This document shows, in pieces, positions 1-64,000 of a stretch of DNA of 64,000 nt; the first letter of the stretch is position 1, and each line of letters opens with the position of its first letter. The translations under genes were made by a program, and so were the position numbers. Source of the stretch: Eledone cirrhosa (taxonomy: Eukaryota); the NCBI GenBank assembly GCA_964016885.1, contig OZ024742.1, positions 344,534,001-344,598,000 of the forward strand, given 5' to 3'. The notes under the pieces were generated by a model. It worked only from the letters and a program-made list of their open reading frames with translations, was not told the DNA's origin and ran no database searches.

Positions 1-2655
1 ACACACAGATACATACCATGCCATACACACATATACATACCATACCATACACACAGATACACACCATGCCGTACACACAGATACATAGCATGGCATACAC
101 ACAGATACATACCATGCCATACACACAGATACATACCATGCCATACACACATATACATACCATGGCATACACAGAGATATATACCATGCCATACACACAG
201 ATACATACCATGGCATACACACAGATACATACCATGCATTACACACAGATACACACCATGGCATACACACAGATACACACCTTGGCATACATACAGATAC
301 ACACATGCCATACACACAACAATACACACCATGTCATACACACAGATACACACCATGCCGTACACACAGATACATACCATGGCATACACACAGATATATA
401 CCATGCCATACACACAGATACATACTATGTCATACACACAGATACATACCACGCCATACACAGAGATACATACCCTGCCATACACACAGATACACACCAT
501 GTCATACACAGAGATACATACCATGCCATACACACAGATACATAACATGCCATACACACAGATACATACCATGCCATACACACAGATACACACCATGTCA
601 TACACACAGATACACACCATGCCATATGCACAGATACATACCATGCCATACGCACAGATACATACCATGCCATACACACATATATATACCATGCCCTACA
701 CAGATACATACCATGTCATACACACAATACACACCATGCCATACACACAGATACACACCATGCCATACGCACAGATACATACCATGCCATACACACAGCT
801 ACACACCATGCCATACACACAGATACATACCATGCCAAACACACAGATACATACCATGCCATACACACAATACACACCGTGCCATACACACAGATACACA
901 ACATGCCATACGCACAGATACATACCATGTCATACACACAGAAACATACCATGCCATACACACAGATACACACCATGCCATACACACAGATACATACCAT
1001 GCCATACACACAGATACACACCATGCCATACGCACAGATACATACCATGCCAAACTCACAGATAAACACCATGCCATACACACAGATATATACCATGTCA
1101 TACACACAGATACACACCATGCCATACACACAGATACACACCATGTCATACACACAGATACATACCATGCCAAACTCACAGATAAACACCATGCCATACA
1201 CACAGATATATACCATGTCATACACACAGATACACACCATGCCATACACACAGATACACACCATGTCATACACACAGATACATACCATGCCAAACTTACA
1301 GATAAACACCATGCCATACACACAGATATATACCATGCCATACACATAGATACACACCATGTCATACACAGAGATACATACCATGCCATACACACAGATA
1401 CATACCATGGCATACACACAGATACATACCATGGCATACACACAGATACACACCATGGCATACACACAGATAAACACCATGCCATACACACAACAATACA
1501 CACCATGTCATACACTCAGATACACACCATGCCGTACACACAGATACATACCATGGCATACACACAGATACATACCATGCCATACACACAGATACATACC
1601 ATGTCATACACACAGATACATACCATGGCATACACACAGATATATACCATGCCATACACACAGATACATACCATGGCATACACACAGATACATACCATGC
1701 ATTACACACATATACACACCATGGCATACACACAGATACATACCATACCATACACACAGATACACACCATGCCATACACACAGATACACACCATGCCATA
1801 CACACAGATACATACCATGTCATACACACAGATACATACCATGCCATACACACAGATACATACCATGCCATACACACAGATACACACCATGGCATACACA
1901 CAGATACACATCATGCCATACACACAGATACATACCATACCATACACACAGATACACACCATGCCATACACACAGATACACACCATGCCATACACACAGA
2001 TACATACCATGGCATACACACAGATACATACCATTGTATACACACAGATACATACCATGGCATAGATACAGACACATACCATGGCATACACACAGATACA
2101 TACCATGCCATACACACATATACATACCATGCCATACACACAGATACACACCATGCCATACACACAGATACACACCATGCCATACACACAGATACATACC
2201 ATGGCATACACATAGATACATACCATACCATACACACAGATACACACCATGCCATACACACAGATACATACCATGGCATACACACAGATACATACCATGG
2301 CATACACACAGATACATACTATGGCATAGAAACAGATACATACCATGCAATACACACATATACATACCATGCCATACACACAGATACATACCATGGCATA
2401 CATACAGATATATACCATGCCATACACACAGATACATACCATGTCATACACACAGATACATAACATGCCATATACACAGATACATACCATGCCATACACA
2501 CCGATACATACCATGCCATACACACAGATACACACCATGCCGTACACACAGATACATACCATGCCATACACACAGATACACACCATGTCATACACACATA
2601 TACACACCATGCCATACACACAGATACACACCATGTCATACACACAGATACATAC
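1..2655. repeat. 24-bp tandem satellite (consensus ACACACAGATACAYACCATGCCAT), runs off the left edge
   Basis: Continuous 24-nt periodicity with variant monomers (CCATGTCAT, CCATGGCAT, occasional 23/25-nt units). It explains all MPYTQIHT/HTDTHHAI/YIPCHTHR ORFs. Confidence 0.98.
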
Positions 2656-3079
2656 ATACATAGTGATACACATCACGTCACACACAGATACATCTATACA
2701 CACACACATACACACATACACCAAACAAACATATACATATTTGTGTGTGTGCATGCTTTTGTCCAAGCCGTGTTAATGTTAATGTATGTATATTTATATA
2801 CATGCGAGAATGAAGAAAATACACAGGCAAGAAAAGAAAATACAGGCTACTATATGAAGTAGTAATGGCATTCAATTAGAACAATAACAACAATTACAAC
2901 AATGCTATCAATAAATTATTTAAGGAGACCCTGACATTACTTAGGTGGGGGGTATATAATGTATCTAATGTTACGGCGTGTAAAACTAGCTGTCATAAGG
3001 CAAAATGAAGCGTTGGCATGTACAAAGTACGAGTGTATATTGATGTGTATGTATGTGTATATCTACACATGCATGTGTA

Positions 3080-3188
<109 letters not shown>

Positions 3189-3431
3189 AAATATATGCGT
3201 ATATTAATTCGTTAACCTCTGTATTAACTCAACAACTATTTAGCTTTGACAGTGGTCCCACTCTTGTATACTGTTGAAGATTAAGAGAAAGACTGTAAAA
3301 ACTAGCTTATCTTTATAATTTAAAATTGATATACACTACGATACTTTGTACATGCCAACGCTTCATTTTGCCTTATGACAGCTAGTTTTACACGCCGTAA
3401 CATTAGATACATTATATACCCCCCAAGATAG

Positions 3432-5339
3432 GGCCTCAAGATAGTTAATAAACTCGGAATTTCAGATAGGACCGAACCGCTTATCCCGTGCAACCCTACA
3501 TTTAACCTGAAGGATCACAAAAATAACTTTGAAACTAATCCCACCATTAGATTAATATGCCCATCCAAGTCAGACATAGGTAAAATTAGCAAGAACATTC
3601 TAGATAGGGTAATCGCACAAATAAAGGGTAAACTAGAAATCAATTTATGGGGCAACACTAACGAGGCAATTAAATGGTTCAATAAAATACAAAATAGGGA
3701 GACGTGTAACTTCATACAATTTAATATAGACGACTATTATGCATCCATATCCCCAGCTACCCTAGATAAGGCGCTTATATTTGCCCAAAATAACTCTGAT
3801 CTTATCCATGATGAAATTGAAATAATAATAGCGGCTAGAAGGACTATCATAAAATTTGAAAATAACTACTGGGTAAGAAAGGATAGAATAAATAGCTTCG
3901 ATATAACAATGGGATCAAATGATTCTGCGCAAATCACAGATATCGTGGGGCTATTCATAGCACACAACCTACATAAGGAATTCAGTAACCTCCAAGGAGG
4001 AATTTATAGGGACGACACGTTACTTATAGCTAGGAACCTAAACAACCAGAGCATGGAAAGACTAAGGAAAAATATTAGAATATTCTTCAAAAAACTAGGC
4101 CTAAGTATTACCTACGAACTAAACCATAAGAAGGTAAATTTTCTAGATGTAACTCTAAATCTAAATACTGGACTAATAGAACCTTTCCACAAAAATAATG
4201 AAAATCTTGCCTACATTAGTTACAACTCAAATCACCCCAAATCCATAATTAAATCCATAGCACGTAGTATATCCCTCCGAATATCCCGCTTATCCTCAAA
4301 CATAGAAATCTTTAACGAGCATGCTGACTATTATAATGCAGCATTAAGTAGGGCCGGTCATAAAGATAAACTACAGTATATAGTGAATAAGGACAACATA
4401 AACAATCCTAGTAATTCCTACTCCAACCGCTCACATAATAATAGGAATAGCTTGACTAGACATAGGATTAGACATGTAACACCTGGAGTAAACGGCCAAA
4501 ACACTAATAACGTAAACCCAAGAAACAATAGAAGAAACAGACAAAGAAAATACCTATGGTTCAACCCAATATTCAACTCCTCTATAAAAACTAGACTGCC
4601 CTCTACATTCTTTAAACTAATAGATAAACACTTCCCTATCTCGCATAGATATCACAAAATACTCAATAGATCTACGATAAAACTCTCATTCTCAACAGCA
4701 GCTAACATAGAATCACACATACGCAAGATCAACCACAGAAATATCTCTAGTAAATCAATTGCACCTATACATAAGCACAAACTCATCACAACATCACAAC
4801 CACAAGCGCATACAAACGCGCAGCAGCAAAACCCCATTGGGCATATATCACAACCCACTTATAACAGAGTACTAAACAGGAATGTAAAAGCTGCACAAAA
4901 TAGCACCTCAAACTGTAACTGTCACCTCCCAGATAGGTGCCCATTGGCGAACAGATGTCTCGATTCGAGCCTGGTGTACATGTGCACTGTCATCTCGGGT
5001 AACTCCACCTGGAATTACATAGGATCCACCGCGGGTTCTTTTAAGAAAAGATGGTATGTGCACAGGCACTCAGTGAAAAACCGTGCACTTATGGGTTCCA
5101 CAACCCTCGCCAAAAAAATATGGGAATTGAAGGACAGCAACACTAACTACAGTATCAACTGGTCGAAGTTGTCGGCTGCTAAAACCTATAGTACAGGGAT
5201 GTCCCATTGCGGGCTATGTGATCTTGAGCTATTGTATATCCTTAGAAATGTTAAAAGGCTGCTTAACAATAAGTTAGAAAGATCTATCTTCTGCAGACAT
5301 AGAATAGCCACTAAATTTATAAGATTCAAACCTCCGTGA
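3432..5339 (+). pseudogene. Penelope-type reverse transcriptase + GIY-YIG endonuclease ORF (N-terminus missing)
   Basis: Frame is open from 3432. Motifs: LKDHK..F..NPT.RLI.PSKSDIG, FNIDDYYASI (motif A Asp appears as Asn), MGSND, YRDD, NFLDV, WFNP, CNC..CPL..CL, VY..YIGST..FKKRW..H, CGLC..E. Confidence 0.9.
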
Positions 5340-5667
5340 ATCGAACCAACATAACATAGCTTTAAATTAGGATACCTACTACCCACAGAAATATATTCAT
5401 TAAGTATACTATATCCTTTACAAGTCTATACCACACAATTGTCTGTAAGTACCTCATCTACCAACAATCTTACTCCTTCTCAGCTGCTGCCATCATTTGA
5501 TCCTAAATCCTAGTTTTTCTCATTTCACTACTACAATGTTACTTTACCTTCTTTTTGCCATAATTACAATTAGCACGCTTATCTCTTTGCATGTATGTAT
5601 ATTTTTGTACGAGTGTATATTGATGTGTATGTATGTGTCTATGTACACATGCATGTGTATATATGTG

Positions 5668-5724
<57 letters not shown>

Positions 5725-6107
5725 AAATATATGCGTATATTAATTAGTTAACCTCTGTATTAACTCAACAACTATTTTGCTTTGACAGTGGTCCCACTCA
5801 TGTATAGTGTTGAAGATGAAGAGAAAGACTGTAAAAACTAGCTTATCTTTATAATTTAAAATTGATATACACTACGATACTTTGTACATGCCAACGCTTC
5901 ATTTTGCCTTATGACAGCTAGTTTTACACGCCGTAACATTAGATACATTATATACCTCCCACCTAAGTAATGTCAGGGTCTCCTTAAATAATTTATTGAT
6001 AGCATTGTTGTAATTGTTGTTATTGTTCTAATTGAATGCCATTACTACTTCATATAGTAGCGTGTATTTTCTTTTCTTTTCTTGCCTGTGTATTTTCTTC
6101 ATTCTCG

Positions 6108-6220
6108 CATGCTCCGAAGATCTGACTGGTTATAATTCTGTATTGGCGATCGAGTAACGCAAAATTAAGCGAATAGCGATCTCTAGACATACCAGTTCAG
6201 TGAAACAAATGTAAGCTATG
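6108..6220 (+). ncRNA. Type I hammerhead ribozyme variant (CCGAAGA core, extended stem II) in the Penelope 3' pLTR
   Basis: CATGCT-CCGAAGA-tCTGACTGGT...ACCAGTTCAGt-GAAAC-AAAT-GTA|AGCTATG; predicted cleavage after 6213. Confidence 0.7.
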
Positions 6221-6441
6221 TGATTAAAAACTTTTTTGTATAGCAAACCATGTAAACCTTCTTTCCTGATTTATTATTACTCCAAGTGTTTACAACATAG
6301 GAATTACGGCATACCCGCAGCATCACTATGAAAACGCCTTGTTGAGTCAAACCAAGCCAAGCGTTAAGATTATCCACTACCTGGAATACCATAACTGGAC
6401 TTCACCTAAGTGGACTGCATTTAACTATTATTTGTTAATCC

Positions 6442-6487
<46 letters not shown>

Positions 6488-6545
6488 GGAATAGAATGAA
6501 ACGAAATTTCATTTCTCACTCTTAGTACGGCAGTTACTGAAATAA

Positions 6546-6902
6546 AAGTATGTATGTATGTATACGTGCATACATAGATGTATACAGACGTACAGTAGTA
6601 TGTATATATATATACACACATGCACACATATATATATATGGACGTATCGGTTTACCGCACATTTATTATAATGCTCGGTTTCTTTGTATACAAACAAACA
6701 CCCAAAAAGATGACGGGGTTGCCTAAACACTGTTCGGCGTAATTCGGGCTGTTTGTTTGTTTACAAATAAACCCAGCATTATAATAAATGTTCGGTAAAC
6801 CGATACGTCCATATATATATGTGTGCATGTATGTATATATATATACATACTACTGTACGTCTGTATACATATATGTATGTACGTATACATACATACATAC
6901 TT
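6546..6902. repeat. Fold-back inverted repeat (~155-bp arms, ~49-bp spacer), MITE-like
   Basis: 6546-6700 is the reverse complement of 6750-6902 (GGACGTATCGGTTTACCG / CGGTAAACCGATACGTCC). Confidence 0.85.
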
Positions 6903-6918
6903 ATATATATATATATAT

Positions 6919-7636
6919 ATAATAAAGAATTCATATCTAGTAACATATATATACATACAAATGCATATCGATGCTAGCAAATATATAGGTTTTGTCTTAA
7001 TAACATTGTGGTTCAATGCATGGGGTTGCAGAACAATAATATAAGAGACGTAAAATAAGAAAATTATAAAATTAACTTACTTACTAAAATATCACTTCCA
7101 ACTAATTAGTTTCTGCAATGGAGTAGATACATCTTCCGAAGAAGGTGTAGAGAAACATCCCGTCATCAGGAAAGTCAATTCTCATATAAGTTTCCAGGCA
7201 AAGCGAGGACACTGGAAGCTTATTAAAAAATAAATCAGTGAATAGGAAATAGCAAAGCGTGGACTTAATTCCTAGCCATTGAGAAAATCACTGCCTCTGT
7301 GTCCGTGGCAAATTCAAAAAGAATTGAACACGTGACATCGAGGTCAATCGGTGGAAAGTGGGTTGTTAATAAGACAGCGGCCAGCCTACTACTGTAGCAG
7401 CAGTCATGGCCAGTATTGCTCGACAAAAGATTTGGAGATAATAATAAAGAATTCATATCTAGTAACATATATATACATACAAATGCATATCGATGCTAGC
7501 AAATATATAGGTTTTGTCTTAATAACATTGTGGTTCAATGCATGGGGTTGCAGAACAATAATATACGAGACGTAAAATAAGAAAATTATAAAATTAACTT
7601 ACTTACAATATAACAATATATTGTAAGTAAGTTAAT
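6919..7636 (-). mobile_element. Non-coding retrozyme/pLTR-like unit: 166-bp direct repeats at 522-bp period with a terminal hairpin
   Basis: 6919-7084 matches 7441-7606. Hairpin at 7593-7636; hammerhead motif between the repeats; flanked by (TA)n. Confidence 0.65.
7094..7175 (-). ncRNA. Type I hammerhead ribozyme candidate
   Basis: Minus strand reads ACTTTC-CTGATGA-(49 nt)-GAAAC-TAATTA-GTT|GGAAGT. Stem III ACTAATTAGT is palindromic; stem II is imperfect. Confidence 0.6.
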
Positions 7637-7638
7637 AT

Positions 7639-7810
<172 letters not shown>

Positions 7811-8930
7811 GCAGAGGTTATATTTATTTTGTTGGGATTCAACAACCTTAAACATTTTTAAAGATTTTTTAAAAGGTTTTTTTTTATTTTTTTTTTAAAT
7901 AATTTTTAAAAGGTTTTTTTAAAAAGGTTTTTTAAAAGATTATTTAAAAGTTTTTTTTATGTATCCTTGGAATCATTTGAGTTCTTAAAAAATCACTTCT
8001 AACTTCCTTTATACTTCCTTACTGTTTTTATAATCTAATTAAGTAGTTATTCCTTTGTAAACTCTCGTAACTTTTCATAAATTTGGAATTATTTCGATGT
8101 TTAAGTTTTGACTTACAACTATTAATATATATAATTTTGCCAAACTTACTTTAATCAAATAAACTATACTAGATTTTCTCTAATGTAAAATACTATACAT
8201 TTAAATAATTTATAATCCATAACATACACATCTAAACCAATATATTATTTCTAATACACCTTAATATAATATAAATACTTCTGTTTTAATTTTAATTTTT
8301 TTATTTTTTTATTTTAAATTTTAATATTAATATTAAATTAAATTTTTAATATTAAAGTAAATTTTAATCTTTAAATTTGATTTTTAATTTTAATTTAACT
8401 TTTCAACTTATTATAAATATTATAATCACAACGTAATGAACCCTATATTCTAAATATTATTCTTCCACGTTAATCTTATTTCTTCTTTCACTTCTTCGTT
8501 CACTTAGATATATTTATGCTATGTATATTCTTCCATTAACATTTATTTCCTCGTTCACAATCACTATGTATAATCGTTCTTTCTTTCTTCTTCTCTCTTT
8601 CTTCTCCCTTTTCTTCACTCTCCCTTACATATCATCTTTCTTCCAACGGTTTAATTTAAATACACCGTTATCTTTTTAACTTTTCGGACACTCATTTGCA
8701 TACTTACTCATAACTTTGTATTACCCTCAATAAAATATTATCTCCACTATCCAGGAAGCTCCAACCGTTAAGGTTGTCTTTTTTCGGGTATGTCAATATT
8801 TATTTATAAAACAAATCTGTATTTTATCTGATGAAAGCGCACCATAATTTGCCTTGGTTGCCTTTGAAATATATATAATAAAATAAATATGGTTTTATAA
8901 ATATAGTTTCCATTTATTAATATATTATGT
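7811..8930 (+). mobile_element. AT-rich Penelope-derived pLTR segment with hammerhead
   Basis: 8762-8930 is homologous to the palindrome arms at 52951-53304; 7811-7855 is homologous to 52861-52905. Confidence 0.6.
8820..8885 (+). ncRNA. Minimal type I hammerhead ribozyme, canonical core
   Basis: TATTTTAT-CTGATGA-AAGCGCACC...GGTTGCCTTT-GAAAT-ATAT-ATA|ATAAAATA. Perfect 8-bp stem I and a palindromic loop III. Confidence 0.88.
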
Positions 8931-9033
8931 GCATATATATATGTATATATATGTATATATATATATATGTGTGTGTATATATACATGTATATATATATAT
9001 ACATGTATATATATATATATACATGTATATATA

Positions 9034-9526
9034 TGTACAGCCACCGGAAATAACAGCTGTGAAATATACAGCGCCATCTACCTGTTAGCTAGCTACTCAA
9101 CGTGAAACAAAAGAACCCTTAGAACCTACTAGAATTAGAACCTACCAGAATAAACGCCTAGACATCGACTAAACAACAAAGGATTGTTCCTGTATAAATA
9201 GAGTGGTTCATAACACTTTCGCCAGTCGACTTTTGGCAGAGTCAGCTAGCGCATCGTTGTTCCTTTACTCTGCCACGCTTTGTCACTCACACACGCATTG
9301 CCTTGTACCCCGTATCGTTGCTTCATGTGAAAATAAATAGCTGATCGAATTTACATCTCGCCTTGCTTCGTCCTTTCAACCTGTGCTTTCGTCTGTCCAT
9401 CCTCAACAGTTCTTTTAAGGGCTATCTTCATATCTGATCAGACCGTATGCGATAACAGTCCTTCTAAGGACTATTCTCGGATCTGATCAGAAGTAGTGAC
9501 TAGACTGACCAACCAGTGTCGCTACA
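9034..9526 (+). repeat. Gypsy 5' LTR (493 bp)
   Basis: TGTACAGCC...GTCGCTACA; carries a 16-bp internal duplication absent from the 3' LTR. Confidence 0.95.
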
Positions 9527-9528
9527 AT

Positions 9529-9545
9529 TGGTGACCCGAACGTGA
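9529..9545 (+). promoter_or_regulatory. Primer-binding site, tRNA-Trp-like
   Basis: TGGTGACCCGAACGTGA 2 nt after the LTR; close to the tRNA-Trp PBS TGGTGACCCCGACGTGA. Confidence 0.8.
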
Positions 9546-9585
9546 GTCGAACGCGCAACCAGACAGCACCTAAGAAAATATCAAC

Positions 9586-9924
9586 ATGGACATGTCACAA
9601 ACGACAGAAGCCGAGATTTCAGAGCTGCGGGCTATGATCAGAGAGCGGGCTGGTCAAATTAAAGCCCTCTCGAATCAAGTAGAGAACTTGACCTTTCAAA
9701 CACACCGGCGACGCTGCAACAATCGATCCAGGCCTTTTCACAGTCGAAGATCCAGTAGTCCCAGGCAAAATCGTGTGCCTGGAAACCTCTGTTGGTATCA
9801 CACAAATTTCGGCGCACAGGCATCTAAGTGCAAAGCCCCGTGCTCTTTCCGGAATGCCACCCAGGGCCTAGCGACGACGTTCACCCCTGGTACTGTAAAG
9901 AAAAGTCGTCTATTTTTTTATTAA
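9586..9924 (+). pseudogene. gag: Truncated Gag (C-terminal Cys/His motif only)
   Basis: RSR-rich stretch followed by CWYHTNFGAQASKCKAPCSF; only 112 aa. Confidence 0.75.
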
Positions 9925-11209
9925 CGACCAGGCGACAGGCATCCGATACCTCGTTGATACAGGAGCCCAGGTCAGTGTTATTCCGGTTTCACTGATCTCG
10001 GGCAAAAGACACCCAACCCCATCCTTTCTGCAGGCAGTGAACCAATCGTCAATTCCGACTTTCGGGGAGAAGTCTCTGACCCTCAATTTAGGCCTGAGGC
10101 GGCGTTTTCAATGGGTGTTCGTCGTGGCAGACCTGCCGACCCCGATCCTAGGAGCCGATTTTCTCCACCACTTCAACCTTCTGGTGGATATGAAGAACCG
10201 GAGGCTTATTGACACCACCACAAACCTCACTGTGAGAGGTATATTTACGATGCAATCCACAGTGAGCCCTGTAATTCGCCAGTCAGAGCCTTCGCGGTAC
10301 AACGGCAATCTCCAGAAATACCCAGACATCACTCGCCCGGTATTTAAGGATGGTCCAATTAAGCATAGTGTCACACACCACATCGAGACAAAGGGACCAC
10401 CCACAGCTGCCCGACCAAGGAGACTGCCTCCAGACCGATTGAGAATCGCCAAGCAGGAGTTCCAACACATGCTGGACCTCGGAATCATTCGCCCTTCCTC
10501 CAGCAACTGGTCTGCACCCCTACACCTTGTTCCAAAAAAAAACGAGAATGATTGGCGACCATGTGGGGATTATCGTGCACTTAACAATTCTACAGTGCCC
10601 GATAATTACCCTGTACCTCACCTGCACGATTTTTCTGCCTCTCTGCAAGGCGCACGTATCTTTTCCAAGGTAGATCTGGTGCGTGCATATAACCAGATAC
10701 CTATGGAGCCTGCAGACATTCCGGAGACCGCAATCACAACACCGTTCGGTTTATTCGAATTCCTGCAAATGCCGTTCGGTCTGCGCAACGCTGCACAAAC
10801 TTTTCAGCGGTTCATTGACACCGTGTTACGCGATCTACCCTTCGTATACGCGTATATTGACGACGTACTGGTGTCAAGTGCTTCCGAGAATGAACACGAG
10901 AAGCACTTAGATCTCCTTTTCCGACGTTTGGCTGAGTACGGTATCATCATCAACCACAGCAAGTGCCTTCTCGGCGTTCCTTCACTGTCCTTTCTCGGGC
11001 ACATCATCGATAAATACGGCATTCGTCCACTTCCCGAGAAAGTAGAAGCTATCCGCAGTTTTCCCGCACCTACATCACTTCGGAAACTGCGTGAATTCCT
11101 CGGTCTGGTGAATTTTTATAGGCGGTTCATTCCTCATTGTTCCGACGCAGCCAGACTCCTCACGGACCTTCTTCGTAACCGGACTCGCAAAACGAAGAGA
11201 TCACTCTAA
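9923..11209 (+). pseudogene. pol: Pol part 1: aspartic protease + reverse transcriptase
   Basis: [49 protein letters not shown]; frameshift near 11190. Confidence 0.93.
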
Positions 11210-11247
11210 GCGAGGAAGAATTAACATCTTTTAACCGCCTGAAGGAA

Positions 11248-12978
11248 ATGTTGGCAAACGCTTCCATGCTCGTTTTCCCCTGGTCTGGCGCTCCTCTTTC
11301 GCTGCTAGTGGACGCATCAGACACGGGGGTTGGAGGCGTTCTACAACAATATGTCGACGGCGTGTGGCAACCCTTATCCTTCTTTTCTAAGCGGTTGCAA
11401 CCGGCAGAAACGAAATACAGTACCTTTGGCCGCGAACTCTTGGCAACCTATCTTTCGGTTAAGCATTTTCGGCACTTGCTCGAACGATTAGATTTCGTGA
11501 TTTACACGGACCATAAACCACTAGTTTATGCGTTCCGTACCAAACCTGATCGACATTCACCGAGAGAACTCCAACACCTGGATTTTGTCTCCCAATATTC
11601 AACTGATATTCGGCATATCAAGGGATCAGACAACGTAGCAGCCGACGCCCTGTCCCGAATCCAGCTGAACGCAATACATGTGCATTCAGGCATCGACCTT
11701 CAACAAATCGCAGCTGACCAAGAGACTGACGAAGAGTTTATGAAACTCCGAGATTCGCCATCTCTCAAGTTTCAGCAAGTTCCCATTCCTTCTTCTCCGG
11801 GACAAATTTGGTGCGACCTTTCTACCGGTCATGAACGACCGTACGTACCACAGATGCATCGTCGACAAGTTTTTTCTGCTTTACACTGCGTGTCTCACCC
11901 GGGAATCCGGGCTACACAGAAACTTATCTCTGCTCGTTTTGTGTGGACTAACATTAACAAGGACGTGTGCGACTGGTCCAGGAGCTGCATTGCCTGCCAG
12001 AAAGCCAAAGTCCACAGACACATCAAAACTCCACTCGGCACATTCGCGCAACCTGATGCACGTTTTCATCATGTGCATATCGACATCGTCGGACCTCTAC
12101 CACCATCACAGAACTACACACACTTGCTCACCTGCATCGATCGATTTTCTCGTTGGCCTGAGGCTTTTCCCGTAAATGATACCTCAGCAGAAACAGTCGC
12201 TAAAACTTTGGTTTTACACTGGGTATCACGTTATGGCGCCCCAGCGAAGATAACAACGGACAGAGGACGCCAATTTGACTCTCACCTCTTCAGAGAACTG
12301 ACTCGCCTGTTAGGATGTAAACACATCCGCACGACAGCTTATCACCCGCAAGCTAATGGTCTCGTAGAAAGATTCCATCGCCAATTGAAAGCTGCAATAA
12401 AAGCATATCCAGACAAGACACACCGGTTTGAATACCTACCACTCATCCTTCTGGGCATTCGTTCCACCGTTAAGGAGGAATTCGGACACACACCTGCAGA
12501 ATTAGTCTACGGCACCACCCTGGTTCTACCTGGTCAGATGGCTGCTCCCATCTCTCCTCAGGATGTTCCAGACCCAGGATCATACGTACACCGTCTTCGA
12601 CAATATATGTCTCATCTTGCTCCGGCAAGCACCCGTCAACAGAACACGGCCACACACGTACCTTCAGACATTGATGATTGGACACACGTTTTCGTTCGAA
12701 ACAACACCATCTCAGCTCATCTTCGACCTCCATATTCTGGCCCTTATCGTGTTCTAAAAAAATATCCGAAATATTTTATTCTCGATCTAGATGGTAAACA
12801 GAATTCTGTCAGCGTGGACAGATTAAAAAAAGCCATCATGGATACTGTTACAGTCTCTACACCAGAAACTCAAACAGATTGCTGTCCCAGCGAGCCACCT
12901 GTTTCATCTCCAGTCACGAGAAGCGGACGACGCGTCCATTGGCCCGCAAAGTTGGCACAATATGTGAATTACCGTTAA
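11248..12978 (+). pseudogene. pol: Pol part 2: RNase H + integrase
   Basis: VDASD, RELLA, TDHKPL, ADALSR; HHCC zinc finger; DDE core ([21 protein letters not shown]); GPY motif. Confidence 0.95.
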
Positions 12979-13879
12979 CCTCAAGTGAGTTTCTTAATCA
13001 CTCTTCGTGCAAAACATTTCCATTTTTCTTGTGTTTACTATTTCCAGTTTCAAATACAATGAACTTTCTGCTTGAACAATTGCAATTTTTAGTGACCATG
13101 TGCTCATGTCACGAAGAACATTATTTATTATGAACATAAACACTATTTAAGAACAAACATTGTGTATATCATTGTGTATAACATTTTTTTTTCTTCTTTC
13201 TCTTGTTTTGCAAAATTTGTATTTTTCTTGTTCTGTAACATTGATTGTGTAATTGCCATAATTTTTATATACATACAAGGCGTGTACATATTCTGTTTTT
13301 CATGCACACTACAAAACCACATTTGTTTCACCTTTTTGTTCATACACTGAGCAATAGATATTTGTGTCCCTCTAACTCTTACACTACAAAATGTTTTCTC
13401 TTTGATCACGCATTTCACAAATCACAACATCAAAACACTGGCCTTCTGTTTTCACGTACACATTCACTCAATAGCTCGAGAATGCCTCGCTATTTTTTAC
13501 CACATGCATTCGCTCAAGTCATATGCTGTGGAGCAAACTGTTACTTTTAGGCAGCATGTTTACGGCCATTCAGTTCACACATTACAGTTATCTTCACTGC
13601 CCAGTTAGACTTTTTGTCACGCAATTCACAGGCAGCTCAACCGAAATTGCAACAGGCTCATTCATCACGCCTGCATAAATCTGGTCAAAGTCATTTTATA
13701 GTTTATTTCTTTTTTCTCTTCCTGACACACACATCTTGCCATATCATCTCTACATCGACTCTGTCCTGTACTCGATGATCACAAAATTTCACAACGTGCT
13801 GGACAATCCTGGGGCTATTGCCATGACAAATGCACCACTGGCCCATTACTATACGATATTTCGCTCTTTTGTTGTACAA

Positions 13880-13899
13880 AAGAACTGGAAGAGGGCTAA
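13880..13899 (+). promoter_or_regulatory. Polypurine tract
   Basis: AAGAACTGGAAGAGGGCTAA immediately 5' of the 3' LTR. Confidence 0.7.
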
Positions 13900-14372
13900 T
13901 GTACAGCCACCGGAAATAACAGCTGTGAAATATACAGCGCCATCTACCTGTTAGCTAGCTACTCAACGTGAAACAAAAGAACCCTTAGAACCTACCAGAA
14001 TAAACGCCTACACATCGACTAAACAACAAAGGATTGTTCCTGTATAAATAGAGTGGTTCCTAACACTTTCGCCAGTCGACTTTTGGCAGAGTCAGCTAGC
14101 GCATCGTTGTTCCTTTACTCTGCCACGCTTTGTCACTCACACACGCATTGCCTTGTACCCCGTATCGTTGCTTCATGTGAAAATAAATAGCTGATCGAAT
14201 TTACATCTCGCCTTGCTTCGTCCTTTCAACCTGTGCTTTCGTCTGTCCATCCTCAACAGTTCTTTTAAGGGCTATCTTCATATCTGATCAGACCGTATGC
14301 GATAACAGTCCTTCTAAGAACTATTCTCGGATCTGATCAGAAGTAGTGACTAGACTGACCAACTAGTGTCGC

Positions 14373-14376
<4 letters not shown>
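13900..14376 (+). repeat. Gypsy 3' LTR (477 bp)
   Basis: Direct repeat of the 5' LTR, about 5 substitutions counted by eye. Confidence 0.95.
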
Positions 14377-14413
<37 letters not shown>

Positions 14414-14444
14414 GTGTGTGTGTGTGTATATGTATACATGTATA

Positions 14445-14485
<41 letters not shown>

Positions 14486-14612
14486 CTTATTCATTTATAC
14501 AGCTCCAACCGGGATTGATTGAAGCATATTCTATATTACATATACGATTGGCATTTTCCAGCCCGATTAGTTGAGCACTCTACAGTTTTCAGGAATTTAA
14601 CCAACATACACC

Positions 14613-15313
14613 ATGGACCTTTATGAATTGGATTATTCAATCAAAAATATACCTACTCCTTCCAACACAACTTATACCAAAATGCTTATAGATAAAATCG
14701 AACAAGTCGTTAAAAGAATGAGATGGAAGGCAATGGTTTACGATGGACTATTCAATGCTGATACCAATGATTGTTTTGACATAAAATCTCGTAAATATCC
14801 ACCTAGAATTAAAGACATGGCCAACTTCGAATTAGACCTTGTTAATTTAATTAGTGATATCAAATTTCGTAAGTACAATAATAACTTTCAAACTAAACTG
14901 TCTAACGATATTTCTAATTTAAAAAATTCTACAAACACCTTTGTTCTTTCTGATAAAACTAAAAATCTCTTTGAAGTATTTTGTATAACCAACTTTTAAC
15001 TAATAGTATCACCAACAAATATCAATTAACTAATAATAATACCTACAATACTATTAATAAAGAAGCTAAAGAACTAGCTAGTTCTTTAAAAATAGACAAC
15101 CGGATTGAAAGCCTAGCTAAGCGTAAAGAATATATTACCCTTAAAGACCATAAATTAGACTTTACTAATCGACCTAGTTGTAGACTGATTAACCCGGCTA
15201 AATCCGAAGTTGGCCTTGCAAGTAAAAAAATCTTAAGAAAAATAATTCTCCAAATTATAACTAAGACTGACCTATCACAGTGGCTAAATACTTCCTCTTT
15301 TGTACAACTTTAA
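14613..15313 (+). pseudogene. N-terminal fragment of a second Penelope-like ORF, frameshifted, cut off by the LINE
   Basis: YSIKNIPTP..KRMRWKA, SDKTKN, ITLKDHK..RLINPAKSEVG..QWLNT. Confidence 0.85.
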
Positions 15314-16490
15314 CCATTGATGAAAGACGAATTGGCGGCGAAAAAATACTCTGTGTCGCCAATTCGTCCACAAACTACACCTTCTTCCCCACCTACATGG
15401 GTAAAAAACCCCAGAGAATATGGATAACCACCATCACCCCAAACATAAACTACTGGTGGTTACTAACCGGTTTCCTCAATTTAGACGAGGACAACCTCAT
15501 TTCAATAGGAAAGGCATCCGGCGACGCGTTCAGTGGAACGAGTATCGAAGTTCTGACACAAATAAGGCCAGAACGTATCGCCCAAATCCCTGAGCGCGTC
15601 ATGCTGGATGACCGTACCCACCTCAACATTATTGTGGAGGGTAGGCGTCCCTCCTGTTACCTCTGTGGCAATAGAGGTCACCTGAGGGTTGCCTGTCCCC
15701 AGCTCACACAGAAAAAAACACTGCTACCAACACCAACACCACCCCAACAACAACAAAATCGACCACAACAACAACAAAAACCAACACCACCACAACAACA
15801 ACAACAACAAACACGTGAAAAAACAACACAGAATACTGTCCCATCCAACCCCTCCCCACCCAAAACAAATACAAAAACACACACACCGCAAACACTACCA
15901 GAAAACATACCCCTCCCACCCAACAAGGAAGACGAACCCCTTTCGTCGCAAGACGAAAAAGATCCCCTCCAAACAGTAAAAAGAAAGAAGAGGAGGCGCA
16001 CCACAGACACACTTGTTAACTTTTACCCTCCCCAAGAGAACACAAACTATATACAAACCACCCCTCCCCGTCAAACAACACTAACTGCTACGCAAAAAAA
16101 GACCTTACAATATACATACATGAACACAGACAACAAAGAACTACTGAAAACAATTTCATCAAACCCTTCGGTCCAAACTGAAGGGCCTAACCTTATAACT
16201 GCTGTGGGACTACCTCATTTAAAAATGATTAAAGTCCCAATGAACCTTTATAAAACACTGAAAATAAATTTCACGGAGGACGTGCCCCCCCCCCCTGCGC
16301 CAACCCAATCATCCGCGTCCTCCTAAAAAATTTCACCCCACCCCACCCAGACACCCACTCAACCACAAATACTCCAACCCCACAACACACTGATGCCCCT
16401 ACACTTCCACAAACCACCACCCCACCCAACAACCCATCCCCAACCAGCATGGAAATTGAGCGGCCCGCTTCCCGGGACGCAGAGAGGTAA
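15305..16490 (+). pseudogene. LINE ORF1 (CCHC zinc knuckle, Pro/Gln/Thr-rich tail)
   Basis: CYLCGNRGHLRVAC and a KRKKRRR basic patch; probable frameshift in poly-C near 16290. Confidence 0.75.
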
Positions 16491-16514
16491 GTGCCTTTCC
16501 TCCTTACCACCAAC

Positions 16515-18969
16515 ATGGCTGTGCTAAGAGTAGGGTGTCTAAATGCGCGTGGCCTGGGCTCATCTTGGAAGCAAGCAATGCTTCTAAATGATGTCAGGTC
16601 ACGATCTATAAATGTGATGGTTATCTGCGAGGCCCGGATCAGCAACATGCGACAGCTAGCCCCCACCTTTGACGACTTTGAGATGCACGCATCTCTCTGT
16701 CAGCCCGGAGGTGGGGTTGGGTTGTCGTTCTACTGCAAAAACATCTGGGTCTTGCCACACAGATAGTTCACTTGGACCCAGGGGGTCGACTAGTGGTGCT
16801 GGACCTTGGCAGTGGTGAAGGTGGAGCCTTTAGGCTGGTAGCCGCATATGCCCCTTTTGGGACAGAGCGGCCCGACTTTTTCCAGCGTCTGGAGTCTTTT
16901 CTAGGGACGTCCCGTTCCCTGCTTTTAGTGGGGGACTAGAATGGTATCCTGGATGCACGTTGGTTCTATGCAGGGGCATGTCCCGATAGAGAGGGGTGCA
17001 ACAGCCTCAAGGGGTTACACGGCCGATTTGACCTGGCCGATAGATTTCGACTAGATTTTCCGACGGTGCCAACCTTGTCTTGGTAAAATCGCAGCGGATC
17101 ATCTAGGTCGTACCTAGATAGGTTTTTAGTTAGAAATAAGGACAGGGTCTTTTTAAGTTGTCCAGAAATGCTCATGGTTGGCTATTCAGACCACAAGTTG
17201 GTGACCTGCATGGTCAACCTTGATAGAACGCATAGACAGGGCCCCGGTTACTGGAAGCTCAACTTGTCCTTGCCGGCAAGTAGAGCTTACAGGGATCGGA
17301 TTAGTACGTTAGTTAAGGAACGGTTGACTGGAGCGATCGTCAACAGCAGGTGGTGGGTATCTCTAAAGAGAGAGATTAGAGTAGTCTCGATAGAATTTAG
17401 TAAGGTTCTAGCTGCGGATAGGAATAGGAAGGAAAGGGAGCTAATAGATAGAGTAGAAGAGGCAATTAGAAGCGGCGACGTGGCCAGAGTGCTAGCGTCG
17501 AGAACGGCTTTGAGCCAGTTTTTCGACGCGAAGCACGAAGGCTGCGTTGTCCGAAGTAAAATACGTGCTCTATGGAACGAGGGGACCAAAGCTGTTAGCT
17601 GGGCCCGCGTGACAGAGGCCAAGAGTGGTACTAAATCCACCATCCGGTCTTTGCGAGACCAGGATGGACGGGCGATCCTTGAGCCTAGGCAGATGTGTGA
17701 GGCCTTTCAAAGGCACTTTGCCCGACTGTTCGGGAGGGGCGGGGAGACGGTTGGGGATGTGGACTTCGGTCCATACCTCGACGGCCTGCCGCGTCTCTCG
17801 GACAGGGAGGCGAAGTCCTGCGAGGAGCCGATTTCGGCCGCTGAGATAGAAGACGTGCTGAGCCAATGCGGCAAAACGCAAATCCACGGGTCTCGATGGT
17901 CTTCCATACGAATTATATCTAGCTATGCCGGACTTGTTCCCCGATCTCCTCGAGGCGGTCTACTGCAACTGGCAACAGAACAGGAGAATTCCCTGTACTG
18001 TGACCAAGGGCGTAGTCACGCTAGTGAGGAAGGACGAGAACAAGGGGGACGAAATAAGTAACTTCAGGCCCATAACTCTGCTAAATACAGAGTTACGGAT
18101 TTTGGCCAAGGTGCTAGCAAAGAGGTTGGTGCTTGTCGTGGGCAACATGGTGGGATATGCGTAGACATGTGCTATCCCGTCCAGGTCCATCCATGACAAC
18201 CTCCACCTCATGCGATACATCATAGCGAGGGTTTGGAACGAACCCGGCTTTGGTGGGGCTCTGATCAACTTGGATCAATCTAAGGCATTCGATAGGGTCG
18301 ACCATTATTACCTGGATGCGGTGCTAGCGGTGGCAGGCTTCGGACCCGTTTTCAGGGGCTGGATCACTGCTATGCACAGCAGCCGCATCTGCTCTAGGGT
18401 CAAGGTGAACGGCTACCTCTCGGAGCGGTTCAAAATCGCGCGGTCCATCCGACAAGGGTGCCCTCTCTCCTCCCTTCTGTATGTGTTGACTCTCGAGCCA
18501 CTACTGCGGAAGTTGGAGTTGTTGCAGGGCATCCCTTTGGAACCGGGATTGCGGAAAGCGGTGTCGGCCTACGCCTATGATGTGACAGTAATGGTGTCGA
18601 CGGCCTCCGAATTCGGAGCGATCGGCACCTTACTGGAGGAGTACGAAAGGTTCACAGGGGCTAAGCTGAACCGGGACAAGTCGATCGGTTTGCAACTCGG
18701 CACGTGGAGGGGCAGACCGATGTCCTCCGATGGCGTCGTCGGACGCTGGACGGAGGGCCCGGTGAAGTTGCTCGGGGTCTGGTTCGGACCAGACCTCCAG
18801 GTGGAGAAGAACTGGGCGGAGGTTACGTACAGGGTGTTTGCACTGACCCAAAAGTGGGCCAGATGCAAACTATCCCTGAAAGATCGTGCGTAGGTGGCGA
18901 ACACCTATATAGCGTCCGTCATCTACTACCGCCTGACCGTAGTGCCTTGCCCAAGGGAAAACCTCGCCA
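16515..18969 (+). pseudogene. LINE ORF2 (APE endonuclease + RT), multiple stops and frameshifts
   Basis: GCLNARGL, SDHK, GYWKLN, NFRPITLLN, DQSKAFDRVDH, RQGCPLS, YAYD (YADD mutated). Confidence 0.92.
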
Positions 18970-21900
18970 TATACACACCATTCCATACACACAAATACAT
19001 ACCATGTCATACAGAGATACATACCATGCCATACACACAGATACACACCATGCCATACACACAGATACACACCGTGCCATACACACAGATACACACCATG
19101 CCATATACACACCGTGCCATACACACAGATACACACCATGCCATACACACAGATACACACCATGCCATACACACAGATACATACCATACCATACACACAG
19201 ATACATACCATGCCATACACACAGATAGATACCATGCCATACACACATATACACACCATGCCATACACACAGATACACATCATACCATACACACAATACA
19301 CACCATGTCATACACACAGATACATACCATGCCATACACACAGATACATACCATGCCATACACACAGATACACACCATGCCATACACACAGATACACACC
19401 ATGTCATACACGCAGATACATACCATGCCATACACACAGATACACATCATGCCATACACACAATACACACCATGTCATACACACAGATAAATACCATGTC
19501 TTACACACAGATACACACCATGCCATACACACAGATACACACCATGCCATACACACAGATACACACCATGGCATACACACAGATACATACCATGCCATAC
19601 ACACAGATACACACCATGCCATACACACCGATACACACCATGCCATACACACAGATACACACCATGCCATACACACATATATATACAATGGCATACACAC
19701 AGATACATACCATGTCATACACACAGATACATACCATGCCATACACACAGATACACACCATGTCATACACACAGATACATACCATGCCACACACACAGAT
19801 ACACATCATGCCATACACACAATACACACCATGTCATACACACAGATACATACCATGCCATACACACAGATACACACCATGCCATATGCACAGATACATA
19901 CCATGCCATACACACAGATACATACCATGTCATACACACAGATACATACCATGCCATACACAGAGATACATACCATGCCATACACACAGATACACACCAT
20001 GTCATACACAGAGATACATACCATGCCATACACACAGATACATACCATGGCATACACACAGATACACATCATGCCATACACACAGATACACACAATGCCA
20101 TACATACAGATACATACCATGCCAAACACACAGATAAACACCATGCCATACACACATATATACATACCATGCCCAACACACAGATACATACCATGCCGTA
20201 CACACAATACACACCATGCCATACACAGAGATACACACCATGCATTACGCACAGATACATACCATGCCTTACGCACAGATACACACCATGCCATACACAC
20301 ATATACACACCGTGCCATACACACAGATACACACCATGCCATACACACAGATACACACCATGCCATACACACAGATACATACCATGTCATACACACATAT
20401 ACATACCATGCCATACACACAGATACACACAATGGCATACACACAGATACACACCATGCCATACACACAGATACATACCATGCCATACACACAGATACAT
20501 AACATGCCATACACACAGATACACACCATGCCATACACACGGATACATACCATGTCATACACACAGATACACACCATGCCATATGCACAGATACATACCA
20601 TGCCATACGCACAGATACATACCATGCCATACACACATATATATACCATGCCCTACACACAGATACATACCATGCCATACACACAATACACACCATGCCA
20701 TACACACAGATACATACCATGCCATACGCACAGATACATACCATGCCATACACACAGCTACACACCATGCCATACACACAGATACATACCATGCCATACA
20801 CACAGATACATACCATGCCATACACACAGATACATACCATGCCATACACACAGATACACACCATGCCATACACACAGATACACACAATGTCATACACACA
20901 GATACATACCATGCCATACACACAGATACACACCATGTCATACACACAGATACACACCATGCCATACGCACAGATACATACCATGCCATAAACACAATAC
21001 ACACCATGCTATACACAGAGATACACACCATGCCATACACACAGATACACAGCATGCCATACGCACAGATACATACCATGCCATACACACAGATACATAC
21101 CATGCCATACACACAGATACACACCATGCCATACACACAGATACATACCATGCCATACACACAGATACACACCATGCCATACGCACAGATACATACCATG
21201 CCAAACTCACAGATAAACACCATGCCATACACACAGATATATACCATGTCATACACACAGATACACACCATACCATACACACAGATACACACCATGTCAT
21301 ACACACAGATACACACCATGCCAAATTTACAGATAAACACCATGCCATACACACAGATATATACCATGCCATACACACAGATACACACCATGTCATACAC
21401 AGAGATACATACCATGCCATACACACAGATACATACCATGGCATACACACAGATACATACCATGGCATATACACAGATACACACCATGGCATACACACAG
21501 ATACACACCATGCCATACACACAACAATACACACCATGTCATACACACAGATACACAACATGCAATACACACAAATACATACCATGCCATACACACAGAT
21601 ACATACCATGCGATACACACAAATACACACCATGCCATACAAACAAATAACTACCATGCCATACACACAGATACATACCATGTCATACACACAGATACAT
21701 ACCATGCGATACACAGAGATACACACCATGCTATACACACATATACACACCATTCCATACACACAAATACATACCATGTCATACAGAGATACATACCATG
21801 CCATACACACAGATACACACCATGCCATACACACAGATACACACCGTGCCATACACACAGATACACACCATGCCATATACACACCGTGCCATACACACAG

Positions 21901-24900
21901 ATACACACCATGCCATACACACAGATACACACCATGCCATACACACAGATACATACCATACCATACACACAGATACATACCATGCCATACACACAGATAG
22001 ATACCATGTAATACACACATATACACACCATGCCATACACACAGATATATACCATGACATAAACACAGATACATACCATGCCATAAACAAAATACATACC
22101 ATGTCATACACACAGATACACACCATGTCATACACACAGATACATACCATGCCATACACACAGATACACATCATGCCATACACACAATACACACCATGTC
22201 ATACACACAGATACATACCATGCCATACACACAGATACATACCATGCCATACACACAGATACACACCATGTCATACACACAGATACACACCATGTCATAC
22301 ACACAGATACATACCATGCCATACACACAGATACACATCATGCCATACACACAATACACACCATGTCATACACACAGATACACACCATGCCATACACACA
22401 GATACACACCATGCCATACACACAGATACACACCATGGCATACACACATATACATACCATGCCATACACACAGATACACACCATGTCATACACACAGATA
22501 CACACCATGCCATACACACAGATACACACCATGCCATACACACATATATATACCATGGCATACACACAGATATATACCATGCCATACACACAGATACATA
22601 CCATGCCATACACACAATACACACCATGTCATACACACAGATACATACCATGCCATACACACAGATACACACCATGCCATATGCACAGATACATACCATG
22701 CCATACACACAGATACATACCATGTCATACACACAGATACATACCATGCCATACACAGAGATACATACCATGTGATACACACAGATACATACCATGTCAT
22801 ACACAGAGATAATACCATGCCATACACACAGATACATAACATGCCCTACACACAGATACATACCATGCCATACACACAATACACACAATGCCATACACAC
22901 AGATACACACCATGCATTACGCACAGATACATACCATGCCTTACGCACAGATACACACCATGCCATACACACATATACACACCGTGCCATACACACAGAT
23001 ACACACCATGCCATACACACAGATACACACCATGCCATACACACAGATACATACCATGTCATACACACATATACATACCATGCCATACACACAGATACAC
23101 ACAATGGCATACACACAGATACACACCATGCCATACACACAGATACATACCATGCCATACACACAGATACATAACATGCCATACACACAGATACACACCA
23201 TGTCATATGCACAGATACATACCATGCCATACGCACAGATACATACAATGCCATACACACATATATATACCATGCCCTACACACAGATACATACCATGCC
23301 ATACACACAATACACACCATGCCATACACACAGATACACACCATGCATTACGCACAGATACATACCATGCCTTACGCACAGATACACACCATGCCATACA
23401 CACATATACACACCGTGCCATACACACAGATACACACCATGCCATACACACAGATACACACCATGCCATACACACAGATACATACCATGTCATACACACA
23501 TATACATACCATGCCATACACACAGATACACACAATGGCATACACACAGATACACACCATGCCATACACACAGATACATACCATGCCATACACACAGATA
23601 CATAACATGCCATACACACAGATACACACCATGCCATACACACAGATACACACCATGTCATACACACAGATACATACCATGCCATACACACAGATACACA
23701 CCATGTCATACACACAGATACACACCATGCCATACGCACAGATACATACCATGCCATACACACAATACACACCATGCTATACACAGAGATACACACCATG
23801 CCATACACACAGATACACAGCATGCCATACGCACAGATACATACCATGCCATACACACAGATACATACCATGCCATACACACAGATACACACCATGCCAT
23901 ACACACAGATACATACCATGCCATACACACAGATACACACCATGCCATACGCACAGATACATACCATGCCAAACTCACAGATAAACACCATGCCATACAC
24001 ACAGATATATACCATGTCATACACACAGATACACACCTTACCATACACACAGATACACACCATGTCATACACACAGATACATACCATGCCAAATTTACAG
24101 ATAAACACCATGCCATACATACAGATATATACCATGCCATACACACAGATAGACACCATGTCATACACAGAGATACATACCATGCCATACACACAGATAC
24201 ATACCATGGCATACACACAGATACATACCATGGCATATACACAGATACACACCATGGCATACACACAGATACACACCATGCCATACACACAACAATACAC
24301 ACCATGTCATACACACAGATACACAACATGCAATACACACAAATACATACCATGCCATACACACAGATACATACCATGCGATACACACAAATACACACCA
24401 TGCCATACAAACAAATACCTACCATGCCATACACACAGATACACACCATGTCATACACACAGATACATACCATGCCATACACACAGATATATAACATGCC
24501 ATACACAGAGATACATACAACGCGATACACACAGATACATACCATGCCATACAAACAAATACCTACCATGCCATACACACAGATACATACCATGTCATAC
24601 ACACAGATACATACCATGCGATACACAGAGATACACACCATGCTATACACACATATACACACCATTCCATACACACAAATACATACCATGTCATACAGAG
24701 ATACATACCATGCCATACACACAGATACACACCATGCCATACACACAGATACACACCGTGCCATACACACAGATACACACCATGCCATATACACACCGTG
24801 CCATACACACAGATACACACCATGCCATACACACAGATACACACCATGCCATACACACAGATACATACCATACCATACACACAGATACATACCATGCCAT

Positions 24901-27900
24901 ACACACAGATAGATACCATGCCATACACACATATACACACCATGCCATACACACAGATACACATCATACCATACACACAATACACACCATGTCATACACA
25001 CAGATACATACCATGCCATACACACAGATACATACCATGTCATACACACAGATACACACCATGCCATACACACAGATACACACCATGTCATACACGCAGA
25101 TACATACCATGCCATACACACAGATACACATCATGCCATACACACAATACACACCATGTCATACACACAGATAAATACCATGTCTTACACACAGATACAC
25201 ACCATGCCATACACACAGATACACACCATGCCATACACACAGATACACACCATGGCATACACACAGATACATACCATGCCATACACACAGATACACACCA
25301 TGCCATACACACCGATACACACCATGCCATACACACAGATACACACCATGCCATACACACATATATATACAATGGCATACACACAGATACATACCATGTC
25401 ATACACACAGATACATACCATGCCATACACACAGATACACACCATGTCATACACACAGATACATACCATGCCACACACACAGATACACATCATGCCATAC
25501 ACACAATACACACCATGTCATACACACAGATACATACCATGCCATACACACAGATACACACCATGCCATATGCACAGATACATACCATGCCATACACACA
25601 GATACATACCATGTCATACACACAGATACATACCATGCCATACACAGAGATACATACCATGCCATACACACAGATACACACCATGTCATACACAGAGATA
25701 CATACCATGCCATACACACAGATACATACCATGGCATACACACAGATACACATCATGCCATACACACAGATACACACAATGCCATACATACAGATACATA
25801 CCATGCCAAACACACAGATAAACACCATGCCATACACACATATATATATACCATGCCCAACACACAGATACATACCATGCCGTACACACAATACACACCA
25901 TGCCATACACAGAGATACACACCATGCATTACGCACAGATACATACCATGCCTTACGCACAGATACACACCATGCCATACACACATATACACACCGTGCC
26001 ATACACACAGATACACACCATGCCATACACACAGATACACACCATGCCATACACACAGATACATACCATGTCATACACACATATACATACCATGCCATAC
26101 ACACAGATACACACAATGGCATACACACAGATACACACCATGCCATACACACAGATACATACCATGCCATACACACAGATACATAACATGCCATACACAC
26201 AGATACACACCATGCCATACACACGGATACATACCATGTCATACACACAGATACACACCATGCCATATGCACAGATACATACCATGCCATACGCACAGAT
26301 ACATACCATGCCATACACACATATATATACCATGCCCTACACACAGATACATACCATGCCATACACACAATACACACCATGCCATACACACAGATACATA
26401 CCATGCCATACGCACAGATACATACCATGCCATACACACAGCTACACACCATGCCATACACACAGATACATACCATGCCATACACACAGATACATACCAT
26501 GCCATACACACAGATACATACCATGCCATACACACAGATACACACCATGCCATACACACAGATACACACAATGTCATACACACAGATACATACCATGCCA
26601 TACACACAGATACACACCATGTCATACACACAGATACACACCATGCCATACGCACAGATACATACCATGCCATAAACACAATACACACCATGCTATACAC
26701 AGAGATACACACCATGCCATACACACAGATACACAGCATGCCATACGCACAGATACATACCATGCCATACACACAGATACATACCATGCCATACACACAG
26801 ATACACACCATGCCATACACACTGATACATACCATGCCATACACACAGATACACACCATGCCATACGCACAGATACATACCATGCCAAACTCACAGATAA
26901 ACACCATGCCATACACACAGATATATACCATGTCATACACACAGATACACACCATACCATACACACAGATACACACCATGTCATACACACAGATACACAC
27001 CATGCCAAATTTACAGATAAACACCATGCCATACACACAGATATATACCATGCCATACACACAGATACACACCATGTCATACACAGAGATACATACCATG
27101 CCATACACACAGATACATACCATGGCATACACACAGATACATACCATGGCATATACACAGATACACACCATGGCATACACACAGATACACACCATGCCAT
27201 ACACACAACAATACACACCATGTCATACACACAGATACACAACATGCAATACACACAAATACATACCATGCCATACACACAGATACATACCATGCGATAC
27301 ACACAAATACACACCATGCCATACAAACAAATAACTACCATGCCATACACACAGATACATACCATGTCATACACACAGATACATACCATGCGATACACAG
27401 AGATACACACCATGCTATACACACATATACACACCATTCCATACACACAAATACATACCATGTCATACAGAGATACATACCATGCCATACACACAGATAC
27501 ACACCATGCCATACACACAGATACACACCGTGCCATACACACAGATACACACCATGCCATATACACACCGTGCCATACACACAGATACACACCATGCCAT
27601 ACACACAGATACACACCATGCCATACACACAGATACATACCATACCATACACACAGATACATACCATGCCATACACACAGATAGATACCATGTAATACAC
27701 ACATATACACACCATGCCATACACACAGATATATACCATGACATAAACACAGATACATACCATGCCATAAACAAAATACATACCATGTCATACACACAGA
27801 TACACACCATGTCATACACACAGATACATACCATGCCATACACACAGATACACATCATGCCATACACACAATACACACCATGTCATACACACAGATACAT

Positions 27901-30900
27901 ACCATGCCATACACACAGATACATACCATGCCATACACACAGATACACACCATGTCATACACACAGATACACACCATGTCATACACACAGATACATACCA
28001 TGCCATACACACAGATACACATCATGCCATACACACAATACACACCATGTCATACACACAGATACACACCATGCCATACACACAGATACACACCATGCCA
28101 TACACACAGATACACACCATGGCATACACACATATACATACCATGCCATACACACAGATACACACCATGTCATACACACAGATACACACCATGCCATACA
28201 CACAGATACACACCATGCCATACACACATATATATACCATGGCATACACACAGATATATACCATGCCATACACACAGATACATACCATGCCATACACACA
28301 ATACACACCATGTCATAAACACAGATACATACCATGCCATACACACAGATACACACCATGCCATATGCACAGATACATACCATGCCATACACACAGATAC
28401 ATACCATGTCATACACACAGATACATACCATGCCATACACAGAGATACATACCATGTGATACACACAGATACATACCATGTCATACACAGAGATAATACC
28501 ATGCCATACACACAGATACATAACATGCCATACACACAGATACATACCATGCCATACACACAGATACACACAATGTCATACACACAGATACATACGATGC
28601 CATACACACAGATACATACCATGCCATACACACAGATACACATCATGTCATACACACAGATGCACACCATGTCATACACACAGATACATACCATGCCATA
28701 CACACAGATACACACCATGCCATATACACAGATACATACCATGCCATACACACAGATACATACCATGTCATACGCACAGATACATACCATGCCATACACA
28801 GAGATACATACCATGCCATACACACAGATACACACCATGTCATACACAGAGATACATACCATGCCATACACACAGATACATACCATGCCATACACACAGA
28901 TAAATACCATGGCATACACACAGATACACATCATGCCATACACACAGATACACACCATGCCATACATACAGATACAGACCATGCCAAACACACAGATAAA
29001 CACCATGCCATACACACGTATATATACCATGCCCTACACACAGATACATACCATGCCATACACACAATACACATCATGCCATACACACAGATACACACCA
29101 TGCCATACACACAGATACACACCATGCCATACACACAGATACATACCATCTCATACACACATATACATACCATGCCATACACACATATACACACAATGGC
29201 ATACACACAGATACATATCATGCCATACACACAGATACACACCATGCCCTACACACAGATATATACCATGCCATACACACAAATACATACCATGCCTTAC
29301 ACACAATACACACCATGTCATACACACAGATACACACCATGTCATACACACAGATACACACCATGCCATACACACAGATACATACCATGCCAAACACACA
29401 GATAAACACCATGCCATACACACAGATATATACCATGCCATACACACAATACACACCATGTCATACACACAGATACACACCATGCCATACACACAGATAC
29501 ACATCATGGCATACATACATATACACACCATGCCATACACACAGCTACACATCATGCCATACACACAATACACACCATGTCATACACACAGATACATACC
29601 ATGCCATACACACCATGTCATACACACAGATACACACCATGCCATACACACAGATACACATCATGGCATACACACAGATACACACCATGCCATACACACA
29701 AATACACACCATGTCATACACACAGATACCCACCATGTCATACACACAGATACACACCATGCCATACACACAGATACACACCATGCCATACACACAGATA
29801 CACACCATGCCATACACACAGATACATACCATGCCATACACACAGATACATAACATGCCATACACACAGATACACACCATGCCATACACACAGATACATA
29901 CCATGTCATACACACAGATACACACCATGCCATATGCACAGATACATACCATGCCATACGCACAGATACATACCATGCCATACACACATATATATACCAT
30001 GCCCTACACACAGATACATACCATGCCATACACACAATACACACCATGCCATACACACAGATACACACCATGCCATACGCACAGATACATACCATGCCAT
30101 ACACACAGCTACACACCATGCCATACACACAGATACATACCATGCCATACACACAGATACATACCATGCCATACACACAGATACACACCATGTCATAAAC
30201 CCATATACACACCATGCCATGCACACAGATACATACCATGCCATGCACACAGATACATACCATGCCATACACACAGATACACACCATGTCATACACACAG
30301 ATACATACCATGCCATACACACAGATACAGACCATGCCATACACACAGATACACATCATGCCATACGCACAGATACATACCATGCCATACACACAGATAC
30401 ACACCATGCCATACACACAGATACACACCATGCCATACACACATATATATACCATGCCCTACACACAGATACATACCATGCCATACACACAATACACCCC
30501 ATGCCATACACAGAGATACACACCATGCAATACACACAGATACACACCATGCCATACACACAGATACACAGCATGCCATACGCACAGATACATACCATGC
30601 CATACACACAGATACATACCATGCCATACACACAGATACACACCATGCCATACACACAGATACATACCATGCCATACACACAGATACACACCATGTCATA
30701 CGCACAGATACATACCATGCCAAACTCACAGATAAACACCATGCCATACACACAGATATATACCATATCATACACACAGATACACACCATGCCATACACA
30801 CAGATACACACCATGTCATACACACAGATACATACCATGCCAAACTTACAGATAAACACCATGCCATACACACAGATATATACCATGCCATACACACAGA

Positions 30901-33787
30901 TACACACCACGTCATACACAGAGATAAATACCATGCCATACACACAGATACATACCATGGCATACACACAGATACATACCATGGCATACACACAGATACA
31001 CACCTTGGCATACATACAGATACACACATGCCATACACACAACAATACACACCATGTCATACACACATATACACAGCATGCCGTACACACAGATACATAC
31101 CATGTCATACACACAGATACACACCATGCCATACACACAGATACATACCATGCCATACACACATATACATACCATACCATACACACAGATACACACCATG
31201 CCGTACACACAGATACATAGCATGGCATACACACAGATACATACCATGCCATACACACAGATACATACCATGCCATACACACATATACATACCATGGCAT
31301 ACACAGAGATATATACCATGCCATACACACAGATACATACCATGGCATACACACAGATACATACCATGCATTACACACAGATACACACCATGGCATACAC
31401 ACAGATACACACCTTGGCATACATACAGATACACACATGCCATACACACAACAATACACACCATGTCATACACACAGATACACACCATGCCGTACACACA
31501 GATACATACCATGGCATACACACAGATATATACCATGCCATACACACAGATACATACTATGTCATACACACAGATACATACCACGCCATACACAGAGATA
31601 CATACCCTGCCATACACACAGATACACACCATGTCATACACAGAGATACATACCATGCCATACACACAGATACATAACATGCCATACACACAGATACATA
31701 CCATGCCATACACACAGATACACACCATGTCATACACACAGATACACACCATGCCATATGCACAGATACATACCATGCCATACGCACAGATACATACCAT
31801 GCCATACACACATATATATACCATGCCCTACACAGATACATACCATGTCATACACACAATACACACCATGCCATACACACAGATACACACCATGCCATAC
31901 GCACAGATACATACCATGCCATACACACAGCTACACACCATGCCATACACACAGATACATACCATGCCAAACACACAGATACATACCATGCCATACACAC
32001 AATACACACCGTGCCATACACACAGATACACAACATGCCATACGCACAGATACATACCATGTCATACACACAGAAACATACCATGCCATACACACAGATA
32101 CACACCATGCCATACACACAGATACATACCATGCCATACACACAGATACACACCATGCCATACGCACAGATACATACCATGCCAAACTCACAGATAAACA
32201 CCATGCCATACACACAGATATATACCATGTCATACACACAGATACACACCATGCCATACACACAGATACACACCATGTCATACACACAGATACATACCAT
32301 GCCAAACTCACAGATAAACACCATGCCATACACACAGATATATACCATGTCATACACACAGATACACACCATGCCATACACACAGATACACACCATGTCA
32401 TACACACAGATACATACCATGCCAAACTTACAGATAAACACCATGCCATACACACAGATATATACCATGCCATACACATAGATACACACCATGTCATACA
32501 CAGAGATACATACCATGCCATACACACAGATACATACCATGGCATACACACAGATACATACCATGGCATACACACAGATACACACCATGGCATACACACA
32601 GATAAACACCATGCCATACACACAACAATACACACCATGTCATACACTCAGATACACACCATGCCGTACACACAGATACATACCATGGCATACACACAGA
32701 TACATACCATGCCATACACACAGATACATACCATGTCATACACACAGATACATACCATGGCATACACACAGATATATACCATGCCATACACACAGATACA
32801 TACCATGGCATACACACAGATACATACCATGCATTACACACATATACACACCATGGCATACACACAGATACATACCATACCATACACACAGATACACACC
32901 ATGCCATACACACAGATACACACCATGCCATACACACAGATACATACCATGTCATACACACAGATACATACCATGCCATACACACAGATACATACCATGC
33001 CATACACACAGATACACACCATGGCATACACACAGATACACATCATGCCATACACACAGATACATACCATACCATACACACAGATACACACCATGCCATA
33101 CACACAGATACACACCATGCCATACACACAGATACATACCATGGCATACACACAGATACATACCATTGTATACACACAGATACATACCATGGCATAGATA
33201 CAGACACATACCATGGCATACACACAGATACATACCATGCCATACACACATATACATACCATGCCATACACACAGATACACACCATGCCATACACACAGA
33301 TACACACCATGCCATACACACAGATACATACCATGGCATACACATAGATACATACCATACCATACACACAGATACACACCATGCCATACACACAGATACA
33401 TACCATGGCATACACACAGATACATACCATGGCATACACACAGATACATACTATGGCATAGAAACAGATACATACCATGCAATACACACATATACATACC
33501 ATGCCATACACACAGATACATACCATGGCATACATACAGATATATACCATGCCATACACACAGATACATACCATGTCATACACACAGATACATAACATGC
33601 CATATACACAGATACATACCATGCCATACACACCGATACATACCATGCCATACACACAGATACACACCATGCCGTACACACAGATACATACCATGCCATA
33701 CACACAGATACACACCATGTCATACACACATATACACACCATGCCATACACACAGATACACACCATGTCATACACACAGATACATAC
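18970..33787. repeat. 14.8-kb array of the 24-bp satellite with higher-order repeats
   Basis: Same monomer as 1-2655. Variant blocks recur at 5684 bp (19114/24798, 20216/25900), 2772/2912 bp and 431 bp. Confidence 0.98.
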
Positions 33788-34211
33788 ATACATAGTGATA
33801 CACATCACGTCACACACAGATACATCTATACACACACACATACACACATACACCAAACAAACATATACATATTTGTGTGTGTGCATGCTTTTGTCCAAGC
33901 CGTGTTAATGTTAATGTATGTATATTTATATACATGCGAGAATGAAGAAAATACACAGGCAAGAAAAGAAAATACAGGCTACTATATGAAGTAGTAATGG
34001 CATTCAATTAGAACAATAACAACAATTACAACAATGCTATCAATAAATTATTTAAGGAGACCCTGACATTACTTAGGTGGGGGGTATATAATGTATCTAA
34101 TGTTACGGCGTGTAAAACTAGCTGTCATAAGGCAAAATGAAGCGTTGGCATGTACAAAGTACGAGTGTATATTGATGTGTATGTATGTGTATATCTACAC
34201 ATGCATGTGTA

Positions 34212-34320
<109 letters not shown>

Positions 34321-34563
34321 AAATATATGCGTATATTAATTCGTTAACCTCTGTATTAACTCAACAACTATTTAGCTTTGACAGTGGTCCCACTCTTGTA
34401 TACTGTTGAAGATTAAGAGAAAGACTGTAAAAACTAGCTTATCTTTATAATTTAAAATTGATATACACTACGATACTTTGTACATGCCAACGCTTCATTT
34501 TGCCTTATGACAGCTAGTTTTACACGCCGTAACATTAGATACATTATATACCCCCCAAGATAG

Positions 34564-36471
34564 GGCCTCAAGATAGTTAATAAACTCGGAATTTCAGATA
34601 GGACCGAACCGCTTATCCCGTGCAACCCTACATTTAACCTGAAGGATCACAAAAATAACTTTGAAACTAATCCCACCATTAGATTAATATGCCCATCCAA
34701 GTCAGACATAGGTAAAATTAGCAAGAACATTCTAGATAGGGTAATCGCACAAATAAAGGGTAAACTAGAAATCAATTTATGGGGCAACACTAACGAGGCA
34801 ATTAAATGGTTCAATAAAATACAAAATAGGGAGACGTGTAACTTCATACAATTTAATATAGACGACTATTATGCATCCATATCCCCAGCTACCCTAGATA
34901 AGGCGCTTATATTTGCCCAAAATAACTCTGATCTTATCCATGATGAAATTGAAATAATAATAGCGGCTAGAAGGACTATCATAAAATTTGAAAATAACTA
35001 CTGGGTAAGAAAGGATAGAATAAATAGCTTCGATATAACAATGGGATCAAATGATTCTGCGCAAATCACAGATATCGTGGGGCTATTCATAGCACACAAC
35101 CTACATAAGGAATTCAGTAACCTCCAAGGAGGAATTTATAGGGACGACACGTTACTTATAGCTAGGAACCTAAACAACCAGAGCATGGAAAGACTAAGGA
35201 AAAATATTAGAATATTCTTCAAAAAACTAGGCCTAAGTATTACCTACGAACTAAACCATAAGAAGGTAAATTTTCTAGATGTAACTCTAAATCTAAATAC
35301 TGGACTAATAGAACCTTTCCACAAAAATAATGAAAATCTTGCCTACATTAGTTACAACTCAAATCACCCCAAATCCATAATTAAATCCATAGCACGTAGT
35401 ATATCCCTCCGAATATCCCGCTTATCCTCAAACATAGAAATCTTTAACGAGCATGCTGACTATTATAATGCAGCATTAAGTAGGGCCGGTCATAAAGATA
35501 AACTACAGTATATAGTGAATAAGGACAACATAAACAATCCTAGTAATTCCTACTCCAACCGCTCACATAATAATAGGAATAGCTTGACTAGACATAGGAT
35601 TAGACATGTAACACCTGGAGTAAACGGCCAAAACACTAATAACGTAAACCCAAGAAACAATAGAAGAAACAGACAAAGAAAATACCTATGGTTCAACCCA
35701 ATATTCAACTCCTCTATAAAAACTAGACTGCCCTCTACATTCTTTAAACTAATAGATAAACACTTCCCTATCTCGCATAGATATCACAAAATACTCAATA
35801 GATCTACGATAAAACTCTCATTCTCAACAGCAGCTAACATAGAATCACACATACGCAAGATCAACCACAGAAATATCTCTAGTAAATCAATTGCACCTAT
35901 ACATAAGCACAAACTCATCACAACATCACAACCACAAGCGCATACAAACGCGCAGCAGCAAAACCCCATTGGGCATATATCACAACCCACTTATAACAGA
36001 GTACTAAACAGGAATGTAAAAGCTGCACAAAATAGCACCTCAAACTGTAACTGTCACCTCCCAGATAGGTGCCCATTGGCGAACAGATGTCTCGATTCGA
36101 GCCTGGTGTACATGTGCACTGTCATCTCGGGTAACTCCACCTGGAATTACATAGGATCCACCGCGGGTTCTTTTAAGAAAAGATGGTATGTGCACAGGCA
36201 CTCAGTGAAAAACCGTGCACTTATGGGTTCCACAACCCTCGCCAAAAAAATATGGGAATTGAAGGACAGCAACACTAACTACAGTATCAACTGGTCGAAG
36301 TTGTCGGCTGCTAAAACCTATAGTACAGGGATGTCCCATTGCGGGCTATGTGATCTTGAGCTATTGTATATCCTTAGAAATGTTAAAAGGCTGCTTAACA
36401 ATAAGTTAGAAAGATCTATCTTCTGCAGACATAGAATAGCCACTAAATTTATAAGATTCAAACCTCCGTGA
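34564..36471 (+). pseudogene. Penelope RT + GIY-YIG ORF, duplicate
   Basis: Same translation as 3432-5339. Confidence 0.9.
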
Positions 36472-36799
36472 ATCGAACCAACATAACATAGCTTTAAATT
36501 AGGATACCTACTACCCACAGAAATATATTCATTAAGTATACTATATCCTTTACAAGTCTATACCACACAATTGTCTGTAAGTACCTCATCTACCAACAAT
36601 CTTACTCCTTCTCAGCTGCTGCCATCATTTGATCCTAAATCCTAGTTTTTCTCATTTCACTACTACAATGTTACTTTACCTTCTTTTTGCCATAATTACA
36701 ATTAGCACGCTTATCTCTTTGCATGTATGTATATTTTTGTACGAGTGTATATTGATGTGTATGTATGTGTCTATGTACACATGCATGTGTATATATGTG

Positions 36800-36856
<57 letters not shown>

Positions 36857-37239
36857 AAATATATGCGTATATTAATTAGTTAACCTCTGTATTAACTCAA
36901 CAACTATTTTGCTTTGACAGTGGTCCCACTCATGTATAGTGTTGAAGATGAAGAGAAAGACTGTAAAAACTAGCTTATCTTTATAATTTAAAATTGATAT
37001 ACACTACGATACTTTGTACATGCCAACGCTTCATTTTGCCTTATGACAGCTAGTTTTACACGCCGTAACATTAGATACATTATATACCTCCCACCTAAGT
37101 AATGTCAGGGTCTCCTTAAATAATTTATTGATAGCATTGTTGTAATTGTTGTTATTGTTCTAATTGAATGCCATTACTACTTCATATAGTAGCGTGTATT
37201 TTCTTTTCTTTTCTTGCCTGTGTATTTTCTTCATTCTCG

Positions 37240-37352
37240 CATGCTCCGAAGATCTGACTGGTTATAATTCTGTATTGGCGATCGAGTAACGCAAAATTAA
37301 GCGAATAGCGATCTCTAGACATACCAGTTCAGTGAAACAAATGTAAGCTATG
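37240..37352 (+). ncRNA. Hammerhead ribozyme variant (CCGAAGA), duplicate
   Basis: Copy of 6108-6220. Confidence 0.7.
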
Positions 37353-37573
37353 TGATTAAAAACTTTTTTGTATAGCAAACCATGTAAACCTTCTTTCCTG
37401 ATTTATTATTACTCCAAGTGTTTACAACATAGGAATTACGGCATACCCGCAGCATCACTATGAAAACGCCTTGTTGAGTCAAACCAAGCCAAGCGTTAAG
37501 ATTATCCACTACCTGGAATACCATAACTGGACTTCACCTAAGTGGACTGCATTTAACTATTATTTGTTAATCC

Positions 37574-37619
<46 letters not shown>

Positions 37620-37677
37620 GGAATAGAATGAAACGAAATTTCATTTCTCACTCTTAGTACGGCAGTTACTGAAATAA

Positions 37678-38034
37678 AAGTATGTATGTATGTATACGTG
37701 CATACATAGATGTATACAGACGTACAGTAGTATGTATATATATATACACACATGCACACATATATATATATGGACGTATCGGTTTACCGCACATTTATTA
37801 TAATGCTCGGTTTCTTTGTATACAAACAAACACCCAAAAAGATGACGGGGTTGCCTAAACACTGTTCGGCGTAATTCGGGCTGTTTGTTTGTTTACAAAT
37901 AAACCCAGCATTATAATAAATGTTCGGTAAACCGATACGTCCATATATATATGTGTGCATGTATGTATATATATATACATACTACTGTACGTCTGTATAC
38001 ATATATGTATGTACGTATACATACATACATACTT
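37678..38034. repeat. Fold-back inverted repeat, duplicate
   Basis: Copy of 6546-6902. Confidence 0.85.
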
Positions 38035-38225
38035 ATATATATATATATATATAATAAAGAATTCATATCTAGTAACATATATATACATACAAATGCATAT
38101 CGATGCTAGCAAATATATAGGTTTTGTCTTAATAACATTGTGGTTCAATGCATGGGGTTGCAGAACAATAATATAAGAGACGTAAAATAAGAAAATTATA
38201 AAATTAACTTACTTACTAAAATATC

Positions 38226-38307
38226 ACTTCCAACTAATTAGTTTCTGCAATGGAGTAGATACATCTTCCGAAGAAGGTGTAGAGAAACATCCCGTCATCA
38301 GGAAAGT
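38226..38307 (-). ncRNA. Hammerhead candidate, duplicate
   Basis: Copy of 7094-7175. Confidence 0.6.
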
Positions 38308-38770
38308 CAATTCTCATATAAGTTTCCAGGCAAAGCGAGGACACTGGAAGCTTATTAAAAAATAAATCAGTGAATAGGAAATAGCAAAGCGTGGACTTAA
38401 TTCCTAGCCATTGAGAAAATCACTGCCTCTGTGTCCGTGGCAAATTCAAAAAGAATTGAACACGTGACATCGAGGTCAATCGGTGGAAAGTGGGTTGTTA
38501 ATAAGACAGCGGCCAGCCTACTACTGTAGCAGCAGTCATGGCCAGTATTGCTCGACAAAAGATTTGGAGATAATAATAAAGAATTCATATCTAGTAACAT
38601 ATATATACATACAAATGCATATCGATGCTAGCAAATATATAGGTTTTGTCTTAATAACATTGTGGTTCAATGCATGGGGTTGCAGAACAATAATATACGA
38701 GACGTAAAATAAGAAAATTATAAAATTAACTTACTTACAATATAACAATATATTGTAAGTAAGTTAATAT

Positions 38771-38922
<152 letters not shown>

Positions 38923-39951
38923 GTGTGTGTGTGTGTGTGTATGCAGAGGTTATATTTATTTTGTTGGGATTCAACAACCTTAAACATTTTTAAAGATTTT
39001 TTAAAAGGTTTTTTTTTATTTTTTTTTTAAATAATTTTTAAAAGGTTTTTTTAAAAAGGTTTTTTAAAAGATTATTTAAAAGTTTTTTTTATGTATCCTT
39101 GGAATCATTTGAGTTCTTAAAAAATCACTTCTAACTTCCTTTATACTTCCTTACTGTTTTTATAATCTAATTAAGTAGTTATTCCTTTGTAAACTCTCGT
39201 AACTTTTCATAAATTTGGAATTATTTCGATGTTTAAGTTTTGACTTACAACTATTAATATATATAATTTTGCCAAACTTACTTTAATCAAATAAACTATA
39301 CTAGATTTTCTCTAATGTAAAATACTATACATTTAAATAATTTATAATCCATAACATACACATCTAAACCAATATATTATTTCTAATACACCTTAATATA
39401 ATATAAATACTTCTGTTTTAATTTTAATTTTTTTATTTTTTTATTTTAAATTTTAATATTAATATTAAATTAAATTTTTAATATTAAAGTAAATTTTAAT
39501 CTTTAAATTTGATTTTTAATTTTAATTTAACTTTTCAACTTATTATAAATATTATAATCACAACGTAATGAACCCTATATTCTAAATATTATTCTTCCAC
39601 GTTAATCTTATTTCTTCTTTCACTTCTTCGTTCACTTAGATATATTTATGCTATGTATATTCTTCCATTAACATTTATTTCCTCGTTCACAATCACTATG
39701 TATAATCGTTCTTTCTTTCTTCTTCTCTCTTTCTTCTCCCTTTTCTTCACTCTCCCTTACATATCATCTTTCTTCCAACGGTTTAATTTAAATACACCGT
39801 TATCTTTTTAACTTTTCGGACACTCATTTGCATACTTACTCATAACTTTGTATTACCCTCAATAAAATATTATCTCCACTATCCAGGAAGCTCCAACCGT
39901 TAAGGTTGTCTTTTTTCGGGTATGTCAATATTTATTTATAAAACAAATCTG

Positions 39952-40017
39952 TATTTTATCTGATGAAAGCGCACCATAATTTGCCTTGGTTGCCTTTGAA
40001 ATATATATAATAAAATA
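39952..40017 (+). ncRNA. Minimal hammerhead ribozyme, duplicate
   Basis: Copy of 8820-8885. Confidence 0.88.
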
Positions 40018-40717
40018 AATATGGTTTTATAAATATAGTTTCCATTTATTAATATATTATGTGCATATATATATGTATATATATGTATATATATATATAT
40101 GTGTGTGTATATATACATGTATATATATATATACATGTATATATATATATATACATGTATATATATGTACAGCCACCGGAAATAACAGCTGTGAAATATA
40201 CAGCGCCATCTACCTGTTAGCTAGCTACTCAACGTGAAACAAAAGAACCCTTAGAACCTACTAGAATTAGAACCTACCAGAATAAACGCCTAGACATCGA
40301 CTAAACAACAAAGGATTGTTCCTGTATAAATAGAGTGGTTCATAACACTTTCGCCAGTCGACTTTTGGCAGAGTCAGCTAGCGCATCGTTGTTCCTTTAC
40401 TCTGCCACGCTTTGTCACTCACACACGCATTGCCTTGTACCCCGTATCGTTGCTTCATGTGAAAATAAATAGCTGATCGAATTTACATCTCGCCTTGCTT
40501 CGTCCTTTCAACCTGTGCTTTCGTCTGTCCATCCTCAACAGTTCTTTTAAGGGCTATCTTCATATCTGATCAGACCGTATGCGATAACAGTCCTTCTAAG
40601 GACTATTCTCGGATCTGATCAGAAGTAGTGACTAGACTGACCAACCAGTGTCGCTACAATTGGTGACCCGAACGTGAGTCGAACGCGCAACCAGACAGCA
40701 CCTAAGAAAATATCAAC

Positions 40718-41056
40718 ATGGACATGTCACAAACGACAGAAGCCGAGATTTCAGAGCTGCGGGCTATGATCAGAGAGCGGGCTGGTCAAATTAAAGCCCT
40801 CTCGAATCAAGTAGAGAACTTGACCTTTCAAACACACCGGCGACGCTGCAACAATCGATCCAGGCCTTTTCACAGTCGAAGATCCAGTAGTCCCAGGCAA
40901 AATCGTGTGCCTGGAAACCTCTGTTGGTATCACACAAATTTCGGCGCACAGGCATCTAAGTGCAAAGCCCCGTGCTCTTTCCGGAATGCCACCCAGGGCC
41001 TAGCGACGACGTTCACCCCTGGTACTGTAAAGAAAAGTCGTCTATTTTTTTATTAA
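40718..41056 (+). pseudogene. gag: Truncated Gag, duplicate
   Basis: Same translation as 9586-9924. Confidence 0.75.
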
Positions 41057-42341
41057 CGACCAGGCGACAGGCATCCGATACCTCGTTGATACAGGAGCCC
41101 AGGTCAGTGTTATTCCGGTTTCACTGATCTCGGGCAAAAGACACCCAACCCCATCCTTTCTGCAGGCAGTGAACCAATCGTCAATTCCGACTTTCGGGGA
41201 GAAGTCTCTGACCCTCAATTTAGGCCTGAGGCGGCGTTTTCAATGGGTGTTCGTCGTGGCAGACCTGCCGACCCCGATCCTAGGAGCCGATTTTCTCCAC
41301 CACTTCAACCTTCTGGTGGATATGAAGAACCGGAGGCTTATTGACACCACCACAAACCTCACTGTGAGAGGTATATTTACGATGCAATCCACAGTGAGCC
41401 CTGTAATTCGCCAGTCAGAGCCTTCGCGGTACAACGGCAATCTCCAGAAATACCCAGACATCACTCGCCCGGTATTTAAGGATGGTCCAATTAAGCATAG
41501 TGTCACACACCACATCGAGACAAAGGGACCACCCACAGCTGCCCGACCAAGGAGACTGCCTCCAGACCGATTGAGAATCGCCAAGCAGGAGTTCCAACAC
41601 ATGCTGGACCTCGGAATCATTCGCCCTTCCTCCAGCAACTGGTCTGCACCCCTACACCTTGTTCCAAAAAAAAACGAGAATGATTGGCGACCATGTGGGG
41701 ATTATCGTGCACTTAACAATTCTACAGTGCCCGATAATTACCCTGTACCTCACCTGCACGATTTTTCTGCCTCTCTGCAAGGCGCACGTATCTTTTCCAA
41801 GGTAGATCTGGTGCGTGCATATAACCAGATACCTATGGAGCCTGCAGACATTCCGGAGACCGCAATCACAACACCGTTCGGTTTATTCGAATTCCTGCAA
41901 ATGCCGTTCGGTCTGCGCAACGCTGCACAAACTTTTCAGCGGTTCATTGACACCGTGTTACGCGATCTACCCTTCGTATACGCGTATATTGACGACGTAC
42001 TGGTGTCAAGTGCTTCCGAGAATGAACACGAGAAGCACTTAGATCTCCTTTTCCGACGTTTGGCTGAGTACGGTATCATCATCAACCACAGCAAGTGCCT
42101 TCTCGGCGTTCCTTCACTGTCCTTTCTCGGGCACATCATCGATAAATACGGCATTCGTCCACTTCCCGAGAAAGTAGAAGCTATCCGCAGTTTTCCCGCA
42201 CCTACATCACTTCGGAAACTGCGTGAATTCCTCGGTCTGGTGAATTTTTATAGGCGGTTCATTCCTCATTGTTCCGACGCAGCCAGACTCCTCACGGACC
42301 TTCTTCGTAACCGGACTCGCAAAACGAAGAGATCACTCTAA
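41055..42341 (+). pseudogene. pol: Pol protease + RT, duplicate
   Basis: Same translation as 9923-11209. Confidence 0.93.
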
Positions 42342-42379
42342 GCGAGGAAGAATTAACATCTTTTAACCGCCTGAAGGAA

Positions 42380-44110
42380 ATGTTGGCAAACGCTTCCATG
42401 CTCGTTTTCCCCTGGTCTGGCGCTCCTCTTTCGCTGCTAGTGGACGCATCAGACACGGGGGTTGGAGGCGTTCTACAACAATATGTCGACGGCGTGTGGC
42501 AACCCTTATCCTTCTTTTCTAAGCGGTTGCAACCGGCAGAAACGAAATACAGTACCTTTGGCCGCGAACTCTTGGCAACCTATCTTTCGGTTAAGCATTT
42601 TCGGCACTTGCTCGAACGATTAGATTTCGTGATTTACACGGACCATAAACCACTAGTTTATGCGTTCCGTACCAAACCTGATCGACATTCACCGAGAGAA
42701 CTCCAACACCTGGATTTTGTCTCCCAATATTCAACTGATATTCGGCATATCAAGGGATCAGACAACGTAGCAGCCGACGCCCTGTCCCGAATCCAGCTGA
42801 ACGCAATACATGTGCATTCAGGCATCGACCTTCAACAAATCGCAGCTGACCAAGAGACTGACGAAGAGTTTATGAAACTCCGAGATTCGCCATCTCTCAA
42901 GTTTCAGCAAGTTCCCATTCCTTCTTCTCCGGGACAAATTTGGTGCGACCTTTCTACCGGTCATGAACGACCGTACGTACCACAGATGCATCGTCGACAA
43001 GTTTTTTCTGCTTTACACTGCGTGTCTCACCCGGGAATCCGGGCTACACAGAAACTTATCTCTGCTCGTTTTGTGTGGACTAACATTAACAAGGACGTGT
43101 GCGACTGGTCCAGGAGCTGCATTGCCTGCCAGAAAGCCAAAGTCCACAGACACATCAAAACTCCACTCGGCACATTCGCGCAACCTGATGCACGTTTTCA
43201 TCATGTGCATATCGACATCGTCGGACCTCTACCACCATCACAGAACTACACACACTTGCTCACCTGCATCGATCGATTTTCTCGTTGGCCTGAGGCTTTT
43301 CCCGTAAATGATACCTCAGCAGAAACAGTCGCTAAAACTTTGGTTTTACACTGGGTATCACGTTATGGCGCCCCAGCGAAGATAACAACGGACAGAGGAC
43401 GCCAATTTGACTCTCACCTCTTCAGAGAACTGACTCGCCTGTTAGGATGTAAACACATCCGCACGACAGCTTATCACCCGCAAGCTAATGGTCTCGTAGA
43501 AAGATTCCATCGCCAATTGAAAGCTGCAATAAAAGCATATCCAGACAAGACACACCGGTTTGAATACCTACCACTCATCCTTCTGGGCATTCGTTCCACC
43601 GTTAAGGAGGAATTCGGACACACACCTGCAGAATTAGTCTACGGCACCACCCTGGTTCTACCTGGTCAGATGGCTGCTCCCATCTCTCCTCAGGATGTTC
43701 CAGACCCAGGATCATACGTACACCGTCTTCGACAATATATGTCTCATCTTGCTCCGGCAAGCACCCGTCAACAGAACACGGCCACACACGTACCTTCAGA
43801 CATTGATGATTGGACACACGTTTTCGTTCGAAACAACACCATCTCAGCTCATCTTCGACCTCCATATTCTGGCCCTTATCGTGTTCTAAAAAAATATCCG
43901 AAATATTTTATTCTCGATCTAGATGGTAAACAGAATTCTGTCAGCGTGGACAGATTAAAAAAAGCCATCATGGATACTGTTACAGTCTCTACACCAGAAA
44001 CTCAAACAGATTGCTGTCCCAGCGAGCCACCTGTTTCATCTCCAGTCACGAGAAGCGGACGACGCGTCCATTGGCCCGCAAAGTTGGCACAATATGTGAA
44101 TTACCGTTAA
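42380..44110 (+). pseudogene. pol: Pol RNase H + integrase, duplicate
   Basis: Same translation as 11248-12978. Confidence 0.95.
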
Positions 44111-45504
44111 CCTCAAGTGAGTTTCTTAATCACTCTTCGTGCAAAACATTTCCATTTTTCTTGTGTTTACTATTTCCAGTTTCAAATACAATGAACTTTC
44201 TGCTTGAACAATTGCAATTTTTAGTGACCATGTGCTCATGTCACGAAGAACATTATTTATTATGAACATAAACACTATTTAAGAACAAACATTGTGTATA
44301 TCATTGTGTATAACATTTTTTTTTCTTCTTTCTCTTGTTTTGCAAAATTTGTATTTTTCTTGTTCTGTAACATTGATTGTGTAATTGCCATAATTTTTAT
44401 ATACATACAAGGCGTGTACATATTCTGTTTTTCATGCACACTACAAAACCACATTTGTTTCACCTTTTTGTTCATACACTGAGCAATAGATATTTGTGTC
44501 CCTCTAACTCTTACACTACAAAATGTTTTCTCTTTGATCACGCATTTCACAAATCACAACATCAAAACACTGGCCTTCTGTTTTCACGTACACATTCACT
44601 CAATAGCTCGAGAATGCCTCGCTATTTTTTACCACATGCATTCGCTCAAGTCATATGCTGTGGAGCAAACTGTTACTTTTAGGCAGCATGTTTACGGCCA
44701 TTCAGTTCACACATTACAGTTATCTTCACTGCCCAGTTAGACTTTTTGTCACGCAATTCACAGGCAGCTCAACCGAAATTGCAACAGGCTCATTCATCAC
44801 GCCTGCATAAATCTGGTCAAAGTCATTTTATAGTTTATTTCTTTTTTCTCTTCCTGACACACACATCTTGCCATATCATCTCTACATCGACTCTGTCCTG
44901 TACTCGATGATCACAAAATTTCACAACGTGCTGGACAATCCTGGGGCTATTGCCATGACAAATGCACCACTGGCCCATTACTATACGATATTTCGCTCTT
45001 TTGTTGTACAAAAGAACTGGAAGAGGGCTAATGTACAGCCACCGGAAATAACAGCTGTGAAATATACAGCGCCATCTACCTGTTAGCTAGCTACTCAACG
45101 TGAAACAAAAGAACCCTTAGAACCTACCAGAATAAACGCCTACACATCGACTAAACAACAAAGGATTGTTCCTGTATAAATAGAGTGGTTCCTAACACTT
45201 TCGCCAGTCGACTTTTGGCAGAGTCAGCTAGCGCATCGTTGTTCCTTTACTCTGCCACGCTTTGTCACTCACACACGCATTGCCTTGTACCCCGTATCGT
45301 TGCTTCATGTGAAAATAAATAGCTGATCGAATTTACATCTCGCCTTGCTTCGTCCTTTCAACCTGTGCTTTCGTCTGTCCATCCTCAACAGTTCTTTTAA
45401 GGGCTATCTTCATATCTGATCAGACCGTATGCGATAACAGTCCTTCTAAGAACTATTCTCGGATCTGATCAGAAGTAGTGACTAGACTGACCAACTAGTG
45501 TCGC

Positions 45505-45545
<41 letters not shown>

Positions 45546-45576
45546 GTGTGTGTGTGTGTATATGTATACATGTATA

Positions 45577-45617
<41 letters not shown>

Positions 45618-45744
45618 CTTATTCATTTATACAGCTCCAACCGGGATTGATTGAAGCATATTCTATATTACATATACGATTGGCATTTTCCAGCCCGATT
45701 AGTTGAGCACTCTACAGTTTTCAGGAATTTAACCAACATACACC

Positions 45745-46445
45745 ATGGACCTTTATGAATTGGATTATTCAATCAAAAATATACCTACTCCTTCCAACAC
45801 AACTTATACCAAAATGCTTATAGATAAAATCGAACAAGTCGTTAAAAGAATGAGATGGAAGGCAATGGTTTACGATGGACTATTCAATGCTGATACCAAT
45901 GATTGTTTTGACATAAAATCTCGTAAATATCCACCTAGAATTAAAGACATGGCCAACTTCGAATTAGACCTTGTTAATTTAATTAGTGATATCAAATTTC
46001 GTAAGTACAATAATAACTTTCAAACTAAACTGTCTAACGATATTTCTAATTTAAAAAATTCTACAAACACCTTTGTTCTTTCTGATAAAACTAAAAATCT
46101 CTTTGAAGTATTTTGTATAACCAACTTTTAACTAATAGTATCACCAACAAATATCAATTAACTAATAATAATACCTACAATACTATTAATAAAGAAGCTA
46201 AAGAACTAGCTAGTTCTTTAAAAATAGACAACCGGATTGAAAGCCTAGCTAAGCGTAAAGAATATATTACCCTTAAAGACCATAAATTAGACTTTACTAA
46301 TCGACCTAGTTGTAGACTGATTAACCCGGCTAAATCCGAAGTTGGCCTTGCAAGTAAAAAAATCTTAAGAAAAATAATTCTCCAAATTATAACTAAGACT
46401 GACCTATCACAGTGGCTAAATACTTCCTCTTTTGTACAACTTTAA
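45745..46445 (+). pseudogene. Second Penelope ORF N-terminal fragment, duplicate
   Basis: Copy of 14613-15313. Confidence 0.85.
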
Positions 46446-49400
46446 CCATTGATGAAAGACGAATTGGCGGCGAAAAAATACTCTGTGTCGCCAATTCGTC
46501 CACAAACTACACCTTCTTCCCCACCTACATGGGTAAAAAACCCCAGAGAATATGGATAACCACCATCACCCCAAACATAAACTACTGGTGGTTACTAACC
46601 GGTTTCCTCAATTTAGACGAGGACAACCTCATTTCAATAGGAAAGGCATCCGGCGACGCGTTCAGTGGAACGAGTATCGAAGTTCTGACACAAATAAGGC
46701 CAGAACGTATCGCCCAAATCCCTGAGCGCGTCATGCTGGATGACCGTACCCACCTCAACATTATTGTGGAGGGTAGGCGTCCCTCCTGTTACCTCTGTGG
46801 CAATAGAGGTCACCTGAGGGTTGCCTGTCCCCAGCTCACACAGAAAAAAACACTGCTACCAACACCAACACCACCCCAACAACAACAAAATCGACCACAA
46901 CAACAACAAAAACCAACACCACCACAACAACAACAACAACAAACACGTGAAAAAACAACACAGAATACTGTCCCATCCAACCCCTCCCCACCCAAAACAA
47001 ATACAAAAACACACACACCGCAAACACTACCAGAAAACATACCCCTCCCACCCAACAAGGAAGACGAACCCCTTTCGTCGCAAGACGAAAAAGATCCCCT
47101 CCAAACAGTAAAAAGAAAGAAGAGGAGGCGCACCACAGACACACTTGTTAACTTTTACCCTCCCCAAGAGAACACAAACTATATACAAACCACCCCTCCC
47201 CGTCAAACAACACTAACTGCTACGCAAAAAAAGACCTTACAATATACATACATGAACACAGACAACAAAGAACTACTGAAAACAATTTCATCAAACCCTT
47301 CGGTCCAAACTGAAGGGCCTAACCTTATAACTGCTGTGGGACTACCTCATTTAAAAATGATTAAAGTCCCAATGAACCTTTATAAAACACTGAAAATAAA
47401 TTTCACGGAGGACGTGCCCCCCCCCCCTGCGCCAACCCAATCATCCGCGTCCTCCTAAAAAATTTCACCCCACCCCACCCAGACACCCACTCAACCACAA
47501 ATACTCCAACCCCACAACACACTGATGCCCCTACACTTCCACAAACCACCACCCCACCCAACAACCCATCCCCAACCAGCATGGAAATTGAGCGGCCCGC
47601 TTCCCGGGACGCAGAGAGGTAAGTGCCTTTCCTCCTTACCACCAACATGGCTGTGCTAAGAGTAGGGTGTCTAAATGCGCGTGGCCTGGGCTCATCTTGG
47701 AAGCAAGCAATGCTTCTAAATGATGTCAGGTCACGATCTATAAATGTGATGGTTATCTGCGAGGCCCGGATCAGCAACATGCGACAGCTAGCCCCCACCT
47801 TTGACGACTTTGAGATGCACGCATCTCTCTGTCAGCCCGGAGGTGGGGTTGGGTTGTCGTTCTACTGCAAAAACATCTGGGTCTTGCCACACAGATAGTT
47901 CACTTGGACCCAGGGGGTCGACTAGTGGTGCTGGACCTTGGCAGTGGTGAAGGTGGAGCCTTTAGGCTGGTAGCCGCATATGCCCCTTTTGGGACAGAGC
48001 GGCCCGACTTTTTCCAGCGTCTGGAGTCTTTTCTAGGGACGTCCCGTTCCCTGCTTTTAGTGGGGGACTAGAATGGTATCCTGGATGCACGTTGGTTCTA
48101 TGCAGGGGCATGTCCCGATAGAGAGGGGTGCAACAGCCTCAAGGGGTTACACGGCCGATTTGACCTGGCCGATAGATTTCGACTAGATTTTCCGACGGTG
48201 CCAACCTTGTCTTGGTAAAATCGCAGCGGATCATCTAGGTCGTACCTAGATAGGTTTTTAGTTAGAAATAAGGACAGGGTCTTTTTAAGTTGTCCAGAAA
48301 TGCTCATGGTTGGCTATTCAGACCACAAGTTGGTGACCTGCATGGTCAACCTTGATAGAACGCATAGACAGGGCCCCGGTTACTGGAAGCTCAACTTGTC
48401 CTTGCCGGCAAGTAGAGCTTACAGGGATCGGATTAGTACGTTAGTTAAGGAACGGTTGACTGGAGCGATCGTCAACAGCAGGTGGTGGGTATCTCTAAAG
48501 AGAGAGATTAGAGTAGTCTCGATAGAATTTAGTAAGGTTCTAGCTGCGGATAGGAATAGGAAGGAAAGGGAGCTAATAGATAGAGTAGAAGAGGCAATTA
48601 GAAGCGGCGACGTGGCCAGAGTGCTAGCGTCGAGAACGGCTTTGAGCCAGTTTTTCGACGCGAAGCACGAAGGCTGCGTTGTCCGAAGTAAAATACGTGC
48701 TCTATGGAACGAGGGGACCAAAGCTGTTAGCTGGGCCCGCGTGACAGAGGCCAAGAGTGGTACTAAATCCACCATCCGGTCTTTGCGAGACCAGGATGGA
48801 CGGGCGATCCTTGAGCCTAGGCAGATGTGTGAGGCCTTTCAAAGGCACTTTGCCCGACTGTTCGGGAGGGGCGGGGAGACGGTTGGGGATGTGGACTTCG
48901 GTCCATACCTCGACGGCCTGCCGCGTCTCTCGGACAGGGAGGCGAAGTCCTGCGAGGAGCCGATTTCGGCCGCTGAGATAGAAGACGTGCTGAGCCAATG
49001 CGGCAAAACGCAAATCCACGGGTCTCGATGGTCTTCCATACGAATTATATCTAGCTATGCCGGACTTGTTCCCCGATCTCCTCGAGGCGGTCTACTGCAA
49101 CTGGCAACAGAACAGGAGAATTCCCTGTACTGTGACCAAGGGCGTAGTCACGCTAGTGAGGAAGGACGAGAACAAGGGGGACGAAATAAGTAACTTCAGG
49201 CCCATAACTCTGCTAAATACAGAGTTACGGATTTTGGCCAAGGTGCTAGCAAAGAGGTTGGTGCTTGTCGTGGGCAACATGGTGGGATATGCGTAGACAT
49301 GTGCTATCCCGTCCAGGTCCATCCATGACAACCTCCACCTCATGCGATACATCATAGCGAGGGTTTGGAACGAACCCGGCTTTGGTGGGGCTCTGATCAA

Positions 49401-51325
49401 CTTGGATCAATCTAAGGCATTCGATAGGGTCGACCATTATTACCTGGATGCGGTGCTAGCGGTGGCAGGCTTCGGACCCGTTTTCAGGGGCTGGATCACT
49501 GCTATGCACAGCAGCCGCATCTGCTCTAGGGTCAAGGTGAACGGCTACCTCTCGGAGCGGTTCAAAATCGCGCGGTCCATCCGACAAGGGTGCCCTCTCT
49601 CCTCCCTTCTGTATGTGTTGACTCTCGAGCCACTACTGCGGAAGTTGGAGTTGTTGCAGGGCATCCCTTTGGAACCGGGATTGCGGAAAGCGGTGTCGGC
49701 CTACGCCTATGATGTGACAGTAATGGTGTCGACGGCCTCCGAATTCGGAGCGATCGGCACCTTACTGGAGGAGTACGAAAGGTTCACAGGGGCTAAGCTG
49801 AACCGGGACAAGTCGATCGGTTTGCAACTCGGCACGTGGAGGGGCAGACCGATGTCCTCCGATGGCGTCGTCGGACGCTGGACGGAGGGCCCGGTGAAGT
49901 TGCTCGGGGTCTGGTTCGGACCAGACCTCCAGGTGGAGAAGAACTGGGCGGAGGTTACGTACAGGGTGTTTGCACTGACCCAAAAGTGGGCCAGATGCAA
50001 ACTATCCCTGAAAGATCGTGCGTAGGTGGCGAACACCTATATAGCGTCCGTCATCTACTACCGCCTGACCGTAGTGCCTTGCCCAAGGGAAAACCTCGCC
50101 AAGATGGAGCGCGCGCTCTTCCAATTCCTTTGGAAGAGGCGGGCTCCCTTGGTGAGGAGATCCATCTGCTGTCAACACCCTTCGAAAGGAGGGCTGGGGA
50201 TGCCGTGGCTAATGATGCGTAAACACGCATTAAGACTACGGCACCTCCACGTATTCCTCACCGGTCAACCGGTATGGGCCTCGTTTGTGAGACGAACCTT
50301 TCCCAGACTCGTCTCACTCACCGAGCTGCAATCCTGGGTCAAGCAAAGACCGAGAAAACTGGGCGTCTGGCACACTGAGTGTGCCCAGGCGCTCACCGCC
50401 CTCTGGCAGGCGGATCCGGATCAGTGGAGACTCCACCGCAACATTCTATAGAGGGCTGGTACGCAGCAGGTGCGACGACGCCCTCGGAGAAGCCCTAGAC
50501 ATGGAGGAAGACGAACTGGCCAGCCTGTTCGGTAGGACATTCAGCCCGGGACCTATGGACAACTTCCAGAAGTCCCTGGCCTGGCAGTGCTACCGAAGGG
50601 CTCTACCTGTTCGAGAAAAGCTCTACAGACACGGGCGCCCGGGTAGGGACCCCGCCAAAAAGATCTGTCCCAGATGCGTGTGCGACGAGGAAACCGTTGC
50701 ACACACATTGGTACACTGCTCGGGCGTAGTCGACCTGTGAGGCTATGTCGAACAACTGCTGTCAAGGGTGGGACCGATCCGGTTGACCACTGAGTCTATT
50801 GTAATGATCAAGCCGCCTCCCCCCTTCAAAGATGGAGGAGAGGCGGTGTTTCTGTGCCTAATAGCCATGGTGAAAGAAGTTGTATGGTGGACGCGTCTGA
50901 AAGGACTGAGGTCAGGCACCTTTCTCTCTGGCCAACAACTGGTCCGTTTCTTCCGATATCATTTCGGAAGAAGGATCAGGATGGAGAGAGATGTGCTCCA
51001 CCCCAGTCGTTATTATGAAAGGTGGGTGAAAGTGGCGAGAATGGCCCGTGTGAATGGGCCTTCTCTTTACATAAGCCTGTAGGTGGAAAAGAGGAAGGAA
51101 CGAGGGAGCACCCCTCTCTGTGCTCCTGAGGAGAAGGGTTGCACACTTTTTTCGGGGGTGTGTGCGACCCCCCAAGGCGCCTCCTCTCTATTGAGGATTT
51201 TGTTATAAATTTTATTTTTTGTTACATTTTATTTTATTTTTATATTTTGTTATTGCCTCCTCCTTATTGAGGACGCCTTGTTTTGTAAACTCCCCCCATT
51301 GTACTGGTGGCAAATTAAAGAAACA
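46437..51325 (+). mobile_element. Tx1/L1-clade LINE with intact 3' end (decayed ORF1 and ORF2)
   Basis: Continues past the junction through KGGLGMP and the zinc finger CPRCVCDEETVAHTLVHC to a stop at 51082, then a 3' UTR ending ATTAAAGAAAC. Confidence 0.92.
47647..51082 (+). pseudogene. LINE ORF2 (APE-RT-zinc finger), disrupted
   Basis: Fragments in several frames, from MAVLRVGCLNARGL to ...GPSLYISL. Confidence 0.9.
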
Positions 51326-51775
51326 TATCTTTTTTGTAATTGATCTTTGGGATGCTTCAACTTTCATGATACTTTGTTTCGTGTGGGGAGACCACAGTGG
51401 ACAACAGTATTCAGGGTGGGGTCAGGCAAAAGTGGAGAAGAGAAGGATAACAGTGTGGATATCTCTCGACTGGAAGGTTCTGAGAATCCAGCAACACATT
51501 CTGCGGGCCATGTCAACATTGGTGTTTATATGAATGGCCCAGCTTAAGTTGTTGTCCACAATTACTCCCAAGTCTCTGATGTTATTGGGTGCCACGAGAG
51601 TTTCACCTGAAGGAAGAGATTATGGTAATTTCAGGGTATCATTTTTTCCAAAGTGGATTAACTCAACCTTATCGTCATTCAACAGTATACTGTTCTTTTC
51701 TGCCTATTGGATAGCAGCCAATAGGTTTGACTGAAAGCAAGTCCGGTCACTCACCTCATTGATGACCGTTTGGAG
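51326..51775 (-). pseudogene. CR1/L2-like LINE RT C-terminal fragment
   Basis: Minus-strand translation RDLGVIVDNNLSW..HI....EYCCPLWSPH....KVEASQR, with stops. Confidence 0.8.
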
Positions 51776-51841
51776 TAATAATACCTTATATAGTAATAAT
51801 AAATGTGAAGACTAAAATCCGAAGTGGGCTCGACAAGATTA

Positions 51842-52753
51842 TCTATATATATAAAACTGAGGATGTCTGTGTATGTGTGAGTTTGAATCCCTAAAACTCG
51901 AGAAACATCCAACCGACCGTTTTCAAACTTTACACATGCAATACTTATGTTTCAGGAAGTGTTCTGAGCAGGAACAAATTCAAATTTTCAATGCCCTAGG
52001 GACCGCATTAGGCAATTTAGCGATCTCTCTCTATAATTCTTAGTCTTTCTCTTTTTAGATAGATACATACATATAACGTCGCGCCCTTGTAATATCTGTC
52101 TGTATGTATGGCTGTCTGCATTACGTCACTTCCCTGAGGATGTGTGTGTGTCTGTGTCTCTGAGTTTGAATCCCTAAAACTCGAGAAGTACCCAACCTAT
52201 TTTATTCAAACTTTGCATGTGTATTACTTATGTTTCTGGGAGTGTTATGCACATAAACAATTCTACTTTTTGATCTCCTAAGGCCCGCATTAGGTTAAAA
52301 ACTGCGTTTTTGAAGCTTTTTATAGGTTTTTGAGGCGTTACGTCAGACCGATTTCCTTGAAAATGTAACTATGTATTAGTCTCTTCTTCATACCGTGAGC
52401 AAAGAATATCCACCTTTTTTTATGGCCTAGGGCCCGCATTAGGTGAAAAACTTCATTTTTTCAGCTTTTTAGGGCTTTTTGGAGGCGTTACGTCTAGCTT
52501 ATTTTCCCGAAATTTAAAGGCATATTATGCACATAAAAAAATTTATTTTCTTGATCCCTAGGGCCCGCATTAGGTAAAAACCTGCATTTTTCCTGCTTCA
52601 TCGAGGAAAATCTTAAAAATTATCCAGCCATCAGGGTATTCGGTTTATTTTCTTTACATATTGTCCTTGCATGCAGTTTTTCCACGATTAGGTCTGATGG
52701 CGGCCCGCGTGCCAAAATACCTTATCCCGTGCAACGCCGGGTACCACTGCTAG
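51842..52753 (+). mobile_element. Non-autonomous Helitron-like element
   Basis: 5' TCTATATATATAAAAC; 3' hairpin CCCGTGCAACGCCGGG followed by CTAG. Internal repeats: GAGTTTGAATCCCTAAAACTCGAGAA x2, CTAGGGCCCGCATTAGG-like x4. Confidence 0.75.
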
Positions 52754-52995
52754 CATATATATAAACCCGCAGAGCAAATTTTCAGAAGATCCCGTTAAGG
52801 GTGAAAGTTGCGATTCTTTGCTTAAACATTAATCTGTTATTTTAATGTATATATATATATGCAGAGGTTATATTTAATTTGTTGGGATTCAACAAGCTTA
52901 AAAATTTTTTATAACTGATATAAAGCACTCAACAGATTAGTGGAGTAAATATACAGTATATTAATCAATGGAAACTATATTTATAAAACCATAAT

Positions 52996-53061
52996 TATTT
53001 TCTTATATATATTTCAAGGGCAACCAGGGTAAATTATGGTGCGCTTTCATCAGATAAAATA
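52996..53061 (-). ncRNA. Minimal hammerhead ribozyme, intact core
   Basis: TATTTTAT-CTGATGA-AAGCGCACC..GGTTGCCCTT-GAAAT-ATAT-ATA|AGAAAATA. Confidence 0.85.
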
Positions 53062-53193
53062 CAGATTTGTTTTATAAATAAATATTGATCTACCCGGAAT
53101 AAAGACAACCTCAACTGTTGAAATTCGCGAATTTCAACCGTTGAGGTTGTCTTTTTTCCGGATACGTCAATATTTATTTATAAAACAAAACTG

Positions 53194-53259
53194 TATTTTA
53201 TCTGATGAAAGCGCACCATAACTTACTTTGGTTGCCCTTAAAATATATATAATAAAATA
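53194..53259 (+). ncRNA. Hammerhead copy with G12A substitution (probably inactive)
   Basis: Same fold as 52996-53061 but AAAA replaces GAAA at 53240. Confidence 0.7.
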
Positions 53260-53687
53260 ATTATGGTTTTATAAGTATAGTTTCCATTTATTCATATATT
53301 GTATGTATATATATATATATTATAATTGAATATAAGAGAGAGATAAAAACAGATATAAACAAAAATGTGCGTTATTTTATATTTGCATGCTATTCAGTCT
53401 TCTGAGATACTTAGAAGTGGAGGGATTACTAATTTTACACCCACAGATGAACAAAGAACTGGTAATTTATTACTTTAAATTGAGTCTGACAAACCATATT
53501 GTTAATAGTTAGTATTTTTTCACCCTAGCGAACTTGGTCCCCTACAATTTGAACGCACATACAGTATGTATATATCTGTGTTTATCTCTCTTTTATATTC
53601 AATTCAATTACACGGCCCAGAAACACTTCTTTCTTTGAGCTATTTAATTGTAAGAGACTATTTTGAGTTTCTAACTCAATATATACC

Positions 53688-53771
<84 letters not shown>

Positions 53772-53873
53772 GTATTGAAGTTTCCGTTCAAAATTGAAAA
53801 GGTCATAGGAGTGAAGAGTGCTCTATGTAAGTACCAGAGCTAAAATTTAATGTATAATAAACAATACAATATA

Positions 53874-53949
53874 ATTACCTCATTACCAGAGGTTTCCCGA
53901 ATAAGACAAATACAAAAAACGTCCTCATTCGTTCATCGGACAAGGCAAT
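53874..53949 (-). ncRNA. Type I hammerhead variant (CCGAUGA core)
   Basis: ATTGCCTTGT-CCGATGA-aCGAATGAGGAC..GTCTTATTCGg-GAAACC-TCT-GGTA|ATGAGGTAAT; 10-bp stem I with 3 G-U pairs. Confidence 0.8.
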
Positions 53950-54710
53950 TTATAACATAGTGAAATATTTGAAAAATCTCCCCAAGAAAGGCAAAAGTTT
54001 AACGGGCAAAAAAATATATAAATAAAAGTAATGCAAGAGATATATAAAAAATAAGTAAATATAGTTAGGGTATGTGTATAAATGTGTGTATATTCACTCA
54101 CAAATGTACATATGTGTGTATGTACAAATGCCTGTGTATAGTGAAAATGTCTGCGTAAGTACATATATGAGGGCAAGCATATCAGTGTATGTGTGACCAC
54201 AAATACGTATATAATATAAGTTGAAAAAGAAATTGTAAGATAATATAGTTAACATACATCCAGATTCAGGTAGTAAATATATACACATACAAGTATGAAA
54301 GCACCCGTATAAACACACAGACACGCGCGATCACACATATGCGAATAATATAGAGGGAAGGGAGTGTATTAGTCAAAGGAGTGTCAGTCTGAGGCTCGAT
54401 ACATGTATAAAAATGAAACAATATATGAGAATGAAAAAATTTTTTTAATCAAAGAGAAAGTAAGATGGAGGGGTTATCAATTATAAATTAACACTAGAAA
54501 AAAAGAAAACAAACATAGGTTCGTACACACACATATATATATATATAAATATATAAGTAAGATGTATGGTAGGTCGTATGTGAATCGCGATGATCACGTC
54601 TGACCTACCAAATATGTGACGGTAGCTAGTTAAGCTCTATGCGTATACGCAGAGCAGAAATATTAGTGAACAAGAACAAAGGAACAATTATGACATTATA
54701 ACAAATTTAT

Positions 54711-54757
54711 TGCCGACAGCCGTTTCGTCCGACCACATGGTGGGACTTTTCAAGGCA
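54711..54757 (-). ncRNA. Minimal hammerhead, U3-A8 covariant core (UUGAAAA)
   Basis: TGCC-TTGAAAA-GTCC(caccatgtggtc)GGAC-GAAAC-GGCT-GTC|GGCA. Confidence 0.82.
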
Positions 54758-55945
54758 TACAACATGTGACTGTAAGGTCATTATCTACATCAACGTATCA
54801 CTCAAGGCTAGCAGTTTGAAATTGTGGTATACATCAGCAGCTCGGCTTGTATAGTTGGGGTCTATATTCTAAGGGGGCTCTTTTATATTAGTTGTCGGGG
54901 TCAGGGATTGAAGGTTAAAAATTAGATAATATATAATTTACGCATTAACAGTAAACTAAAAGACTTGGGGTCCCGTAGAAGCACCTTAAATCCCTCAATA
55001 AGTGCATAAAGTTTACAGGCTCCAATAAACCTACTAAACTAGAAGAAATTAAGAGGCTAATAAAATAAAAAATAAAAATATAAAGTTTCCCTAAAAAAAT
55101 ATATAAAGTTTCCTATGAAAATCCTTCGAGAGAAAAAAGTTTTTTCCGAAAGAAAAAAACTTTCTTCCCCCGAGATCACGTTTACAAATTTCAGAAAACT
55201 TACGAAGTTTTGATATTCCCTACTAAGTTGAAAGAAACTAATCAATTAAAGGTTAATTCAAAGAGCCTTCTATAGTTCTCTCAGAAAAGGCCCCTTTAAT
55301 ATTTTTAATAGGAACCTCCTCCGAGAGACCCTTCGAAGAATTAAAATTTTAGAGAGCCTTTAAGGATATATATAAAAACGAATTGAGGAAAACTATACAT
55401 TAAAAGTTAAAAATTACGGTATTTGGGATATCCGAGGAATTTTCAAAGGGCTGCTTCAGCAGATACAACTTAGGCATAATAGATACAATAATTTAAGTAA
55501 TTTAAGTAATTTAATTAATTTAATTAGGGAGCAATTCAAAGAGTTTATCAAGTTGGGCAAGATTAAAGAGAGTGGTAAATAAGAAAATACATAAGCAAAA
55601 AGACAATAATTATAAAATGTATTTTTAAGAAGGTATAAGGTAGCTTCAGTAATCTAACAATGTATTATCACAAAAAATTATTATAAAATTATTGATACAG
55701 GATTAACAAAGACATAATAATATATATTCCTGCCTAATTAACAAGTAATCAAAACACTATTAACAGTCAGGCAAAATTAGCTCAGGGATATCCCGCGCTC
55801 GGATACTTTACACACATACAGCAACACATAGGATTAGCACAGACACAATGGTATATTCCTGCCTAATTAACAAACAATCGATTAACAATTGATGGTCAAG
55901 AAAATGTACTCAGGGATATCCCGCGCACGGATATTTACATACATA

Positions 55946-58448
55946 TTTAGCAGTATTGGTTGTAGATGTTATCGCCACTTTAGCAGGGTGGTAGAATCAG
56001 TGGTCGTTAGTTGCCAGTGTGGTAAGTGATAGTATCCTCGTTGGATTATCTTGTTGACATAGACGTGAGGGAAGGTCCCTCGATCTATTTACCATCTATT
56101 TACAATATTCCTTTCGTCAGGTCGCCAATTCCAGCAGCATGGATTAAAGATGTCATTGAGACAAGAGTAACATAATAACGACTTCAACCGCAGTAATTAG
56201 AGATGAAAGGTTTGTTTATTTATATGGTTGAAGTTACAGATAAAAAGAGGTTACATTAGGGAATGTGCCATTGCGCCGTTAAGCCGGCGAGGCTAGTTGT
56301 GCAATATCTCACTGTTACATTATGCGTGTTGCTGGCTCGAAGTTTCTGGTACCTGAGAGAGATTCTTCAAATCTTCGCGGGGAATTTCTTCCTCAGGGCG
56401 CGTAGGGTTACATCCTCTTCTACTGGCGCTGATTGGCTGAACTGAGCCAAATCACGCACAGAGAATGTATGTGAGCCCGCGGAATGTAGGTCACTACATC
56501 ACCTCCAACCAGATTTTCAGCCGAAAATCGATAACGAAGAAACCAAGGACCCACATATTATTAAATCAGCAAGAACAAATGCTGAAAGAGCACATCAGTG
56601 AAAAAATAATTGAGCAGAAGGTTGCATGCAAGAACAAAAAATTAGGCGCTACGGGCCGTGTTGAGCCGCTGTGTCAAATGACCAATTGTTTTGTTGTTTA
56701 TACGTGACCGCCAAAGGTCTAACAAAAAAACGGATAAAGTCTGACATGGGCGAAGTTGCCGTTCTTGCATTAAATGTTAATGGTAAGCGTTGTACCAGTA
56801 GCTGTGAACGAAGCTAGTATGGTAGTTTACCAGTGCTGGCGAGAAAATGATGGCCGCCAGATGTATTGTCGAATGTGCTGTGGAGCCAGGAAAAAAATGG
56901 CTGGTTGCTTTGTAAAGAACAAAAGGCAAGTTTAATCTGTAGGTGGGTTGCAGTGTAAATTCCATAATTCGGGCGAATCCACAGAAGTGGCCGAAATGCT
57001 AACAAGTCCAGTTCAATTTCTTGCTTTCCCAGCGAGTCGGGCAAAAACAACAAGACGGATGGCCGTCATGGACGATCAGTGTGCAACGAGATGCGAAGCT
57101 GTTTGAGTTCAGCTGCAATGTATTCTCGTGTTGCGGTGCCTGTTTGAATCCAGTGGATTAAGCTCTGTGAGCTGCTAGCATGTGACAGCATCTCAACCAG
57201 GTGAAAAGGGACTCGCAGAATATTACGTTTGAAGAACATATACCAAGAACAACATGTTGGTGTGTGATAAAGAAAATGTGTGCATATGCAGGCATGTAAA
57301 ACAGCAAAGAATGTGAATGAACAAAAACCATGAGCAAGAAAATAGCAAAAGAGCACAAAACAAGTAAATGCATTCTACTATGTGAATGTAACAAACTGAT
57401 AATTCAAAGTCAATCTAGGGGAGCAGAGAAATTGCTCAATAATTTCAAAGTTTTTCAAAGTCAAATAGTTCACACATCACCAGTGTACAGACACTAGTTC
57501 TGTCCGAAAACTGAAAAAGAAGTATGTTAATGCCATTAGGGGTTAGATGTATGGTGTTTTTGTGAGATTTCGTGGCCATTTGACCGTCCCGCCACACGGT
57601 AGTGTTGCTTATTGTTAAAGTAATGTCAAAGAATCTTCTGTAGAGTAGGAGTCACCAAATATGGCAGTCACGTCTGACGCCATAATGGTGAGAAAACTAC
57701 TGTCTCAATTTCTCGCGTCCCTGTGGTAACGAGACAGAAGGTATGGTGGTTGCGTCGGTAAAGTTACAAGCCGTTTTGAAATTTCCGATGTGTGGTGGTT
57801 GGCGTCGGTAAGGTTATGAAGCTGCCACTCACTGTTCCCTGTATTGGTCAGTGGTTAAACAACGCTGTCGCTGCTGCTGTCATTGTTGTTGTCAAGCGTA
57901 GCCATGATATGTCGGTAGCCATCTTGAAATGTTTTCGTGGCGAAAAAGTTTTTGAAATACTGCTAATTTTTCAAAAATCTTAAAAGGAATATTCTGGATT
58001 TTCGCAAGTTGCGACGTGGCAATACAAGTTAAACTGAATGAATAAGGGCTGCGTGATATTCTTACGTCGGGGTCACCACTTTAGCAGTATTAGTTATAGA
58101 TGTTATCGAGATACGAGTTACATAATAATTATTTCAACAGCAGAAATTAGAGATGAAAGGTTTGTTTATTTATATGGTTGAAGTTACAGATAAAAAGAGG
58201 TTACATTAGGGAATGTGCCATTGCGCCGTTAAGCCGGCGAGGCTAGTGGTGCAATATCTCACTGTTACATTATGCGTGTTGCTGGCTCGAAGTTTCTGGT
58301 ACCTGAGAGAGATTCTTCAAATCTTCGCGGGGAATTTCTTCCTCAGGGCGCGTAGGGTTACATCCTCTTCTACTGGCGCTGATTGGCTGAACTGAGCCAA
58401 ATCACGCACAGAGAATGTATGTGAGCCCGCGGAATGTAGGTCACTACA
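55946..58448 (-). mobile_element. Non-autonomous LTR retrotransposon (TRIM/LARD-like), 2.5 kb
   Basis: LTRs 58080-58448 and 55946-56498 (TGTAG...CTAAA); PBS at 58064-58078; purine-rich GGTTGGAGGTGA at 56499-56510; 4-bp TSD CATA; no long ORF. Confidence 0.88.
58064..58078 (-). promoter_or_regulatory. tRNA-Trp primer-binding site
   Basis: TGGTGACCCCGACGT, complementary to the 3' end of eukaryotic tRNA-Trp. Confidence 0.88.
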
Positions 58449-59795
58449 CATACAACAGATTGAACAGTACTGGTGACCGTGTGGGCGCGATATCCATTAT
58501 GCGTATGTAGTCATCTGCATAGCTCCAGGCACAGCTGGTGTTGTTTAAAAGTTCATAGTTCACGGATCAACTGGGATTCACTATCAGATGCGTGGACTCT
58601 CTGGGAGATGTACTTGTGGTTCCAATAGCTAGTGGTTGCTGGGTGTGGTCCTTTCGATCTTTTAGTTTCAGGGGTTGCACGCTTTCGGCCGGTTCTAAGT
58701 CCAAGGTCTCACTACATAGGATGTATTGGTCTACATGCCATATTGGTAAAAAAACCAGTGTGGATTTGACTGGGGTGGTATATTACGAACTCCAAGCCCA
58801 CACGCGGCTGGTCAAAAGCGAAGGGCTGTCCCCTCTTTGTTTGCTGTATGAGTCGGTTCCAGCTTAGATGGTGGTCGTGTTATCCATATTCCGTCAGCCC
58901 TGTATATTCAAGACAGATCAGGGTATATATTTGCGGGTATGGTCCGGCGTCTAAGTTATCCAGAGGGTCTCACTTGTGGTACTTTCAAGTTCGCATGTCA
59001 TCTCCCGGTTAAGACTGCGCATGCTCGGTGAATCTCATGCATGGAATCTTAGGGTATCATATTACACGGGGTGACTAGCAGAAAATATACATTCTATGCT
59101 ATCGCGCACGCGCTGGCCTGTGGCTACGACCATGTCCAGTCTCGGGTAGTAGCAGACAGCAGGTAGACCAGCTAGACACACCCCTGTTCAAGGGGCACAA
59201 CCCCTAACTTATCGAGTGGTCAGACTTCAAGGGAGTCAACTCTCCAAGCCCATTAAGTCGACTGTGGTAAAATACAAAAATTCCTATTAGTAAAGAACTA
59301 ATCACTGATAATAAAGAACTAACTCAAAAGAATGGGGAGGGGCATCTATTTGGGCGGGGGTTTACTAAGGGAGGGGGTGGGGTGAGTGGTTATAGTCAGG
59401 GAGCGGCCGCCATACTGGGTGTTTTGTTACTGTTTCCCTGGGCATGTTCTCGAGTTTGTTGACATACATCTCCGACTGCACCTTCCCATATTAGTCTACG
59501 TGGGTCCAGGCACTCACAATGTCCTACATCGCAGGCATCAGCTGCCCCCAGGGTGCCCAGCAACAATGTTGCTTCTACGGGACCCCAAGTCTTTTAGTTT
59601 ACTGTTAATGCGTAAATTATATATTATCTAATTTTTAACCTTCAATTCCTGACCCCGACAACTAATATAAAAGAGCCCCCTTAGAATATAGACCCCAACT
59701 ATACAAGCCGAGCTGCTGATGTATACCACAATTTCAAACTGCTAGCCTTGAGTGATACGTTGATGTAGATAATGACCTTACAGTCACATGTTGTA

Positions 59796-59842
59796 TGCCT
59801 TGAAAAGTCCCACCATGTGGTCGGACGAAACGGCTGTCGGCA
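59796..59842 (+). ncRNA. Minimal hammerhead, U3-A8 covariant core
   Basis: Identical to the minus-strand copy at 54711-54757; GUC cleavage triplet at 59836-59838. Confidence 0.82.
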
Positions 59843-61167
59843 ATAAACTTGTTATAATGTCATAATTGTTCCTTTGTTCTTTTTCACTAATATAAATATA
59901 TATATATATATAAAGACGTACAGACAAAAGCACATACATGCGTACATACATACAGAGGCGCGCATACATACACACGAAGCACATATATATATATCGGCAC
60001 ATGTATATCTAATCACACGTACGTACGCGATTATATATATATATATACATATACACACATACATACATACATATACACATATATTCACCCATACACACAC
60101 ACACGTATATATAAGTATGTAAAAAACATAGATATAAAAACACACATACACACACATATATACACACACACGCACACATACGGAGACGTTCGTATACATA
60201 TACAGAACGCATACACACACATACACACTCACACGCATAGATACAAATTATAAACCAGTCGTATGAATAAATGAGTACAAATATAAAAGCGGCTGCGAAA
60301 CAACAGAATATATCTGGAGTTGAAAACGCAGGTGACATGTTATCAGGTAATGAAAGAAAATGGGGAAGTAAAATGTGGAATTGTGAAGATATTAGGTAAG
60401 TGAATCAAAGTAGGGGGGGGTGTCACAGGTGGATGTGAAGTAAAAATAAAAATAAAAATAAAAATAAAAATAAAAATAAAGTTAAAAATGAAAGTAAATC
60501 AGAAAGAGAAGTCTGTAAAGAGGATAATTTAAGGAAAGTGAAGAACAAGAGTTTATGGAGGATAAGTATCTGAAAGTGAGTTAAGTTTATATGAGCTGGA
60601 AAGCAAGTGTGATTACGTGTGTGGGCAACTGGTGAAAATTTCTGTTTTTGCACTTAGGCAGGTTATTGGTGATTTAAGGTTCTGTAAAATCCAATATTTT
60701 TCACTTATGCAGAGTGTGCATCTTCTTGTTCCTCTTGCATATTCTTTCGATTGGTTCAAAATTGACCAATCCAATTCTTATAGTATCTATGTGTTCTAGG
60801 GAAATGTTTATCTAAGAGCTCTAGGAATTTTTTGCCTACATTAGTTTTAACTGAATCTGTATGTTAACTATATTATCTTACAATTTCTTTTTCAACTTAT
60901 ATTATATACGTATTTGTGGTCACACATACACTGATATGCTTGCTCTCATATATGTACTTACGCACACATTTTCACTATACACATGCATTTGTACATACAC
61001 ACATATGTACATTTGTGAGTGAATATACACACATTTATACACATACCCTAACTATATTTACTTATATTTTTATATATCTCTTGCATTACTTTTATTTATA
61101 TATTTTTTTGGCCGTTAAACTTTTGCCTTTCTTGAGGAGATTTTTCAAATATTTCACTATGTTTTAA

Positions 61168-61243
61168 ATTGCCTTGTCCGATGAACGAATGAGGACGTTT
61201 TTTGTATTCGTCTTATTCTGGAAACCTCTGGTAATGAGGTAAT
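61168..61243 (+). ncRNA. Type I hammerhead variant (CCGAUGA core)
   Basis: Inverted partner of 53874-53949; GUA triplet at 61231-61233. Confidence 0.78.
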
Positions 61244-61320
61244 TATATTGTATTCTTTATTATACATTATATATATATATATGTGTGTGAGAAAAACCAC
61301 AGACCCTCCATCTCAACTCT

Positions 61321-61358
61321 ACTTTTGAAAAGCAGAAGAACTGCGAACCCGGTAGAGG
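61321..61358 (+). ncRNA. Degenerate UUGAAAA hammerhead copy (GAAA>GAAC, weakened stem I)
   Basis: ACTT-TTGAAAA-GCAG(aagaa)CTGC-GAAC-CCGG-TA-GAGG. Confidence 0.5.
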
Positions 61359-61421
61359 AACCAAATAAATAAATATATATATATTTTTTAAAATAAGACT
61401 CCAGTTGCATTTTCGATTTCA

Positions 61422-61511
<90 letters not shown>

Positions 61512-61628
61512 ACATCTTGTTTCAGACTAGCTATTTAAATGGTAAGAGCCCCCGATCTTTTAAAATATACCTCTACTCTACTATCCCAAGTATCTAGTAC
61601 TCTGTTGAGTAATGGTTTAAGTAGTTCG

Positions 61629-61664
<36 letters not shown>

Positions 61665-62090
61665 GGGAGACATACACACACGCACACACACATATATATG
61701 TGTTTATGCGTGTGTGTGTGTATAGGGTGGTGAAAAATACCTATAATTATACTTTATAGTAATAGATAATAATTGAATACATCGAGGTGTATATCCCTGG
61801 AGACGCTGCAATATGGAGAAACTTGCCGGGGAATCGAACCACGGATTTCTCGTAGTCTGGACGAGAGTATTTTGCCACTACGCCAAAGGGTCTCTGGAGT
61901 AAATTACGATTTTCTAAAAGATGTAAAAGTGTAGCTAGAAAAGTAAACCAATTTGGTTGACTTACGAATCAGTGGGAAATTTGAGATGCGTGGTTCGATT
62001 CCCCGGAGACGTCTCTGTCTATTGATCTGTCTCAAGAATGACTTTACCCGATTTCAAATATCATATATAGTTATCAACTATTATTAACAT

Positions 62091-62280
62091 GGCGATGGAT
62101 TGGCAGTATCGGTAGATGGTCGGACGCCATGCTTTGCAGCATAGAGTTACGGCCCTTTACGGTCTGAGTTTAAATCCCGCTGAGGTTAACTTTTTCTTTC
62201 ATCCTTATGGGTTCGATAAAATAAAGGACCAGTAATGCACTGAGATAATTGCTGGTCTTGTGCCAAAAATAGAAACAATT
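62091..62280 (+). mobile_element. tRNA-derived SINE (resembles octopus SINE families)
   Basis: A-box-like TGGCAGTATCGG, B-box-like GAGTTTAAATC, body CTTTCATCCTT..GATAAAATAAAG.ACCAGTAATGCACTG. Confidence 0.75.
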
Positions 62281-62288
62281 GTAAACAT

Positions 62289-62475
62289 GGCGGCGGATTG
62301 GCCGTATCGGTAGAGGGTCTCACGCCATGATTTGCAGCATAGAGGTACGGCCCTTTACAGTCCGAGTTCAAATCTGGCCGAGGTTAATTTTGCCTTTCAT
62401 CCTTACGGGGTAGATAAAATAAAGTACCAGTAATACAGTACGGTATTTGATGGCGTTGTGCCAATAGTAGGAACA
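62289..62475 (+). mobile_element. tRNA-derived SINE, tandem second copy
   Basis: Homologous to 62091-62280; B box GAGTTCAAATC. Confidence 0.75.
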
Positions 62476-62635
62476 TATATTAACATTATTTTCGTTGGGG
62501 AGAATACATTTTTCCATTCCGTCCTCTTCTCACTCTCCATCTTGTCATTTCATCTTTTATTTCTCCTTCTATCGTCTGATGAAGGACTAGTGACCAAAAC
62601 GTTAATACACTTTTCCTATTATATCAAGCATTAAA

Positions 62636-62855
62636 GAGTGTTGGACTGGTAGTATCGGTAGAGCGTCGAACATCATGTTTTGCGACATATAGTTACGGCT
62701 CTTTAGGTTCTGCGTTCAAATCACGCCGAGGTTAGCTTTGACTTTCATCCTTACAGGGTCGATAAAGCAAAGTACCTGTAATGCACTGGGCGAATACAAT
62801 TGAATTTTCCTCCTCTAACAAGTGTTGGTTTTGTGTCAAAATCAGAAACCATTAT
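62636..62855 (+). mobile_element. tRNA-derived SINE, third copy
   Basis: GTTCAAATCACGCCGAGG...TTTCATCCTTACAGGGTCGATAAA. Confidence 0.75.
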
Positions 62856-62943
62856 TTCAAGCATTAAACTAATATATTTCTCTATTGTACTGTGTCGATT
62901 GCTTTGTTATTTCTGTTTACTTCTTACATCCATACACACATGA

Positions 62944-62987
<44 letters not shown>

Positions 62988-63105
62988 CTGAGCTCTTGTC
63001 ATTTCACAGCTAGTTTCAGACTGGATCGAGCTCTTGAAACGGCAATAGCTCAGCTGTTGGGCCTCGATGTTTTTTAATATTTTCATACACTACAATACTA
63101 CAATC

Positions 63106-63150
<45 letters not shown>

Positions 63151-63218
63151 AAAAAGGGATGAAATCGAAAATGCAACTGAAGTCTTATTTTTTTTAAAAT
63201 ATATATATTTATTTGGTT

Positions 63219-63256
63219 CCTTTACCGGTTTCGCAGTTCTTCTGCTTTTCAAAAGG
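63219..63256 (-). ncRNA. 38-nt minimal hammerhead, U3-A8 core, palindromic stem III
   Basis: CCTT-TTGAAAA-GCAG(aagaa)CTGC-GAAA-CCGG-TA|AAGG. Confidence 0.78.
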
Positions 63257-63291
63257 TGAGTTGAGATGGAGGGTCTGTGGTTTTTCTCACA

Positions 63292-63333
<42 letters not shown>

Positions 63334-63364
63334 ACATTATATATATATAATCTACACCTCCCCT

Positions 63365-63438
<74 letters not shown>

Positions 63439-63611
63439 AGGAGTCGACAAAACAGCAGTACAAAAGGTCTTATCAGTTTCGCACTTTAAATGGAATATAG
63501 CTGTATGCGTGTGCCTGTGTGTTTCTGGACTGTGTGTGTGTTTGTGTGTATGCCTGTCTGGTTCTATGTGTTTGGAATGTGTATATGTTTGTGTGTGTCT
63601 GTCTGTCCGGG

Positions 63612-63657
<46 letters not shown>

Positions 63658-64000
63658 AGTATGTGTGTGTATACAATGCATGTGCATACATATACACTGA
63701 TTACTTCTCATACATTGAACTTTTCGACAATTGCTATCAATATGCTTCAGTACAGCTCTCTAATGAGATATTGCCTGGCTGTCCTGAATATTTAATACAT
63801 TTTATTAGGCCGCAGTTCTGAGAACTTAATGCAGAAAAAAATAATTAACAAGCAGTATCCTCAATGGAATGTTCAATTAAGTATTGGTGTTAAGTGGTCT
63901 GTGAATAATCGACGTTCAAAGAAAAATAATGAAGTCACTTCAAATATTTTTTCAATATCTGTCTTACAAACTCTTGTAAATTATTGGTTATTGCTTGTGA

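Follow-up and report, generated by a model that had tools for sequence, protein, structure and literature searches.

Probable nested Penelope-like insertions with inverted ends that carry hammerhead motifs in the genome of Eledone cirrhosa

The nested inverted repeats described here, which lie in a window of 64,000 nucleotides (the whole stretch of DNA that was analysed), very probably consist of a truncated Penelope-like element (PLE) of the Hydra type and, inside it, a likely non-coding Penelope insertion, the arms of both having likely been made at insertion as short second copies of the hammerhead-bearing 3' end. The striking outward hammerheads at both ends would thereby be explained by known biology, namely PLE insertions that carry their 3' end a second time, in inverted orientation. 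The mirror-image ends correspond to a by-product already known from the presumed way in which PLEs insert, and a separate new class is unlikely.

Architecture and the outer element

BLASTN recovers both inverted-repeat pairs (Table 1) and confirms that they are nested and unrelated in sequence, as the first-pass annotation had claimed: the outer arms share 96.3% identity (10 substitutions per 421 aligned bases), the inner arms about 99% (3 substitutions per 324, E 5e-163), and the best match between the two arm types has an E of 0.17. Both elements reach past the arms delimited in that annotation by a further 72 and 104 nt, on the left side only. Judged from the nesting, the outer element would have inserted into (TA)n and the inner element would then have entered a TA tract of the outer 3' region; an LTR element would have landed in the inner body. 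Arm divergence, tried as a clock for the outer and inner elements, gave no dating (p 0.16).

Table 1. Features of the nested insertions (coordinates are those of the window)
Feature	Coordinates	Strand	Evidence
(TA)n tract on the left flank, likely target of outer element	53690..53772	.	sequence
Outer tail, 72 nt, one-sided (putative)	53773..53844	-	no counterpart at right end; many contigs cover it
Outer direct (3') pLTR	53845..54272	-	hammerhead core 53939, GAAA 53896, predicted cut after 53884
Outer 3' non-coding region left of inner insertion	54273..54555	-	X4 contig 54075-54377 crosses arm boundary
Left target duplication of inner element, 9-12 bp, in TA tract	54544..54555	+	12-mer match at 59891
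Inner tail, 104 nt, one-sided, two predicted hairpins (putative)	54556..54659	-	X8 reads join 54642 to 59077
Inner direct (3') pLTR	54660..54983	-	U3-A8 hammerhead core 54753, predicted cut after 54715
Inner non-coding body, 3' part	54984..55945	-	X4 and X6 contigs span arm-body junction; X1 summed depth 4,814-6,756
LTR-type element without pol, within inner body	55946..58448	-	LTRs 55946-56498 and 58080-58448
Inner body, 5' part, 45% GC	58453..59569	-	no protein match; X1 summed depth 1,247-2,052 over 58587-59598
Inner inverted pLTR copy	59570..59893	+	hammerhead core 59800, predicted cut after 59838
Right target duplication of inner element	59891..59902	+	
Outer 3' non-coding region with simple repeats (putative)	59903..60594	-	between ORF remnant and inner insertion; repetitive in X1
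C-terminal remnant of Hydra-type GIY-YIG endonuclease	60595..60780	-	profile positions 644-703, E 7e-12
RT-endonuclease linker remnant	60777..60860	-	profile positions 497-524, E 1.6e-7; 117/120 proteins match, main bin
Outer inverted pLTR copy	60851..61272 (from 60848 by BLASTN)	+	hammerhead core 61178, predicted cut after 61233; then (TA)n

The outer element is identified, from the remnants of its linker and endonuclease and with the RT core absent, as a 5'-truncated, internally deleted Hydra-type PLE. These remnants (60860-60595) were detected by means of a profile that had been derived from an independent query, and they qualify the earlier statement that no RT or endonuclease ORF is evident inside, which holds for intact ORFs only. 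The endonuclease remnant is matched by 113 of 120 proteins; it keeps CxxC-E and CxH, a CxxC/CxH pattern found in 114 of the 120 matching proteins, and its N position reads S. About 120 codons are gone between the linker and endonuclease remnants. Only about 90 codons of the ORF are retained, with neither RT core nor GIY-YIG catalytic motif among them. The deleted motifs RWK, DKT and CxCX5C occur in 82/120, 94/120 and 104/120 of the matching proteins, respectively. At three break points (60776, 60798 and 60839), loose contig ends from two other organisms were translated by hand and carry on in the reading frame as it would be without the deletions. A word-based protein search with the 54-residue remnant gave 0 matches among 3 candidates, a blank that carries little weight for decayed sequence, the profile-free full scan having found 83 database matches.

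The ORF remnants and the left-arm hammerhead share the minus strand, with the hammerhead downstream of the ORF remnant. The link to Penelope pLTRs proposed previously holds. (TA)n is present at both ends of the outer element, as for Hydra clade insertion. At 53844, 289 X8 reads cease to fit and other reads continue past, and X1 contigs join the outer arms directly, in pieces of 49/49, 102/106 and 190/152 nt.

The inner element and its LTR insert

The inner element (54556-59893) likely represents a further insertion of the Penelope family, one that is non-coding and lies in the 3' region of the outer element; its tail and target duplication are deduced from one copy plus one read joint. The 12-mer of the duplication has two sites only within 50102-64000, where its 9-mer occurs 8 times; the duplication sits in low-complexity DNA. 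Without the LTR insert the element measures about 2.8 kb, of which about 2.1 kb is body, and its interior is repetitive, with a 129-bp tandem duplication at 55699-55945. Neither the Hydra-type profile nor Pfam found an ORF or protein remnant in the inner body or a partner ORF for it, and over 18 read-through frames Pfam returned two weak, unrelated matches only; Pfam is insensitive to PLE ORFs, the window's 635-residue PLE frame also scoring 0. A likeness of 54982-55400 (+) to PLE RT motifs, noticed by eye, was dropped when the profile gave no support.

Inversion points differ among copies. In X8 reads the inner joints fall at 55158/59186 and 54642/59077, the alternative joints being represented by one contig each or by RAD reads with one start each. 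X1 depth climbs from the 5' body toward the 3' end of the inner element, and parts of the inner body also occur in two other organisms. As an empty-site record, a contig that connects 54503 with 59963 was rejected: it stands alone, one side is short and simple repeat is involved.

The nested LTR element (about 2.5 kb) is flanked by a 4-bp target duplication (55942-55945 / 58449-58452) and has a primer-binding-like site from 58078. X1 and X4 contigs connect 55940 directly to 58448, which means that other inner copies lack it. Its translated comparison with the Gypsy element at 9033-14374 reveals no similarity. An attempt to show the insert to be older than the inner arms failed, the LTR core differing at 2/306 and the whole LTR at 11/369 positions, as against 3/324 for the arms (p 0.06).

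Hammerhead motifs and the origin of the arms

All four arms carry a predicted type I hammerhead motif reading outward, in agreement with the first-pass annotation. A strict descriptor detects three of the four and a relaxed one all four, each with the same one other site within 64 kb, and dinucleotide shuffles yield a descriptor match in 0/1000 cases for the outer arm, 1/1000 for the inner arm and 2/200 for the whole region. Descriptors were adopted because the hammerhead family was absent among the 33 matches of an Rfam scan at E<=1. The inner motif has a U3-A8 core and is the minimum-energy structure on folding, and a metagenome scan for it gave 0 matches. Position 4 of the outer motif is C, as is the case in 1 of 39 related loci; the G10.1-C11.1 pair is absent, and in the right copy stem II is mismatched at its base. 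The GUA triplet of the outer motif recurs in 35 of the 39 hammerheads beside Hydra-type ORFs (77 loci). An inverted repeat of any kind is present at only 7 of the 77 related loci, and two coding Hydra-type loci, L024 and L062, likewise show inverted arms whose hammerheads face outward.

Beyond the predicted cuts, a further 39 and 55 nt of arm DNA are present on both sides, and the inserted DNA would therefore not have been copied from self-cleaved 3' ends. In the mechanism proposed here, which draws on in vitro work with a lizard PLE, a PLE protein acting in trans would bind pLTR RNA and nick AT-rich DNA, and reverse transcription would begin inside uncleaved RNA, at one or the other of two sites that lie downstream of the hammerhead. 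One site would yield the long body with its tail and the other a short truncated copy, joined head-to-head, so that both ends would be 3' ends of the element and both hammerheads would face outward. Self-priming on an antisense template has been argued as the origin of the inverted copy (PMC3846280). Insertion in vitro can proceed without cleavage (PMC11167929), and inserted DNA beyond the predicted cut agrees with the in vitro finding of uncleaved RNA as template; the locus thus bears on the role of the PLE hammerhead, the cut being passed in two unrelated families. As neither copy can encode an enzyme of its own, a PLE RT/GIY-YIG must be supplied in trans for any movement. To this extent the mobilisation in trans suggested earlier stands, but the distinct class with self-cleaved 3' ends to which it was tied is not supported; the shared design does reflect a mechanism, but one that matches the published PLE insertion pattern (PMC8557442, PMC3846280).

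Such a class, in which the inverted arms are fixed and transcripts of either strand form a panhandle whose self-cleaved 3' end is used by a Penelope enzyme, is very unlikely. It would accommodate the outward motif in both arms of both families and a repetitive inner body in which no ORF was found, and a read-through transcript would indeed give a long duplex. However, the arm-arm duplex (computed at -116 and -133 kcal/mol) would be more stable than the ribozyme fold (-17 and -18 kcal/mol), so that a panhandle would sequester the ribozyme; moreover, each family offers one motif per strand, and minimal PLE hammerheads were inactive as single motifs (PMC4209133). The arms that pass the cuts, the one-sided tails, the junctions that vary among copies in a few records and the coding remnant also count against it, and in a third PLE of the window (2801-about 6440) the inverted arm ends just before a hammerhead-like motif. 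One-sided tails and variable junctions are also at odds with the symmetric, fixed-length ends of a DNA transposon or fold-back element, whose terminal inverted repeats would carry hammerheads incidentally; this explanation has a barely appreciable probability despite the long near-perfect inverted ends and the target duplication, given the RT/endonuclease remnant, the 5'-3' depth gradient and the lack of any transposase match. An assembly error, in which high-copy repeats became joined, is extremely unlikely to underlie the nested structure. A 19-kb duplication at 100% identity lies elsewhere in the window, and none of the contigs or reads among the records searched covers the nested stretch end to end, but that stretch is outside the duplication, its arms differ by 3 and 10 substitutions, and matching target duplications are found at both nested insertions.

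With two PLE insertions as the preferred reading, the inner element can be understood in two ways. It has nearly even prospects of representing a true family of long (about 2.5 kb) non-coding Penelope passengers, common to related species, that keeps only the U3-A8 hammerhead pLTR and the unusually long, structured tail of 104 nt and is copied in trans; if so, the family would parallel, among PLEs, the large non-autonomous derivatives of LTR elements and would offer a natural test of what a PLE enzyme requires of its RNA. As a variant, the inner element may be the 3' portion, truncated before the ORF, of a coding PLE whose UTR or spacer is very long; we lean somewhat against this possibility. 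Depth drops toward the 5' end, as 5' truncation yields, and rotifer Pen1 has spacers of 0.9-1.5 kb ahead of its 3' pLTR (PMC3846280); an ORF-free body of about 2.1 kb is nevertheless long for such a region, and nothing upstream of 59569 appears among the matches listed.

Comparison with known systems

Published precedents exist for the inverted 5'-truncated copy, the tail, the insertion of a PLE into a PLE and U3-A8 cores. The outer element resembles EN+ PLEs of the Hydra clade (Craig et al., 2021, PMC8557442) in the CxxC and CxH motifs that surround the E and N positions of its C-terminal endonuclease, in its pLTR hammerhead and in its (TA)n insertion, and insertions with an inverted 5'-truncated copy and tail have already been published for PLEs (PMC8557442). 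By contrast, the outer copy has only about 90 codons of ORF and C at hammerhead position 4, and tails of about 72 nt (outer) and 104 nt (inner) compare with the published 30-40 bp (PMC8557442). Penelope copies of Adineta vaga (Arkhipova et al., 2013, PMC3846280) likewise have inverted pLTRs, with a target duplication of 9-10 bp, and include a PLE inserted in a PLE, internally deleted derivatives and non-coding cargo between pLTRs; the spacers there are unique host DNA, whereas the inner body here is repetitive.

The predicted motifs share with the minimal hammerheads described from metazoan PLEs (Cervera and de la Pena, 2014, PMC4209133) type I topology, a short palindromic helix III, the covariant U3-A8 core and the occurrence of motif pairs on opposite strands, although these pairs are spaced by 100-700 bp there and by 5.1 and 7.2 kb here. 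Also non-coding, and presumed to depend on PLE enzymes, are non-autonomous PLEs, MRC1 among them (PMC8557442), and the non-LTR retrozymes of animals (bioRxiv 10.64898/2026.07.22.740005). Non-LTR retrozymes, however, are short direct tandem repeats with hammerheads (bioRxiv 10.64898/2026.07.22.740005), whereas the arms described here are inverted and kilobases apart and are not repeats of that kind. Chlamys partners mostly lack hammerheads, in contrast to the inner element, which has inverted hammerhead arms and measures about 2.8 kb without its LTR insert. With this locus, an animal genome contributes Hydra-type families to these systems, and possibly also a family of long non-coding PLEs.

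Nested Inverted Repeats and Their Hammerhead Motifs

The first-pass annotation described two nested inverted repeats of unrelated sequence, and comparison of the window with itself bears this out, the best match between the outer and inner arm types having an E-value of 0.17. Because Rfam returned no hammerhead among 33 matches (E<=1; 44000-64000), a custom type I descriptor was written that accepts either C3-G8 or U3-A8, with position 4 being U or C. In the 64 kb its strict form finds four sites (the two inner arms, the outer arm on the left and one at 63252) and its relaxed form adds the right outer arm; shuffled controls contained a match in 0/1000, 1/1000 and 2/200 trials. The outward-reading motif claimed for every arm is therefore present in all four, in the right outer arm by the relaxed form only. 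These motifs are candidate hammerheads, with cleavage predicted from sequence.

The inner motif combines a U3-A8 core, a published variant of Penelope-like element (PLE) hammerheads (PMC4209133), with a G10.1-C11.1 pair and a GUC triplet. Counting G-U pairs, its helix III is self-complementary, at -9.7 kcal/mol for the dimer, and its predicted minimum-energy fold contains helices I and II. The outer motif has C4 and a GUA triplet and lacks the G10.1-C11.1 pair, with one extra mismatch in the right copy. U4C reduces activity in vitro, yet permits viroid infectivity (PMC3088659). A variant with the canonical U4 core occurs in 379 reads of sequencing run X8 (loose end at 53917, read by hand).

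Features of the window and of two related metagenome loci
Feature	Position	Details
Outer arms	53845-54272 / 60848-61272	96.3% identity (self-comparison); 10 substitutions/421 bases (global alignment)
Inner arms	54660-54983 / 59570-59893	99.1% identity (self-comparison); 3 substitutions/324 bases (global alignment)
LTR-type element	55946-58448	Nested in inner body; 4-bp duplication, primer-binding-like site
Tandem duplication	55699-55945	129 bp, inner body
Opposite ~150-bp element copies	61273-61440; ~63130-63295	In TA tracts; U3-A8 hammerhead motif facing inward; left copy adjoins outer element's right end, GAAA damaged
Third Hydra-type PLE	2801-~6440, repeated from 33933	Direct and inverted terminal repeats; stop-free, 5'-truncated 635-residue frame 3432-5339
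Its inverted arm	2801-3040 / 5865-6111	
Its hammerhead-like motif	~6114-6215	C4, GUA, very long stem II
19-kb duplication	1-18969; 31133-50101	100% identity; very recent origin or assembly artefact
Minisatellite array	~18968-33871	Separates duplication copies; interrupts LINE-like RT
Another Hydra-type PLE ORF	14616-15307	N-terminal piece, profile positions 2-236; followed by zinc-knuckle ORF, then LINE-like RT
Gypsy-type LTR retrotransposon	9033-14374	In (TA)n; LTRs differ at 4/476 bases
Palindrome	52946-53309	364 bp; 182-nt arms, no spacer; part repeated at 8762-8959
Further palindrome	6542-6906	
SINE-like repeat	62076-62819	Three ~200-bp copies
Degenerate hammerhead-like core	~62577	Between second and third SINE-like copies
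L024	169-351 / 2197-2379	Coding Hydra-type PLE, outward hammerhead arms
L062	3-173 / 2021-2201	Coding Hydra-type PLE, outward hammerhead arms; C4 core left, U4 right

Coding Remnants and Element Layout

The first-pass annotation saw no reverse transcriptase (RT) or endonuclease ORF in the interior, which is true of intact ORFs only. Of 1.84 billion proteins, 83 matched a minus-strand 54-residue frame (60777-60616) with E<=0.001; the longest relevant match shows, by eye, RT motifs and a C-terminal endonuclease, and 3 of 14 scanned matches have weak GIY-YIG matches. The matched proteins revealed the window's 635-residue PLE frame, chosen as an independent query against circularity (489 matches). 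The best 120 of the 489 were made into a Hydra-type profile, which aligns with 60860-60777 (profile positions 497-524; E 1.6e-7) and with 60780-60595 (profile positions 644-703; E 7e-12); of these 120 proteins, 117 and 113 match the first and second piece. The Hydra-clade marks defined in PMC8557442 recur among the same best 120: RWK-like in 82, DKT in 94, CxCX5C in 104 and CxxC-E...CxH in 114. Between the remnants about 120 codons are lost, including the linker zinc motif and GIY-YIG core. Contigs from organisms B and C diverge from the window at 60776, 60798 and 60839, and when the overhanging letters are translated by hand, they encode the continuation of the undeleted protein. Its sequence identifies the outer element as a broken PLE. 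Given the profile matches and the contig continuation, its minus-strand order reads inverted arm, truncated ORF, 3' region, hammerhead-bearing direct terminal repeat (pLTR) and 72-nt tail, with (TA)n flanking both sides.

A 12-mer flanks the inner element (54556-59890) and has no other occurrence in 50102-64000; it is moderate evidence for a target duplication, since its 9-base core is present eight times. It would place a 104-nt tail, with two predicted hairpins, on the left side only. Contigs of run X1 cover 30/30 bins across the stretch (X4 28/30, X6 18/30), with summed depth of 4,814-6,756 over 55045-55803 and 1,247-2,052 over 58587-59598; the lowest single contigs listed have depths of 9-13. 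Depth not being copy number, these values are read only as many copies of the body, with a fall toward the 5' end. X1 and X4 contigs connect 55940 to 58448, so the nested LTR element is missing from other copies, and without it the inner element measures 2,831 bp. The primer site of the nested LTR element, which we take to be that of tRNA-Trp, resembles that of the Gypsy-type element, and no translated similarity was found between the two. X1 contigs connecting 55824 to 58459 suggest one unit of the tandem duplication in other copies. The inner body gave no protein match with the Hydra-type profile or Pfam, which also scores the 635-residue frame zero. Tentatively, at a little under an even chance, the inner element may be a long non-coding PLE passenger family.

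Predicted Transcript Cleavage and a Proposed Origin of the Inverted Arms

The first-pass annotation envisaged a non-autonomous class with inverted arms, whose transcripts of either strand form a panhandle ending in a self-cleaved 3' end. If that end were the template, copied DNA would stop at the cut, but the outer arms pass the predicted cuts by 39 nt and the inner arms by 55 nt, and the tails go further. Across the motif, pairing of arm with arm is predicted at -116 and -133 kcal/mol, and the local fold at -17 and -18, so the ribozyme would be hidden in a panhandle. The junctions also vary: X1 contigs join outer arms directly, the pieces measuring 49/49, 102/106 and 190/152 nt. In X8, 61 reads carry an opposite-strand joint at 55158/59186 and 53 reads one at 54642/59077; neither joint lies at the inferred restriction site. 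Each of these alternative joints, from 15 of 43 shown, has a single contig or a single read start behind it and is weak by itself. The inverted arm of the third PLE stops just short of its hammerhead-like motif.

A lizard PLE protein nicks both strands of AT-rich DNA in vitro; reverse transcription begins internally, from two sites that lie downstream of the hammerhead, and the interval between them forms the tail (PMC11167929). In that study hammerhead mutants insert normally, and no RNA ends were seen at the cut. By analogy, one start would give the body with its tail, and from the other would come a short copy attached head-to-head; both element ends would then be 3' ends. Inversion by self-priming on an antisense template is the view favored in PMC3846280. 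The order of the outer, inner and LTR insertions is given by their nesting; arm divergence gave no resolution (p 0.16).

Related Coding Loci and Known Elements

Metagenome contigs scanned with an alignment of 31 proteins yielded 77 loci, 39 with a sense hammerhead outside the ORF (GUA triplet in 35; core CUGA in 37, CCGA and UUGA in one each); each of three shuffles gave 0/77. Inverted repeats occur in seven loci, five of which were inspected. Three (L024, L058 and L062, one family; L024 and L058 have common flanks and are one locus) carry 171-188 bp inverted arms around coding DNA, each with an outward-facing hammerhead core; the remaining two are fragments of ORFs. The outward-hammerhead design is thus also found around coding interiors, uncommonly in these short metagenome contigs.

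No paper on the outer and inner families was found by title or abstract, and the supplements of PMC8557442 may list both. The nested inverted structure is a real feature, and the kind of element is already known. PMC8557442 describes non-autonomous PLEs and states that the PLE unit is often flanked by a 5'-truncated copy in inverted orientation, with a tail of 30-40 bp. Deleted derivatives with inverted pLTRs, non-coding DNA between pLTRs and a PLE inserted within another appear in PMC3846280. Paired opposite-strand hammerhead motifs are reported in PMC4209133, and a 2026 preprint derives animal retrozymes from PLE pLTRs.

Follow-up and report, generated by a model that had tools for sequence, protein, structure and literature searches.

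U3-A8 hammerheads are a published natural variant whose cores are stated as shown to be active in vitro (Perreault et al. 2011, PMC3088659). About 1,300 U3-A8 matches are recorded in the Penelope-like elements (PLEs) of Schistosoma in a study whose supplement places the heptamer UUGAAAA in a PLE-linked Schistosoma entry and which also mentions hammerhead pairs on opposite strands (Cervera & De la Pena 2014, PMC4209133); PMC7151607 yielded nothing on U3-A8. Craig et al. (2021, PMC8557442) describe EN+ PLE insertions in which the 5' end carries an inverted copy that is itself 5'-truncated, together with a one-sided tail and (TA)n targets, with the Hydra clade reported to insert into (TA)n and its elements generally <3 kb in total. 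Retrozymes, which are short units arrayed in head-to-tail tandem and each bearing a hammerhead, have been proposed to be non-autonomous PLE derivatives (Li et al. 2026, 10.64898/2026.07.22.740005; Cervera & de la Pena 2020, PMC7229834).

The window that we analyzed is a stretch of 64,000 nucleotides from Eledone cirrhosa (contig OZ024742.1), in which two inverted arms of 324 nt each, 99% complementary and differing at 3 of 324 positions (54671, 54705, and 54906), form the ends of an inner unit of 2,727 bp after subtraction of a nested LTR element (Table 1). The first-pass annotation had described a ~2.7-kb unit without a recognizable ORF once the LTR element is removed, together with a ~130-bp-period direct repeat, and both descriptions stand. 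The repeat has a period of 131 nt and two copies (55699-55818 and 55830-55945) that are 79% alike, continues across the LTR insertion site, and contains no hammerhead. The bounds given for the unit hold for the arms, but its end probably lies ~104 nt further left, at 54556. We read this 104-nt segment as a tail because it sits between the left arm and the candidate duplication and because reads join it to the interior (54642 and 54665 to 59077 and 59073, on opposite strands, in other copies). The inner unit sits in a (TA)n run, where a 13-nt low-complexity repeat is a candidate target-site duplication, and the whole is set within a second, Penelope-like host element of the same layout. The LTR element arrived after the inner unit, as its empty site is preserved in public run X1, where a joint at 55940-58448 skips 2,507 nt. 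Its LTR cores (56195-56498 and 58145-58448) differ at 1 of 304 positions, with a PBS-like TGG just within the right LTR and a purine-rich tract ahead of the left one, which is composite and longer than the right.

Table 1. Positions of the inner unit, its nested and surrounding elements, and their motifs within the window
Feature	Coordinates	Strand	Remarks
Left arm	54660..54983	-	Likely sense 3' end (pLTR-type) of element
Right arm	59570..59893	+	Likely the element's 3' end copied in inverted, 5'-truncated form
Left 13-nt direct repeat, candidate target-site duplication (tentative)	54543..54555	.	In (TA)n target, low complexity
Right 13-nt direct repeat, candidate target-site duplication	59890..59902	.	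Identical to 54543..54555
Probable 3' extension (tail), left end only	54556..54659	-	Two predicted hairpins; assignment inferred
Type I hammerhead-like motif, U3-A8	54711..54757	-	Core 54753-54747; cleavage predicted after 54715
Type I hammerhead-like motif, U3-A8	59796..59842	+	Core 59800-59806; cleavage predicted after 59838
Body, 3' part	54984..55945	-	Non-coding, T-rich on minus strand, multi-copy
Body, 5' part	58453..59569	-	49% GC, no recognizable ORF, multi-copy; lowest depth beside right arm
Two-copy repeat, period 131 nt	55699..55945	.	Second copy interrupted by LTR element
Nested LTR element, no recognizable ORF	55946..58448	-	CATA duplication on both sides
Host element, left arm	53845..54272	-	Contains a separate hammerhead-like motif with long stems (core CCGAUGA, 53939)
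Host element, inverted arm	60848..61272	+	CCGAUGA motif repeated at 61179
Host element, two remnants of C-terminal part of Penelope-like ORF, Hydra-clade-like	60619..60854	-	tblastn and profile

Both arms carry the same 47-nt motif, letter for letter. Its UUGAAAA core, perfect stems I and II, and GUC site had been noted before, as had the covariation of the 3-8 pair, which hides the motif from CUGANGA searches, and our analysis bears these points out. The core reads U3 U4 G5 A6 A7 A8 A9 with U-A as the 3-8 pair; stems I (UGCC/GGCA) and II (GUCC/GGAC) have four perfect pairs apiece; and stem III has 2 bp, the segment ACGGCUGU being self-complementary (palindromic) via G-U pairs. The helices follow type I order (4 + 4 + 2 bp for I, II, and III), and the remaining type I core features are present as well (U4 G5 A6 A9, G12 A13 A14 within GAAA, A15.1-U16.1, and GUC as the NUH, with C17 at 59838 and 54715). 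The predicted cut lies 55 nt from the arm end, so the motif falls within the terminal repeat near the 3' end, as in PLEs. Other parts of the first-pass annotation were overstated. The U3-A8 core is the published variant, down to the heptamer of the PLE-linked entry, and the motif is thus a further case of something already described, representing neither a new ribozyme class nor a new mechanism. The double compensatory change had been offered as a sign of selection; the identity of the two motifs is uninformative on that score, since the arms over their full 324 nt show just 3 differences and likely arose together in a single insertion, the probability of no change in 47 nt being 0.65. Nor is the inner unit the lone U3-A8 case in the window, as a strict descriptor run over its whole length matched the arm motif (twice) and 63252(-) only. 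The latter belongs to a second, unrelated family with the UUGAAAA core (at 63252 and 61326), and the stems I to III at 63252 differ from those of the arms; the same core with different stems in an unrelated family is the better argument for function. As for the majority state of the inner-unit family, none of the 40 best-supported differences of 755 in a comparison with public runs falls at a core position, while the fixed differences at 54671 and 54777 do appear among these 40, which suggests that U3-A8 is probably that state.

The closest described counterparts of the motif are the pLTR hammerheads of Cercyon elements in Schistosoma mansoni (PMC4209133), which share with it type I topology, U3-A8, UUGAAAA, a short helix I, a palindromic helix III, G10.1-C11.1, and a dimer-type design. 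The arm motif differs from them in lacking a bulged base between positions 9 and 10.1, in a helix II of 4 bp (extendable) compared with 7-8, and in a helix III closed by a 4-nt loop, a feature shared with the variants of insects, rotifers, and shrimp (PMC4209133). The inner-unit family also has no ORF tied to it, unlike Cercyon elements, and its two motifs stand 2.6 kb apart with the LTR element removed, compared with 100-700 bp (PMC4209133). Set against the features of the PLE minimal hammerhead, the motif has the palindromic 15.2-16.2/loop 3 and G10.1-C11.1 but no unpaired base from 9 to 10.1, G10.1 following directly after A9, and its helix II is 4 bp, plus 3 past an internal loop, rather than 6-8 bp. 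The covariation is the same as that in the survey of Perreault et al. (PMC3088659), which is general in scope, does not treat this element, and says nothing on activity in this dimer-type context. The inner unit resembles the EN+ PLE insertions of PMC8557442 in its inverted truncated copy, probable one-sided tail, candidate (TA)n target, and hammerhead in the repeat, and departs from them in having no RT/GIY-YIG remnant, a non-coding body of at least 2.3 kb, and a tail of ~104 nt versus 30-40 bp. With animal non-LTR retrozymes (10.64898/2026.07.22.740005, PMC7229834), it shares a non-coding nature and a type I hammerhead; unlike in retrozymes, the motifs are inverted and single per strand, and the body exceeds 2 kb. 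No tandem hammerhead copy was found in the window.

The polarity of the unit emerges from public reads. In run X1, depth, which here refers to Logan contigs and not to copy number and whose gradient is not monotonic, is 526 beside the right arm, compared with 3,989-6,171 over the three bins inside the left arm and 13,257 and 22,111 at the hammerhead ends. A contig from organism B covers the left inner junction (54866-55040), and X1 and X8 reads cross it with an indel at 54987, while no piece across 59569/59570 occurs among the 24 of 2,384 pieces listed. Since depth drops from the left arm to the right junction, the unit likely lies on the minus strand and is 5'-truncated at 59569. Both arms have C at 54770 and G at 54777, where most aligned public sequence has T and A, as expected if both were made from one template. 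Depth polarity and junction pieces, chiefly from one run, indirectly support a 5' truncation accompanied by an inverted copy of the 3' end. We consider it probable that the inner unit is a 5'-truncated PLE insertion, oriented on the minus strand, and that its 3' end was recopied in inverted orientation at its 5' side; this second, reverse copy would explain the two near-identical arms, each with a U3-A8 motif. As no PLE ORF is tied to the inner-unit family, its PLE membership is drawn from layout and motif, and the Penelope link suspected by the first-pass annotation is in this respect well founded.

We envisage that a PLE reverse transcriptase-endonuclease, probably acting in trans, would nick the (TA)n run; a supply in trans is proposed because the window contains Hydra-clade-like elements, and (TA)n insertion is reported for members of the Hydra clade. 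Starting 55 to ~160 nt downstream from where the ribozyme cuts, the RNA would be copied as far as 59569, with the shorter inverted copy being set beside it. The motif is predicted to cleave after GUC only as a dimer, through the self-complementary stem III. The computed energies are -9.7 kcal/mol for the ACGGCUGU duplex, -36.3 kcal/mol for the double-hammerhead fold, -37.0 kcal/mol for the cofold minimum, and -10.9 kcal/mol for each monomer. A dimer of the two arm motifs cannot form within one transcript, because they lie on opposite strands; the partners would have to come from two RNAs or from tandem copies elsewhere. Cleavage would be expected to trim element transcripts, and at the locus itself read-through RNA would bury the motif in a 324-bp hairpin.

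Three other accounts of the locus appear improbable to different degrees. The long, near-perfect inverted ends, the candidate duplication, and the lack of an ORF would also suit a non-autonomous DNA transposon (a foldback element or large MITE) with 324-bp TIRs that picked up a hammerhead from a PLE end and moved by cut-and-paste, the motif being a passenger. This we regard as improbable: depth inside the two arms differs ~8- to 12-fold, only the left junction is spanned among the listed pieces, one end alone has the extra 104 nt, and the host element of the same geometry is a PLE by its ORF. DIRS elements have inverted terminal repeats, an internal complementary region, and an extension at one end only. 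The ~320-bp inverted ends, the one-sided extension, and the opposite-strand links between the left end and the interior recall this anatomy; however, no match of >11 nt links the ends to the interior, Pfam found no tyrosine recombinase or RT remnant there, and the hammerheads and candidate duplication fit PLEs, making a DIRS-like element the least credible of the three. Between these two we would place the view that the motif is a look-alike, arisen by chance or dead, rather than a hammerhead descendant under selection. An Rfam search of the window gave no match at gathering score, folding of the monomer showed no advantage over shuffles (z -0.05 to -0.83), and decay is plain to see in other motifs of the window (61326, 62576, and 53203). 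Against it, the strict descriptor had 0 matches in 285,486,704 shuffled bases, and the whole Rfam Hammerhead_1 model (RF00163), whose consensus core is C3-G8, aligns to both arms at 20.1 bits (E = 0.75; gathering score, 34). The UUGAAAA core also recurs in the second family and in print, and the distance of the motif from the arm end resembles that in the host element (39 nt).

A different kind of rival is a branch within our preferred explanation of a PLE insertion: the same mechanism, with the family being autonomous and having either a long 3' non-coding body or a decayed ORF of the Neptune, Penelope/Poseidon, or Nematis clade. The host element has ~1.3 kb of non-coding sequence between its ORF end and the hammerhead, and the element at 2801-6111, of the same inverted layout and with an ORF at 3432-5339, has at least 0.77 kb. 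Pfam missed even this intact-looking ORF, so its blank on the interior is weak evidence: 2 of 24 read-through frames had any match, and the three matches (E = 0.2-0.24) were judged to be chance. The decayed Penelope ORF for which a check had been proposed was likewise not found in the interior, by a search sensitive to one Penelope clade only; the best score there with a profile made from that clade's relatives was 1.9 bits (E = 0.18). An RT plus GIY-YIG ORF was not found in the 2.1-kb interior by searches sensitive mainly to the Hydra-like clade, as expected if the copy is truncated or non-autonomous. At least 2.3 kb without a match in six frames speaks against autonomy, as does the finding that no stop-free run on the sense strand of 58453-59569 exceeds 71 aa. 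PDB sequences compared with three sense frames of the interior gave 0, 0, and 2 matches (E = 0.8-0.9), and a word search with one sense frame gave none (weak evidence). The generally small size of Hydra elements (PMC8557442) points the same way. We therefore hold autonomy to be unlikely, if more plausible than the three accounts above, and incline toward a non-autonomous family, since the sequence upstream of the motif appears to be non-coding for at least 2.3 kb. More tentatively, and with some doubt, we suggest an ORF-less, non-autonomous Penelope-type family of at least 2.8 kb, with its own U3-A8 dimer hammerhead, moved in trans by Hydra-clade elements and present under at least three species labels. 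Several candidates in the interior were discarded. The best tblastn match with 204 PLE-like proteins (E = 0.01) was one of a set scattered across frames and strands, and YADD and IY..YTG strings that by eye resembled RT and GIY-YIG gained no support. The interior had no match in phage records. A degenerate motif scan of metagenome contigs gave one match, in a bacterial histidine-kinase-like ORF; it lacks stems and does not resemble the window, and we attribute it to chance.

The weight of these observations is modest: they add one host and two repeat families to the natural U3-A8 hammerheads. If the inner-unit family is non-autonomous, it would parallel retrozymes at a size of several kilobases, and comparison of its copies could show whether selection holds the 3-8 pair and at what distance from the ribozyme PLE reverse transcription begins. 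Together with the second U3-A8 family, it would then suggest that this genome holds a class of large hammerhead-bearing PLE parasites that escape CUGANGA searches and bridge PLEs and retrozymes. The setting is rich in such elements. The two host-element remnants match the ORF at 3432-5339 by tblastn (E = 3e-4 and 0.003) and the profile at E = 7e-13 and 9e-9, and phmmer with a host fragment returned 83 matches, 81 of which fit the profile; a word search with a 54-aa host fragment found none. The host element and the ORF at 3432-5339 belong to the CxCX5C linker-type family, and RWK and DKT motifs occur at 14400-15400. In all, four or five hammerhead-bearing PLE-type families lie within 11 kb, three of them missed by Rfam even below threshold.

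The unit, an inverted-repeat insertion at 54660-59893, ends in two arms of 324 nt each (54660-54983 and 59570-59893) that differ at 3 sites and share an identical 47-nt motif (stem I UGCC/GGCA, core UUGAAAA, stem II GUCC/GGAC, GAAA, and GUC), whose 2-bp stem III lies within the self-complementary ACGGCUGU. Cleavage is predicted after 59838 on the plus strand and after 54715 on the minus strand. A strict hammerhead descriptor permitting either C3-G8 or U3-A8 as the 3-8 core pair matched the window three times, in the two arms and at 63252 (-), and found no match when 50101-64000 was dinucleotide-shuffled to a total of 285 Mb. The Rfam Hammerhead_1 model aligned end to end with both arms (20.1 bits versus a threshold of 34). 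As a monomer, the motif folds no better than shuffled sequence; the double-hammerhead dimer is computed at -36.3 kcal/mol versus a cofold minimum of -37.0, with -10.9 for each of two active monomers. Such predicted energies, together with the weak monomer, are the profile of a dimer-type hammerhead. Dimer cleavage of Penelope-like element (PLE) hammerheads was reportedly described by Luense et al. in 2017. A short hairpin (59559-59573) is centered on the inner junction of the right arm and may represent fold-back homology where the inversion occurred.

Nested in the body between the arms is an LTR element (55946-58448) bordered by CATA at both ends, with LTR cores differing at 1 of 304 sites. 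Read by the usual PBS/PPT conventions, its minus strand starts with TGTAG and has a PBS-like TGG and a purine-rich tract at the expected places. The left LTR is longer and composite; additional PBS-like and LTR-end-like pieces at 55946-56195 suggest a composite of two related subfamilies. A contig of public sequencing run X1 omits exactly 2,507 nt at the insertion place, and a 131-nt repeat continues across it. Removing the element leaves 2,727 bp, as the first-pass annotation had estimated (~2.7 kb); that annotation described a real feature well. Its statement that no ORF is recognizable also stands: the body scored at best 1.9 bits against a PLE profile, with no ORF signal, and yielded nothing meaningful in Pfam, PDB, or word searches, blanks of limited reach given that the profile covers one clade and Pfam also missed the control frame 3432-5339.

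Four of the 10 sequencing runs listed (X1, X5, X7, and X8) were aligned to 54600-59890, with 24 of 2,384 pieces displayed. The body is multicopy throughout in organism A (X1 and X8 cover all 30 bins), and pieces occur in organism B (15 of 30 bins) and organism D (14 of 30). Run depth is indicative and is not copy number; in X1, the two hammerhead ends stood at 13,257 and 22,111, the stretch directly inside the left arm at 3,989 to 6,171, 58494-59378 at 1,164 to 2,931, and the stretch beside the right arm at 526. An organism B contig and X1 and X8 sequence bridge the left junction; no piece among the 24 displayed spans the right junction. Depth and junctions point, indicatively, to an element read on the minus strand, its 3' end lying at the left and its other end truncated at 59569; the right arm would then be an inverted copy of that 3' end. 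At 54770 and 54777, both arms carry C and G, respectively, against a T and A majority in the run sequence; this pattern fits both arms having been made from a single template in one event. The 40 best-supported of 755 differences include none within the 47-nt motif, and fixed neighboring differences do appear among them; thus, U3-A8 is probably the majority state of the family. A 13-nt direct repeat within (TA)n runs (54543-54555 and 59890-59902) suggests that the true left end is 54556, hence a one-sided 104-nt tail. Reads linking 54642/54665, reversed, to 59077/59073 are consistent with a shorter inverted copy at another locus, or with this site having received two insertions.

We regard the unit as quite probably a PLE-type insertion. 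Because the unit has the PLE layout and lacks an ORF signal in the searches above, we file it as PLE-derived, neither an autonomous PLE nor a retrozyme. The arm motif lacks the bulged base of the min-HHR consensus and, as modeled, resembles a PLE dimer hammerhead in working design. Under the PLE reading, a non-autonomous element, with overall a little less than an even chance, is somewhat likelier than a long UTR or an ORF that escaped the searches, which is a rather doubtful alternative. Anatomy, nesting, and the polarity signal are seen at the locus; target-primed reverse transcription, truncation, and inversion are drawn from the PLE literature. A PLE enzyme would have initiated target-primed reverse transcription into (TA)n downstream of the hammerhead, followed by 5' truncation and inverted copying of the 3' end, a layout known in PLEs (PMC8557442). 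In PMC11167929, internal starts produce a tail in a PLE system, PLE hammerhead cleavage is protein assisted, and in vitro insertion does not need cleavage. Cleavage is predicted for the dimer only; since the two motifs lie on opposite strands, a transcript of this locus would hold one motif and its complement, folding into a 324-bp hairpin.

The unit is a real feature that adds to a known kind. The U3-A8 core is already published: natural cores were reported by Perreault 2011, with the statement that such cores had been shown active in vitro (PMC3088659), and Cervera 2014 placed them in PLE repeats, with ~1,300 matches in S. mansoni and an identical UUGAAAA heptamer in its supplement (PMC4209133). 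A literature search for "hammerhead" plus "U3-A8" returned Cervera 2014 alone. The supplement text of PMC8557442, figure-only content aside, held no match to the arm motif or UUGAAAA as typed; so it may be that neither the family nor a Hydra-clade instance of a U3-A8 core has been recorded so far, as judged outside such figures and one Cervera supplement file. The UUGAAAA core recurs in a different short family at 63252 (-), intact, and 61326 (+), damaged in GAAA, with other stems (CCUU/AAGG, GCAG/CUGC, ACCGGU). This cross-family covariation is the best local evidence for a meaningful core.

Other repeats and elements in the window
Feature	Position	Content	Remarks
LTR retrotransposon	9033-14374 (and 40165-45506)	Protease, RT, RNase H, integrase in two frames	LTRs 96% alike
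LINE-like element	15271-18893 and 46403-51082	Zinc knuckle, RT-like frames, zf-RVT	Split into several frames
Host element, inverted pair	53845-54272 / 60848-61272	Encloses unit	Hammerhead-like motif in same outward orientation
5'-truncated Hydra-clade-like PLE	2801-6111 (and 33933-37243)	635-aa open RT-linker-GIY-YIG frame	No Pfam match
Second Hydra-clade-like PLE, N-terminal part of ORF	14600-15310 (and 45733-46445)	Two frames	RWK, DKT motifs
Short repeat family, unrelated U3-A8 motif	61286-61400 (+), 63175-63291 (-)	Between microsatellites	Copies face each other
AT-rich palindrome without spacer	52951-53304 and 8762-8959	CUGAUGA hammerhead-like motif per half	

In both arms of the host element, a second PLE-type inverted pair, the motif core reads CCGAUGA, with C in position 4; the motif, with 9 to 11 pairs in stem I and a long stem II, is possibly inactive or an unusual variant. 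Its left end has ~75 nt extra, reaching a (TA)n run. Two PLE C-terminal remnants adjoin its right arm on the minus strand and match the RT-linker-GIY-YIG frame 3432-5339 in tblastn (profile E values, 7e-13 and 9e-9); 81 of the 83 phmmer matches also match the PLE profile. Hydra-clade marks are the CxCX5C linker in frame 3432-5339 and RWK and DKT in piece 14400-15400. The PLE at 2801-6111 has inverted and direct copies of its own 3' region and no hammerhead by the descriptors used. With ORF evidence for both elements, the inverted layout thus occurs twice in the window.

Gap-free throughout, the window consists of animal-type DNA rich in repeats. A stretch of 18,969 nt is duplicated at 100% identity (1-18969 and 31133-50101, 31,132 nt apart), either very recently or as an assembly artifact, and the copies are placed around a long tandem array of short units (18968-33871). 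A 365-nt palindrome without a spacer (6542-6906) yielded no hammerhead. Stem III of the AT-rich palindrome motifs is an AU palindrome, with a third copy at 8828. A decayed CUGAUGA hammerhead-like motif (62576-62610) lies within a three-copy 198-nt repeat region (62076-62819). The repeat at 51840-52755, with internal direct repeats and a terminal GC hairpin plus CTAG, resembles a non-autonomous Helitron.
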